NCBI RefSeq assembly: GCF_044704955.1 | Contig: NC_091995.1 | Location: forward strand, 19,778,001-19,842,000 | DNA: 64,000 bases | Direction: 5' to 3' | From: Pristiophorus japonicus | Taxonomy: Eukaryota | In this document: piece after piece, positions 1 through 64,000 of the stretch | Numbering within the stretch: position 1 is the stretch's first letter | Layout of the letters: each line of letters starts with the position of its first letter | The notes under the pieces: model-generated | The model's database searches: none | The model's input: the letters and a program-made list of their open reading frames with translations, nothing else | Told to the model about the DNA's origin: nothing | Program-made: the position numbers and the translations under genes

Positions 1-2735
1 GAAGAAGTCAGGTACCCGCGAATCTTCCAAATTTGTCCATAGTCATGTGATACCCCAAAAGCATACCTGGAGTCAGTGTAGATATTAACTGTGTGTCCTT
101 CAGCCAGAATACAGGCTCGAGTTAACGCAAACAATTCGGCTTGTTGGGCTGAAAAGGAGTCTGGAAGAGAGGCTGTTTCGACAACATTAAACTGAGTTAC
201 AATTGCATAAGCCGCTCTAGGTTGGCCCCTATCATTTCGTAAGGCTGATCCGTCAACATAGTACACTAGCTCAGGATTACACATTGGTACATCTGTTAGA
301 TTGATACGTGGTTTAGTCACTAATTCGGTTACCATTTCACATGAATGGGGTTCGCCGTCGTCTTCCGTGGGGAGTAGAGTGGCTGGATTTAAGGTAGTAC
401 ATCTTTTGATGACAAGGTTCGGATTTGATAACAGTTCGACCTCGTATTTGGTGGTTCTTGCGGAGGTTAGGTGTTGGGTGGCACATTTAGTAAGTAAAAT
501 CTCGACAGAGTGTGGGATATATAAAATGGTCTGATGATTTAGAGTTATTGTCTGAGCCTGTTGCATAGCATAATAAGCTGCTGCCAACGAAGGAAGACAT
601 CCTGGTAGTCCGCATGCCACTGGGTCTAGTTGGGTACTGAAATACGCTACCGGTCGCTGCCTGTCCCCATGTAACTGAGTCAAAACAGATTGTGCAAAAC
701 CCGACTTGTGATGCACAAATAAGTTGAATAGCTTAGTGTAATCTGGTAATCCCAAGGCGGGTGCTGAAGTGAGGGACTGTTTAAGGTTCTGAAAAGCATT
801 CCGGGATACCGCATTCCAAATCAACTTCTCTGGTAGTGCGGGCATGGACATGTCTAACAGTGGTCTAACAATCTCGGAATAACTCATAACCCATTGCCGG
901 CAGTATCCTGTCATGCCGAGGAGGTGTTTCATTTCTCTCTTGGTTACTGGTAGTGGGGCAGAGCAGATTGCTTTTACTCGGTCTTGTGTCAATTGTCTCG
1001 TATCCCTGACCAATTCGTGCCCTAGATACCGAACCTTTTCTGAGACAAATTGTAACTTTGCCTTTGACACCTTGTGTCCTTTCGAGGCCAGAGCTTTTAA
1101 TAACACAAGGGAGTCCGTTTCGCAGGCCAATTTGGAGGGTGAGGCGAGCAATAAGTCGTCAACATACTGCACAAGTGTAGAACCTGCTGGTAAAATTACA
1201 TCTTCCAGATCCCTCTTTAGGCACTGTGAGAATATGGTAGGGCTCTCGGTAAATCCCTGCGGAAGTCTTGTCCACGTATATTGGCGTCCTTTATACGTGA
1301 AGGCAAACAGGAATTGAGACTCTGGGTGAATAGGTATTGAGAAAAATGCTGAACACAGATCAACTACTGTGTAATACGTTGATGATGCCGGAATACTGGC
1401 AAGTATAATTGCCGGGTTGGGTACCACTGGATAAGTTGGGAATACCGAATGATTCACGGCTCGTAGGTCTTGGACAAATCTCCATTTGTCACTATTGGGC
1501 TTCTGCACCGGAAAGATCGGTGTGTTACATGGACTTCTAGTTGGAACGATTACTCCCTGGGCCAGCAGGGACTTAATGACTGGCTCAATACCTTGTTCTG
1601 CGGCTGGGGACAAGGGGTATTGGGGCTTCTTGGGGAGCGGGGCGGTTGAATTGATTGCTACCTTATAGGGTTGTGCGGTAAGCATCCTCCCTACTTCATT
1701 AGCGTGTGTAGACCATAGTTGTTCTGGAACTTTAGCAAGAAGCTCTGCTGTGCTTTGTCGTACTGGGAAGCTAGTGGCTGAGAGCATCCTTTCTTCTAAG
1801 ACAGCATCGAAGTATACTTTCCCATTCAACCTGACAGAATAGCCTCCCCCCTTTTCATGTTGCCCCAAAGTTCCATTACGTGTGTGCCATTCCTCTTGTA
1901 CTGGGGATCCTTGCATTCTTTTAACCATCTGTCCTAAATCCTGGGGTTTATGTGTGCCTGCAACCGCAAGGGTGCAGTGTGGAACGCTCCCTTTAACCCT
2001 AAACAAGCTCTGACTGTGGGAGGATAATTCAACCCCTGCCGCTATCCCTTCGGGTCCGATAAAGATTTTTCCGATCATCAATTGATGTTTCTGGTGCAGG
2101 AATGGTTGATAAAAGATTTGTGCTGTAGCGTCTGATCCCGTTTTGTCACAATATGCTGTGCAGTGTAATGTTTCGTACCACTTGCCCAAGGTTTGAGATT
2201 TGAGGTAGTCTGTGATTAACCTTGTTACACACCAATATGAACCAACCAAATAGGATAGGGTTTTGCTTAGTGTGGGGTCCAAATTTTCCCAGGCATACAA
2301 TATGGGAGTTGTGGGTTGAAGTAGTGGATATGCGCCACATTTATCTATGGGGACTCGAACCTCCAGACCAGCTGGGGAACAGAGGATCGTGGCATTCATT
2401 TTACATAACAGGTCACGTCCACACAGATTCACTGGAACCTCTTTAGACAGTAGGAATGAATGACTATCTTCGTAATCCTCTATTTGTACATTGATAGGGT
2501 TGGAGAAAAACATTTGCTGTGCGTGTCCAGATAGTCCAATCACTGAGGTTTGATTAGTGGAAGTGGGAATTCCCCTCGTATCCTCCCTTGAAAGGACCGA
2601 ATAGGTGGCACCAGTATCCACTAGGAATGGGACATCCTTTCCTTGTATTCGTATTTTTACTTCAGGTTCTCCTATGGCATTTAACGAAACGACAGGAAGC
2701 TGTTTGTTCGCAGCACTCGGGTCTGGGATTGGGCG
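1..2735 (-). CDS. pol: Retroviral pro-pol (protease, 2H phosphoesterase, RT, RNase H; integrase lies outside the window)
   Basis: DTG (D codon 2616-2618), HCT (2163-2165 and 1977-1979), YVDD (Y 1164-1166) and RNase H DGS (D 252-254) are all in one frame, the same frame as the gag TGA at 2736-2738. Its absence from the ORF track is consistent with no stop before the window edge. Confidence 0.9.
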
Positions 2736-4480
2736 TCATTGATCATTATACGGGCAATTTGGTGGTTGGCCGAATTGCTTTTGATTCTGTGATCCAAATG
2801 GATCTTGCACAGAGAAATGAGTCTGAGGTCTAGCATGTACCTGGACTTGGGTCGCATACTGGTTGGGTTCTGAAGGGGGAGGGTGTGCTCTATTACCTGC
2901 CTGTTGAGTCCAATCATGATTTGGTTGTTGCTGTTTTGCCCGGCAAGTTCTAGCCCAGTGTCCAATCTGACCACAATTGTGACAGGTATAATATTGTTCC
3001 TGCCCTGCACCTCCTCTCCCTCTTCCCCTGTAATATCCTCCTCTGGCTCGCCCTCTTCCTCTACCCTGGGGTGGGGCGTAGGACGGTGTCACCGGGGTGG
3101 GTGTCATTGGAGCTGCTTGTCCTACAAACATGGTGACCTTGCTTTTAGATTCTCTATTTCGCTCTTGTATGTCCTTTAACATAGATACAACCTTGGATAG
3201 CGATTCCTGTCGCCATCCGAGACAAACTAGTTTAAAGGGATCTCTGAGTTCGGGCCGTAGCCCGTTTACCACGGCGCTGATCATAGGAGCCTCTACCTCC
3301 TCCATTTTCATGCCTGAACATTGGTTCATGATCTCTCGCACTCTTTCTACATAATCCTCAACATCCTCCTCCTTTCTTTGTGTAGTTTCCATAATTTTGG
3401 ACCAATTCGTTTTCCTCGGGAACACCGAATGTAAGGCTTCCCAACATCTTCCCCAGAACCCCTCTCCTGGCTTCGTGCTGGGATCTGCATCCGGAGCCTC
3501 TCGATGGGTTTTAAAATCTTTGAATTTTATCTCAAGTTCGGCAAATTTTGTGTCCTTTAACCATGCTTTCAGTAAGATTTGACCATCTAATATACTGGGT
3601 TCGTGGCACAAGATGATTACTTTTAACTGGTCTATGGCCTTTTCAATATTGGTTTTGGGGTCTGCCAATCCTTCCACAATTATTCTTAATTCACTTGGTG
3701 ACCATGGTCGATAAATAGGGACCGGAGCCCCCCCCGAGAGTGGACTGGGAAAAAGTCTTACTGGGTATACTGATGATGATGGCTCCAGGGCACTGGGCTC
3801 TGGTCCACGGGTATGACTTCGTGTGCCCCCTGCAGGGCCGTCACGGTATTAATTCCCTTGTGACTGACTTATATTTCCTGCAGCCTCACCTGTATTGTTG
3901 GGAGCGGGTGTTACCCCGTTTCCCTGTACTCCGGCCCGAGGATCATCTCCTCCTTGGCCTGGAGCACCCCCCGGGGATGGAACATACGGCGGTGGTCGAT
4001 GGCTGTAGGGAGTCCAATCCTCATCCCAGTCCTCATCCTCATCCTTATCCCAACCCTCCGGAGCCCTAGGTGAGTGTGCCTTTGTCTCTTTAGCAACCAT
4101 AACGGATGGGTGTTTGTTATGTCGAGGGCGTTTCACCTGCTCTATCCGTTCATCCCCCTGCTTTCTCCCTCTAGTACACTGCTTGCTAACTCTTAGGCTC
4201 TTCTCGTGTCGTTCCTCAGCTTCCCTTTTCCAATCTCCAAACGCTGACCAATTCACTTTTTTTTTTTTCCTCTTCTACCTGGGTCTCTGTCTATAAGGCA
4301 TTCTTCTAGACAGGTTATTCTCTCTAAATTGAATGAACCATCGGGTGGAAATGATCTGTTTTCACCCTTAGTCCATTTTACCCATTCTCTTAGGTGGTCA
4401 ATTGAAGACTGACCACAATTCTGGAGCATAAAATGGGCTGGGGTCCCTTTTGGTGGTGGTTTACTTGCTCCAGCCCCCAT
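2736..4480 (-). pseudogene. gag: Retroviral gag with one homopolymer frameshift and one premature stop
   Basis: The MA ORF 4253-4480 shifts frame at an A12 run (4257-4268). There is an in-frame TAA at 3849-3851, then an open frame through CA (YRPWSPSEL...) and NC (CHNCGQIGHWARTC) to TGA at 2736. Confidence 0.9.
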
Positions 4481-4920
4481 TCTGGATGATTTAAGATTTT
4501 ACCACAGTTTCTGATCTCACAATCCTTTCGGCCAACCGAGTTCTCTACGCCCACACTCCTGGCCGTTACGTGGCCTGAAAAGGCTCTTAATTCGGGCTCA
4601 GTCTGGGTGTGTGAGATATGTTGGCACGAACCAATCGTAGTTGATCAATCAGTTACTGTTTCTTTTCTTAATCAATCCTTGTGTTTTTTTTTCCGAATCA
4701 CAATTTTCCCTAGTGACTCTTCCCGTTTCTCTAATGGCAATGACTCACAAAGGTATTGCACACAACAGTAATACAAGGACAACAAACAATATTCCCGTGA
4801 GTACACAAATCATAACCTCTAAACAAATTCTCAGTCTGCGTTGTACGCCACTACAGACCGAGTCCTTAACTTATCCTAATAACAGCTGATAAAACTTAAG
4901 GTTCCGTACCCAAACTCTTT

Positions 4921-5142
4921 GATCGATTGCGCTCTTTTTTTTTTAATAGTCTTATCACATAAGAACCCCTTCCGAATTAAAAACAATAAAAATCTTATCA
5001 CATAAGAACCTTCGATCGATTATTAGCGCTTTCTTTTTTTTCTTTTCTTTTAATAGTCTTATCACATAAGAACCCCTTCCGAATTAAAAACAATAAAAAT
5101 CTTATCACATAAGAACCTGGAACCCTTTTCGATCGACTAGCG
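4921..5142. repeat. Direct repeats in the ERV 5' leader
   Basis: TTTAATAGTCTTATCACATAAGAACCCCTTCCGAATTAAAAACAATAAAAATCTTATCACATAAGAACC occurs twice. TCTTATCACATAAGAACC occurs four times and GATCGA..GCGCT three times. Confidence 0.85.
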
Positions 5143-5434
5143 CTTCCTTACCTACTGAAACCTTCCCCGGGCTGTCTCGAGATTTTTTTTTTCCAGAACC
5201 TGTTCTCTTCTGCTGGCGAGCTGAGAAAGAAATGGTTATAAAAAAAATACCTTTAACTTTTAAATGCCGAGTCTTGTAGATGCAGTACCTCAGCTATGGA
5301 CAACAGATTACATCTGCGATTCAACAGTGAAGAAACCTCTTGTGAGCAAAGGCTCACCTTGTTTGGCCACCGAAGCCTTTCACTGGAGAGGCACTATGCC
5401 TGTATCCGTTTTACTCACAGAACAGAGAGTATGC

Positions 5435-5452
5435 ATCTCGGTGGAACCTCCA
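5435..5452 (-). promoter_or_regulatory. Primer binding site, tRNA-Gln
   Basis: Plus-strand ATCTCGGTGGAACCTCCA equals the 3'-terminal 18 nt of vertebrate tRNA-Gln including CCA. It lies 5 nt inside the LTR end. Confidence 0.9.
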
Positions 5453-5457
5453 ATAAC

Positions 5458-6135
5458 TGTCGAAATCTCGACCTCAGAAAAGAATGACTCCGACACTTAC
5501 AGCTCCGATGGAAGTTTCCCTTTTAATTTACTTGCTCGCAAGGGGTAGGTTTCACTCAGTCAAGGGCTAAATGAAACCTCCGCAATGGTACAGCTTCACA
5601 AGATATTTATACAGTAAAACCCAAGTTCTGGCCTCTCCCTGTGTATTGCTCTGTCTCACAGTCAGTGAATACAGATAAAGAGTTAATTACTATATCCTGG
5701 TCCTGAAATGGTGTCAAGATATTTCCTTTTGTCAGGGTTATCAGAAAGCCAAACGGCCATTACTCCATGAGTCATAGGTAATGGGCTATCACCTGTCTTG
5801 TATTGTATCAGGATTATCCAATTTCCTGGTCAGTTTACCTGTTTGCTTCAAATGGATGAGGTAAAGGAAAGAGATAATGGCTAGAAGATAAGGGTGGGGT
5901 GACATGGAACTCCTGTAGTGTAGACAATAGGAGAGCACCATGGGGGGTTACTTGTCTCAGCATGACTTGTCTCCTAACTGTCTGATAACCATCAGCCATC
6001 TAACAGCAGGTTTAGCTGTTCATAATAAGCTGGCTGCTAAAATGCAGAAAGTTCTGGAAGGGCCAGGACTCCATTTTAATTAAAAGGCACACAAATACCG
6101 TATGGTATCAGCTTAGATAAAAATACATTTCCACA
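5458..6135 (-). repeat. ERV 5' LTR (678 bp)
   Basis: The minus strand begins TGTGGAAAT and ends ATTTCGACA (8/9 inverted termini). TATAAATA is at 5604-5611 and ATTAAA at 5522-5527, and the LTR abuts the PBS. Confidence 0.85.
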
Positions 6136-7575
6136 GTCGACCGCTGCGTCGCTCCCGGTGTTCCGGAGGTGGGGTGTGCTGGGCACTTCGCTGCTCCCGT
6201 TATCCCGGGGCTGGTCTGCGTTGGTTACTCCTTCGCTCCCGGTGTCCCGGAGCTCGTGTGCGCTGGGACCTTTGTTGCTCTCTGGTTCCTGGGGCAGGGC
6301 TGTGTTGGTCGCTTTCCTGCTCCCGTTTTTCCGTGGCCGTGGGATGGCGCATTGCCTCTTCTTCAGGCGGTGGCACTTTTCCTCATCAGACAAGCTGCCG
6401 TCGCTGGTTTCTGCCGAGCTTGGTGGTAGCCTCTTGGCCTTGCGCCTTTTCCCTACTGTCTGCCATTCCGCTTCCTCGTCTGATGTCAGCTCGTCTCTGG
6501 GTTCGGTGCTCTGGGGGCGAGGTTCGCTGCTGGCTGCTGGTGGCTCGCAGCTCGCGGTAGCAGTGTTCTCTTCCTCGCCGCCTTGTCCCGAGTTCATGGT
6601 CGGGGGGAGGGTGTGGCTCTCCTCTGGAGCGTTGTGTTCGTCAGCTTCCTCCTCCTCTGGTGCAAAGTTCTTTGCTGCCTGCGCATAGCTGCGATTGCGT
6701 TTGGGGCAGTTTTTGTAAAGGTGCCCAGCCAGACCACAGAGGTTGCAGCACTTGGTCTCCTTGCAGTCTTTTGACTGGTGGCCCTCGTTCTTGCAGTTTC
6801 GGCAGATGACCGTCTTGCAGCTTGCCGCCACATGGCCTGCCTTCCCGCAGGTGCGGCACACGTTGGGTTGGCCAGCGTACACCATGTAGCCCCGGCTTCC
6901 TCCGATGGAAAAGCTGGAGGGTGGGTGCAGGATGGTTCCGCTGGCGTCCACCTTCATGGTGACCTGGATCTGGCGCTTGCTGGTCCATATTCCGTGCCCG
7001 TCTTTCACGTCACTGCTGCTTCCTGCCCCATCGACAAACCTGTTGAGGAAAGTCAGCACATCGATGACGGGGATGTGGGGGTCGTACATTTGCACTGTGA
7101 TAGTGCGTCTTCGCTGCGACGGGAGGGTGAACAGCGGCTCCCAAGTTAGCACTGAGCGCACCGGTTCACTCGCCTCCTTCAAACCCTTCAGGAACTTCAG
7201 GCAGAGGGTGACGGTTCTGAAGGTCACATCGAAGTAACCTCTCTTCGGGAGGTCCTGCAAGGCAAAGACGTCGGCGACTTTCATGCCACATGTTCCCAGC
7301 AGGATTTTCTTCACGAAAAGTTCCCGGTTGATCATTGTCTGTCCTTCCACTTTCTTCACCGTCACTCGGATGGTGTTTCGGACTCCCTGGTTCGCCGCTC
7401 GGTTGGCCGCCATCCGGGTTGCAGATTCCTCCTTTCGCTGTGAGTTTTGGCCGAAGCCTTCATTCTCTCGTTGCCCCAGTCCGGGGCACGGGCGGACCTC
7501 CTGGTCCACCCCTTGACAGGCCCAAAGGCTCGTCGAATCGTCAGTCGACATGCAGATTTTGTCTCCTCTCTCCAA
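6136..7575 (-). mobile_element. Tx1/L1-clade non-LTR retrotransposon ORF1 (RRM-like region plus 3 CCHC knuckles), interrupted by the ERV LTR
   Basis: ORF 6076-7575 has CRTCGKAGHVAASC, CRNCKNEGHQSKDC and CNLCGLAGHLYKNC, with an N-terminal VRNTIRV...YFDVTF region typical of Tx1 ORF1/ZCCHC3-like proteins. The last ~19 codons are read-through into the LTR. Confidence 0.85.
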
Positions 7576-7665
7576 TTGGCGCCTGGCTCAAGCCAAAGGC
7601 CAGAGCCAGCAAAACTGGAAAAACGAGTTTCTGCAGTCAGTCGATTTGCATATGAATGCCCAATC

Positions 7666-7705
7666 AACAGGTACTCCACTTGATATTAGCCAAAAGGCCG
7701 AGGAG
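7666..7705 (-). pseudogene. U2 snRNA 5' fragment (nt 5-44) at the LINE 5' end
   Basis: CTCCTCGGCCTTTTGGCTAATATCAAGTGGAGTACCTGTT versus U2 CTTCTCGGCCTTTTGGCTAAGATCAAGTGTAGTATCTGTT gives 36/40 identity. Confidence 0.9.
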
Positions 7706-7719
7706 GTCGTGTGAGATAT

Positions 7720-8059
7720 TTTTTTTTTTTTTTTTTGAAATTCGTAGCCAATCGTTCCAATTCTTTGTCAAATCACAAACGCCAGAGGTCACCTTGCACA
7801 CGCCAAGGATCACTCTGCGCCAATGCTCTTAGCCAAAAGGCCTAGAGCCACTGCACCGTTCCTGGAAGTACTGCAATACCAGGTTCGTGCCATGGAGGTG
7901 GATGGGTCAGGTCCCCCACACACCTCCGTGGAGGTGGATGGGTCAAGCCACCCCACCCACCTCCTGTTTCCAAAAAAGCAAGCATATACCTTCCTGATCC
8001 AGGGAGAACCACCCGGAGGTCATGGTGGCTGGTCAGGTCAGTTACGCATGATCTTAGCC
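7720..8059 (-). mobile_element. U2/U1/U2 snRNA-chimeric polyadenylated retroposon (SINEU-like)
   Basis: The minus strand reads U2 nt 19-29, a U1 5'/stem-loop I-like segment, a U2 Sm-site/SLIII-like segment, U2 SLIV (7852-7884, 32/33 to human U2), U2 nt 11-26 again (7827-7842), a unique tail and poly(A). It is flanked by TGTGAGATAT at 7710-7719 and 8060-8069. Confidence 0.85.
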
Positions 8060-8075
8060 TGTGAGATATATGACA

Positions 8076-8205
8076 GTTAGGGTTAGGGTTAGAGTTAGTG
8101 GTTAGGATTAGGGTTAGAGATAGTGGTTAGGATTAGGTTTAGAGTTAGTGGTTAGGATTAGGGTTAGAGATAGTGGTTAGGATTAGGGTTAGAGATAGTG
8201 GTTAG
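8076..8205 (+). repeat. Telomere-like minisatellite (TTAGGG variants; ~25-bp unit GGTTAGGATTAGGGTTAGAGATAGT)
   Basis: Directly visible tandem TTAGGG/TTAGGA/TTAGAG/ATAGTG variants. Confidence 0.9.
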
Positions 8206-8293
8206 TTTTAAGATTGGGATCACTGGTTAGTGAATTAGGATTAGGGTTGTTGACCACAACACAAATCAGTATAAAATTAAAAGAACCACTCAC

Positions 8294-8590
8294 ACTTACC
8301 TTCGGAGCACTTTCCCTCTCTCTGCCCCGCCGGCGATGCTGGATCGCTCTGGTTTCCCAGGCGGTCAGAGCAGGTGCACTTCCGGGTGGACGGATCGGGC
8401 AAAAGTGCAAACTACTGCCGGTGTGACAACCAGAGGTGTTGTACACCCGGTGCAGCTCTTCCCGGCGGTGCTGCTCAGTGCCACCACAAAACCGGACCGG
8501 AGGATGGTGACGGGACGCAGGAGACCTGAACGCTGCCTTTCACACCGCTCCGGGGCGAAACCCAGAGCACCAAGGAGTGGAACATCCAGC
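8294..8590 (-). promoter_or_regulatory. CpG-rich promoter/non-coding first exon candidate
   Basis: CpG-rich block with ETS-like CACTTCCGGGT (~8377-8387) and a consensus donor AAG|GTAAGT on the minus strand at 8300/8299. The paralogous donor is at 36326. Confidence 0.45.
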
Positions 8591-9106
8591 CCATAATATT
8601 CTGAGGGGGATTGACAGGGTGAAATCTCTTCACTCACAGGGTGGTGAATCTTTACAATTCTCTACCCCAGAAAGCTGTGCAGGCTCCGTCGTTGAGTATA
8701 TACAAGACAGAGATGGATAGATTTTTGGATGTTCAGGGAATCCAGGGATATGGGGATAGTGCAGGAAAGTGGCGTTGAGGTGGATCAGCCACGATCTTAT
8801 TGAATGGTGAGCAGGCTCAAGTGGCCGAATAGTCTACTCCTGCTCCTATTTCTTTTGTTCTTGTGTTCCCCCCATCGCCTCAAATCTAATATTCCTGTAT
8901 GGCCCTGCCCCACCCATGGGACTTCACACACAATGGGTGGTCTGGTGGGAACTTACAGATACATTGCCCACCATTTTCTTTCTATTTTAAATGGTGAAAA
9001 TTCTCAGGCAGCACATGTGCATCATAAACTGTCGTTGCTGTGAAGCCCCATCAGTGGCACAAACCATGGAAAATTCTCTCCATTGTCTTCAAATTAAACC
9101 TAAAAT

Positions 9107-9718
9107 GTATCTGTACTGATGTTAATCCAGCTCCCTCACACTGTCACTCAGTAACCCCTCCCCCAGCACTGTGTTACTGACTGTATCTGTACTGATGTTA
9201 ATCCAGCTCCCTCACACTGTCACTCAGTAACCCCTCCCCCAGCACTGTGTTTCTGACTGTATCTGTACTGATGTTAATCCAGCTCCCTCACACTGTCACT
9301 CAGTAACCCCTCCCCCAGCACCCTGTGTTACTGACTGTATCTGTACTGATGTTAATCCAGCTCCCTCACACTGTCACTCAGTAACCCCTCCCCCAGCACT
9401 ATGTTACTAACTGTATCTGTACTGATGTTAATCCAGCTCCTTCACACTGTCACTCAGTAACCCCTCCCCCAGCACTGTGTTACTGACTGTATCTGTACTG
9501 ATGTTAATCCAGCTCCCTCACACTGTCACTCAATTACCCCTCCCCCAGCACTGTGTTACTGACTGTATCTGTACTGATGTTAATCCAGCTCCCTCACACT
9601 GTCACTCAGTAACCCCTCCCCCAGCACCGTGTCACTGACTGTATCTGTACTGATGTTAATCCAGCTCCCTCACACTGTCACTCAGTAACCCCTCTCCCAG
9701 CACCCTGTGTTACTGACT
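9107..9718 (+). repeat. 76-bp minisatellite, ~8 copies
   Basis: Unit TGTATCTGTACTGATGTTAATCCAGCTCCCTCACACTGTCACTCAGTAACCCCTCCCCCAGCACTGTGTTACTGAC. Confidence 0.95.
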
Positions 9719-9719
9719 G

Positions 9720-9900
9720 CGGTTGAGGAGCGCGCGTCATCTGAAAATCAAAGGCCAACGTCAAAACCACGCGTGGCCGGAGGGAGGAAGCGCGCGGGGA
9801 TAGGGAGGCTGTGATTGGAGGATCGGCGAGTGTCAGCGCCGGGGGCGGGGCGGGGGAGAGAGAGAGCAGGAAAAGGGGAGTCTGTGATTGGCTGAACGAG
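9720..9900. promoter_or_regulatory. CpG-rich promoter-like block
   Basis: Two GATTGG (reverse CCAAT) boxes, a GC box GGGGCGGGGC, and CGCGCG/CACGCGTG motifs. Confidence 0.45.
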
Positions 9901-10179
9901 TGTTATTTGCAGACAGTGAGGAGGGAGAGGGCACCTCACTAACACTGGGGGAGGGTTTCTGCTTTGGGTCCAATCAACAATCTGGGCACAAATTGCACTC
10001 AAACTGGCGCTCGGTACGGGTCTTTAAACTGTTTTTGCTTTGGACAGGATTTGGGGAAGAGCGGGATATATATGTGTGTCGTTAAGTTCTGTCCAGTATC
10101 ATGACACAACGGGCAGGATAATTCCAACACAGGTTCCTAAAGGGGCCGGCACAAGGAATCTCCTGCTTAAAGAGAGAGC

Positions 10180-11120
10180 TGAGAGTGATATTGGCCTTGG
10201 AAGAAGAGCAGTGCAGGTTGACCAGAATGATAATGGGGCAAAAAGGGTTAAATTATGAGGACAGGTCACACAGACTAGACTTGTATTCCCTCGAGTGAAG
10301 GAGATTAACGGATGGTCTAATTGAGGTGGTTAAGATGATTAAAGAAGTTGATGGGTTAAATAGAGAGAGAAACTACTTCCTCTGGTGTGGAGAGTCCAGA
10401 ACAAGGGGGAATAACCTTAACATTAGAGCTCGGCCATCCATGGGTGATGTCAGGAAGCACTTCTTCACACAAAGGTTAGTGAGAATCTGGAACTCGCTCA
10501 GCAAAATGCTGTTAAGTCTGGAATCAATCGGAAATGGTAAAACTGAGATTGATAGATTTTTGTTAGAAACATAGAAAATAGGTGCAGGATTAGGCCATTC
10601 GGCCCTTCGAGCCTGCACCAGCATTCAATAAGATCATGGCTGATCATTCACCTCAGTACCCCTTTACTGCTTTCTCTCCATACCCCTTGATCCCTTTAGC
10701 CCTAAGGGCCATATCTAACTCCCTCTTGAATATATCCAATGAACTGGCATCAACAACTCTCTGCGGCAGGGAATTCGACAGGTTAACAACTCTCTGAGTG
10801 AAGAAGTTTCTCCTCATCTCGATCCTAAATGGCCTACCCCTTATCCTAAGACTGTGTCCCCTGGTTCTGGATTTTCCCAACATCGGGAACAATCTACCCG
10901 CATCTAACCTATCCAGTCCCGTCAGAATCTTATACATTTCTATGAGATCCCCTCTCATCCTTCTAAACTCCAGTGTATAAAAGCCCAGTTGATCCAGGGT
11001 AAGGGTATTGAGGCATTTGGAACCAAACCGGTTGATGGAGTTAAGATACAGATCAGCCACGATCTAATAGAAAGGTGGAACAGGTTCGAGGGGCTGAATG
11101 GCCTGCTCCTGTTCCAATGT
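10180..11120. mobile_element. Nested CR1 LINE 3' fragments (a plus-strand copy interrupted by a minus-strand copy at ~10565-10995)
   Basis: RT C-terminal motifs SRTRG..L...FFTQR.V..WNSL on both strands, with a CR1 tail TTTCTATGTTTCTA. Confidence 0.85.
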
Positions 11121-11654
11121 TCCTCTGTCGTAAACCCAACCCCACAGTCAGAAGGACAATTCCAACATGCACTACATTCCCCCTGGCCCACAGAAGATAC
11201 ATTTTAGCCTGTATTTCGATCATAATTATAATAATCTTCAACGCAAAATGTATTTAGGATTTAACTAGGACCAGAGGAAATCATGAAAGGGTTTATGATA
11301 TTGCCAGATAGACAATCCCCCTCTCTGCCCCATTATTAGTATATTGTTGCCTTGGTCACCTTACAATAACTTGAGTGTTTCAGTGCAGACAGATGCAGGC
11401 TCGAGATCCCACGGCTGGGCTGATGTGTGCATTGTCCTTCTCCACAAGGCTTCTGTGCCAAGTCTTCCAGTGGTTCAGGACCTACTGTTCACTGGAATTT
11501 TATTAATGGACCTGACATCAAAGGTGTCCCGGCTGGAGGACCATCGAATGAAAATGTTAACGTGCGGAGAGAATCCATTGTTAATGGTGTGTTGGTCTTC
11601 AGATTTGAGGAGGCGATATTTAAACCCCTTGTGTCAGATCCAGTTGTTGATAAT

Positions 11655-11845
11655 GGGGGGAGCAAAATTAGAACACGGGCGGGGGCACAAAACGGGCGGT
11701 ATCGCATTGGTCACCCGTTATACGCCCGGCCCGATATTCAGTTCCGTTGACGTCAATAGCACTCAATTTTGGGCCTGTGATATAACGGGCACCAAATACA
11801 ATTCCACCTGTTTTGTGTCCCCCCACCTAAGTCCAATTCCACCCC
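11655..11845. mobile_element. Palindromic MITE-like element
   Basis: Imperfect ~95-bp inverted arms (GGCACAAAACGGGCGG...CCCGTTATA / TATAACGGG...CCACCTGTTTTGTGTCC) around a central TTGACGTCAA (11747-11756). Confidence 0.7.
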
Positions 11846-12436
11846 TACGGTCTATTGAACAAAGGGTCAGAGCTGCAGCCGTCACAGTTCCGTTGCTCCT
11901 CTCTGCTTTCTTGGTCTGCACAGACCCGTTGTCTTATTCCGGATGGCAACTCAACCCATTATCACCCGATTCATTTTTATTTCAGAATGTTATGACCGTC
12001 TTATCTGTATTGTGCCGAAAGAGTCTTATTTGCTTCTTGAGTCCTGCCGTGTCAGATTGTACAAACCGCTATTTTAGAGCGTCGCAGTGAATTGGACGAC
12101 CCGTATTGTTCTGTTATGTTGGAAAGTGAATGGTGATCATTTCTACCTTGTACATTGCACAAACCCATCAGGATTTGATATCTCAGGATGCATGGATGGC
12201 TTTAACACCCCGCTCACTGTAATTGGTAAGGACGTATTTATAATAAAATGTTTCTGTATATTCTGTTACACTACCTTGTAGTTTCTGCTGTAGTGATGTA
12301 CTGATTAATAGCACACTGTTCGGCACGTATGACTGAATCGGGGGTAAATAAAACGGGGCAGGATATTCTCTGCCCACAATGTGTTAGCGACGTTATAAAC
12401 ATAAGCGGAAAGATTTTCAACTGAAGTTGGAAAATG

Positions 12437-12870
12437 AGTGGTAGCCTCTCAGTGAGAAGGTCGTGGATTCAAGTCCCACATCAGGGACTTGAGCCCAAAA
12501 TCTAGGCTGGCACTCCAGTGCAGTACTGAGGGAGTGCTGCACTGTCGGAGGTGTCGTCTTTCGGGATGAGATTTAAACTGAGGCCCTGTTTACCTTCTCA
12601 GGTGGTCATAGAAGATCCCATGGCACGATTTCTGTGACGAGTAGGGGACTTCTCCCCGGTGTCCTGGTCAATATTTACACCTCAAACCAACACCTAAAAA
12701 GAGATTATGTGGCCCTTTATCTCTTGCTGTGCACAAATCGACCACCGCGTTTCCTACAATACAACAGTGACTACACTTCAAAAGTAATTCATTGGCTGTA
12801 AAGTGATTTGGGACATCCTGAGTTTGTGAAAGGCGCGATAGAAATGCAAGTCTTTCTCTTTTTATCTATT
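12437..12870 (+). mobile_element. tRNA-derived SINE, DeuSINE/SacSINE1-like
   Basis: B-box-like GGATTCAAGTCCC, Deu-domain-like GCACTGTCGGAGGTGTCGTCTTTCGGGATGAG and an L2-like tail AGGCGCGATAGAAATGCAAGTCTTT. Confidence 0.7.
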
Positions 12871-13470
12871 TCTTTCATTATTTCTTTCTTTTTCTCTCCC
12901 TTTCTCTCTCTCTAAGAGCAACAATGAACCCAACACCCTTTCCCTGGACCATCCTTGTCTTGTGTTCCCAGTGGGGTCCCGCCAGCTGACCACACAAAGT
13001 TCATCCCAACATTCCGGTACTTATCCCAGAACCTCTTTGTGTGGGGCTGGCTCCTGGCTAGGCTTCCCACACTGATACATGGAAATATCAGTCGGTTTGA
13101 CATCACGAATACGGTTTGGTTTCTAAGCCAAGTTTCGGAGCTGTGAAGACAAATCGCCCCAGCGCCACAAATTCAACCGGATAAATTAAACTGAACTCAA
13201 TTTTACCGATTTCTACTGGGTGTTATCCTGAAGGAATATTGCTGCATGTTGGTCCAAAATGTGCATCCATCAGTATTGGAAACAATTTTGTTTCCTTTCA
13301 ACAGAAGGACCACCGATATATGTCCAAGTGGAGATGGGGTGTGACTTGGTGGGGAACTTGGGGGTGGTGGTGTTCCCATGCACCTGCTGCTCTTGTCCTT
13401 CTCGGTGGTGGGGGTCAGGGGTCAGGGGTCAGGGGGGTTCTGTTGTAGAAGGCTTGGTGAGTTGCTGCCT

Positions 13471-13545
13471 GTGGTGGAGGGAGTGGGTGTTTAAGGTGGG
13501 GGAGGGAGTGGGTGTTTAAGGTGGGGGAGGGAGTGGGTGTTTAAG
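13471..13545 (+). repeat. 25-bp G-rich VNTR, 3 copies, within a LINE fragment
   Basis: Unit GTGGGGGAGGGAGTGGGTGTTTAAG. Confidence 0.85.
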
Positions 13546-14319
13546 CTGTTGAATGGGCTGCTGATCAAGCTGACTGCTTTGTCTTCTATTGTGTTCGGAT
13601 ATTTATATATGTGTAAGTTATATTTAAAATTCCTGTTCAAATAAAGTCACTCTTCAAATGCACCCATTGTCATTTGAAAACATATTCTTCCTGTGACCAT
13701 AAATGCTGTTGCCTCAAATCACAAGGGATAGAACTGGTGGTACTGTTGGTTACAGAGGAAACAATTATTTATTTAACCTAAGTGTATGAAATTTTGCTTT
13801 TCATTGTGTGATTGACATTTAGAACTCGCAGCAATTGAAACCTCGTGTTCAGGGAGTTACAATATATTTGGGAATGTTAAAGGACCCCACTTTTGACCTA
13901 TCATTGGATATCAGGACACCTTCATTGCATATTACAGTAAATGGAACATTTTCACCTGTAGGTATTTTCTCAAAACATGACCACCAATGTTGAAACAATG
14001 TAAAGGTGTGTGTGAACTTCCATGGTTGGAGATTGGGAAGCTGTGCAATACCAGGTCAACATCTTGGCAGAACCACACTGCCGGCTGGTGACCAAATGAG
14101 TCCCTTCAGCACCTGGTTATATCTGTGGAGACGACCAAAGACACCAATAGTCAACACGGCACGCTGTCTGTCATCTGCTGGCAGCCTCTCACTTTACCGG
14201 GCTGACACACCCCTTAACCCATGCTTTTCTGTTTTTGTCCGTGCACATCGGGTACAATCTACAAGAACAATCTGATCAACAAATGTAACAAGATCTGGTT
14301 AGGATAAAAGTGCACAGGG

Positions 14320-14905
14320 ACATAGGAACAGGAAGAGGACAGACAGTCTCTCAAGCCTGTTCCATCATTCACTTTGACCATGGCTGATCTGTATCGTAAC
14401 TCCATTTATCTGGTTTAGTTCCATATCCCTTCAGACCCTCACCTAACAAAAATCTGTCAAAGTCAGTTATGACCTTTTCAAACAACAACCAGACTCAACA
14501 CCTTTTTGGGGAAGAGAGTTCCATATTTCCACTACCCTCTGTGTGAAGAGGTGCTTCCTGACATCACCCCTGAACAGCCTGGCTCTAATTTTAATGTTAT
14601 GCCCCTTGTTCTGGAATCCCCCACCAGAGGAAATAATTTCACTCTTATCGACTGTATCAAATACTTTAATCATCTTAAACATCTCAATGATATCAGCCCT
14701 TAATCTTCTATACTCAGCGGAATACAAGCCAAGTCTATGCAACCTGTTTCCATTATTTAACCCTTTTAGCCCAAGTATCATTCTGGTCAATCTGTGCTGC
14801 ACCCTCTCCAAGGCCAACATATCCTTCCTGAGATGTGGGGCCCAGAACTGAGCGCAGTGCTCCAGATGTGGTCTGACCAGAGCCTTATACAACTGGACCA
14901 TTACT
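14320..14905 (-). mobile_element. CR1 LINE 3' fragment
   Basis: ORF 14467-14973 contains LYKALVRPHLEHCAQFWAP...FTQRVVEIWNSLP. Confidence 0.85.
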
Positions 14906-15976
14906 TCACCTTTTAAGGCAAGTAACAGAAATAAATAAAGTACATTGCCCAAGAATTTCCGCTTTGAACGCAATCAGCAATCCGGGCCCAAATTGCGTCT
15001 GTTTTGAGAAGTTTTATTTCTCGAGTTCCTGCTCAAACTCATTTGCATATATTGGAACAAACCAGCGCAACAGACGGAAAGTCCAGGCCCCAAAATGGAC
15101 AAAGGACGTAGAAAACTAAAGCAGCGAGAGGCCTGAGGCAAAGGGGAGAAAATGGCAGAGATGGGAAACAGGAAACATCCGGACAGAAAGGGTGAATTTA
15201 AAACACACTTTTAAACTAAAACACAAGTTGGTAAAAGTACAGCGGACCAGAGAAGGGACAGAACAGGTGAAGAGGGAGGGCACAGCCTACCTCCCCCAGC
15301 TCTGTGGTCTGACCAAGGATTCCCCCAACGCAAACACCAACCTGTCTCCCCCTTCCCTGGGCACCGACAGAACCCGCTCCCCACCCCTCCCCGAATATCT
15401 CTGGAGATATCTGGTCCCTGATCGATTTATACAGCTCTCTGACGGGCATTTTCCGTACTTTGCCCGTGGATCCCAAATACCAGTTTTGCTCTATTTATTT
15501 CCCCACCCAAGAACAAGGCCCAATTATTGGGAGACAGTAAATGAAAGTGCAGTTAAATGAAAGGTGTTGCACACAGTGATGAGTTGTGCGCCCAGCGTCA
15601 TTCTGTCCAAAGTGAACTAACAAAGTGAGTGCGCTGGGTTGTTAGTGAACCATTAACCTTTTTCTCTCCACTTTCCATATTTGCATCTCAGCACTTTGTG
15701 AGCAGGAAGGAGTTGCCTATAGGCTGGAAAAACAAGAAATGTACCACAAATAACAGCATTCCTCACCACCTCACACACTTCACCTTTTTTGTATTGGTTC
15801 ACACCTTGAGCACAACATATTCCCAAGTGTACAGAGTCTGAGTGAGTTTACAGAGAAAAACATAGAAGTTACAACATGGACACAGGCCATTTGACCAAAC
15901 CGTCCATGTCAGCATTTACCCTCCACCAAAACCAGTAATTCTATTCACATTTAACCGTCCTGTTCCCATATCGCAT

Positions 15977-16708
15977 TCGGTAACGATCGGAGGGTCGGGG
16001 GATCGAGGGGGAGGAGGGGTGTCGGTAACGATCGGAGGGTTGGAGGATCGAGGGGGAGGTGAGGTGAGGTATCGGTAACGATTGGAGGGTTGGAGGATCG
16101 AGGGGGAGGAGGGGTGTCGGTAACGATCGGAGGGTCGAGGGATCGAGGGGGAGGAGGGGTGTCGGTAACGATCGGAGGGTCGAGGGATCGAGGGGGAGGA
16201 GGGGTGTCGGTAACGATCGGAGGGTCGGGGGATCGAGGGGGAGGTGAGGTATCGGTAACGATCGGAGGGTTGGAGGATCGAGGGGGAGGAGGGGTGTCGG
16301 TAACGATCGGAGGGTCGAGGGATCGAGGGGGAGGAGGGGTGTCGGTAACGATCGGAGGGTCGGGGGATCGAGGGGGAGGTGAGGTATCGGTAACGATCGG
16401 AGGGTTGGAGGATCGAGGGGGAGGAGGGGTGTCGGTAACGATCGGAGGGTCGGGGGATCGAGGGGGAGGTGGGGTGTCGGTAACGATCGGAGGGTTGGAG
16501 GATCGAGGGGGAGGAGGGGAGTCGGTAACGATCGGAGGGTCGGGGGATCGAGGGGGGAGGAGGGGTGTCGGTAACGATCGGAGGGTCGAGGGATCGAGGG
16601 GGAGGAGGGGTGTCAGTAGCGATCGGAGGGTTGGAGGATGGAGGGGGAGGAGGGGTGTCGGTAATGATTGGAGGGCCAGTGGATCGCGTGGGCAGTGTCG
16701 GTAACGAT
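15977..16708 (+). repeat. 45-bp G/CpG-rich minisatellite
   Basis: Unit TCGGTAACGATCGGAGGGTCGAGGGATCGAGGGGGAGGAGGGGTG, about 16 copies. Confidence 0.95.
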
Positions 16709-17511
16709 TTGGGCCAGAGGAGCAAATCGTGGGTCAGAGCAGCGGTGGGACGATTGGATGGCTGGAGAAGTGAGGGGCGGGGGGGGCGATCGAGGGGAGA
16801 GGTCTGGAATGACCGGGGAGCAGAGGAGAAGCAGGGGTCTGGAGCAGCAGATCGGGGGCAGGAGGAGCGGATTGGTGGCAGGAGGGAGTGTGGGGGGGTA
16901 GGATTTGGAATATCCGGGAGGAGCAGGAGTGGGAGATGGGGGCGCTGGGGGCGGGGTGGGTGGAGGAGGCAGACGACATCGGAGGACGGGAGGAACATGG
17001 GGAGGGGGATCGGAGGCCTCGGGGCTTGTCCGATCGTGGGGAGGGGGTGAGGCAGGGACACTGGATCCAGGAGGTAAGTGTAAAGGTGCTTACCTCCTGG
17101 ATCCAGCAGTACTCACCTTCCATTAGCTGGCGGCTTTCACCAGGCCTGAAAAACCCAACCAGCTGCAGTTACATTTAAAATGGAGGTTAAATCTGAGGCA
17201 CGCCAGCCTCATTATAATATTTAAATGTTGACCCGCCTCCTGGGAGCGGATTGGCTGCCCGGCCTGGCCCCGCCTCCGTTAATACCGGAAGTGGGCGGGT
17301 TGGAGGCGGGTTCTGGTCAGGATTCAGATTTTAACACTTTAACTTCCCACCCGACCACAACCCACCCGTTTTTGGGGTTAAAATTCCCCCCATTGTCACT
17401 CGGTTGTACCCGGCCTGACCTCAGGTGACATTGGGACCATCCGCACCACCTGTGACTGAGACCGACGACCATCAGTTTGCAGCTGGCAGGAGGCAGGGAG
17501 GTGGTGTGAAA

Positions 17512-20500
17512 TTATGGGATGGACAGGTTAGTGACCTTTGACCCACAGATTGTCAGCGGGGCGGAGTTTTTCCTGCCGTCACTCTGTCCCGGACTGAAGA
17601 TGGGAAAGAGTGTCTCAGTGAAAGTGTGGGTGAAGGTGTGGAGATGGGACATGTTGTCCGCATTGTAAAATGTCACCTGTCCCCCCTCATAGTCCAGGAA
17701 CACCCCGATCTTCCGGGGATCCCCACTCGGGGTGAGGGGGGTCAGTGAGGGGGAGGTGAGGGCAACATAGACACTTCCGGGCACTAGCCACACAGTCCAG
17801 TATCCGGCCTCAGGTCTCAGGCTGATTCTCCCTTTCCTGTTGACAGACTCTCGAGCCACTCCCACACCCCACCGTGTCTTGTTCCCCACCTCCACCTCCC
17901 AGTAGTGTCTCCCTGATGTGAATCCCTCCGATCCCAAGACATAGAGACAGGGATCAAACCTCTCCGGGGTGTCAGGGAGCTTCTGCCGTTTGTCTCCGAG
18001 TCTCACACTGGTCCGGTCCTCAGACACGATGAGCCAGGGATTCGCTGTGTTCAGATCCAGAGTCAGAGAGGCTGGAGCTGGGGGAAAGTTACAATAACAC
18101 AGTGAGCGGTTTAGTTTGTTGCTGTGATTTATTCAAACACTTTCCCTTTTTAAAGTGGCCATTCGGGGGATTCCCGGGAACTGCGGTGTGTTTAAAGGGC
18201 TCCAGGTTCTGTTATTGGAATCTGCTCTGACCCGGGGGTTTACACTCCTGGGGTCACTCTGACCTCTGCTGACCACTGCGATCTGACCAGGAACTCTGCG
18301 GCCCCCGGTCCCCTGCTGTTCTCAGCGGCTGCAGAGTGACCCAGGGACCTTCAGAAACACACAGGGAATCGGCACCAGAGGCTACGGCGGGGCTTCCGAA
18401 CGGAAGAGGGGGAAAGGTGCAGGCACCGGAAGGGAAGAGAGAAGGGAAGAGGAAAACGGAAAAGAAGCAAAAGTGGGGGAACTGCTGCAGAGGGGAAGAG
18501 AGAACCCAGAGGAGGAGGGAAATTATATTAAAAAAACAGCATCATTATATCCATAAATCACAATAGTCTCCAACACACAATCCGGCAAAACTAAACTGAT
18601 GGACATAAAAGGACAGGTGGAAGCGGCATTTCGACAGGAGACCCTCCTCATCGCCCTCAGAACACACCAGGTTTATGAGTGAGTGGGTGGTACAAATGCT
18701 GGCCGCCTTCTCCTCAGCCAAGAGCAGAGGACAGTCACACTAATCACCAGCAACCTCCCCATTACTCTGGAGATACACATTCCTGGAGAAGGAGGCCGCT
18801 CCATCCTAATGAAATTTGATGAACAGGAGAACCCAAAGTGATGCTTCAGTTCAGTGTCCGGAATGAGGAGTCCCCACATCAGCATTCCTCACACTCGCCC
18901 CACCTATGGACAGCACAGGAACCAGGAGTGGAGACCCAAACTGTGCTCTTCACTCCAAACAGGACAAGCTCCCAGCGGACACAGGACACGAGGACCAGCA
19001 GCCGGAGCAATCCGAGATCAGTGTGGTGTCCTGGGCCGAGAGGATGTATAGTGGGCCCACACCCCAAAGAGAAGGAATTCACCTTCTACTTGAACCCACA
19101 CAAGACACACTCCAGGATCGGCTACTCCTCCCTGAAGCATCCCGTCTATCCCACCTAACCTGTTGTGATAGGAGGTAAACAGGACTTGCACCAATTATCC
19201 TCCATTCAGTCCTCGGAGCCTCAAACCTTCCTTCCTACATGACTCAGAGTTCCTGCCTACCTCTAGGCGAAGCTCATCTCCTCACATATACCCTAAGGTG
19301 GAAAATGCAGGACTGAACTATTGCACACGGTCACTCTGTGCCCTAATCTCAGACAGTGAGCTCTAACCTGGAAAATCCACACCAACTGACACCCACCCTA
19401 CCAAGATTAACATCCCATAATCCCAGAGCTTTCTCCCCTCCAACTGAACCTCCCACACTCTGTACTGGAGACACAGAACCAGATACTCTGAAATACATCA
19501 CAATCATGTCAATACATAAGAAAAGTAAGGTTTTCCCCACATGGTCACCATACACACTCCTTAATGCTGACTATAAAATATTGGCCAAGGTCCTGACCTC
19601 CAGACTAGACACGGACATCAGTGATCATTTAATCTGGGGTCTGGGAGCCGGTTTAGGCTCCTCTCATCTGGGTTTATAAATCAGGGAAAGGAATATAAGA
19701 GTTTTACCGGGGTTAATGGTGTCTATCATTTCTCTCCACGCTGTGTACTGTAAGGGGCCGTTGAACTTTCCGATCGACAGCTTGTCATCTGCTAATGATA
19801 GTTTATAATAATCCTCACCAGTCCTGTAAATATTAAACAGTTGATGTTATAAATTGACCATAAACACTTTGCTGAGTTATTTTACTAAATTGTGCAGAGT
19901 TTCAGTAAACAGTTTGTCCTACCTCCTCTTCTGACACGTTTCCTCCTGAAATCAATAAAACACAAATCTGAGTTAACGGAGACTGACCGTCTATATCCGG
20001 ACAGCAGAAATTACACCCACATAGTTACAAGATGCTGATAATTCCCAATTCTCACTGCCGGGACCACACAGAAAGAAAGAGGATATATTTGAAAACTGGA
20101 CAGCAGAAATTTCACCAAAAACTATGAAAATCATCTGATAGATAGATCATTCAGTTGGGAAAGTGATTTAGTTGTCAGGTTGTGGAGGTCGGGAGGTGAG
20201 TCACTGAGTTGGGAGTCCATGAGTTCGGCGAGAGGCCTATAAAGGCCGCGAGGTCGGGAGGTGCGTCACTGAGTCGGGAGACCGTGAGTTCGGCGAGAGG
20301 CCTATAAAGGCCGCGAGGTCGGGAGGTGCGTCACTGAGTCGGGAGTCCGTGAGTTCGGCGAGAGGCCTACAAAGGCCGGGAGGTCGGGAGGTGCGTCACT
20401 GAGTCGGGAGACCGTGAGTTCGGCGAGAGGCCTATAAAGGCCGCGAGGTCGGGAGGTGCGTCGCTGAGTCGGGAGTCCGTGAGTTCGGCGAGAGGCCTAT

Positions 20501-23500
20501 AAGGCGGAGCTTGTGCAGCTACTGGGAGAAGGCAACAAAGAAGTGGAAAGAAATAGAAAGATGATGTCACAGCCACGGGGGTAAGTGATTGGCTGGTGAT
20601 TGGTAAGTAGTTTTTCTTTTTTTTCTTCTATATCAGTGAGTAACTTTTAGCACTGTTGTTGCCAATTTATGTGTATCTGAGGGTTAAGGCATGGCAGGAG
20701 AGCTCGGACACGTGTTATGCTCCTCCTGTACTATGTGGGAAATCAGGGACGCCTCTGGTATCCCTGACGACTATGTGTGCGGGAAGTGTATACACCTCCA
20801 GCTCCTGACGCACCGCATTGCAGCACTGGAGCTGCGGGTGAATTCACTCTGGAGCATGCATGATGCTGAGAATGACGTGAATAGCACGTTGAGTGAGTTG
20901 GTCTTACCGCAGGTAAAGGGTACACAGCCAGATAGGGAATGGAAGACCAGCAGGAAGAGCAGTGCAAGGAAGGTAGTGCAGGGGTCCCCTGTGGTCATCC
21001 CCCTGCAAAACAGATACACCGCTTTGAGTACTGTTGGGGGGGATGACTCATTACGGGGGAGCAGCAGCAGCCAAGTTCATGGCACCGTGGCTGGCTCTGC
21101 TGCACAGGAGGGCAGGAAAAAGAGTGGGTGAGCGATAGTGATAGGGGATTCAATTGTAAGGGGAATAGATAGGCGTTTCTGCGGCCGCAACCGAGACTCC
21201 AGGATAGTATGTTGCCTCCCTGGTGCAAGGGTCAAGGATGTCTCGGAGCGGGTGCAGGACATTCTGAAAAGGGAGGGTGAAAAGCCAGTTGTCGTGGTGC
21301 ATATAGGTACCAATGACATAGGTAAAAAATGGGATGAGGTCCTACGAGGTGAATTTAGGGAGCTAGGAGCTAAATTAAAAAGTAGGACCGCAAAAGTAGT
21401 AATCTCAGGATTGCTACCAGTGCCACGTGCTAGTCAGAGTAGGAATTGCAGGATAGCTCAGATGAATACGTGGTTTGAGGAGTGGTACAGAAGTGGGGGA
21501 TTCAAATTCCTGGGACATTGGAACCGGTTCTGGGGGAGGTGGGACCAGTACAAACTGGACGGTCTGCACCTGGGCAGGACCGGAACCAATATCCTAGGGG
21601 GAGTGTTTGCTAGTGCTGTTCATGAGGAGTTAAACTAATATGGCAGGGGGATGGGAACCTATGCAGGGAGACAGAGGGAAATAACAAGGAGGCAGAAGCA
21701 AAATATAGAAAGGAGAATAGTAAAAGTGGAGGGCAGAGAAACCCAAGGCAAAAAACAAAAAGGGCCACATTACAGCAAAATTCTAAAGGGGCAAAGTGTG
21801 TTAAAAAAACAAGCCTGAAGGCTCTGTGCCTCAATGCGAGGCGTATTCAGAATAAGGTGGATGAATTAACTGCGCAAATAGCAATTAACGGATATAATGT
21901 GATTGGCATCACGGAGACATGGCTCCAGGGGGACCAAGGCTGGGAACTCAACATCCAAGGGTATTCAGCATTTAGGAAGGATAGACAGAAAGAATTGCTG
22001 GTTAAAAATGAAATCAATGCAATTGTAAGGAGGGACATTAGCCTGGATGATGTGGAATCGGTATGGGTGGAGCTGCGGAATTCCAAAGGGCAGAAAACGC
22101 TAGTGGGTGTTGTGTCTAGACCACCAAATAGTAGTAGTGAGGTTGGGGACAGCATCAAACAAGAAATAAGGGATGCGTGCAATAAAGGTACAGCAGTAAT
22201 CATGGGCGACTTTAATCTACATATTGATTGGGCTAACCAAACTGGTAGCAATGCGGTGGAGGAGGATTTCCTGGAGTGTATTAGGGATGGTTTCCCAGAC
22301 CAATATGTCGAGGAACCAACCAGGGAGCTGGCCATCCTAGACTGGGTATTGTGTAATGAGAAGGGACTAATAAGCAATCTTGTTGTGTGAGGCCCCTTGG
22401 GGAAAAGTGACCATAATATGGTAGAATTCCTTATTAAGATGGAGAGTGACAAAGTTAATTCGGAAACTAGGGTCCTGAACTTAAGGAAAGGTAACTTCGA
22501 CGGTATGAGGCATGAATTGGCGAGAATAGACTGGCAAATGATACTCAAAGGGTTGACGGTGGATAAGCAATGGCAAACATTTAAAGATCACATGGATGAA
22601 CTTCAGCAAATGTACATCCCTGTCTGGAGTAAAAATAAAACTGGGAAGGTGGCTCAACCATGGCTAACAAAGCAAATTAAGGATAGTGCTAAAGCCAAGG
22701 AAGAGGCATATAAATTGGCTCGAAAAAGCAAAAAAACTGAGGACTGGGAGAAATTTAGAATTCAACAGAGGAGGACTAAGGGTTTAATTAAGAGGGGGAA
22801 ATAGAGTACGAGAGGAAGCTTGCAGGGAATATAAAAACTGACTGCAAAAGCTTCTATAAATGTGTGAAAAGAAAAAGATTAGTAAAGACAAATGTAGGTT
22901 CCTTGCAGTTGGATTCAGGTGAAATTATAATGGGGAATAAAGAAATGGCAGACCAATTGAACCAATACTTCGGTTCTGTCTTCACGAAGGAAGATACAAA
23001 TAACCTTCCGAAGGTACTAGGGGACAGTGGGTCTAGTGAGAAGGAGGAACTGAAGGATATCCTGATTAGGCGGGAAATTGTGTTCGGGAAATTGATGGGA
23101 TTGAAGGCCGACAAATCCCCAGGGCCTGATAGTCTGCATCCCAGAGTGCTCAAGGAAGTGGCCCAAGAAATAGTGGATGCATTGGTGATCATTTTCCAAC
23201 AGTCTATCGACTCTGGATCAGTTCCCATGGACTGGAGGGTAGTTAATGTAACACCACTTTTTAAAAAAGGAGGGAGAGAGAAAACGGGTAATTATAGACT
23301 GGTTAGCTTTACATCAGTAGTGGGGAAAATGTTGGAATCGATCATGAAGGACGAAATAGCAGCGTATTTGGAAAGCGGTGACAGGATCGGACCAAGTCAG
23401 CATGGATTTATGAAAGGGAAATCATGCTTGACGAATCTTCTGCAATTTTTTGAGTATGTAACTAGCAGAGTGGACAAGGGAGAACCAGTGGATGTGGTGT

Positions 23501-25964
23501 ATTTGGACTTTCAGAAGGCTTTTGACACGGTCCCGCACAAGAGATTGTTGTGCAAAATCAAAGTACATGCTATTAGGGGTAATATACTGACGTGGATAGG
23601 AACTGGGGGGTTGGCAGACAGGAAGTAAAGAGTTGGGATAAACGGGTCCTTTTCAGAATGGCAGGCAGTGACTAGTGGAGTGCCGCAGGGCTCAGTGCTG
23701 GGACCCCAGCTCTTTATAATATACATTAATGATTTGGATGAAGGAATAGAGTGCAATATCTCCAAGTTTGCAGATGACACTAAGCTGGGTGGTGGTGTGA
23801 GCTGTGAGGAGGACGCTAAGAGGCTGCAGGGTGACTTGGACAGGTTAGGTGAGTGGGCAAATGCATGGCAGATGCCGTATAATGTGGATAAATGTGAGGT
23901 TATCCATTTTGGGGGCAAAAACACGAAGGCAGAATATTATCTGAATGGCGGCAGATTAGGAAAAGGGGAGGTGCAACGAGACCTGGGGTGTCATGGTTCA
24001 TCAGTCACTGAAAGCGGGCACGCAGGTACAGCAGGCGATAAAGAAGGCAAATGGTATGTTGGCCTTCATAGCTAGGGGATTTGAATATAGAAGCAGGGAG
24101 GTCTTACTGCAGTTGTACAGGGCCTTAATGAGGCCTCACCTGGAATATTGTGTTCAGTTTTGGTCTCCTAGTCTGAGGAAGGACGTTCTTGCTATTGAAG
24201 GAGTGCAGTGAAGGTTCACCAGACTGATTCCAGGGATGGCTGGGCGGTCATTTGAGGAGAGACTGGATCAACTGGGCCTTTATTCACTGGAGTTTAGAAG
24301 GATGAGAAGGGCTCTCATAGAAACATATAAGATTCTGACGGGACTGGACAGGTTAGATGCGGGAAGAATGTTTCCGATGTTGGGGAAGTCCAGAACCAGG
24401 GGACATAGTCTTAGGATAAGGGGTAGGCCATTTAGGACTGAGATGAGGAGAAACTTCTTCACTCAGAGAGTTGTTAACCTGTGGAATTCCCTGCCGCAGA
24501 GAGTTGTTGATGCCAGTTCACTGGATATATTCAAGAGGGAGTTAGATATGGCTCTTACGGTTAAGGGGATCAAGGGGTATGGAGAGAAAGCAGGAACGGG
24601 GTACTGAGGGAATGATCAGCCATGATCTTATTGAATGGCGGTGCAGGTTCGAAGGGCCGAATGGCCTACTCCTGCACCTATTTTTCTATGTTTCTAACTG
24701 AACACCAGTCTCACTCAGAGACACGGTGACTCTCACACCCACCGTATCAGACACACCCACACACTCACACAATGTAACTGGGCCAGGAATGTAATGTGAG
24801 CTCCACGAGAATATTAACCTCTTGGGGAATACAGAAATAATTACAGGCCAAGCATAAGATCACGGCAACTCGTTCCCAGATCCTGCAGACAGTGTGGGAG
24901 CTGGTTAGTTCAGTCACAATAGCAGATCCATCTCGGAATCGACAAAACAATCGGTTTAAATCAGTTTAGAATTTTTCAGCAAATGCTGCATTTATTCCGA
25001 CATTGTCGGTTATTGTGCAAGTAACCCGCAATATAATCCTCACCTTCAGAAATGTCAGCCCGTCTTGTTGCTCCATCTGTTTCTGCAACTTTGAAAGCTG
25101 CTCCTCAATAGAATTTAAATTCTCTTGAATTTCTCGAAGGTTTTTCTCCATTGTATCTACAATCCTCTCCTCTTCTCCCCTGAGATCTCTGATTAAACGC
25201 TGCTCTTTCTCAGTGAGAATCTGGTGCATTTTAGTGAACTCGGATGTGATGTGGGTCTGCAGACTGCTCGACTGTTCCTACCAAATGAAAGGTGAAAAAT
25301 AATCATGTACCGCGATAGAGGGAACAAAACTCACCGAGATCCCAGAAAATCAGCACAGGGAGACCTTACCCTAACTTCGGAAATCTGCCGTTTCTGTTTC
25401 CGTTCCGTTTCTAGAACCACCGATTTCTTCTCTGTGAGAGATTCTAAAGAGGATTTCAGCTGATCCTGGGATTGGGAGAAAATCACAGAATGAAAGGGCC
25501 GGACTATGAAAATGTGATAAAATAATCAGGTGATAAAATCTGTTCCATTTTACCTTGTAGATTTCAACAGCTTCTTTAATCGGCATGAAGTTGTGAGATT
25601 TGTGTTCCCGCGCATCTCTACAAGTGTAACAGATCAGTTTCTTGTCAGTTTCACAAAACAGCTTCAGTTCTTCCTGATGTTCCTCACAGTGAGGTTTATT
25701 TTCCTTCTCTCTCGGATTCAGGGTTAATTTTCGAGCTTTCTCCGACAGACTGGCCAAGACCCGACTGGTCCTGAGGTTTATTTCCGGAAACTCCTCTCTA
25801 CATTCCGGGCAGGAGTTTGTCTCCTTCTTTTCCCAACACCGTGTGATACAGGAGCGGCAGAAGTTGTGTCCACACTCCAGTGAAACCGGATCGGTGAAGA
25901 ATTCCAGACAAATGGGACAAGTTACCTCCTCAGTCCAACTCTCGGGCTGCTGCTTGGAAACCAT
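17512..25964 (-). CDS. TRIM protein, RING-Bbox2-coiled coil-PRY/SPRY (TRIM39/A33/NF7-like), copy A, 481 aa. Exons 25964-25554, 25465-25370, 25277-25044, 19945-19923, 19823-19708, 18077-17512
   Basis: [12 protein letters not shown]...CGHNFCRSC...CPEC, B-box [12 protein letters not shown]...C..C...H, and B30.2 motifs LDLNTAN, HYWEVEV, LDYEGG and FPIF. All introns are GT-AG, and exon lengths 411+96+234+23+116+566=1446 nt keep the frame. Confidence 0.93.
19540..19612 (+). mobile_element. Decayed L1/Tx1 RT fragment in TRIM intron 5
   Basis: Translates to [21 protein letters not shown], matching the L1/Tx1 RT motif RPISLLNxDYKILAK. Confidence 0.6.
20185..20505 (+). repeat. 65-bp tandem monomers (5 copies) at the CR1 5' end
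   Basis: GAGTTCGGCG recurs at 20221, 20286, 20351, 20416 and 20481. Most units have CCTATAAAGG and TGCGTCA. Confidence 0.9.
20185..24696 (+). mobile_element. Full-length CR1 LINE (ORF1 zinc finger plus SGNH esterase; ORF2 APE-RT), disrupted, antisense in TRIM intron 3
   Basis: ORF1 has CSSC..CGKC and GDSIVR/HIGTND/DGLH. ORF2 has [23 protein letters not shown] and KFADDTK. The 3' tail is TTTTTCTATGTTTCTA, and there are several stops and frameshifts. Confidence 0.93.
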
Positions 25965-25994
25965 GTTCACACTCAGCACTTCCTGATTCAACCC

Positions 25995-26050
25995 ACTTTC
26001 AGTTTCAATGTTGCTGAGCTCCAGCTGGATCCTGTCACTAGGTGGCGCTG
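25995..26050 (-). promoter_or_regulatory. ISRE-like element and CTCF-like motif upstream of TRIM copy A
   Basis: ACTTTCAGTTTC (GAAACTGAAAGT on the coding strand) at 25995-26006, ~30 bp before the ATG, with an adjacent ETS CAGGAAGT. TCACTAGGTGGCGCTG is at 26035-26050. Confidence 0.6.
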
Positions 26051-27821
26051 CTGGACAATATTTCTCAACCAAGGATTTTTGTAGGTTTCCTGAAAAAGAT
26101 TTTGTTGCAGGAAAACCACACATTTGCTTTCTGTGCAGTGAAGGGCCGTATTAAACAAACCGATTTACTCTGTGCATCAGTTTAATGTTGTATGGAGCCA
26201 GGAAACAGGCTCTAAAGGTGTAGAAATAATTGCTCTAATTTCAAATGTTTTGCAGGTGATGTGAATATGTCAGAAACTGATAATTATCCTGGATTTGTTA
26301 AACTATTTAATTGCACCATCCTCCATACATTGATGTGCTTTTTATAACAGTTTATTGATTTAATGTGAGGTTTTGGGGGATGTGCCGTTATGTTGCTCCA
26401 CATGTTGGCCCAGATTTGAAGTTTGGAGCCACCTCTGGTCATATTTCAGGCCCGGGCAATCTGAAAGTGAGAGGTGGGCGGACTGGGCGGAGTCTTGCTG
26501 AATTCCCGGGGAGTGGGGTACATCGGGTGGGGGGAAGAAGGCAGCCTCCTAACTGCTGGAAACACATTCTTGTGCTCAATTCTCACTGCAGCTGGTGGTG
26601 TCCGGGCACGGCCGTGCTACAGGAGCGCTTGTACAGACCTGGAACTATCGAATCCCTAAAGCCCCTCTCTTTATCCGTGCAGATGTTGGTCTGAGCAGCC
26701 ACCGTTATCCGTGCAGATGTTGGTGTGTGCTTCCTACAGCTGGTGACTGCCCCCATTAAACCCCGAATGACTGTATCCCCCTCTCTCCAATTATGCAGGT
26801 CCCGGTGTGTGTCCCTTACAACCGGATCCACCACAATTACCTGCCAAGTACATTGTGGAACAACCCACTCTGCATGGACCGAGCGAGACCCAGTGTGAGC
26901 GGATGTTTGGGGCGGTTTTCTCCTTCGTTCTTAGCCGCAGGGCCATGGGTCTGTTCAGCTCAGGGGAGTCTCTGAATCTGATTTTAAAATACATAACCAT
27001 ATATAAATAAATAAATCAATGGATACTATTCTGGAAATAAAACAGAAACTAATTATTTAAAAATTAAGACTAGTCCAATTAATTTGGCTCTGATGCTTTT
27101 GTCTTGATTCTCGTACAGACTGTTTTAAAATCAGAAGTTGTGTTTGATTTGTGGTAAATATGTAAACGTGCTCCGTGACACAGTTTTGTGTGGTTCAGAA
27201 GGTGAGTGAAGAAATGATCGATATATTACTGACATTAGCTCAGGATGGGGGCAGGCTCCCACGGTCCTGGCGATCTGTTCTGGTCCTGGATACACAAACA
27301 TAAACAAAACCAAGACAGGCCAGATAATGAGCAAGTGCCTGGATGATCCGTGTCTGACCGTTACAGTATAATAATCCCACATTAAAGGGGAGCTTTTCAA
27401 TGAAGGGCTAACCTGAGAATAGTTCAGAAAGGTACAGCTTTCATCGTACAATAATTGGTAAACCGTTTTACATGTCTGACTGTACACAATGTGGGAAATA
27501 GCATCAAAATACAGTTTGCTGTAATTTACAAGTTTTACCTCACCTGAGCCAAGCTGACACACTTGTCTTCATGCATCACACCCATGTACCCTACAACGCT
27601 GTTATTAAACGACTCACCTCCCTGCACCTTTCCCACCTTTAAAAGCTTCCTGAGAACCTGCAGCATTAACTATGGGCCTTGGCTCATTTACCCCAACTCT
27701 TCTCACCCACTCATCAATGTTTGCAAGCTCTTGAAATATTTTGCTACATCACTGGAGTTGTTTGCAAATACCTTGTTCTATTTCTACTTTTATATAATCA
27801 AAACCTTTGTGTATTTTTTAA

Positions 27822-30510
27822 ACATTCATTGGATGTGGGCATCGCTGGCAAGGCCAGCATTTATTGCCCATCCCTCACTGCCCTTGAGAAGGTGGTGGTG
27901 AGCCGCCTTCTTGAACCGTTGCAGTCCGTGTGGTGAAGGTGCTCCCACAATGCTGTGAGGGAGGGAGTTCCAGAATTTTGACCCATCAACAATGAAGGAG
28001 CGGCGATATATTTCCAAGTCAGGATAGTGTGTGATTTGGAGGGGAACATGGAGGTGGTGGTGTTCCCATGTACCTGCTGCCCTTGTCCTTCTAGGTGGTA
28101 AAGGTGGCGGGTTTAGGAGGTGCTGCCGAAGAAGCCTTGGCGAGTTGCTGCAGTGCATCTTGTCGATAGTACACACTGCAGCCACGGTGTGCTGGTGGTG
28201 GAGGGAGTGACTGTTTAAGGTGGGGATGGGGTGCTGATCAAGCGGGCTGCTTTGTCCTGGATCGTGTCGAGCTTCCTGCATGTTGTTGGAGCTACACTAA
28301 TCCAGGCAAGTGGAGAGTGTTCCATCACACTCCTGACTTGTGCCTTGTAGTTGGGGAGTCAGGAGGTGAGACACTCACCACAGAATACCCAGCCTCTGAC
28401 CTGCTCTTGTTGCCACACTTTATGTGGCTGGTCCAGTTAAGTTTCTGGTCAATTGTGACCCCCCCAGGACATTGATGGTGGGGGATTCTGGGACGGTAGT
28501 GCCATTGAATGTCAAGGGGCGGTGGTTAGACTCTCGCTGTTGGAGATATTCATTGCCTGGCACTTGTTTGAGAGTAGACTGATGGGGCGGTTTTGGCTGG
28601 ATTGGATTTCTCCTGCTTTTTGTGGACAGGACATATCTGGGCAGTTTTCCACATTGTCGGGTAGATGCCAGTGTTGTAGCTGTACTGGAACAGCTTGGCT
28701 AGAGGTGCGGTTAGTTCTGGAGCACAAGTCTTCAGCCCAACAGCCGGGATGTTGTCGGGGCCCATAGCCTTTACTGTATCCAGTGCGCTCAGCCGTTTCT
28801 TGATATCACGTGGAGTGAATCGAATTCACTGAAGCCTGGCTTCTGTGATGGTGAGGACCTCAGGAAGAGGCTGATATGGATCACCCACTCGGCATTTCTG
28901 GCTGAAGATGGTTGTAAACGCTTCAGCCTTGTCTTTTGTACTCACGTGCTGGATTCCGCTATCATTGAGGATGGGGATATTCATGGAGCCTCCTCCTCCC
29001 ATCAGTTGTTTAATGGTCCACCACCATTCACGACTGGATGTGGCAGGACTACAGAGCTTTGATCTGATCCGTTGATTGTGGGATCACTTAGCCCTGTCTA
29101 TCACATGCTATTACCACCTTTTTAACATGCATGTAGTCCTGTGTTGCAGCTTCCCAGGTTGGCACCTCATTTTTAATATGCCGGATGCTGCTCCTGGTGT
29201 GTTTTTCTACACTCCTCATTGAACCAGGATTGTTGTCCTGGCTCGATGGGAATGGTAGAGTGAGGGATATACCGGGCCATGAGGTTACAGATTGTGGTGG
29301 AATACAATTCTGCTGCTGATGGCCCCCAGCACCTCATGGATGCCCAGTTTTGAGCTGTAGATCTGTTCTAAATCTATCCCATTTATCACGGTGGTGGTGC
29401 CACACAACACGATGGAGGTTGTCCTCAGTGTGAAGGTGAGATTTTGTCTCCACAAGGACTGTGCAGTGGTCACTGCTACCACTACTGTCATGGACAGATG
29501 TATCTGCGACAGGTAGATTGGTGAGGACAAGGTCAAGTAGGTTTTTCCCTCGTGTTGGTTCTCTCACCACCTGCTGCAGGCCCAGTCTGGCAGCTGTGTC
29601 CTTCAGGACTCGGCCAGCTCGGTCAGTAGTGGTGCTACCGAGCCACTCTTGGTGATGGACATTGAAGTCCCCCACCCAGAGTACATTCTGTGCCCTTGCT
29701 ACTCTCAGTGCTTCTTCCAAGTGGTGTTGAACATGGAGGAGTACTGATTCATCAGCTGAGGGAGGGCGGTAGGTGGTGATCAGCAGGAGGTTTCCTTGCC
29801 CATGCTTGACCCGAAGCCATGAGATTTCATAGGGTCCAGAGTCAATGTTGAGGACTCCCAGGGCCACTCCCTCCCTCCCGTATACCACTGTGCTGCCACC
29901 CCTGGTGTGTTTGCCTGCCGGTGGGACAGGACATACCCAGGGATGGTGATGGAGGAGTTTGGGACATTGGCTGAAAGGTATGATTCTGTGAGTATGACTA
30001 TGTCAGGCTGTTGCTTGACGAGTCTGTGGGACAGCTCTCCCAATTTTGTCACAAGTCCCCAGATGTTGGTGAGGAGGACTTTGCAGGGTCGACTGGGCTG
30101 TGTGAGCTGTTGTCGTGTCTGTGGCTGGTGTCGAGGTCGATACCAGGTGGCCCCGTTTTATTCTTATTGTTTCTTGTAGCTGTTTTTTACAACCGAGTGG
30201 CTCGCTGGGCCATTTCAGAGGGCAGTTAAATGTCAACCACATTGCTGTGGGTCTGGAGTCACACATAGGCCAGACCGGGTAAGGACAGCAGATTTCCTTC
30301 CCTAAAGGACATTAGTGAACCAGATGGGTTTTTACGACAATCCGATAGTTTGATGGTCACCATTACTGACACTAGCTGTTTGTAAATTCCAGATTTTTAT
30401 TTAATTAACTGAATTTAAATTCCACAGCTGGTGGGATTTAAACTCACGTCTCTGGATCATTAGTCCAGGCCCCTGGATTACTAACCCTGTAACTTAACCA
30501 CTGTGCTCCC
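27822..30510 (-). mobile_element. L2/CR1-group LINE with APE endonuclease, internally deleted RT and a tRNA-like 5' head
   Basis: ILTESYL, VGDFNVHH and SDH endonuclease motifs. GPDNIP...NRPISLLS is fused directly to NKCQAMNIS at ~28570. The 3' end is GGGCAATAAATGCTGGCCTTGCCAGCGATGCCCACATCC. Confidence 0.8.
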
Positions 30511-30989
30511 GTATGTGCCACACTGCCCAACTTTAAATGTTTGATCACCTTTATGTCACCATTTAACATTGAAACTACCAACGTGACCGTTTACAGTGAA
30601 ATCCTGTCAGTAAACCGTGGCCTGGAATGATGTGGAATGCACGGCCTGAAAGGCTGGTGGAAGCAGATTCAATCGTAACTTTCAAACCGGAATTGGATAA
30701 AGACTTGAAAAGAAAAGAATTGCGTCTATTGGGAAAGAGCGGGGGAGTGGGACTAATTGGATAGCTATTTGCAAGAGCTGTCACAGACACAATGGGCCAC
30801 TTTAAACACCACAGGGATTGTTGAATGTGCAAGTTGTTGTTTCCCTGTTGTTATTGAACATGTGAAGGGAGTGAGGATGAGAGGAGGTACATCGAGCCGG
30901 TCCGAATGATCCTGATGGGAGAGATGTAAATGGAGTGGGACTGACAAGAAATAGTGAGAGGGAGTGCACTGCAGGATTTGGATGAATAT

Positions 30990-31260
30990 CGATGTATGTT
31001 GACCTTTCCTGACCTAGTCAGGTCATTGAACCTTTGTGGCACTAAATCCAGGACCTCATGGTCACACTTCAGCTGCTCACTTCTTCTGCTAACTCCACCC
31101 AGGCCTTCTTCATGGTGGCAGCAGCTCTCTTATTTACACTAGTGGGAAACAGCACCTCCCTCCTGGCCCTTCCAGCACGGAGCAGAACATCAAGGGCAGC
31201 ATCTGTGAAACGAGGGCAACATTTCCTCTCTGTGGGGCAGTGGAGGCACCAAACCCAGAA
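30990..31260 (-). mobile_element. Myb/SANT-like (Harbinger accessory protein-type) fragment
   Basis: PRFTDAALDVLL...RREVLFP...KKAWVELAEEVSS, followed by frameshifted QRFNDL. Confidence 0.6.
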
Positions 31261-32310
31261 GCAAAAATTCAAATGGTTCTTCATATTGTGATGTTGGGGG
31301 CCCGTTGCCTGATACAGACGTTGTCCGCTGCAGCCCATCCCCCAACCCCTGCCCCCCACACTCCATTCTCGGCTCTGAGTTAATTTCAAGGCCATTAAAC
31401 CGAGGGTCCGTCAGCGTATGTAAAAGACCCCACAGTTATTGTAAAGAGGAGCAGGTGGGATCACACGGTGTCCTGTTTTATGTTTATGTTTTATTTCTCC
31501 AAGCCAAGATGCTGTGGGCAGGTGATTCGATACTTCTCAGCATATCATGGACGAGAGCAGGGGAGGCACATTCATTTTGGGCCTGATCCGAAATCTGGGA
31601 CACATTCAGCAGAAGTTACTGAAACAGAAATAGATGAAGATAAACTATATTGGTACTTACCTCGGCTCAGATTTTATTGACTGTGACTGCTGTTCCCGAT
31701 ATTTGTCTTGAACCATTGCATCAACATTGGAGCAAATGACTGGTCTGAGGCCTGTCCTGGATAAAACCATGAGGACCATTTGTCACTGCAGAATGTTGTG
31801 CCCCAACCACTGACCCTGGAAGTGAACTCCACAGCCTCACAGCTCTGTGTGGGAAGAAGTTTCCATTAATCACTGTTCCAAATCTCCTACATTTAATCGT
31901 GTATCTATGGCTCCTCGCCTTGAGCCCCCGAACACGGGAAACACCCTGCTTCTATCTACCCCATCCCCTTATTCATTATATGAAACGTTTCTACCCTATC
32001 GCCCTGGAATATGTGTTGAACATGAGAAGGATGAGTTGTAACAGAAAGGGGACAAAGTCAGAATGGGCCTGAGACTGAGCCACCTTCCATTCTGGTCAGG
32101 AATGCACCGTCTTGTTTGACTTCCTGTATTCCGAATCTGTGTTACAACCACAACTGTCTGTCTCAGTGATTGTTAGCACATAACACTCTGCTCCACACAT
32201 TGTAAGCATTATCCCTGGGTCATCCTCAGTGGGGAGAGAAACTGCAAGAAGACAGGGGGAGAGGAGCCCTTCCTTCCCACGGCAACCTGCGAGCTTTACT
32301 CTGTAACCTT

Positions 32311-35241
32311 TGTAGTGTATGTCGGCACCTTTAGTAATGACTCCACGAGGCAGGGTATGACACTTAAACTGTGTAGAACTGTAGTCCTTTATTTACAACT
32401 CCTGAGTGAGGACAACAAGCTGTGAGTTCCTTTTTATACTGCGTTATCTGCAGTGTGCAGGTAACCCTCAGGTCTCCAGCAGCAGCACCCTCTGGTGTAC
32501 AGGTAAGGTGTGTACAGTATAAGGGTACATTCAGTGTGGCATAACAGTGTTACAGACATCACACAGTAAACAGGCACGCATACACAACAATATTCCCGCC
32601 GAAGCATTTTTCATATCCTTATCATCATGACCAGGGGGGGTGATCAGTGGTGGGCTATGGGAGGTTGTGGTGAGGGGTGTGTGGTTGCCAGGTGTGACCC
32701 CTGTGCTTGAGGTTGGCCTCGTACATTTCCCCCACCCCCTCACACACAGACCAAGTGGGTGTCACTGTTGTGGGATCCCTCAGGTGGAGTAGTCACGGCA
32801 GCAGTGGGTGGTGTGTATACACTGTGATGTGGGTAGTTGTGGGGTGGTGGGCAGGGCCTCAAGACTGGGTGGGCTCCTTGTCCACCAATTGGGATGAGGG
32901 TCAGGTCATCCTGGGGTTTGACAGGGAAGCTGGAGGGTATTGGTCTCATGCTCCTGGTGTTGGCCCTGGTGGCCAGGGGCTGTAGGGCTGGTCTGGTGCA
33001 GGTTGCCATTGGTGGTGGCTGGGCTGCCCATTGACCACTGTCCCTGTAGTGGGTCTGCTCCCACTGGCTGTGTGTGTGTCCTGAAAGGGGCATCACATTC
33101 GTTCCAAAGGTCCAGGCTACATGGTCAGGTAGCCTGCTGGACCTGGGGGTCTCCCACAGGGGGATTCCATTGGCATCAGCATTGTCCCTGTAGGACCCAA
33201 TGTCCTTTGGCAGTGTCCTACTGGTATACATGACACCGTGGCTCTGATCACACATAGTCGAGCCTGCATTATACATTGTAGCATTTGCATCACTTTTGGG
33301 CGTCCTGGTTTTAACAGACATGGTTACATTAGGCATTTCACATTCTCTATCATTATTGTTAAGCATAATAAACTTGTTCTTAACCTTACTGACACCTGCA
33401 TTCATCTCATTAGTCACATTAGTTAAACCAGCATCACAATTCATGGTTACATTGCATACATTTTCATATTTGCACCCTTAAATTGCATCTTTGGTTTTAA
33501 AGCCTGTGTACTCAAGTAGTTGAAACTTCCCCTTTAAATTTTATTGATTACAAGTCTCCTTTAAGGGCGCCTTCAAATCCGATTGGCCGCTCGGTGTCAT
33601 GTGGTGCTCCTCCAATGCTCCTCGTGGCATGGCGGTGGCCAGTTTGATTACAAGTTTTTCTCCTCGAGGTGTTGGTTTTGCAGCCATTTCCTGGCTTTCC
33701 TGCAGGTGGGCTGTGGTGGTCTTTTCTTCCACAGGGCCACTTCGCCTGATGTGAACCGGGTTCATCCAATTCCTGCCCAGCAGCGTGGGACCGTCACCGG
33801 CTACAATCCACGGGGAGGTTGTTCAACACGCCCGCCCTGGGAGACCTGGACGTCTACGCTGCCAACGACTGGGATTTTACCTTTGGTATAGGTGAGCAGC
33901 TTCGCCTGGACAGGAGACAGTTTTGGTCGAGTGGCGGGATTCATCCAAATTTTTTGAAAGGTCATTTGGCTCATCACAGACTGGCTCGCCCCTGTGTCGA
34001 TTTCCATGGAGACTGGGACCCCAGCGATGTCCACTTCCATCGTCCACGGAGAACTTTCGGTGGAGCAGGTGAAGATTCCATACTCTTCTTCCAGGGTTTG
34101 AGCAACTTCATCTTCATCTGTGTCAGAGCCCGGTGATCAGCCAGCTCATCAGAGACACGGTGAGTAAAGCCTTTTCTGCACATTCTCTGAAGGTGCCCTT
34201 TCTCTTTGCAGCCTTTGCATGTATAGTCTTTGTAGTGGCACGGGTGGGCCCTGTGGTTTCCTCCACAGCGCCAGCACGGGGCCATCCGGTTTGCCGGACT
34301 CAGGGTTGCGGGATTCGGGGCAGTATTTCTGCCTTTAGAAGTATCCATGCGGTGCACTGCGCTCGCCGGTTTAGAGTCCTGGGTCAGTATTCGCCTGGAG
34401 TCGCCGGCCGAAACCATGTCGGCCTGGCTCACTTGGATTACTTTCTGCAGGGTGACCGTGATGTCAGCCGAGAACAATTTGTGTAGGAGGCCTTCGTGGC
34501 CGATTCCGATGTCAAATATGTCCTTAGTGCTTCATTAAGGTGGTCGCCAAAATCACACGGAGCAGCTAGTCTTCTTAAGTGTGCAGCATATTAGCAATTT
34601 CTTGGCCCTCAGGTCGCCGGTAAGTGTAGAACCGGTGCCTGGCTGTGAGGATGCTTTCTTTCGGTTTTATTTGTTCCTGTATGATTGTTACACATTGCTC
34701 ATAGATCTTGGTGGTTGTCTTCTCCGGGGATAGTAAGTCCCTGACGAGACAATGAATGGTGGGCCCACAACTGCTAAGCAGCATGGCCCTGCGTTTGTTC
34801 GGTCGTGTAGCCGGTGTGTCCCATCCAGGTCGTTGGCTGTAAAGAAATGTTCCAATCTTTCCACAAAAATGTTCCAATCTTCCCCCTCTGTAAATTGCTG
34901 GAAGTTGCTGAGGTTAGACATGTTCAGCGTGTAGTTCGTGACCTCGTATTCCCGTCGCCAGTTGTAGTGTATGTAGGCGCCTTTAGTAATGACTCCACGA
35001 GTCAGGGTATGATACTTAAACTGTGTAGACCTGTAGTCCTTTATTTACAGCTCCTGAGTGAGGACAACAAGCTGTGAGTTCCTTTTTATACTGGGTTACC
35101 TGCAGTGTGCAGGTAACCCTTAGGTCTCCAGCAGCAACACCCTCTGGTGTACAGGTAAGGTGTGTACAGCATAAGGGTACATTCAGTGTGGCATAACAGT
35201 GTTACAGACATCACACAGTAAACAGGCACGCATATACAACA
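32311..35241 (-). mobile_element. Non-autonomous Gypsy (Mag-like) LTR retrotransposon
   Basis: 279-bp TG...CA LTRs at 32311-32589 and 34963-35241, a 5-bp TSD ACCTT (32306-32310; 35242-35246) and PBS TGGCGACG (34953-34960). Frameshifted gag has CWRCGGNH..C and CKGCKEKGH..C, the protease has EIDTGAS, and no RT or IN is seen. Confidence 0.92.
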
Positions 35242-35381
35242 ACCTTTACTGTTCAAATAAAGTAACTCCCTTCGGGCTTTTTTCAAGGTTACAGGTGACG
35301 ACCTTTTTGTGTCGGACTGACGACTAACAATGTGACCAACCTGCATCATCGGCAACTCCCCAATGATTAGTGATACTGCAC

Positions 35382-36230
35382 GGTTAGTGGATTAGGATTA
35401 GAGGTTCGTGGTTAGGGTTAAGATTGGGGTCACTGGTTAGTGAATTAGGATTAGGGTTGTTGGCAGGGGGTTAGGATGTTAAACATCGGGGTTAGGATTA
35501 GGGTTAGAGTTAGTGGTTTAGGATTAGGGTTAGAGATAGTGGTTAGGATTAGGGTTAGAGTTAGTGGTTTAGGATTAGGGTTAGAGATAGTGGTTAGGAT
35601 TAGGGTTAGAGATAGTGGTTAGGATTAGGGTTAGAGATAGTGTTAGGATTAGGGTTAGAGTTAGTGGTTTAGGATTAGGGTTAGAGATAGTGGTTAGGAT
35701 TAGGGTTAGAGTTAGTGGTTTAGGATTAGGGTTAGAGATAGTGGTTAGGATTAGGGTTAGAGATAGTGTTAGGATTAGGGTTAGAGTTAGTGGTTTAGGA
35801 TTAGGGTTAGAGTTAGTGGTTCGGATTAGGATTAGAGTTAGTGGTTAGGATTAGGTTTAGACATAGTGATTAGGATTAGAGTTAGAGTTAGTGGTTAACA
35901 TTAGGGTTAGAGATAGTGGTTTGTTTTAGGATTGGGATCACAGGTTAGTGAATTCGGATTAGGGTTTGAGATAGTGGTTTGGATTATGGTTAGAGATAGT
36001 GATTAGGATTAGGGTTAGAGTTAGTGGTTAGGATTAGGGTTAGAGTTAGTGGTGAGGATTAGGGTTAGAGTTAGTGGTTAGGATTAGGTTTAGAGATAGT
36101 GGTTAGGATTAGGGTTAGAGATCGTGGTTAGGATTAGGGTTAGAGTTAGTGGTTAGAATTAGGGTTAGAGATAGTGGTTCGAATTAGGGTTAGAGATAGT
36201 GGTTTGGATTAGGGTTAGAGTTAGTGGTTA
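35382..36230 (+). repeat. Telomere-like minisatellite, longer paralogue
   Basis: About 850 bp of GGTTAGGATTAGGGTTAGAG(A/T)TAGT variants. Confidence 0.92.
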
Positions 36231-39200
36231 GTTTTAAGATTGGGATCACTGGTTAGTGAATTAGGATTAGGGTTGTTGACCACAACACAAATCACTATAA
36301 AATTAAAAGAACCACTCACACTTACCTTCGGAGCACTTTCCCTCTCTCTGCCCTGCCGGCGATGCTGGATCGCTCTGGTTTCCCAGGCGGTCAGAGCAGG
36401 TGCACTTCCGGGTGGACGGATCGGGCAAAAGTGCAAACTACTGCCGGTGTGACAACCGGAGGTGTTGTACACCCGGTGCAGCTCTTCCCGGCGGTGCTGC
36501 TCAGTGCCACCACAAAACCGGACCGGAGGATGGTGACGGGACGCAGGAGACCTGAACACTGCCTTTCACACCGCTCCGGGGCAAAACCCAGAGCACCAAG
36601 GAGCGGAACATCCAGCCCATAATATTCTGAGGGGGATTGACAGGGTGAAATCTCTTCACTCACAGGGTGGTGAATCTTTACAATTCTCTACCCCAGAAAG
36701 CTGTGCAGGCTCCGTCGTTGAGTATATACAAGACAGAGATGGATAGATTTTTGGATGTTCAGGGAATCCAGGGATATGGGGATAGTGCAGGAAAGTGGCG
36801 TTGAGGTGGATCAGCCACGATCTTATTGAATGGTGAGCAGGCTCAAGTGGCCGAATAGTCTACTCCTGCTCCTATTTCTTTTGTTCTTGTGTTCCCCCCA
36901 TCGCCTCAAATCTAATATTCCTGTGTGGGCCTGCCCCACCCATGGGACTTCACACACAATGGGTGGTCTGGTGGGAACTTACAGATACATTGCCCACCAT
37001 TTTCTTTCTATTTTAAATGGTGAAAATTCTCAGGCAGCACATGTGCATCATAAACTGTCGTTGCTGTGAAGCCCCATCAGTGGCACAAACCATGGAAAAT
37101 TCTCTCCATTGTCTTCAAATTAAACCCAAAATGTATCTGTACTGATGTTAATCCAACTCCCTCACACTGTCACTCAGTAACCCCTCCCCCAGCACAGTGT
37201 TACTGACTGTATCTGTACTGATGTTAATCCAGCTCCCTCACACTGTCACTCAGTAACCCCTCCCCCAGCACTGTGTTACTGACTGTATCTGTACTGATGT
37301 TAATCCAGCTCCCTCACACTGTCATTCAGTAACCCCTCCCCCAGCACTGTGTTACTGACTGTATCTGTACTGATGTTAATCCAGCTCCCTCACACTGTCA
37401 CTCAGTAACCCCTCCCCCAGCACTGTGTTACTGACTGTATCTGTACTGATGTTAATCCAGCTCCATCACACTGTCACTCAGTTACCCCTCCCCCAGCACT
37501 GTGTTACTGACTGTATCTGTACTGATGTTAATCCAGCTCCCTCACACTGTCACTCAGTAACCCCTCCCCCAGCACTTTGTGTTACTGACTGTATCTGTAC
37601 TGATGTTAATCCAGCTCCCTCACACTGTCACTCAGTAACCCCTCCCCCAGCACTTTGTGTTACTGACTGTATCTGTACTGATGTTAATCCAGCTCCCTCA
37701 CACTGACACTCAGTAACCCCTCTCCCAGCACCGCGTGTTACTGACTGCGGTTGAGGAGCGCGCGTCATCTGAAAATCAAAGGCCGGAGGGAGGAAGCGCG
37801 CGGGGATAGGGAGGCTGTGATTGGAGGATCGGCGAGTGTCAGCGCCGGGGGCGGGGCAGGGGAGAGAGAGAGCGGGAAAAGGGGAGTCTGTGATTGGCTG
37901 AATGAGTGTTATTTACAGACAGTGAAGAGGGAGAGGGCACCTCACTAACACTGGGGGAGGGTTTCTGCTTTGGGTCCAATCAACAATCTGGGCACAAATT
38001 GCACTCAAACTGGCGCTCGGTACGGGTCTTTAAACTGTTTTTGCTTTGGACAGGATTTGGGGAAGAGCGGGATATATATGTGTGTCGTTAAGTTCTGTCC
38101 AGTATCATGACACAACGGGCAGGATAATTCCAACACAGGTTCCTAAAGGCCGGCACAAGGAATCTCCTGCTTAAAGAGAGAGCTGAGAGTGATATTGGCC
38201 TTGGAAGAAGAGCAGTGCAGGTTGACCAGAATGATAATGGGGCAAAAAGGGTTAAATTATGAGGACAGGTCACACAGACTAGACTTGTATTCCCTCGAGT
38301 AAAGGAGATTAACGGATGGTCTAATTGAGGTGATTAAGATGATTAAAGAAGTTGATGGGTTAAATAGAGAGAGAAACTACTTCCTCTGGTGTGGAGAGTC
38401 CAGAACAAGGGGGAATAACCTTAACATTAGAGCTCGGCCATCCATGGGTGATGTCAGGAAGCACTTCTTCACACAAAGGTTAGTGAGAATCTGGAACTCT
38501 CTCAGCAAAATGCTGTTAAGTCTGGAATCAATCGGAAATGGTAAAACTGAGATTGATAGATTTTTGTTAGAAACATAGAAAATAGGTGCAGGATTAGGCC
38601 ATTCGGCCCTTCGAGCCTGCACCAGCATTCAATAAGACCATGGCTGATCATTCACCTCAGTACCCCTTTCCTGCTTTCTCTCCATACCCCTTGATCCCTT
38701 TAGCCCTAAGGGCCATATCTAACTCCCTCTTGAATATATCCAATGAACTGGCATCAACAACTCTCTGCGGCAGGAAATTCCACAGATTAACAACTCTCTG
38801 AGTGAAGAAGTTTCTCCTCATCTCAGTCCTAAATGGCCTACGCCTTATCCTAAGACTGTGTCCCCTGGTTCTGGATTTTCCCAACATCGGGAACAATCTA
38901 CCCGCATCTAACCTATCCAGTCCCGTCAGAATCTTATACATTTCTATGAGATCCCCTCTCATCCTTCTAAACTCCAGTGTATAAAAGCCCAGTTGATCCA
39001 GGGTAAGGGTATTGAGGCATTTGGAACCAAACCGGTTGATGGAGTTAAGATACAGATCAGCCACGATCTAATAGAAAGGTGGAACAGGTTCGAGGGGCTG
39101 AATGGCCTGCTCCTGTTCCAATGTTCCTCTGTCGTAAACCCAACCCCCACAGTCAGAAGGAAAATTCCAACATGCACTACATTCCCCCTGGCCCACAGAA

Positions 39201-41475
39201 GATACATTTTAGCCTGTATTTCGATCATAATTATAATAATCTTCAACGCAAAATGTATTTAGGATTTAACTAGGACCAGAGGAAATCATGAAAGGGTTTA
39301 TGATATTGCCAGATAGACAATCCCCCTCTCTGCCCCATTATTAGTATATTGTTGCCTTGGTCACCTTACAATAACTTGAGTGTTTCAGTGCAGACAGATG
39401 CAGGCTCGAGATCCCACGGCTGGGCTGATGTGTGCATTGTCCTTCTCCACAAGGCTTCTGTGCCAAGTCTTCCAGTGGTTCAGGACCTACTATTCACTGG
39501 AATTTTATTAATGGACCTGACATCAAAGGTATCCCGGCTGGAGGACCATCGAATGAAAATGTTAACGTGCGGAGAGAATCCATTGTTAATGGTGTGTTGG
39601 TCTTCAGATTTGAGGAGGCGATATTTAAACCCCTTGTGTCAGATCCAGTTGTTGATAATGGGGGGAGCAAAATTAGAACACGGGCGGGGGCACAAAACGG
39701 GCGGTATCGCATTGGTCACCCGTTATACGCCCGGCCCGATATTCAGTTCCGTTGACGTCAATAGCACTCAATTTTGGGCCTGTGATATAACGGGCACCAA
39801 ATACAATTCCACCTGTTTTGTGTCCCCCCACCTAAGTCCAATTCCACCCCTACAGTCTATTGAACAAAGGGTCAGAGCTGCAGCCGTCACAGTTCCGTTG
39901 CTCCTCTCTGCTTTCTTGGTCTGCACAGACCCGTTGTCTTATTCCGGATGGCAACTCAACCCATTATCACCCGATTCATTTTTATTTCAGAATCTTATGA
40001 CCGTCTTATCTGTATTGTGCCGAAAGAGTCTTATTTGCTTCTTGAGTCCTGCCGTGTCAGATTGTACAAACCGCTATTTTAGAGCGTCGCAGTGAATTGG
40101 ACGACCCGTATTGTTCTGTTATGTTGGAAAGTGAATGGTGATCATTTCTACCTTGTACATTGCACAAACCCATCAGGATTTGATATCTCAGGATGCATGG
40201 ATGGCTTTAACACCCCGCTCACTGTAATTGGTAAGGACGTATTTATAATAAAATGTTTCTGTATATTCTGTTACACTACCTTGTAGTTTCTGCTGTAGTG
40301 ATGTACTGATTAATAGCACACTGTTCGGCACGTATGACTGAATCGGGGGTAAATAAAACGGGGCAGGATATTCTCTGCCCACAATGTGTTAGCGACGTTA
40401 TAAACATAAGCGGAAAGATTTTCAACTGAAGTTGGAAAATGAGTGGTAGCCTCTCAGTGAGAAGGCTGTGGATTCAAGTCCCACATCAGGGACTTGAGCC
40501 CAAAATCTAGGCTGGCACTCCAGTGCAGTACTGAGGGAGTGCTGCACTGTCGGAGGTGTCGTCTTTCGGGATGAGATTTAAACTGAGGCCCTGTTTACCT
40601 TCTCAGGTGGTCATAGAAGATCCCATGGCACGATTTCTGTGACGAGTAGGGGACTTCTCCCCGGTGTCCTGGTCAATATTTACACCTCAAACCAACACCT
40701 AAAAAGAGATTATGTGGCCCTTTATCTCTTGCTGTGCACAAATCGACCACCGCGTTTCCTACAATACAACAGTGACTACACTTCAAAAGTAATTCATTGG
40801 CTGTAAAGTGATTTGGGACATCCTGAGTTTGTGAAAGGCGCGATAGAAATGCAAGTCTTTCTCTTTTTATCTATTTCTTTCATTATTTCTTTCTTTTTCT
40901 CTCCCTTTCTCTCTCTCTAAGAGCAACAATGAACCCAACACCCTTTCCCTGGACCATCCTTGTCTTGTGTTCCCAGTGGGGTCCCGCCAGCTGACCACAC
41001 AAAGTTCATCCCAACATTCCGGTACTTATCCCAGAACCTCTTTGTGTGGGGCTGGCTCCTGGCTAGGCTTCCCACACTGATACATGGAAATATCAGTCGG
41101 TTTGACATCACGAATACGGTTTGGTTTCTAAGCCAAGTTTCGGAGCTGTGAAGACAAATCGCCCCAGCGCCACAAATTCAACCGGATAAATTAAACTGAA
41201 CTCAATTTTACCGATTTCTACTGGGTGTTATCCTGAAGGAATATTGCTGCATGTTGGTCCAAAATGTGCATCCATCAGTATTGGAAACAATTTTGTTTCC
41301 TTTCAACAGAAGAAACACCGATATATGTCCAAGTGGAGATGGGGTGTGACTTGGTGGGGAACTTGGGGGTGGTGGTGTTCCCATGCACCTGCTGCTCTTG
41401 TCCTTCTCGGTGGTGGGGGTCAGGGGTCAGGGGTCAGGGGGGTTCTGTTGGAGAAGGCTTGGTGAGTTGCTGCCT

Positions 41476-41975
41476 GTGGGGGAGGGAGTGGGTGTTTAAG
41501 GTGGGGGAGGGAGTGGGTGTTTAAGGTGGGGGAGGGAGTGGGTGTTTAAGGTGGGGGAGGGAGTGAGTGTTTAAGGTGGGGGAGGGAGTGGGTGTTTAAG
41601 GTGGGGGAGGGAGTGGGTGTTTAAGGTGGGGGAGGGAGTGGGTGTTTAAGGTGGGGGAGGGAGTGGGTGTTTAAGGTGGGGGAGGGAGTGGGTGTTTAAG
41701 GTGGGGGAGGGAGTGGGTGTTTAAGGTGGGGGAGGGAGTGGGTGTTTAAGGTGGGGGAGGGAGTGGGTGTTTAAGGTGGGGGAGGGAGTGGGTGTTTAAG
41801 GTGGGGGAGGAAGTGAGTGTTTAAGGTGGGGGAGGGAGTGGGTGTTTTAGGTGGGGGAGGGAGTGGGTGTTTAAGGTGGGGGAGGGAGTGGGTGTTTAAG
41901 GTGGGGGAAGGAGTGGGTGTTTAAGGTGGGGGAGGGAGTGGGTGTTTAAGGTGGGGAAGGGAGTGGGTGTTTAAG
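41476..41975 (+). repeat. 25-bp G-rich VNTR, ~20 copies
   Basis: Tandem GTGGGGGAGGGAGTGGGTGTTTAAG. Confidence 0.95.
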
Positions 41976-44900
41976 CTGTTGAATGGGCTGCTGATCAAGC
42001 TGACTGCTTTGTCTTCTATTGTGTTCGGATATTTATATATGTGTAAGTTATATTTAAAATTCCTGTTCAAATAAAGTCACTCTTCAAATGCACCCATTGT
42101 CATTTGAAAACATATTCTTCCTGTGACCATAAATGCTGTTGCCTCAAATTACAAGGGATAGAACTGGTGGTACTGTTGGTTACAGAGGAAACAATTATTT
42201 ATTTAACCTAAGTGTATGAAATTTTGCTTTCCATTGTGTGATTGACATTTAGAACTCGCAGCAATTGAAACCTCGTGTTCAGGGAGTTACAATATATTTG
42301 GGAATGTTAAAGGACCCCACTTTTGACCTCTCATTGGATATCAGGACACCTTCATTGCATATTACAGTAAATGGAACATTTTCACCTGTAGGTATTTTCT
42401 CAAAACATGACCACCAATGTTGAAACAATGTAAAGGTGTGTGTGAACTTCCATGGTTGGAGATTGGGAAGCTGTGCAATACCAGGTCAACATCTTGGCAG
42501 AACCACACTGCCGGCTGGTGACCAAATGAGTCCCTTCAGCACCTGGTTATATCTGTGGAGACGACCAAAGACACCAATAGTCAACACGGCACGCTGTCTG
42601 TCATCTGCTGGCAGCCTCTCACTTTACCGGGCTGACACACCCCTTAACCCATGCTTTTCTGTTTCTGTCCATGCACATCGGGTACAATCTACAAGGACAA
42701 TCTGATCAACAAATGTAACAAGATCAGGTTAGGATAAAAGTGCACAGGGACATAGGAACAGGAAGAGGACAGACAGTCTCTCAAGCCTGTTCCATCATTC
42801 ACTTTGACCATGGCTGATCTGTATCGTAACTCCATTTATCTGGTTTGGTTCCATATCCCTTCAGACCCTCACCTAACAAAAATCTGTCAAAGTCAGTTAT
42901 GACATTTTCAAACAACAACCAGACTCAACAGCTTTTTGGGGAAGAGAGTTCCATATTTCCACTACCCTCTGTGTGAAGAGGTGCTTCCTGACATCACCCC
43001 TGAACAGCCTGGCTCTAATTTTAATGTTATGCCCCTTGTTCTGGAATCCCCCACCAGAGGAAATAATTTCACTCTTATCGACTGTATCAAATACTTTAAT
43101 CATCTTAAACATCTCAATGATATCAGCCCTTAATCTTCTATACTCAGCAGAATACAAGCCAAGTCTATGCAACCTGTTCCCATTATTTAACCCTTTTAGC
43201 CCAAGTATCATTCTGGTCAATCTGTGCTGCACTCTCTCCAAGGCCAACATATCCTTCCTGAGATGTGGGGCCCAGAACTGAGCGCAGTGCTCCAGATGTG
43301 GTCTGACCAGAGCCTTATACAACTGGACCATTACTTCACCTTTTAAGGCAAGTAACAGAAATAAATAAAGTACATTGCCCAAGAATTTACGCTTTGAACG
43401 CAATCAGCAATCCGGGCCCAAATTGCGTCTGTTTTGAGAAGTTTTATTTCTCGAGTTCCCGCTCAAACTCATTTGCATATATTGGAACAAACCAGCGCAA
43501 CAGACGGAAAGTCCAGGCCCCAAAATGGACAAAGGATGTAGAAAACTAAAGCAGCGAGAGGCCTGAGGCAAAGGGGAGAAAATGGCAGAGATGGGAAACA
43601 GGAAACATCCGGACAGAAAGGGTGAATTTAAAACACACTTTTAAACTAAAACACAAGTTGGTAAAAGTACAGCGGACCAGAGAAGGGACAGAACAGGTGA
43701 AGAGGGAGGGCACAGCCTACCTCCCCCAGCACTGTGGTCTGACCAAGGATTCCCCCAACCCAAACACCAACCTGTCTTCCCCTTCCCTGGGCACCGACAG
43801 AACCCGCTCCCCACCCCTCCCCGAATATCTCTGGAGATATCTGGTCCCTGATCGATTTATACAGCTCTCTGACGGGCATTTTCCGTACTTTGCCCGTGGA
43901 TCCCAAATACCAGTTTTGCTCTATTTATTTCCCCACCCAAGAACAAGGCCCAATTATTGGGAGACAGTAAATGAAAGTGCAGTTAAATGAAAGGTGTTGC
44001 ACACAGTGATGAGTTGTGTGCCCAGTGTCATTCTGTCCAAAGTGAACTAACAAAGTGAGTGCGCTGGGTTGTTAGTGAACCGTTAACCTTTTTCTCTCCA
44101 CTTTCCATATTTGCATCTCAGCACTTTGTGAGCAGGAAGGAGTTGCCTCTAGGCAGGAAGAACAAGAAATGTACCACAAATAACAGCATTCCTCACCACC
44201 TCACACACTTCACCTTTTTTGTATTGATTCACACCTTGAGCACAACATATTCCCAAGTGTACAGAGTCTGAGTGAGTATACAGAGAAAAACATAGAAGTT
44301 ACAACATGGACACAGGCCATTTGACCAAACCGTCCATGTCAGCATTTACCCTCCACCAAAACCAGTAATTCTATTCACATTTAACCGTCCTGTTCCCATA
44401 TCGCACTCGGTAACGGTCGGAGGGTCGAGGGATCGAGGGGGAGGAGGGGTGTCGGTAACGATCGGAGGGTCGGGGGATCGAGGGGGAGGAGGGGTGTCGG
44501 TAACGATCGGAGGGTCGGGGGATCGAGGGGGAGGTGGGGTATCGGTAACGATCGGAGGGTCGGGGGATCGAGGGGGAGGTGGGGTGTCGGTAACGATCGG
44601 AGGGTCGAGGGGGAGGAGGGGGAGGAGGGGTGTCGGTTACGATCGGAGGGTCGAGGGGGAGGAGGGGGAGGAGGGGTGTCGGTAACGATCGGAGGGTCGG
44701 GGGATCGAGGGGGAGGTGGGGTGTCGGTAACGATCGGAGGGATGGAGGATCGAGGGGGAGGTGAGGTATCGGTAACGATCGGAGGGTCGAGGGATCGAGG
44801 GGGAGGAGGGGTATTGGTAACGATCGGAGGGTCGGGGGATCGAGGGGGAGGAGGGGTGTCGGTAACGATTGGAGGGTCGGGGGATCGAGGGGGAGGAGGG

Positions 44901-45937
44901 GTGTCGGTAACGATCGGAGGGTCGAGGGGAGGAGGGGGAGGAGGGGTGTCGGTAATGATCGGAGGGTCGGGGGATCGAGGGGGAGGAGGGGTGTCGGTAA
45001 TGATCGGAGGGTTGGAGGATCGATGGGGGAGGAGGGGTGTCGGTAACGATCGGAGGGTTGGAGGATCGAGGGGGAGGAGGGGTGTCGGTAATGATCGGAG
45101 GGCAAGTGGATCGCATGGGCAGTGTCGGTAACGATTTGGGCCAGAGGAGCAAATCGTGGGTCAGAGCAGCGGTGGGACGATTGGATGGCTGGAGAAGTGA
45201 GGGGCGGGGGGGGCGATCGGGGGGAGAGGTCTGGAATGACCGGGGAGCAGAGGAGAAGCAGGGGTCTGGAGCAGCAGATCGGGGGCAGGAGGAGCGGATT
45301 GGTGGCAGGAGGGAGTGTGGGGGAGTAGGATTTGGAATATCCGGGAGGAGCAGGAGTGGGAGATGGGGGCGCTGGGGGCGGGGTGGGTGGAGGAGGCAGA
45401 CGACATCGGAGGACGGGAGGAACATGGGGAGGGGGATCGGAGGCCTCGGGGCTTGTCCGATCGTGGGGAGGGGGTGAGGCAGGGACACTGGATCCAGGAG
45501 GTAAGTGTAAAGGTGCTTACCTCCTGGATCCAGCAGTACTCACCTTCCATTAGCTGGCGGCTTTCACCAGGCCTGAAAAACCCAACCAGCTGCAGTTACA
45601 TTTAAAATGGAGGTTAAATCTGAGGCACGCCAGCCTCATTATAATATTTAAATGTAGACCCGCCTCCTGGGAGCGGATTGGCTGCCCGGCCCCGCCCCGC
45701 CTCCGTTAATACCGGAAGTGGGCGGGTTGGAGGCGGGTTCTGGTCAGGATTCAGATTTTAACACTTTAACTTCCCACCCGACCACAACCCACCCGTTTTT
45801 GGGTTAAAATTCCCCCCATTGTCACTCGGTTGTACCCGGCCTGACCTCAGGTGACATTGAGACCATCCACACCACCTGTGACTGAGACCGACGACCATCA
45901 GTTTGCAGCTGGCAGGAGGCAGGTAGGTGGTGTGAAA

Positions 45938-48900
45938 TTATGGGATGGACAGGTTAGTGACCTTTGACCCACAGATTGTTAGCGGGGCGGAGTTTTTCCC
46001 GCCGTCACTCTGTCCCGGACAGAAGATGGGAAAGAGTGTCTCAGTGAAAGTGTGGGTGAAGGTGTGGAGATGGGACATGTTGTCTGCATTGTAAAATGTC
46101 ACCTGTCCCCCCTCATAGTCCAGGAACACCCCGATCTTCCGGGGATCCCCACTCGGGGTGAGGAGGGTATCAGAGGGGGAGGTGAGGGCAACATAGACAC
46201 TTCCGGTCACCAGCCACACAGTCCAGTATCCGGCCTCAGGTCTCAGGCTGATTCTCCCTTTCCTGTTGACAGACTCTCGAGCCACTCCCACACTCCACTG
46301 TGTCTTGTTCCCCACCTCCACCTCCCAGTAGTGTCTCCCTGATGTGAATCCCTCCGATCCCAAGACATAGAGACCGGGATCAAATCTCTCCGGGGTGTCA
46401 GGGAGCTTCTGCCGTTTGTCTCCGTGTCTCACACTGGTCCGGTCCTCAGACACGATGAGCCAGGGATTCGCTGTGTTCAGATCCAGAGTCAGAGAGGCTG
46501 GAGCTGGGGGAAAGTTACAATAACACAGTGAGCGGTTTAGTTTGTTGCTGTGATTTATTCAAACACTTTCCCTTTTTAAAGTGGCCATTCGGGGGATTCC
46601 CGGGAACTGCGGTGTGTTTAAAGGGCTCCAGGTTCTGTTATTGGAATCTGCTCTGACCCGGGGGTTTACACTCCTGGGGTCACTCTGACCTCTGCTGACC
46701 ACTGCGATCTGACCAGGAACTCTGCGGCCCCCGGTCCCCTGCTGTTCTCAGCGGCTGCACAGTGACCCAGGGACCTTCAGAAACACACAGGGAATCGGCA
46801 CCAGAGGCTACGGCGGGGCTTCCGAACGGAAGAGGGGGAGAGGTACAGGCACCGGAAGGGAAGAGAGAAGGGAAGGGGAAAAGGGAAAAGAAGCAAAAGT
46901 GGGGGAACTGCTGCAGAGGGGAAGAGAGAACCCAGAGGAGGAGCGAAATTATATTAAAAAAACCAGCATCATTATATCCATAAATCACAATAGTCTCCAA
47001 CACACAATCCGGCAAAACTAAACTGATGGACATAAAAGGACAGGTGGAAGCGGCATTTCGACAGGAGACCCTCCTCATCGCCCTCAGAACACACCAGGTT
47101 TATGAGTGAGTGGGTGGGACAAATGCTGGCCGCCTTCTCCTCAGCCAAGAGCAGAGGACAGTCACACTAATCACCAGCAACCTCCCCATTACTCTGGAGA
47201 TACACATTCCTGGAGAAGGAGGCCGCTCCATCCTCATGAAATTTGATGAACAGGAGAACCCAAAGTGATGCTTCAGTTCAGTGTCCCGAATGAGGAGTCC
47301 CCACATCAGCATTCCTCACACTCGTCCCACCTATGGACAGCACAGGAACCAGGAGTGGAGACCCAAACTATGCTCTTCACTCCAAACAGGACAAGCTCCC
47401 AGCGGACACAGGACCCGAGGACCAGCAGCCGGAGCAATCCGAGATCAGTGTGGTGTCCTGGGCCTAGAGGATGTATGGTGGGCCCACACCCCAAAGAGAA
47501 GGAATTCACCTTCTACTTGAACCCACACAAGACACACTCCAGGATCGGCTACTCCTCCCTGAAGCATCCCGTCTATCCCGCCTAACCTGTTGTGATAGGA
47601 GGTAAACAGGACTTGCACCAATTATCCTCCATTCAGTCCTCGGAGCCTCAAACCTTCCCTCCTACATGACTCAGAGTTCCTGCCTACCTCTGGGCAAAGC
47701 TTATCTCCTCACATATACCCGAAGGTGGAAAATGCAGGACTGAACTATTGCACACGGTCACTCTGTGCCCTAATCTCAGACGGTGAGGTCTAACCTGGAA
47801 AATCCACACCAACTGACACCCACCCTACCAAGATTAACATCCCATAATCCCGGAGCTTTCTCCCCTCCGACTGAACCTCCCACACCCTGTACTGGAGACA
47901 CAGAACCAGATACTCTGAAATTCATCACAATCATGTCAATACATAAGAAAAGTAAGGTTATCCCCACATGGTCACCATACACACTCCTTAATGCTGACTA
48001 TAAAATATTGGCCAAGGTCCTGACCTCCAGACTAGACACGGACATCAGTGATCATTTAATCTGGGGTCTGGGAGCCGGTTTAGGCTCCTCTCATCTGGGT
48101 TTATAAATCAGGGAAAGGAATATAAGAGTTTTACCGGGGTTAATGGTGTCTATCATTTCTCTCCACGCTGTGTACTGTAAAGGGCCGTTGAACTTTCCAA
48201 TCGACAGCTTGTCATCTGCTAATGATAGTTTATAATAATCCTCACCAGTCCTGTAAATATTAAACAGTTGATGTTATAAATTGACCATAAACACTTTGCT
48301 GAGTTATTTTACTAAATTGTGCAGAGTTTCAGTAAACAGTTTGTCCTACCTCCTCTTCTGACACGTTTCCTCCTGAAATCAATAAAACACAAATCTGAGT
48401 TAATGGAGAATCACCGTCTATATCCGGACAGCAGAAATTACACCCACATTGTTACAAGATGCTGATAATTCCCAATTCTCACTGCCGGGATCACACAGAT
48501 AGAAAGAGGATATATTTGAAAACTGGACAGCAGAAATTTCACCAAAAATTATTGAAATCATCTGGTAGAAAGAGGATGCAGTTGGTAAAAGTGATTTGTG
48601 TTGTCAGGTTGTGGAGGTCGGGAGGTGCGTCGCTGAGTCGGGAGACCGTGAGTTCGGCGAGAGGCCTATAAAGGCCGCCAGGTCGGGAGGTGCGTCGCTG
48701 AGTCGGGAGTCCGTGAGTTCAGCGAGAGGCCTATAAAGGCCGCGAGGTCGGGAGGTGCGTCGCTGAGTCGGGAGTCCGTGAGTTCGGCGAGAGGCCTATA
48801 AAGGCCGCGAGGTGCGTCACTGAGTCGGGAGTCCGTGAGTTCGGCGAGAGGCCTATAAAGGCGGAGCTTGTGCAGCTACAGGGAGAAGGCAACAAAGAAG

Positions 48901-51900
48901 TAGAAAGAAATAGAAAGGTGACGTCACAGCCACGGGGGTAAGTGATTGGCTGGTGATTGGTAAGTAGTTTTTCTTTTTCATCTTCTATATCAGTGAGTAA
49001 CTTTTCGCACTGTTGTTGCCAATTTAAGTGTATCTAAGGGTTAAGTCATGGCAGGAGAGCTCGGACACGTGTTATGCTCCTCCTGTACTACGTGTGCAGG
49101 AAGTGTATCCACCTCCAGCTCCTGACGAACCGCATTGCGGAACTGGAGCTGCGGGTGGATTCACTCTGGAGCATGCATGATGCTGAGAATGACGTGAATA
49201 TCACGTTTAGTGAGTTGGTCTTACCGCAGGTAAAGGGTGCACCAACTGGAATGGAAGACCAACAGGAAGAGCAGTGCAAGGGAGGTAGTGCAGGGGTCCC
49301 CTGCGGTCATCCCCCTGCAAAACAGATACACCGCTTTGAGTACTGTTGTTGAGGGGGATGACTCATCAGGGGGGAGCAGCAGCAGCCAAGTTCATGGCAC
49401 CGTGGCTGGCTCTGCTGCACAGGAGGGCAGGAAAAAGAGTGGGAGAGCTATAGTGATAGGGGATTCAATTGTAAGGGGAATAGATAGGCGTTTCTGCAGC
49501 CGCAACCAAGACTCCAGGATAGTCTGTTGCCTCCCTGGTGCAAGGGTCAAGGATGTCTCAGAGCGGATGCAGGACATTCTGAAAAGGGAGGGTGAACAGC
49601 CAGTTGTCGTGGTGCATATAGGTACCAATGACATTGGTAAAAAATGGGATGAGGTCCTACGAGGTGAATTTAGGGAGCTAGGAGCTAAATTAAAAAGTAG
49701 GACCTCAAAAGTAGTCATCTCAGGATTGCTACCAGTGCCACGTGCTAATCAAAGTAGGAATCGCAGGATAGCTCAGATGAATACGTGGCTTGAGGAGTGG
49801 TGCAGAAGTGGGGGATTCAAATTCCTGGGACATTGGAACCGGTTCTGGGGGAGGTGGGACCAGTACAAACCGGATGGTCTGTACCTGGGCAGGACCGGAA
49901 CTAATATCCTAGGGGGAGTGTTTGCTAGTGCTGTTCGGGAGGAGTTCAACTAATATGGCAGGGGGATGGGAACCTATGCAGGGAGACAGAGGGAAATAAC
50001 AAGGAGGCAGAAGCAAAATATAGAAAGGAGAATAGTAAAAGTGGAGGGCAGAGAAACCCAAGGCAAAAAACAAAAAGGGCCACATTACAGCAAAATTCTA
50101 AAAGGGCAAAGTTTGTTAAAAAAACAAGCCTGAACACTCTGTGCCTCAATGCGAGGAGTATTCGGAATAAGGTGGATGAATTAACTGCGCAGATAGCAAT
50201 TAATGGATACGATGTGATTGCCATCACGGAGACATGGCTCCAGGGGGACCAAGGCTGGGAACTCAACATCCAAGGGTATTCAGCATTTAGGAAGGATAGA
50301 CAGAAAGAATTGCTGGTTAAAGATGAAATCAATGCAATTGTAAGGAAGGACATTAGCCTGGATGATGTGGAATCGGTATGGGTGGAGCTGCGGAATTCCA
50401 AAGGGCAGAAAACGCTCGTGGGTGTTGTGTATAGACCACCAAATGGTAGTAGTGAGGTTGGGGACAGCATAAAACAAGAAATAAGGGATGTGTGCAATAA
50501 AGGTACAGCAGTTATCATGGGCAACTTTAATCTACATATTGATTGGGCTAACCAAACTGGTAGCAATGCAGTGGAGGAGGATTTCCTGGAGTGTATTAGG
50601 GATGGTTTTCTAGACCAATCTGTCGAGGAACCAACCAGGGAGCTGTCCATCCTAGACTGGGTATTGTGTAATGAGAAGGGACTAATGAGCAATCTTGTTG
50701 TGCGAGGCCCCTTGGGGAAGAGTGACCATAATATGGTAGAATTCCTTATTAAGATGGAGAGTGACAAAGTTAATTTGGAAACTAGGGTCCTGAACTTAAG
50801 GAAAGCTAACTTCGACGGTATGAGGCATGAATTGACTAGAATAGACTGGCAAATGGTACTCAAAGGGTTGACGGTGGATAAGCAATGGCAAACATTTAAA
50901 GATCATATGGATGAACTTCAGCAAATGTACATCCCTGCCTGGAGTAAAAATAAAACGGGGAAGGTGGCTCAACCATGGCTAACAAAGGAAATTAAGGATT
51001 GTGCTAAAGCCAAGGAAGAGGCATATAAATTGGGTAGAAAAAGCAACAAAGCTGAGGACTGGGAGAAATTTAGAATTCAACAAAGGAGGACTAAGGGTTT
51101 AATTAAGAGGGGGAAAATAGAGTACGAGAGGAAGCTTACAGGGAATATAAAAACTGACTGCAAAAGCTTCTATAAATATGTGAAAAGAAAAAGATTAGTA
51201 AAGACAAATGTAGGTTCCTTGCAGTCGGATTCGGGTGAAATTATAATGGGGAACAAAGAAATGGCAGACCAATTGAACCCATACTTCGGTTCTGTCTTCA
51301 CAAAGGAAGATACAAATAACCTTCCGAAGGTACTAGGGGACAGTGGGTCTAGTGAGAAGGAGGAACTGAAGGATATCCTTATTAGGCGGGAAATTGTGTT
51401 TGGAAAATTAATGGGATTGAAGGCCGACAAATCCCCGGGGCCTGATAGTCTGCATCCCAGAGTGCTCAAGGAAGTGGCCCAAGAAATAGTGGATGCATTG
51501 GTGATCATTTTCCAACAGTCTATCGACTCTGGATCAGTTCCCATGGACTGGAGGGTAGTTAATGTAACACCACTTTTTAAAAAAGGAGGGAGAGAGAAAA
51601 CGGGTAATTATAGACTGGTTAGCTTTACATCAGCAGTGGGGAAAATGTTGGAATCGATCATGAAGGACGAAATAGCAGCGCATTTGGAAAGTGGTGACAG
51701 GATCGGACCAAGTCAGCATGGATTTATGAAGGGGAAATCATGCTTGACGAATCTTCTGCAATTTTTTTAATATGTAACTAGCAGAGTGGACAAGGGAGAA
51801 CCAGTGGGTGTGGTGTATTTGGACTTTCAGAAGGCTTTTGACACGGTCCTGCACAAGAGATTGTTGTGCAAAATAAAAGTACATGCAATTAGGGATAATA

Positions 51901-54270
51901 TACTGACGTGGATAGGGAACTGGGGGGTTGGCAGACAGGAAGTAAAGTGTCGGGATAAACGGGTCCTTTTGAGAATGGCAGGCAGTGACTAGTGGAGTGC
52001 CGCAGGGCTCAGTGCTGGGAACCCAGCACTTTACAATATACATTAACGATTTGGATGCAGGAATAGAGTGTAATATCTCCAAGTTTGCAGATGACACTAA
52101 GCTGGGTGGTGGTGTGAGCTGTGAGGGGGACGCTAAGAGGCTGCAGGGTGACTTGGACAGGTTTGGTGAGTGGGCAAATGCATGGCAGATGCAGTATAAT
52201 GTGGATAAATGTGAGGTTATCTATTTTGGGGGCAAAAACACGAAGGCAGAATATTATCTGAATGGCGGCAGATTAGGAAAAGGGGAGGTGCAACGAGACC
52301 TGGGTGTCATGGTTCATCAGTCACTGAAAGTGGGCACGCAGGTACAGCAGGTGGTAAAGAAGGCAAATGTTATGTTGGCCTTCATAGCTAGGGGATTTGA
52401 ATATAGAAGCAGGGAGGTCTTACTGCAGTTGTACAGGGCCTTAATGAGGCCTCACCTGGAATATTGTGTTCAGTTTTGGTCTCCTAGTCTGAGGAAGGTC
52501 GTTCTTGCTATTGAAGGAGTGCAGTGAAGGTTCACCAGACTGATTCCAGGGATGGCTGCGCTGTCATATGAGGAGAGACTGGATCAACTGGGCCTTTATT
52601 CACTGGAGTTTCGAAGGATGAGAGGGGATCTCATAGAAACATATAAGATTCTGACGGGACTGGACAGGTTAGATGCGGGAAGAATGTTTCCGATGTTGGG
52701 GAAGTCCAGAACCAGGGGACATAGTCTTAGGATAAGGGGGAGGCCATTTAGGACCGAGATGAGGAGAAACTTCTTCACTCAGAGAGTTGTTAACCTGTGG
52801 AATTCCCTGCCGCAGAGAGTTGTTGATGCCAGTTCACTGGATATATTCAAGAGGGAGTTAGATATGGCTCTTACGGTTAAGGGGATCAAGGGGTATGGAG
52901 AGAAAGCATAAGGGGTACTGAGGGAATGATCAGCCATGATCTTATTGAATGGCGGTGCAGGCTCGAAGGGCCGAATGGCCTACTCCTGCACCTATTTTTC
53001 AATGTTTCTAACTGAACACCAGTCTCACTCAGAGACACAGTGACTCTCACACCCACCGTATCAGACACACCCACACACTCACGCAATGTAACTGGACCAG
53101 GAATGTAATGTGAACTCCAGGAGAATATTAACCTCTTGGAGAATACAGAAATAATTACAGGCCAAGTATAAGATCAGGGCAACTCGTTCCCAGATCCTGC
53201 AGACAGTGTGGGGGCTTAGTTCAGTCACAATAGCAGATCCACCCCGGAATAGATAAAACAATCGGTTTAAATCAGTTTAGAATTTTTTAGCAAATGCTGC
53301 ATTTATTCCAACATTGTCGGTTATTGTGCAACTAACCCGCAATATAATCCTCACCTTCAGAAATGTCAGCCCGTCTTGTTGCTCCATCTGTTTCTGCAAC
53401 TTTGAAAGCTGCTCCTCAATAGAATTTAAATTCTCTTGAATTTCTCGAAGGTTTTTCTCCATTGTATCTACAATCCTCTCCTCTTCTCCCCTGAGATCTC
53501 TGATTAAACGCTGCTCTTTCTCAGTGAGAATCTGGTGCATTTTAGTGAACTCGGATGTGATGTGGGTCTGCAGACTGCTCGACTGTTCCTACCAAATGAA
53601 AGGTGAAAAATAATCATGTACCGCGATAGAGGGAACAAAACTAACCGAGATCCCAGAAAATCAGCACAGGGAGACCTTACCCTAACTTCGGAAATCTGCC
53701 GTTTCTGTTTCCGTTCCGTTTCTAGAACCACCGATTTCTTCTCTGTGAGAGATTCTAAAGAGGATTTCAGCTGATCCTGGGATCGGGAGAAAATCACAGA
53801 ATGAAAGGGCTGGACTATGAAAATGTAATAAAATAATCAGGTGATAAAATCCATTTTACCTTGTAGATTTCAACAGCTTCTTGAATCGGCATGAAGTTGT
53901 GAGATTTGTGTTCCCGCGCATCTCTACAAGTGTAACAGATCAGTTTCTTGTCAGTTTCACAAAACAGCTTCAGTTCTTCCTGATGTTCCTCACAGTGAGG
54001 TTTATTTTCCTTCTCTCTCGGATTCAGGGTTAATTTTCGAGCTTTCTCCGACAGACTAGCTAAGGCCCGATTAACCTTGAGATTTATTTCTGGAAACTCC
54101 TCTCGACATTCCGGGCAGGAGTTTGTCTCCTTCTTTTCCCAACACCGTGTGATACAGGAGCGGCAGAAGTTGTGTCCACAGTCCAGTGAAATCGGATCGG
54201 TGAAGAATTCAAGACAAATGGGACAAGTTACCTCCTCAGTCCAACTCTCGAGCTGCTGCTTGGAAACCAT
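45938..54270 (-). CDS. TRIM protein copy B, 481 aa. Exons 54270-53860, 53776-53681, 53588-53355, 48372-48350, 48250-48135, 46503-45938
   Basis: Same domain motifs, same exon lengths and GT-AG junctions as copy A, with an open frame. Confidence 0.93.
48614..53010 (+). mobile_element. Full-length CR1 LINE, paralogous insertion in TRIM copy B intron 3
   Basis: Same flanks as copy A. ORFs are 49237-49953 (esterase), 50172-51770 (APE-RT) and 51985-52911. Confidence 0.93.
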
Positions 54271-54300
54271 GTTCACACTCAGCACTTCCTGATTCAACCC

Positions 54301-54356
54301 ACTTTCAGTTTCAATGTTGCTGAGCTCCAGCTGGATCCTGTCACTAGGTGGCGCTG
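54301..54356 (-). promoter_or_regulatory. ISRE-like and CTCF-like motifs upstream of TRIM copy B
   Basis: ACTTTCAGTTTC at 54301-54312 and TCACTAGGTGGCGCTG at 54341-54356. Confidence 0.6.
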
Positions 54357-55506
54357 CTGGACAATATTTCTCAACCAAGGATTTTTGTAGGTTTGCTGAA
54401 AAAGATTTTGTTGCAGGAAAACCACACATTTGCTTTCTGTGCAGTGAAGGGCCGTATTAAACAAACCGATTTACTCTGTGCATCAGTTTAATGTTGTATG
54501 GAGCCAGGAAACACGCTCTAAAGGTGTAGAAATAATTGCTCTAATCTCAAATGTTTTGCAGGTGATGTGAATATGTCAGAAACTGATAATTATCCTGGAT
54601 TTGTTAAACTATTTAATTGCACCATCCTCCATACATTGATGTGCTTTTTATTACAGTTTATTGATTTAATGTGAGGTTTTGGGGGATGTGCCGTTATGTT
54701 GCTCCACATGTTGGCCCAGATTTGAAGTTTGGAGCCACCTCTGGTCATATTTCAGGCCCGGGCAATCTGAAAGTGAGAGGTGGGCGGACTGGGCGGAGTC
54801 TTGCTGAATTCCCGGGGAGGAGGGTACATCGGGTGGGGGGAAGAAGGCAGCCTCCTAACTGCTGGAAACACATTCTTGTGCTCAATTCTCACTGCAGCTG
54901 GTGGTGTCCGGGCACGGCCGTGCTACAGGAGCGCTTGTACAGACCTGGAACTATCGAATCCCTAAAGCCCCTCTCTTTATCCGTGCAGATGTTGATCTGA
55001 GCAGCCACCGTTATCCGTGCAGATGTTGGTGTGTGCTTCCTACAGCTGGTGACTGCCCCCATTAAACCCCGAATGACTGTATCCCCCTCTCTCCAATTGT
55101 GCAGGTCCCGGTGTGTGTCCCTTACAACCGGATCCACCACAATTATCTGCCAAGTGCATTGTGGAACAACCCACTCTGCATGGACCGAGCGAGACCCAGT
55201 GTGAGCGGATGTTTGGGGCGGTTTTCTCCTTCGTTCTTAGCCGCAGGGCCATGGGTCTGTTCAGCTCAGGGGAGTCTCTCAATCTGATTTGAAATGCACA
55301 ACAGTCCCAGAACAAACTCTCTCCCCCTCCCCACACCAGCTTCCCCCCCACCCCTCCCCCAACACCGGCTCATTCACCCGCTCCCCCAACACAAGATCTC
55401 CCCCCCGGCCTCCCCACTCCCCCAACTCCAGCTCACCCCCCGTCAACTCCAGCTCCCCTCCCAACAAACACAGACCAATATATCCTTGCTGAGGTACGGT
55501 GCACAA

Positions 55507-55834
55507 CTATTTTAAAAGCAACTTTCAATCAAGTGCCCTCCTTTTTTTTTTGAGGGCACCAAAAATCATAAATTAACAATTAAAGATTAAAGGGAACCTT
55601 TGTCGAATCAAATCAAATTAAAATTCTGTTCCCTGTTGAAATGATGCACTCCAGTCCCTCCGGCGCCCACCTCTTGCAGAAGGCCGTGAGCGTACCGGTG
55701 GACACCGCGTGCTCCATCTCCAGGGACACCCTGGCTCGAATGTAACCGCGGAAGAGAGGCAGGCAGTCGGGCTGAGCGACCCCCTCGACTGCCAGCTGCC
55801 TGGACCGGTTAATGACCACCTTGGCCAGGCCCAG
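55507..55834 (-). mobile_element. 5'-truncated Tx1-like LINE 3' end inserted in a CR1 fragment
   Basis: LLGLAKVVINRSR...FRGYIRARVSLE...FCKRWAP resembles a Tx1 ORF2 C-terminus. There is a 16-bp TSD GAGGTACGGTGCACAA at 55491-55506 and 55835-55850. Confidence 0.8.
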
Positions 55835-56204
55835 GAGGTACGGTGCACAAGACTGAACGCAGCACTCCAGGTGGGGTCTGATCAAGGCTCTGTACTGAAG
55901 CACAACTTCTAACCTTTGTATTCCAGCACCCTGAGATAAAGGACTACATTCCACTGATCTTTGTGATTGCTTTTTGTTGCTGTCTACTCGCTTTAAATGA
56001 TGTGTACTTGGCCTCCCCAATCTCTTGCTCCTCTACAGTCCCGAGTTTCTCACCATTTAGAGACCCCTCGATTTAACTTTCTTGGGCCCAAAGTGGATAA
56101 CCTCACACTTACCCACATTGAATTCCAGTTGCCGTTGTTTTCCACAGCTCAGTGGGAAGGACCATTGAGAAAGCAACCACTGACACCAGGCTGCACACTG
56201 ACCC

Positions 56205-59200
56205 TCACCCCGAACATTCAACAATATTTTTAACACAACAATAACAGTGAACATTTAACAAAAAACTATTTTTAACAAGATCTACCAATATACAGCCCAT
56301 GGACAGGGTGCCCCCTCCCGAGTAACGGGACCAATACGTCGTGCAGCAGGGGACCTCAGGGCCTGCTGCTGTGGTGTGGAGGGAGGGGGGGGTCGGGAGG
56401 GGGGGGGGTGATGTTGGCAGAAGCTCCTCAGTGGCTGGAGAAGATGTTTCGGGAGAAACGTCAGAAGGAAGTTCTTCGTCCTGACTCGCATCTGTGCTGG
56501 TGGTTGTTGGGACGGCACCTTGGGGTGCAGTGCCATCTCCCGACACCATCACATACCACAAGGCATGGACGGTGTCAGTCGTTCGGCCCATTGCCACCAC
56601 TATCCGCTCCATGCTCTCCGTTATTCGTGCAGACATTGTGGCAATGTTTCCGGTCAACCCACCAATCGCCTGGAGGAGCTCTCGACCGATGTTGATGCTC
56701 GCCCTTGACAGTGCGACCATGTCCCCGTTAGGATCTGCCCGTCGCAGCGCGTGCCTACCTCGCCGACGCAACCTCCGTGGGGTCAGCGTGGGCACTGTAC
56801 ACCTTGGAGTGGCCTGCTGCAAGCCGCTTGGCCCCACTACTTCATCCGTCGATGAAGACATGGCCGCAGCTACAACAGATGACAATTGGTCATCTTCCTC
56901 CTCCTCCTCAGTAGTCTCCTTTGCACTCGCGGTGATGGCCCGCAGTGATGACCCACGGTCATGACCCGTGGTGATGACCCATGGTGATGACCCGTGGTGA
57001 TGACCCGCGGTGATTACCCGTGGTGATGACCCGTGGTGATGACCCGTGGTGATGACCCGCGGTGATTACCCGTGGTGATGACCCGCGGTGATGACCCGTG
57101 GTGATGACCCGTGGTGATGACCCGCGGTGTTTTCCCGTGGTGATGACCCGTGGTGATGACCCGTGGTGATGACCCACGGTGTTTTCCCGTGGTGATGACC
57201 CGTGGTGATGACCCGTGGTGATGATCTGTGGTGATGACCCGCGGTGATGACCCGCGGTGATGACCCGCGGTGATGACCCGTGGTGATGATCTGTGGTGAT
57301 GACCCGTGGTGATGACCCGTGGTGATGACCCGTGGTGATGACCCGTGGTGATGATCTGTGGTGATGACCCGCGGTGATGACCCGCGGTGATGACCCGCGG
57401 TGATGACCCGCGGTGATGACCCGTGGTGATGACCCGCGGTCATGACCCGCGGTGATGACCCGCGGTGATGACCCGCGGTGATGACCCGTGGTGATGCACA
57501 GGCGTTCATGGAGGGGCCTCCCTTTGTGCCCCGGGAGTCTGGGGACCGACAAAACATAATTGAGGTTATTCGAACAGAAGGGTAGACATGAGAATGCTTG
57601 CTCTGTGCTGACATATGTAGGTGGAGCAACACTACTGCAATAAATGTGAACGAGAGACGTTACATATGATTACATCATAGGGTTGTACATCTATGGAATT
57701 CTCTGCCCCTGTGGAGGCTGGATCATTGAATATAGTTAAGGTGGAGATAGACACATTTTTCAGCGATAAGGGAGTAAAGGGTTATGGGGAGCGGGCAGGG
57801 AAATGGAGCTGAGTCCATGATCAGATCAGCCATGATCTTATTGAATGGTGGAGCAGGCTCGAGGGGCCAAATGGCCGACTCCTGCTCCTATTTCTTCTGT
57901 TCTTATGTTGTGAACCTGAGAGTAGTGCAGAAGCTGCATGCAGAACATGCCATCATTCATATATTATAATGAAATGCCGTTACATGACTTTGAATTACCA
58001 CTGGTTTACCGCTGCTTCACACATTACTCACGTGGTACAACAGGATCTGCACCACCACGGGTGGCAGAGCGACTGTGGCTGCCCACTTGTGCTGCAGCAC
58101 GTTCCTCCAAGTCCGTCAGGGTGTTTATTTCTGCAGGGCCTCCTCCGGTGTGCCTCTGCTCCAATCGATTTTTTTAAATCTTCCTCTGCAAATGTGACAA
58201 GAGCATGGCATAAACTAATTGACTTGGTCCTATTACAGAAAGACAAAAGATTCTAACATTATATGCTAATACGGTTTGTATTCACGGTGGATGCATGGTT
58301 ATAACATCTACGTTTAGAGAAAATATTTAATAACATCGTGTTTAGTAACTAATGCTTGACACCAAACACCTCACGTACCATCTCCAGGAAGGGCCCATCC
58401 ACGGGCCGTGCCATTCGGCACCTGAGGGGAGGTAGGTGGTTTATTTCACTCGCTGGAGGTCCCCCGGGGGGTGGGGGGAAATCAGGACCGCTGGTGAGCT
58501 CGGCAATGACAGGAGTGTAATGGGAGGGGGCACCGTGTCCATGGGCTGTGCTCGGAGACCTCCGTGTGACCGGAGCTAATGTCCCAAAGTGTCCCAGGGC
58601 AGACAGTGAGCCAGGGCAGCTCTCCCCCAGTCCAGGCTGGGTCACTGTGTAAGTGACAGCAGCCGGAGAGACTGACACAGTCTGGGTAAAGGTGACCAGA
58701 CCCCTCAGTGCTCAGTCGTGGCCCATCCACCAACGTAACTCAAAAGGAGACGGTGCCAAAATTAGACTGAAAGGGCGCACGTTCTGACCCCAGTCCAAAT
58801 CTTAGCAGGGAATCTACACAAGAAAACCCAGCTTCATTACAATCCGGCAGATTTACATATTCAGTGGATCATTACAATTTAAAATCTATTTAATACTTAC
58901 TCTTGTGGATACAACCGGGCTGTTCCACCTCTTGTGGCACTGGTGCAATTCCCACCTATCGTGGGACACCGAGGACACCACATCGACCATCTTGCCCCAT
59001 ATCTTCTCATACGTCCGGGGTGGAGGTGTCCCACACCCACCCCGGGTTAATTGGCCCCACCACGTCTCCACTTCATTCACCAAAGCATCGTTTGCCTCAT
59101 CAGAGAAGGGTTTAGCCCTCCTTCTCCCTGCAACTTCCTGCACTCTCTCCCCAGTCTTCGTGCCACATCTCCATCTCAATTTTTGCTATTTTTCTCACGA

Positions 59201-59553
59201 TAACTCTCTTTAACTTTACACGTCACAAATCCTTCAACCTCCTTCCTTCACACAAGCTCCTCTCCACCACAGACACTCTCTCTCCCTCCCTTTGTCTTCT
59301 GAGCATGTGCAGATGACCCCTGACCCCCCGAATCCTCTTTGCAAAACAAATCGCTTGCTCAGAACAGCTGTTGCTATGGACACCAGCCTTACACGACTGA
59401 ATACATCGCTAAGACCCATTCCACATCGCTAAGGCTATCGCCCAAAATAAAAAGCCGAAAGTAGCGCTAAAAAAAATGAAAAATAAAAAATCACTCAGGC
59501 CGGAAACATTGTCCATTTTTTGGGCGATAAAGATCTTCGTGGAAAGTCTAGCC
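56205..59553 (-). mobile_element. Harbinger-like element remnant with a spliced Myb/SANT accessory gene
   Basis: 58886-59179 encodes PFSDEANDALV...KIWGKMVDVVS...QCHKRWN followed by a GTAAGT donor. Downstream is low-complexity ORF 56205-56885, and the end near 59553 is TIR-like (GGGCTAGACTTTCC). Boundaries are uncertain. Confidence 0.5.
56930..57496 (+). repeat. 13-bp tandem repeat (TGATGACCCG(C/T)GG), about 43 copies
   Basis: Directly visible, and explains the 13-aa periodicity of the ORF-track translations. Confidence 0.95.
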
Positions 59554-60050
59554 CATAGAAAGAGAGAAATTTACAGCGGAGAAGGAGGCCATTTCGGCCC
59601 ATCGTGTCCCTGCCGGCCGACAAAGAGTCACACGGCCCTCGGTCAGCAGCCCTGAAGGTTAAATATAAACCGATGAACAATGAACAATGGCGGAAAGGTA
59701 AAGAGCACCCAGCCCAACCAGTCCGCCCCACACAACTGTGACACCCCTTACACTGAAACATTCTACACTCCACCCCAACTGGAGCAGTGCGATCTCCTGG
59801 GAGAGGCAAAAAACAGATAAAAACCCAACCCACTGGGGAAACAAATCTGAGAAAATTCCTCTCTGACCCATCCAGGCGATCGAAACTAGTCCAGGAGATC
59901 ACCTTGGCCGTATTCGATTCCCTGAAGTACTTACCATCGTATCTGTACCAGCCAACAAGAGGTTATCCAGTCCAATCCCACTTTCCAGTTCTAGGTCTGT
60001 AACCCTGCAGGTTACAGCACTTCAAGTGCTCATCCAAGCACTTTTTAAAT
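59554..60050 (-). mobile_element. CR1-type LINE 3' UTR
   Basis: Ends in GATGGGCCGAAATGGCCTCCTTCT...TTTCTATG on the minus strand. Confidence 0.65.
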
Positions 60051-60128
60051 GGAATCCAGCCGATTTTCCCCAGCCGGCCCCTCCCCCCATCCACTTGGAG
60101 TGCAGAGGTCACTTGGAGTGCAGAGGTC

Positions 60129-60587
60129 CAGGGTCAGATTAAGGGCCTGATGGGCCTGGGGCAAACTGATCCAAATGGGCCGATAGTTATGTTTGTTCAT
60201 GTTCATTACATTACGTTTATGATTCTGATTCTGAGTATGGAAACATGGGCCAGTATATTCAACAATGAAAGCAGATATTCTGTATCAAGTAGGTATATAT
60301 TCTGGTTCTGGTAACATTGCAATACTAGATTCCTGTACATATATGTAAATTTCTCTCAATAAGATGTGAAATAAAACAGGCGAGTACATATTGTGTTGTG
60401 TATATGGGTCCATCAGTGTATATAGGTCCTTCTGTATATAGGTATAAACAAGTGAATCTAACCTGTATAAACAGTATATACCCTGCAGATACTTTACAAG
60501 ATAACATTGCGAGACTTCCTGTCCGTGAATGTTCTTTGTTGGGCCTGGGGCTGCAGCCCCATCCGCCCCGTGGTTAATGCGCCCCTG
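60129..60587. mobile_element. Non-autonomous hAT-like element
   Basis: Imperfect TIRs CAGGGTCAGATTAA / CAGGGGCGCATTAA (11/14) and degenerate 8-bp flanks CAGAGGTC / CGGGGGTC. Confidence 0.55.
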
Positions 60588-61119
60588 CGGGGGTCACTTG
60601 GATGTCCCGAGTGCAGTGCTGGCTGAGTTCAGTAACTCTGGGCTCAGCTTCAGTTGAAGTTGGGACTGACTAGTGTATGTGACAACCCTCTGAAGCGGTC
60701 ACTGCGCCCCTGGACTTGGGAACTCTCTCCCTAAACCACTTGCTACCTGTGTGTGTCCGGGGCCACTGGGAAAGAGCAGTAATGAGGCCTTTCCAATTCC
60801 GGCACATCCCGAGAATGATTCAAAAATAGAAAGATTGATTCCCTTCAAAAAACTCCTGTTAAAGACCACTGCTGTCTTCTCGTGTCTCGCCCCCGGTGCG
60901 TTGCGACTCCTGCTCGGTGCTCTCCCTCCCCCTTTGGGCCCAATCCAAGGTGAGAGAGAGGTGCTGTATAAAAACCTGACGGCCGTTTCCCAGCTCCTGT
61001 TCCTGCTGCGTTCTGCCTCTCCCGGATTCTGCTGTTCTCTGGGTGGCTCTCGCAGTGACACCTGCTGGCAGGAACCCGCACTACATCAGCACCACCAACA
61101 CAAGCCCTCGCCCGCCTCA

Positions 61120-62430
61120 CAGAACCACAGCACAGAAGGAGGCCATTCCCACCATCGTGTCCACGCCGGCCGACCAACAGCTACCCAGCCTAACCCCACC
61201 TTCCAGCTCGAGGTCCGTAGCCCTGCAGGTTACGGCACTTTAAGAGCACATCCAAGTAGCTTTTAAATGTGGTGAGGGTTTCTGCCTCTACCACCCTTTC
61301 AGGCAGTGAGTTCCAGACCCTCACCACCCTCTGGGTGAAGAAATGGTTCCTCATCTCCCCTCTAATCCTTCTACCAACTACATTCAATCTATGTCCCCTG
61401 GTTATTGACCCCTCTGCTGAGGGAAATAGGTCTTTCCCATCCACTCTATCTCGGGCCCCTCAGAATTTTATACAATTAAATCTCCCCTCGGCCTCCTCTG
61501 TTGCGAGGAAAGTAACCCCAGCCTCTCCAATCTTTCCTCATAGTTAAAGTTTTCCAGTCCAATTAGTCCCACTCCCCCACTGCTCCTCCCCCCCAGCCCC
61601 GCAATGTTTGTCCTTTTCACGTATTTATCCAATCCCCTTTGAAAGTTGAATCTGCTTCATCCAACCTTTCAGCCGGTGCATTCCAGATTTAAACATAGAA
61701 TAAAAATAAACTCTCCCCATCTCCCCTCTGGATGTTTTGCCCATTGCCTTAAATCGGTGACCTCTGGTTACTGACCCTCCTGCCACAGGAAACAGTGTCT
61801 CCCTATTTACTCGATCAAACCCTCGATTAAAATAGAGGCTGGGAACATGAGGACAGGAGGGGGCCATTCAGCCCCTCAAGCCTGTTCCACCATTCAGTTA
61901 AATTATGGCTCATCTGTATCTTAGCTCCATTTACCCGCCTTGGTTCCATATCCCTGTTTGCCGAACAAAAATCTATCAATCCCAGTTTAGAAACTTGCAA
62001 TTGAGCCCCAGCATCAACAGTTTTTTGGGGGAGAGAGTTCCAGATTCCCACTGCCCTTTGTGTGAAGAAGTGCTTCCTGACATCACCCCTGAACAAACCT
62101 CGCTCTCATTTGCAGGTGATGCCCCTTGTTCTGGACTCCCCGCCCACTCGGGGAAATAGTTTATCTCTATCTGCACTATCAAATCTTTTAATGATCTTAA
62201 ACTCCTCCGTTAGATCCCCCCTCAATCTTCTATACTCGAGGGAATACAAGCCTAGTCTGTGCAACCTGCCCTCGTAATTTAACCCTTTGAGCTCCCGGTA
62301 ACATTCTGGTGAATCCGGGCGGCACCCCCTCCAAGGCCAATATATCCTTCCTGAGGCGCGGAGCCCAGAACTGAACGCAGTTACTCCAGGTGGGGTCTGA
62401 CCAGAGCTTTATATAACTGCAGCAGAACTT
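61120..62430 (-). mobile_element. Cluster of three CR1 3' fragments
   Basis: Repeated TRGH...FFTQR...WNSLP motifs in ORFs 61190-61444, 61625-61867 and 61827-62096. Confidence 0.8.
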
Positions 62431-62504
62431 CCAGCCCTTGGGATTCCAGCCCTCGTTCCTTCCTTCCTTCTCGAAGCGGCTAACTGCTTTTCTGTCTCTT
62501 GCTC

Positions 62505-63741
62505 GTGGACCTGAGCAGTTGGAAGGAGAAGATGGAGCGTGACGCGGCAAACACTCACCACGAGGACCTGACCGACGAGGAGGACGAAGGTGATGCTGTC
62601 CTGGTGGAGCATCAGACGGATTCTGCCGTGGAGATGTGCGCACCGGTGGACCAACTGTACAAGGATGGCATCCTCACCGTGGGTTGTGTGGGTGAGTTGG
62701 CACAACCGGAGCATTGGACTTTTAACGTGGTCGATGCAGTGGGTGGTAACCGCTGGAAACCAGCAGCTCCCTCCCTTGTCTTTAAGGAGCCCGTGTTTTC
62801 CTTGCCGAGAAAACAGGGCCATCCATGCAGTGCACTTGGCTACCACCAGATGGCAGTGCTGCAGAAACCCCATCGCTCAACTTGTTTAAAGTTTAAAATA
62901 ATGTTAAACTGTTCCTGCTTCCTGGCACGTCTTCATCCTCGTCCCTCCTCTCCTCTTCTCCTCTTCCCCTCCTCCCCCTCTCCCTCTCCACCCCTCCCCT
63001 TTCCCCTCTCTCCCTCCCCATCTCCTCTCCTCTCCCCTCTCCCCTTTCCCCTCTCCCCTTCCCCCTCTCTCCCTCCCCTTTCCCCTCTCCCCCTCCCCTT
63101 CCCCCTCTCTCCCTTCCCTTTCCCCTTTCCCCTCCCCTTTCCCCACTCCCTCCCCTTTCCCCTCTCCCTCTCCCCCTCCCCTTTCCCCTCTCCCTCTCCC
63201 CCTCCCCTTTCCCCTCTCCCCCTCTCCCCCTCCCCCTTCCCCTCCCCTCACCCCTACATGCCCCCCATCTCTCTCTCAGGGTTTTCAGGGACCAGTGGGA
63301 GTTCAGTCAGCGGATACACAAGGATTTCAGGATCTGAAGTCAAAGATGCGGAAAATGCCCCAAACTGGAATTTGAAGAACAGTTTTTTCCCCTCAATCCT
63401 TCTGAGTTTGAGCTGCCCCGTAAGAAGGAAAGAGCTTGGCTCCTTTCCCGTCCTCACAATGTCCCAAAGCACTTCGCTGATGACACATGACTTTCCAAGT
63501 GTCAGGGATGTGTACCGGGTTCACACTGGTGGGTAAAGCTCAGCTTCCCTTGTCTCCCTCAGGGTTCCCGAATGTGGGCAAGTCGTCTGTCATCAACGGC
63601 CTGGTGGGGAAGAAGGTGGTGAGTGTGTCCCGGACCCCGGGTCACACCAAGTACTTCCAGACCTACTTCCTGACTCCCAGCGTCAAGCTCTGTGACTGCC
63701 CGGGTCTGATCTTCCCGTCACTCGTGGACCGTCAGCAACAG
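62505..63741 (+). CDS. GNL1: GNL1 (HSR1, circularly permuted GTPase) internal exons 62505-62691 and 63563-63741, possibly a pseudogene fragment
   Basis: VDLSSWKEK...YKDGILTVGCV-G-FPNVGKSSVINGLVGKKVVSVSRTPGHTKYFQTYFLTPSVKLCDCPGLIFPS matches the GNL1 G1-G3 region as I recall it. A phase-1 GT-AG intron joins the two exons. Confidence 0.9.
62935..63255 (+). repeat. Polypyrimidine (C/T) low-complexity tract in the GNL1 intron
   Basis: About 320 bp composed almost entirely of C and T. Confidence 0.95.
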
Positions 63742-64000
63742 GTCAGTCAGCGGCACCGCGTGTTTTGTGAAGGTGAAAACACGGCAACAAAAGCTCGCAT
63801 GTAGGGAACTTAGTCAGCAGTGTCAGCAAACAAAATCTGACCCCCAGCCACATCAGGGGACATTCAGACAGGTCACTGGTCACAGAGCAACGTTTTAAGG
63901 AGCACCTTAAAGGAGAGAGAGGTGGAGAGAGAGACGGAGAGGTTTAGGGAGGGAATTCCAGAGCTTGGGGCCCAGGCAGCTGAAGGCACGGCCACCAATG

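Follow-up and report, generated by a model that had tools for sequence, protein, structure and literature searches.

The window considered here, i.e. the whole 64,000-nt stretch of the Pristiophorus japonicus genome that was analysed (NC_091995.1, positions 19,778,001 to 19,842,000), carries near its left end a pile of retroelements whose coordinates are collected in Table 1. As a whole, the stack is composed of SINE-A, a LINE and SINE-C, with copies of a target duplication in between, all lodged at one LTR site; it is the outcome of successive insertions at one site within that LTR. This site lies at about +6 of the host LTR, the remainder of which is found outside the window, past the third element, with the partner LTR of the host retroelement 5.9 kb further on, and the unbroken target can be seen in three empty copies of the host LTR. 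An endogenous retrovirus (ERV) interrupts the LINE; its second LTR is located outside the window and the two LTRs are 99.4% identical. Past the left end of the window (G000:C19, about 19771.2-19775.4 kb), the remaining 4.15 kb of the LINE were recovered with a broken ORF2, the longest frame of which is 605 aa, followed on the 3' side by a poly(A), a third target copy of 16 nt, a SINE of subfamily C, another poly(A), a fourth target copy and the LTR remainder. The original prediction, which expected stacking at a single site and a further target copy beyond the ERV, was thus correct on both points. The window copy of the LINE is in itself a dead, off-target and ordinary insertion.

Table 1. Features of the stack and of its immediate surroundings (positions in the window)
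Feature	Position	Strand	Remark
ERV interior	1..5455	-	
LTR of the ERV inserted into ORF1	5456..6135	-	4-bp duplication
ORF1, 5' part	6136..7551	-	broken off by the ERV; 569 aa in intact copies
LINE 5' UTR, remainder	7552..7665	-	motif taken to be octamer-like, and long hairpin
LINE head, U2-derived	7666..7705	-	U2 nt 5-44
Target duplication, copy 2	7706..7719	-	14 nt, outside the LINE proper
Poly(A) tail of SINE-A	7720..7736	-	
SINE subfamily A, 5'-truncated	7737..8059	-	nt 19-341 of 341
SINE-A, second U2 stem-loop I piece	7846-7823		followed by the SINE's own tail
SINE-A, U2 3' half	to 7851		
SINE-A, U1-derived piece	about 8042-7993		
SINE-A, U2 5' piece	8059-8049		
Target duplication, copy 1	8060..8069	-	10 nt
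First 6 nt of the 268-bp LTR (LTR retroelement)	8070..8075	-	from empty copies L119-L121 and the partner LTR
25-bp satellite hosting the LTR retroelement insertion	8076..8248	.	

Regarding the surroundings, positions 1-6135 correspond to a young ERV with broken reading frames, seated in ORF1, whereas positions 8076-26988 and 36102-55294 belong to a 28-kb tandem segmental duplication, 96-98% identical and containing several satellites, the second unit of which lacks the stack. Elsewhere, a 99% near-duplicate of the 3' half of the stack is present at G000:C19:20.05 Mb (L123, L178, L179), where the junction between the ERV LTR and the LINE falls at LINE nt 4515 instead of nt 1575, by either a deletion or a separate insertion. 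Within the ERV, at 4610, the target 10-mer turns up once more; with no element next to it, this occurrence was taken as chance.

Full copies of the LINE, as found in a search of the 5.9-Gb genome, are 5.73 kb long and encode an ORF1 of 569 aa and an ORF2 of 1145 aa. In the window, the ORF1 frame, on the minus strand, extends from 7551 to the border of the ERV at 6136, and its product has two ZCCHC3-type RNA-binding domains as well as zinc knuckles; the 1145-aa ORF2 of an array copy (see below) exhibits the domains PF03372 (APE), PF00078 (RT) and PF13966 (zf-RVT). The 5' end of the element was originally placed directly at the target duplication and in the same orientation, which holds for the shared 10-mer (7710-7719 and 8060-8069), but the LINE really starts at 7705, since 7706-7719 is a 14-nt copy of the duplication. 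From there on, the head (7705-7666) matches nt 5-44 of a U2 gene of the same genome at 36/40 positions, exactly as predicted, with an alignment score of 64 that none of 1000 shuffles reached (best shuffle 32), and within the window no U2 gene flank lies upstream of it. The second U2-like motif that had been pointed out is present at 7591-7601, although on its own it does not rise above chance (55/1000 shuffles). A long hairpin of the 5' UTR takes in this second GGCC-TTT-GGCT motif, and the 5' region of an array copy folds with a z of -4.6, none of 200 shuffles folding as strongly; the motif at 7651-7644 is one that we take to be octamer-like. Related Tx1 families are present in the genome at 80-88% identity (80% in L019). 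Besides, the same site in ORF1, at LINE nt about 1693, was hit by two separate insertions, one of a LINE and one of a SINE (L047; G000:C2321 stack).

The U2 head is an inherited part of the element, as had been supposed. Among 20 genomic copies, chosen by likeness to the 5' end of the window LINE, T34G recurs in 19/20 and T39C in 20/20, so that only half of the four substitutions originally expected to recur do so: these two are family marks, whereas G25T (0/20) is confined to the window copy and T7C is junctional. An exact 26-mer spanning the head-to-UTR joint occurs 56 times in the genome (reversed control, 0), and an exact 34-mer of the LINE tail 113 times. That every copy instead acquires its head afresh, through a template switch to U2 snRNA, appears very improbable in view of these non-U2 bases, G34 and C39, and of the 56 copies with the same joint, even though one array copy carries the canonical U2 1-44 and repeated 5' additions are documented for the crocodilian SINEU, for which this very route was proposed (PMC4494074, accessible text). 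For nt 34-44 of the head, template switching is largely refuted; nt 1-33 could be refreshed from the target gene. Of the two marks, G34 is the later one because an older LINE at L071 has T34 together with C39 in its head. This locus (G000:C14:76.77 Mb) is an isolated and diverged piece of U2 array holding an older LINE subfamily (88-93%).

The U1/U2 chimera, originally described as an element, is indeed a real one, namely a SINE of 341 nt that the window holds with its 5' end truncated (nt 19-341). The parts of the full SINE are, in order, U2 1-29, a U1-derived piece, the U2 3' half, a second piece of U2 stem-loop I and a tail. The match to U2 nt 1-28/29 is exact, and the U1 piece scores 35 against a U1 gene of the same genome (0/1000 shuffles). 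It was also considered whether the chimera could be the 3' end of another LINE, and this was rejected: it stands as a SINE by itself, flanked by duplications of its own, and lacks similarity to the LINE tail. At least three subfamilies (A, B and C) exist. Subfamily A counts 185 exact 33-mer heads genome-wide, and seven other genomic copies are 100% identical to the window SINE-A over 323 nt. In the main U2 arrays, all 18 SINEs are of subfamily B, none being of subfamily A or C. The 40 best full-length copies of subfamily A are all dispersed; no subfamily A master behind a promoter was found in the flanks of 20 of these 40, six more being dispersed and the other 14 lying outside this test. An older SINE of about 236 nt was noted as well (L154-L173, L183-L190), built of a U2 that is nearly complete apart from a small deletion within it, joined to another U2 5' piece and a short tail; its build recalls SINEU-3, and younger SINEs and LINEs are often inserted at its nt 38.

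The junction between U2 upstream DNA and the U2 gene occurs 290 times in the genome, in tandem units each about 760 bp long; their uninterrupted genes score 192 bits against the Rfam U2. The array census covers 221 of these 290 units, in 306 kb, about 69 lying outside it; of the 221, 189 are uninterrupted, 15 hold a LINE, 16 hold a SINE and one is a spacer artefact. In all 31 cases the inserted element closes with poly(A), after which the gene resumes at U2 nt 38; LINE and SINE use the same U2 nucleotide as insertion site in the arrays. On the 5' side, the marked head starts exactly at U2 +1 in 12/15 LINEs, one shows the canonical U2 1-44 ahead of the LINE, and in two U2 1-50 and about 37 extra nt precede the head; the SINEs start at U2 +1 in 16/16 cases, two further array SINEs being alike. 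Overall, 29/31 elements start in register with U2 +1. In most array LINE copies, the head takes the place of nt 1-37 of the gene, whose upstream DNA lies directly before it. The array SINEs begin at +1 but their U2 match ends at nt 28, and therefore U2 nt 29-37 of the gene are gone.

Array copies of the LINE, pairwise 99.3-100% identical (19 distinct of 20), are about 98% identical to the window LINE and sit inside genuine U2 arrays at nt 37/38. Copies within genuine U2 genes, which the original prediction had itself named as contrary evidence, do exist, and its view of a Keno descendant now inserting elsewhere has to be abandoned: the family is recently mobile and has not departed from U2. 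Both ORFs are intact in 16/20 array copies vs. 3/17 dispersed ones (Fisher p = 0.0002), in a comparison where the dispersed set was chosen by likeness to the older window copy and is thereby biased towards older copies; the intact ORFs of array copies may reflect youth alone. The 31 array insertions do not equal 31 events, because array turnover may multiply copies.

As for the layout of the arrays, 16/17 U2 units are interrupted at G000:C19:69.62-69.73 Mb (L053-L064), compared with 15/204 units, plus the spacer artefact, on four unplaced contigs; inserted units seem to pile up at one array end. U2 genes of a second type, which differ in their 3' flank, recur every 18-21 kb (L167, L172, L184; G000:C9 110.9-113.8 Mb, C1033), each gene being preceded by a short and older (about 82%) LINE tail.

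The family also leaks out of its target, with 14/56 exact heads inside U2 arrays and 42/56 outside. Over 41 distinct dispersed sites with a readable duplication, drawn from 49 rows, in a few of which the left flank is the poly(A) of another element, the sole clear common feature is an A at -1 (39/41), with a weak T bias at +1/+2; no U2-like consensus was found at these 41 sites. Joints between poly(A) and U2 nt 38 were recovered at another 30 loci, of which 29 lie outside the main arrays, and 25/34 such joints lie in the older U2-derived SINE, so that U2-like sequence is a preferred site even in dispersed copies. Targets that could be recognised comprise U2 genes, SINEs derived from U2, an LTR as well as the LINE's own sequence. 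In the C19 cluster, four LINEs have entered the head of another LINE at its nt 38 and one LINE a SINE head, on which grounds the idea that the head substitutions serve as self-protection was rejected. The window's own target fares no better as a family target: the 16-mer occurs five times in the genome, i.e. in three empty LTRs, at the window locus and in one near-duplicate, only the latter two being filled, and ATATCTCACA, put forward as a target shared by LINE and SINE, was consequently rejected. On these grounds, a Keno descendant that has given up U2 and now prefers ATATCTCACA together with the SINE is scarcely credible; the 42/56 heads outside U2 arrays, the window copy among them, would fit, but this reading has to face 15 LINE insertions in U2 array units, a 16-mer filled at the window locus and its near-duplicate only, and 41 dispersed sites sharing just the A at -1.

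A few further target features were observed along the way. A recurring secondary target lies in another repeat (L010, L018, L022, L025, L026, L129, L205), these loci holding several independent SINE/LINE stacks with the same flanks. Two dispersed LINEs are located within 2-3 kb of U1 genes (G000:C2321:267.8-270.8 kb; C18:112.10 Mb, L153), an uncontrolled observation that may suggest some attraction to clusters of snRNA genes.

LINE and SINE are frequently found together, the SINE tail lying directly upstream of 11/30 dispersed LINE heads vs. 0/60 control windows. In the C2321 stack, identity falls from 99.7 to 98.2, 97.3 and 90.0 going 5' to 3', and bases of the downstream element are present in the upstream duplications; this gradient and these bases suggest that the newest copy entered the upstream target copy. 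The order in the window agrees, with SINE-A 100% identical to seven copies, the LINE 98% to array copies and SINE-C 94.5% to A, whereas some SINE-only stacks (L015, L022, L026), measured against the subfamily A reference, display no steady gradient. Concerning the autonomous/non-autonomous pair originally proposed, the insertion site is common to both elements but no common tail was found: between the SINE tail and the LINE 3' end no relation was detectable (score 23, shuffle mean 22, maximum 35). The pairing accordingly rests on shared sites rather than on a shared tail. The SINE could then be moved by a different Tx1 family that also prefers this U2 site, the stack being just a shared hot spot with no partnership. 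The lack of a shared tail and the relatives at 80-88% identity both speak for such a mover, which is quite unlikely all the same: the only LINE in the arrays read is of the window's family, young and intact, with near-identical SINEs at the same nucleotide.

The reading that best accommodates these observations, and to which we give a probability of about 0.68, is that of a leaky Keno-type Tx1 LINE which, together with a SINEU-like partner, would multiply in the U2 arrays by putative use of the U2 promoter. Within it, the identity of the element as a leaky U2-targeting Tx1 LINE with an inherited head is very likely, whereas capture of the U2 promoter by LINE and SINE is only somewhat favoured. 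The head would act as a homology arm, pairing with the 5' part of the target when the insertion closes, and would be swapped for the first 37 nt of the gene, the SINE doing likewise. An array copy placed behind the U2 upstream DNA would be transcribed from +1 by the U2 promoter; array copies would thereby be the source copies, and the U2 array the breeding ground. Dispersed copies, including that of the window, would inherit the head and be mostly dead ends. ORF2 of the LINE would move the SINE as well, and in a stack the newest insertion would enter the upstream target copy. The lack of a shared LINE/SINE tail and the existence of related Tx1 families are counted against this reading as a whole.

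In favour of array sources are counted the excess of intact ORFs, the nesting of the youngest dispersed LINEs and the 5' ends reaching at most 5 nt into upstream DNA. Four dispersed LINEs with at least 99.5% identity group within the array copies, and older ones branch off outside them. The 5' ends of dispersed copies stop at or inside U2 nt 1, 4/30 LINE heads reaching nt 1 with an upstream match of 0-5 nt, and 20/20 SINE copies picked for reaching nt 1 have unrelated flanks with a match of 0-2 nt. Against promoter capture are counted the lack of a PSE, the absence of array copies for the SINE subfamilies of the window and a possible array turnover. A PSE shared by U2 and U1 upstream DNA was not found, 761/1000 shuffles scoring as well; since the two upstream regions share no motif, no PSE could be pointed to. 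That an snRNA promoter would have to yield a poly(A) RNA of 5.7 kb counts against promoter capture too.

An internal promoter, located in the head or the 5' UTR, would make the U2 head a relic or a homology arm only, and dispersed copies could then be sources. This is rather unlikely but draws on several facts, namely that SINE subfamily A, young and numerous with its 185 exact heads, accounts for 0/18 array SINEs, that three dispersed LINEs keep both ORFs intact, and that the UTR combines the octamer-like motif with strong structure. The missing array copy of subfamily A is weakened as an argument by the units lying outside the census (about 69/290), the arrays being maybe collapsed in the assembly; moreover, U2 nt 1 forms a sharp limit for the 5' ends, the young dispersed LINEs group within the array copies, and no internal promoter was found in SINEU (PMC4494074, accessible text).

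If true, U2-promoter capture in U2 arrays would explain the transcription of SINEU-type elements and provide a living intermediate between Keno in the strict sense and the Tx1-Mar/SINEU system with its U heads. A single family moreover keeps to an exact RNA-gene target while also leaking genome-wide, and target switching in Tx1 could start in this way. The transcription of SINEU was left open in PMC4494074, as far as its accessible text goes, because snRNA promoters lie upstream of the gene, and upstream promoters were suggested; the question is now testable, since young LINE and SINE copies lie behind U2 upstream DNA, in +1 register and with many LINEs intact. In the openly accessible main texts covered, no SINEU-type element outside crocodilians and no U2-promoter capture came up, and the accessible parts of two reviews (PMC5753468, PMC5381603) make no mention of a LINE/SINE arrangement at U2 +1.

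Among known systems, Keno, Utopia, the crocodilian Tx1-Mar/SINEU pair and R2 come closest. The best named relatives, among the matches listed, are newt (47-49%) and frog (37-44%) proteins, and no Keno-named match appears among the 120 proteins and 10 clusters listed. Keno is said to have been described by Kojima and Fujiwara in 2004 as a U2-specific LINE of the Tx1 clade. Its insertion lies 37 nt into U2, with a 3' flank from U2 nt 38/39 on (PMC6136364, accessible part). Like Keno, the P. japonicus LINE possesses an APE endonuclease and an RT, inserts 37 nt into U2 and has the same 3' flank; unlike Keno, it has three quarters of its headed copies outside U2 arrays, so that, with 42/56 heads elsewhere, U2 specificity does not hold and the element is not classed as a Keno in the strict sense. 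Its own marked U2 1-44 head, its insertion into its own head and the SINE at the same site are unreported for Keno in the accessible literature. Utopia shares the U2 3' flank of Keno and is known for tandem insertions and for families with weakened specificity (PMC4640811, accessible part). These three traits are found again in the P. japonicus LINE, the ORF2 of which, unlike Utopia with its restriction-like endonuclease, has an APE domain.

In crocodilians, SINEU is a U1/U2 mosaic with poly(A), for which no LINE-derived tail was found; some families of Tx1-Mar LINEs, which cluster with Keno, have U1/U2 heads, tandem insertions sandwich a target duplication, and SINEU was found in crocodilians only (PMC4494074, accessible text). 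The target of Tx1-Mar is Mariner-N4 DNA transposons and its LINE families are old, at 85-87% to consensus (PMC4494074, same part). The P. japonicus LINE and SINE likewise both have snRNA-derived heads. The SINE is a U1/U2 mosaic with poly(A), with no LINE-derived tail found, and it occurs in tandem insertions around a duplication; just as SINEU, it is short (341 nt), poly(A)-tailed and multi-copy (185 exact heads), with target duplications, and has a target preference in common with a Tx1 LINE. Unlike Tx1-Mar and SINEU, both P. japonicus elements are young and reside in U2 genes at +1, and an origin of the SINE independent of crocodilian SINEU-1/2/3 is just as likely as a common one.

Beyond U2, R2 offers a parallel, being thought to rely on the transcription of its host gene. 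It lives in the tandem 28S rDNA array (PMC4494074, accessible text). In the same way, the P. japonicus LINE lives in a tandem RNA-gene array, but it differs from R2 in clade, target and polymerase, and appears to take the start site itself.

Follow-up and report, generated by a model that had tools for sequence, protein, structure and literature searches.

A young U2/U1-derived SINE family in a shark genome and its putative source copies at U2 genes

Introduction

How does a short retroposon pieced together from spliceosomal RNAs obtain both a promoter and the machinery that copies it? The question is raised by an element on the minus strand of the window, by which we mean the whole 64,000-nucleotide stretch of Pristiophorus japonicus DNA analyzed here. 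The original prediction, made from the letters alone, read this element as a U2/U1 chimera and left two explanations standing: an independent family of snRNA-mosaic SINEs or the 3' untranslated region (UTR) of a Tx1 LINE that mimics snRNAs. The main points absent from that first reading are a U2-headed, Keno-type LINE that adjoins the SINE and SINE copies that reside at position +1 of U2 genes.

SINEs with snRNA-derived heads, known as SINEU, were found only in crocodilians, and their transcription was left open (Kojima 2015, PMC4494074); in the accessible part of PMC5786205, it was still undemonstrated as of 2018. A search of the open literature found no snRNA-headed SINE outside crocodilians, nor do the accessible parts of PMC5786205 and PMC5381603 contain one; Repbase, Dfam, and subscription journals fell outside its scope, and an entry may exist there. 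Relative to PMC4494074, the shark host, the U2-targeting partner, and the residence at U2 +1 are new, and together they offer a concrete answer to the transcription question.

Results

The window copy and its snRNA mosaic. The element occupies 7720-8059 on the minus strand between two copies of TGTGAGATAT, the 5' copy of the target-site duplication (TSD) at 8060-8069 and the 3' copy at 7710-7719, and it ends in a 17-nt poly(A) (7720-7736; 17 T on the forward strand); the predicted minus-strand element with poly(A) and a perfect 10-bp TSD is thus exact to the base. Its U2-derived head (8029-8059) consists of exact U2 19-29 followed by degenerate U2 30-52, without U2 1-18. A U1-derived segment (U1 19-57; 7993-8030), with its stem retained and its loop diverged, is followed by a U2 Sm-site-like U-tract (7970-7981), which reads C-U6-G in the window copy and A-U5-G in two other subfamilies. 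Two hairpins derived from SLIII come next, hairpin a (7930-7964, with a 13-bp stem) and hairpin b (7894-7927), the latter an internal duplication, and then U2 stem-loop IV (SLIV; 7851-7890), a second U2 5' stem-loop (U2 7-29; 7824-7846), and a hairpin-bearing tail of non-snRNA origin (7737-7823). All of these features lie on the minus strand.

Full copies start at U2 nt 1, and the window copy is 18 nt short of them at its 5' end; a head beginning at U2 19 is therefore a correct description of this copy and, for the family, merely a 5' truncation. We give all further positions on a full-length natural copy (L020; window coordinate = 8078 - position), aligned to the U2 (L031) and U1 (L047) genes of the same genome, which were located by an Rfam search. 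SINE 1-49 corresponds to U2 1-52, with 1-29 identical to U2, and SINE 48-85 to U1 19-57 (28/39 columns; a score reached by 0/500 shuffles), with a longer U1 match in sister subfamilies. SINE 102-153 corresponds to U2 100-149 and SINE 148-227 to a second copy of U2 109-186 that includes SLIV (SINE 194-227, U2 153-186, 94% identity), after which SINE 232-254 matches U2 7-29 at 21/23 positions and an 87-nt tail completes the element. The U1-like segment, the internally duplicated Sm/SLIII-like segment, the nearly intact SLIV, and the second U2 5' stem were thus all read correctly. So was a tail of about 90 nt; it is not snRNA derived, but neither is it unique, because an older U2-dimer SINE carries a homologous tail.

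In the recommended Rfam check, U2 was seen at 30.5 bits (E = 4e-4), below its gathering score of 46, and U1 was absent among hits at E<=10. Matches to a prion pseudoknot, PVT1, pRNA, and miRNA all fell under their gathering scores, and we dismissed them as chance. The RNA fold of the element beats 100/100 shuffles (z = -3.8).

A young family of several thousand copies. A pattern of 36 nt from the SLIV core has 4,943 exact matches in the genome and a 29-mer from the tail has 2,542, with 0 matches to the reversed control in either case. Among the 1,651 candidates of a DNA search, 40 were scored, and 322 nt are identical in 9 of the best 30 loci, the window copy among them. Our copy sample comprises 98 of the first 100 tail matches listed, all on contig 1 (chromosome 1) and distributed over 88 loci, two overlapping loci having been dropped. 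Within it, a TSD of at least 6 nt flanks 62/98 copies, against 18/1,933 mispaired controls, and the 5' start falls within nt 1-22 in 54/98 and within nt 1-10 in 41/98. At least six subfamilies have at least four sampled copies each; they differ in the head, the U1 segment, and the loop sequences, and heads have been swapped between them. Copies are arranged in tandem at 19/88 loci, and in several of these (L051, L079, L118, and L142) the TSD incorporates the first bases of the adjacent copy's head, which indicates sequential reuse of one site.

The family is young and numbers several thousand copies, so the single copy that was to refute the prediction is not what the genome contains; thousands of copies with shared junctions, together with the TSDs of the sampled copies, bear out an independent, multicopy snRNA-mosaic SINE in a shark. 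It is almost certainly a genuine SINEU-like family: the head derives from U1 and U2, the length is below 500 bp (about 340 to 345 nt plus the A-tail), poly(A) and TSDs are present, and the copies descend from master genes and are not independent chimeras.

SINEU prefer Mariner-N4_AMi as a target; the insertion targets of the shark family include U2 nt 38, the family's own heads, and several other repeats, with no long target consensus among the sampled insertions. The preference at the nick is weak, with A at -1 in 50/54, which the poly(A) rule in part imposes, either A or C at -2, and either T or C at +1. Six of the 98 copies (L066, L075, L122, L144, L145, and L169) are inserted at one position of a repeat whose upstream stretch is similar to U2 11-40, and five others (L078, L118, L120, L121, and L150) share one position of a second repeat.

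A Keno-type partner LINE. Directly downstream of the SINE, at 7705-6136 on the minus strand, lies the 5' piece of a LINE with a U2 5-44 head, a 5' UTR, and most of ORF1; this piece is 96.7% identical to intact copies within a tandem array of U2 genes. ORF1 of the LINE contains PF23057, PF23058, and zf-CCHC, domains that we take to be of Tx1 type, and ORF2 contains PF03372, PF00078, and PF13966 (AP endonuclease and reverse transcriptase). Full copies measure 5.7 kb, the ORF2 frame is uninterrupted in eight of the loci retrieved (L091, L094, L102, L103, and L106-L109), and a first look yields 780 candidates genome-wide; intact partner LINEs and identical SINE copies thus coexist in one genome. 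Within the array, 14/19 LINE tails join U2 at TCTGTTCTTATCAG, while the other 5 keep this register but join the head of a LINE (4) or of a SINE (1). This sequence is the 3' target of Keno according to the accessible text of PMC6136364, and the Keno target in U2 is also given in the accessible text of PMC4640811; by its domains and its 3' junction, the LINE is of Keno type. A Takifugu homologue was set aside as a Keno reference, its record bearing no family name.

The SINE adjoins 7/15 dispersed LINE loci, and in 5 of them the same TSD lies between SINE and LINE; two dispersed LINEs are 99.7 to 99.8% identical to the array LINE. The SINE shares its target preference with this Tx1-clade LINE, as SINEU do with theirs. 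The predicted mobilization by Tx1 is likely, given the insertion sites and TSDs common to both elements, and we infer that the Keno-type LINE very probably mobilizes the SINE in trans. By analogy, the LINE machinery likely recognizes the SINE through its A-tract, and A-tract recognition is a feature of L1-type systems.

An exact octamer motif, which we take to be an snRNA distal element, lies in the LINE 5' UTR just behind the U2 head (window 7645-7652, minus strand). One SINE subfamily has an intact match to U2 nt 33-38, presumably the stretch that pairs with the branch point, but the LINE and most SINE subfamilies carry changes in it.

SINEs at position +1 of U2 genes. Our inventory of the array covers five stretches with 268 units behind a common upstream sequence, of which 239 are U2, 17 SINE, and 12 LINE; retroelements therefore occupy 29/268 sampled units (about 11%). 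All 19 array SINE tails (19/19) join U2 at the Keno site TCTGTTCTTATCAG. In the 17 SINE units, the U2-identical head replaces U2 nt 1-37 directly after the U2 upstream sequence, and the first base of the SINE is U2 +1. These array SINEs belong to a sister subfamily, whose identity to the window type is about 91% and whose marker has 99 matches (19 in the array and 80 dispersed) against 4,943 for the core. Three nested variants of this subfamily, the first step between which is a single A in a homopolymer, are represented by 1, 2, and 16 copies in the array and by 26, 2, and 2 copies in a sample of 30 of the 80 dispersed ones. The oldest state thus dominates outside and the newest inside, as expected if the array hosts a source lineage that turns over, and the presence of the nested variants in both settings suggests that the array is a source. 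The two dispersed copies of the newest variant among the 30 have 5' starts at nt 3 and 5.

The window subfamily itself is found at U2 +1 in neither the array (0/18) nor a second U2 locus (0/20), and the other nonarray subfamilies of the chromosome-1 sample have no +1 copy in either known U2 locus. Likewise, 0/8 tail-to-U2 junctions of the window subfamily lie in an intact array-type U2 unit; their U2-like side belongs to older SINEs or to a short U2 fragment. Because an assembly gap interrupts the array, part of which lies on unplaced contigs, this absence is weak but real counterevidence. A 5' transduction was considered for a lone dispersed copy (L179), whose 4- to 5-nt match to the array upstream sequence is too weak. 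At the array edge (C19:69.62-69.73 Mb) occupancy is nearly complete, with 11 LINE, 5 SINE, and 1 intact U2 unit and with LINEs inserted in LINE heads; the unplaced array contigs hold mostly intact U2.

Promoter signals. The genome has two U2 gene types (L031 versus L104) with 8 differing positions: type 1 forms the short-unit (~770 bp) tandem array with no recognizable PSE, and type 2 comprises 20 long-unit copies on C9 and C1033 with a PSE-like motif. No octamer occurs within 300 nt upstream of either type, and one is present in 8/8 U1 genes. The PSE score upstream of the array was matched by 214/2,000 shuffles under an underpowered profile, built from three snRNA upstream types, for which the positive controls gave 1, 104, and 219 of 2,000 (two of three failed). 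Array-type U2 has the top Rfam score, and its 3' end is carried by an older SINE; these are indirect signs from sequence that it is or was transcribed. Scored against the common A and B box consensus, the SINE weakly resembles an A box at 18, 38, and 77 (2 mismatches each), and its best B box has 3 mismatches; together with T-runs (T4/T6) at 15, 101, and 240, the poor B box argues against Pol III. The snRNA head, the T-runs, and a B box with at least 3 mismatches likewise set the family apart from classical Pol III SINEs (SINE1/2/3), whose heads derive from 7SL, tRNA, or 5S RNA and combine internal A and B boxes with the lack of an internal terminator.

Constraint and truncation. The prediction held SLIV to be much better conserved than the rest of the element, and this is so relative to SLIII (32/34 versus 28/46; p = 0.0006) but not relative to the U2 head (29/29). 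Among 71 near-full copies, substitutions shared by at least 4 copies fall in 1/70 stem columns versus 11/24 loop columns of SLIIIa, SLIIIb, and the tail hairpin (p = 4e-7), and the SLIV loop has 0/13 variable columns, without a shared variant among subfamilies, against the same 11/24 in the other loops (p = 0.003), p-values that are optimistic because variant columns are not independent events. Head nt 1-28 have no shared variants, and stems show no deficit of private changes (0.53 versus 0.42 per column). Neither host U2 type has the SLIV loop of the SINE, and a single pattern probe for a U2-like gene with the letters of that loop returned 0 matches; recent copying from U2 is therefore no explanation for its constancy, and we rejected refreshment from a current U2 variant. 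The hint of selection on SLIV thus gains statistical support and is qualified by the decayed U1 loop, in which 4/10 columns carry shared variants. A likely reason for the retention of the stems and the SLIV loop is snRNP-like handling of the RNA; that the RNA is bound by snRNP proteins is a tentative prediction, somewhat less likely than not.

Truncation is sharply focused: 32 of 44 truncated copies start at 101-130, and 21 of those at 111-120 (p ~1e-21 versus a uniform null). In every main tail variant, this hot spot coincides with the base of SLIIIa, immediately 3' of the Sm-like U-tract. A separate short master is unlikely, because the starts of such copies are ragged and each of the four main tail variants includes some of them. 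The truncation could reflect a roadblock formed by an Sm ring, trimming as far as the hairpin, or release at a hairpin in the cDNA; the tail class enriched for the canonical Sm site shows no excess of truncated copies (5 truncated versus 19 full, against 10 versus 13 in the other).

Discussion

We consider it fairly probable that the window element, truncated at its 5' end, represents a young U2/U1 retroposon that is copied by a Keno-type LINE and whose source copies sit at U2 +1. The LINE endonuclease would nick U2 at nt 37/38, and reverse transcription would prime on the SINE A-tract. Because the U2-identical head would take the place of the 5' part of the gene, the insert would inherit an external Pol II snRNA promoter together with the U2 +1 start, and U2 genes are, on balance, the putative promoter and source of the SINE. 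Array turnover would then amplify and remove source copies and so yield successive subfamilies, while relaxed targeting would scatter daughter copies genome-wide. The shark family, with its intact LINEs, young copies, and candidate source genes, makes promoter capture directly testable, and if capture is real, snRNA-headed SINEs would arise repeatedly where Keno-lineage LINEs are active.

A less probable reading accepts the same Keno-mobilized family and regards the array copies as sinks. Transcription that enters dispersed copies from flanking promoters or adjacent LINEs would then supply the source RNAs, and U2 +1 ends would arise by a change of template to free U2 snRNA inside the 29 identical nt, the kind of switch onto snRNA that Kojima proposed for SINEU (PMC4494074). 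The absence of most subfamilies, the window type included, from the assembled array is in keeping with sinks, as are the lack of a shown PSE upstream of it, the frequent adjacency of SINEs to LINEs or other SINEs, and the head swaps; however, the array contains all three nested variants and is richest in the newest, the two dispersed copies of the newest variant start near the head's first base, and the flanks examined share no 5' extension. An internal promoter in the U2/U1 head, Pol III-like or LINE-like, would require no particular locus and is improbable. The A-box-like matches and the constancy of the head could be taken for such a promoter, but the T-runs and the want of a good B box speak against it, no internal promoter is reported for snRNA genes (PMC4494074), and the head's constancy is also explicable by its role as a target and by refreshment from U2.

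Least probable is the pair of readings in which the element is the 3' UTR of an snRNA-mimicking Tx1 LINE or one of many independent processed chimeras. A Tx1 piece does adjoin the SINE in the window, but it is a LINE 5' end and lies downstream; the intact LINE copies end in an unrelated UTR; and the alignment score of the SINE tail with the LINE 3' UTR is matched by 69/500 shuffles. The tail's lack of similarity means that the SINE is not a LINE end, the sampled copies start within the element with their own TSDs (62/98), and we reject the 3' UTR model for this LINE family. Recurrent template switching evidently shaped the SINE family, as independent chimeras would lead one to expect, but the same junctions recur in thousands of copies.

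The closest known system is SINEU-1, -2, and -3 of crocodilians (PMC4494074), which share with the shark family U1/U2-derived heads, a length below 500 bp, poly(A), TSDs of about 10 bp, recurrent snRNA additions, partial duplications, tandem insertions split by a TSD, internal oligo-T, and a Tx1-clade partner that has a U2-derived head and no tail in common with the SINE. The shark family differs in its host, in a partner with the Keno site of U2 as its target, as opposed to Tx1-Mar/Mariner-N4, in its copies at U2-gene +1, in an architecture derived from a dimer of U2, U2 head, and tail, and in the coexistence of intact partner LINEs with identical young copies. It is not a named crocodilian family but works like SINEU, and by comparison with the published description its origin is likely independent. 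The partner LINE resembles Keno, a U2-specific member of the Tx1 clade, in its AP endonuclease and reverse transcriptase and its 3' flank TCTGTTCTTATCAG in U2 genes; from Keno as portrayed in PMC4494074 and the accessible text of PMC4640811 and PMC6136364, it differs in its relaxed specificity, its own U2 1-44 head, which regenerates the target, and its dependent short element. Utopia, as far as the accessible text of PMC4640811 describes it, has the same target site in U2, with loss of the upstream U2 fragment on insertion, but its endonuclease is restriction-like, unlike the PF03372 of the partner LINE.

The family also resembles R2 in 28S rDNA in its site specificity within a tandem RNA-gene array, its proposed use of a host-gene promoter, and array turnover. 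R2 has nonautonomous derivatives, which are deleted LINEs. It differs in residing in a Pol I rDNA unit, as opposed to a Pol II snRNA unit; moreover, the shark system has an AP endonuclease and a short element made of host snRNA, and most SINE copies sit outside the array. R2 is cotranscribed with its host gene (PMC4494074).

One might go further and view the SINE as a parasite of the U2 unit, which would enter at the Keno site, take over the promoter and +1, and mimic an snRNP through an Sm ring and SLIV-binding proteins, with a truncation footprint at the Sm core and a mutated branch-point-pairing stretch in most subfamilies; we consider this composite doubtful. In the older SINE, a near-complete U2 is followed by another U2 head and then by a tail homologous to that of the present family, which likely descends from such a U2-dimer through a U1 piece in place of SLII and duplications in SLIII and the tail. 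The older element (L104 4088-4600; L171-L178) has itself been hit at its U2 nt 38.

Other features of the window surround the element. Degenerate tandem telomere-like TTAGGG units lie immediately upstream of the SINE (8075-8210), and an LTR/ERV-like element occupies 3-4644 on the minus strand, with a zinc-knuckle gag and, continuing past the window edge, a long open frame for protease, RT, and RNase H. A tandem duplication of about 28 kb (11299-26150 and 39304-54456) carries TRIM exons (RING, B-box, and PRY/SPRY) and CR1-like LINE pieces. One TRIM exon has 95% identity to a sawshark protein; its identity to the best-matching proteins is mostly 76 to 83% in other sharks and about 44 to 61% in bony vertebrates. 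These identities place the host among the sharks, outside the crocodilian distribution of SINEU-1, -2, and -3.
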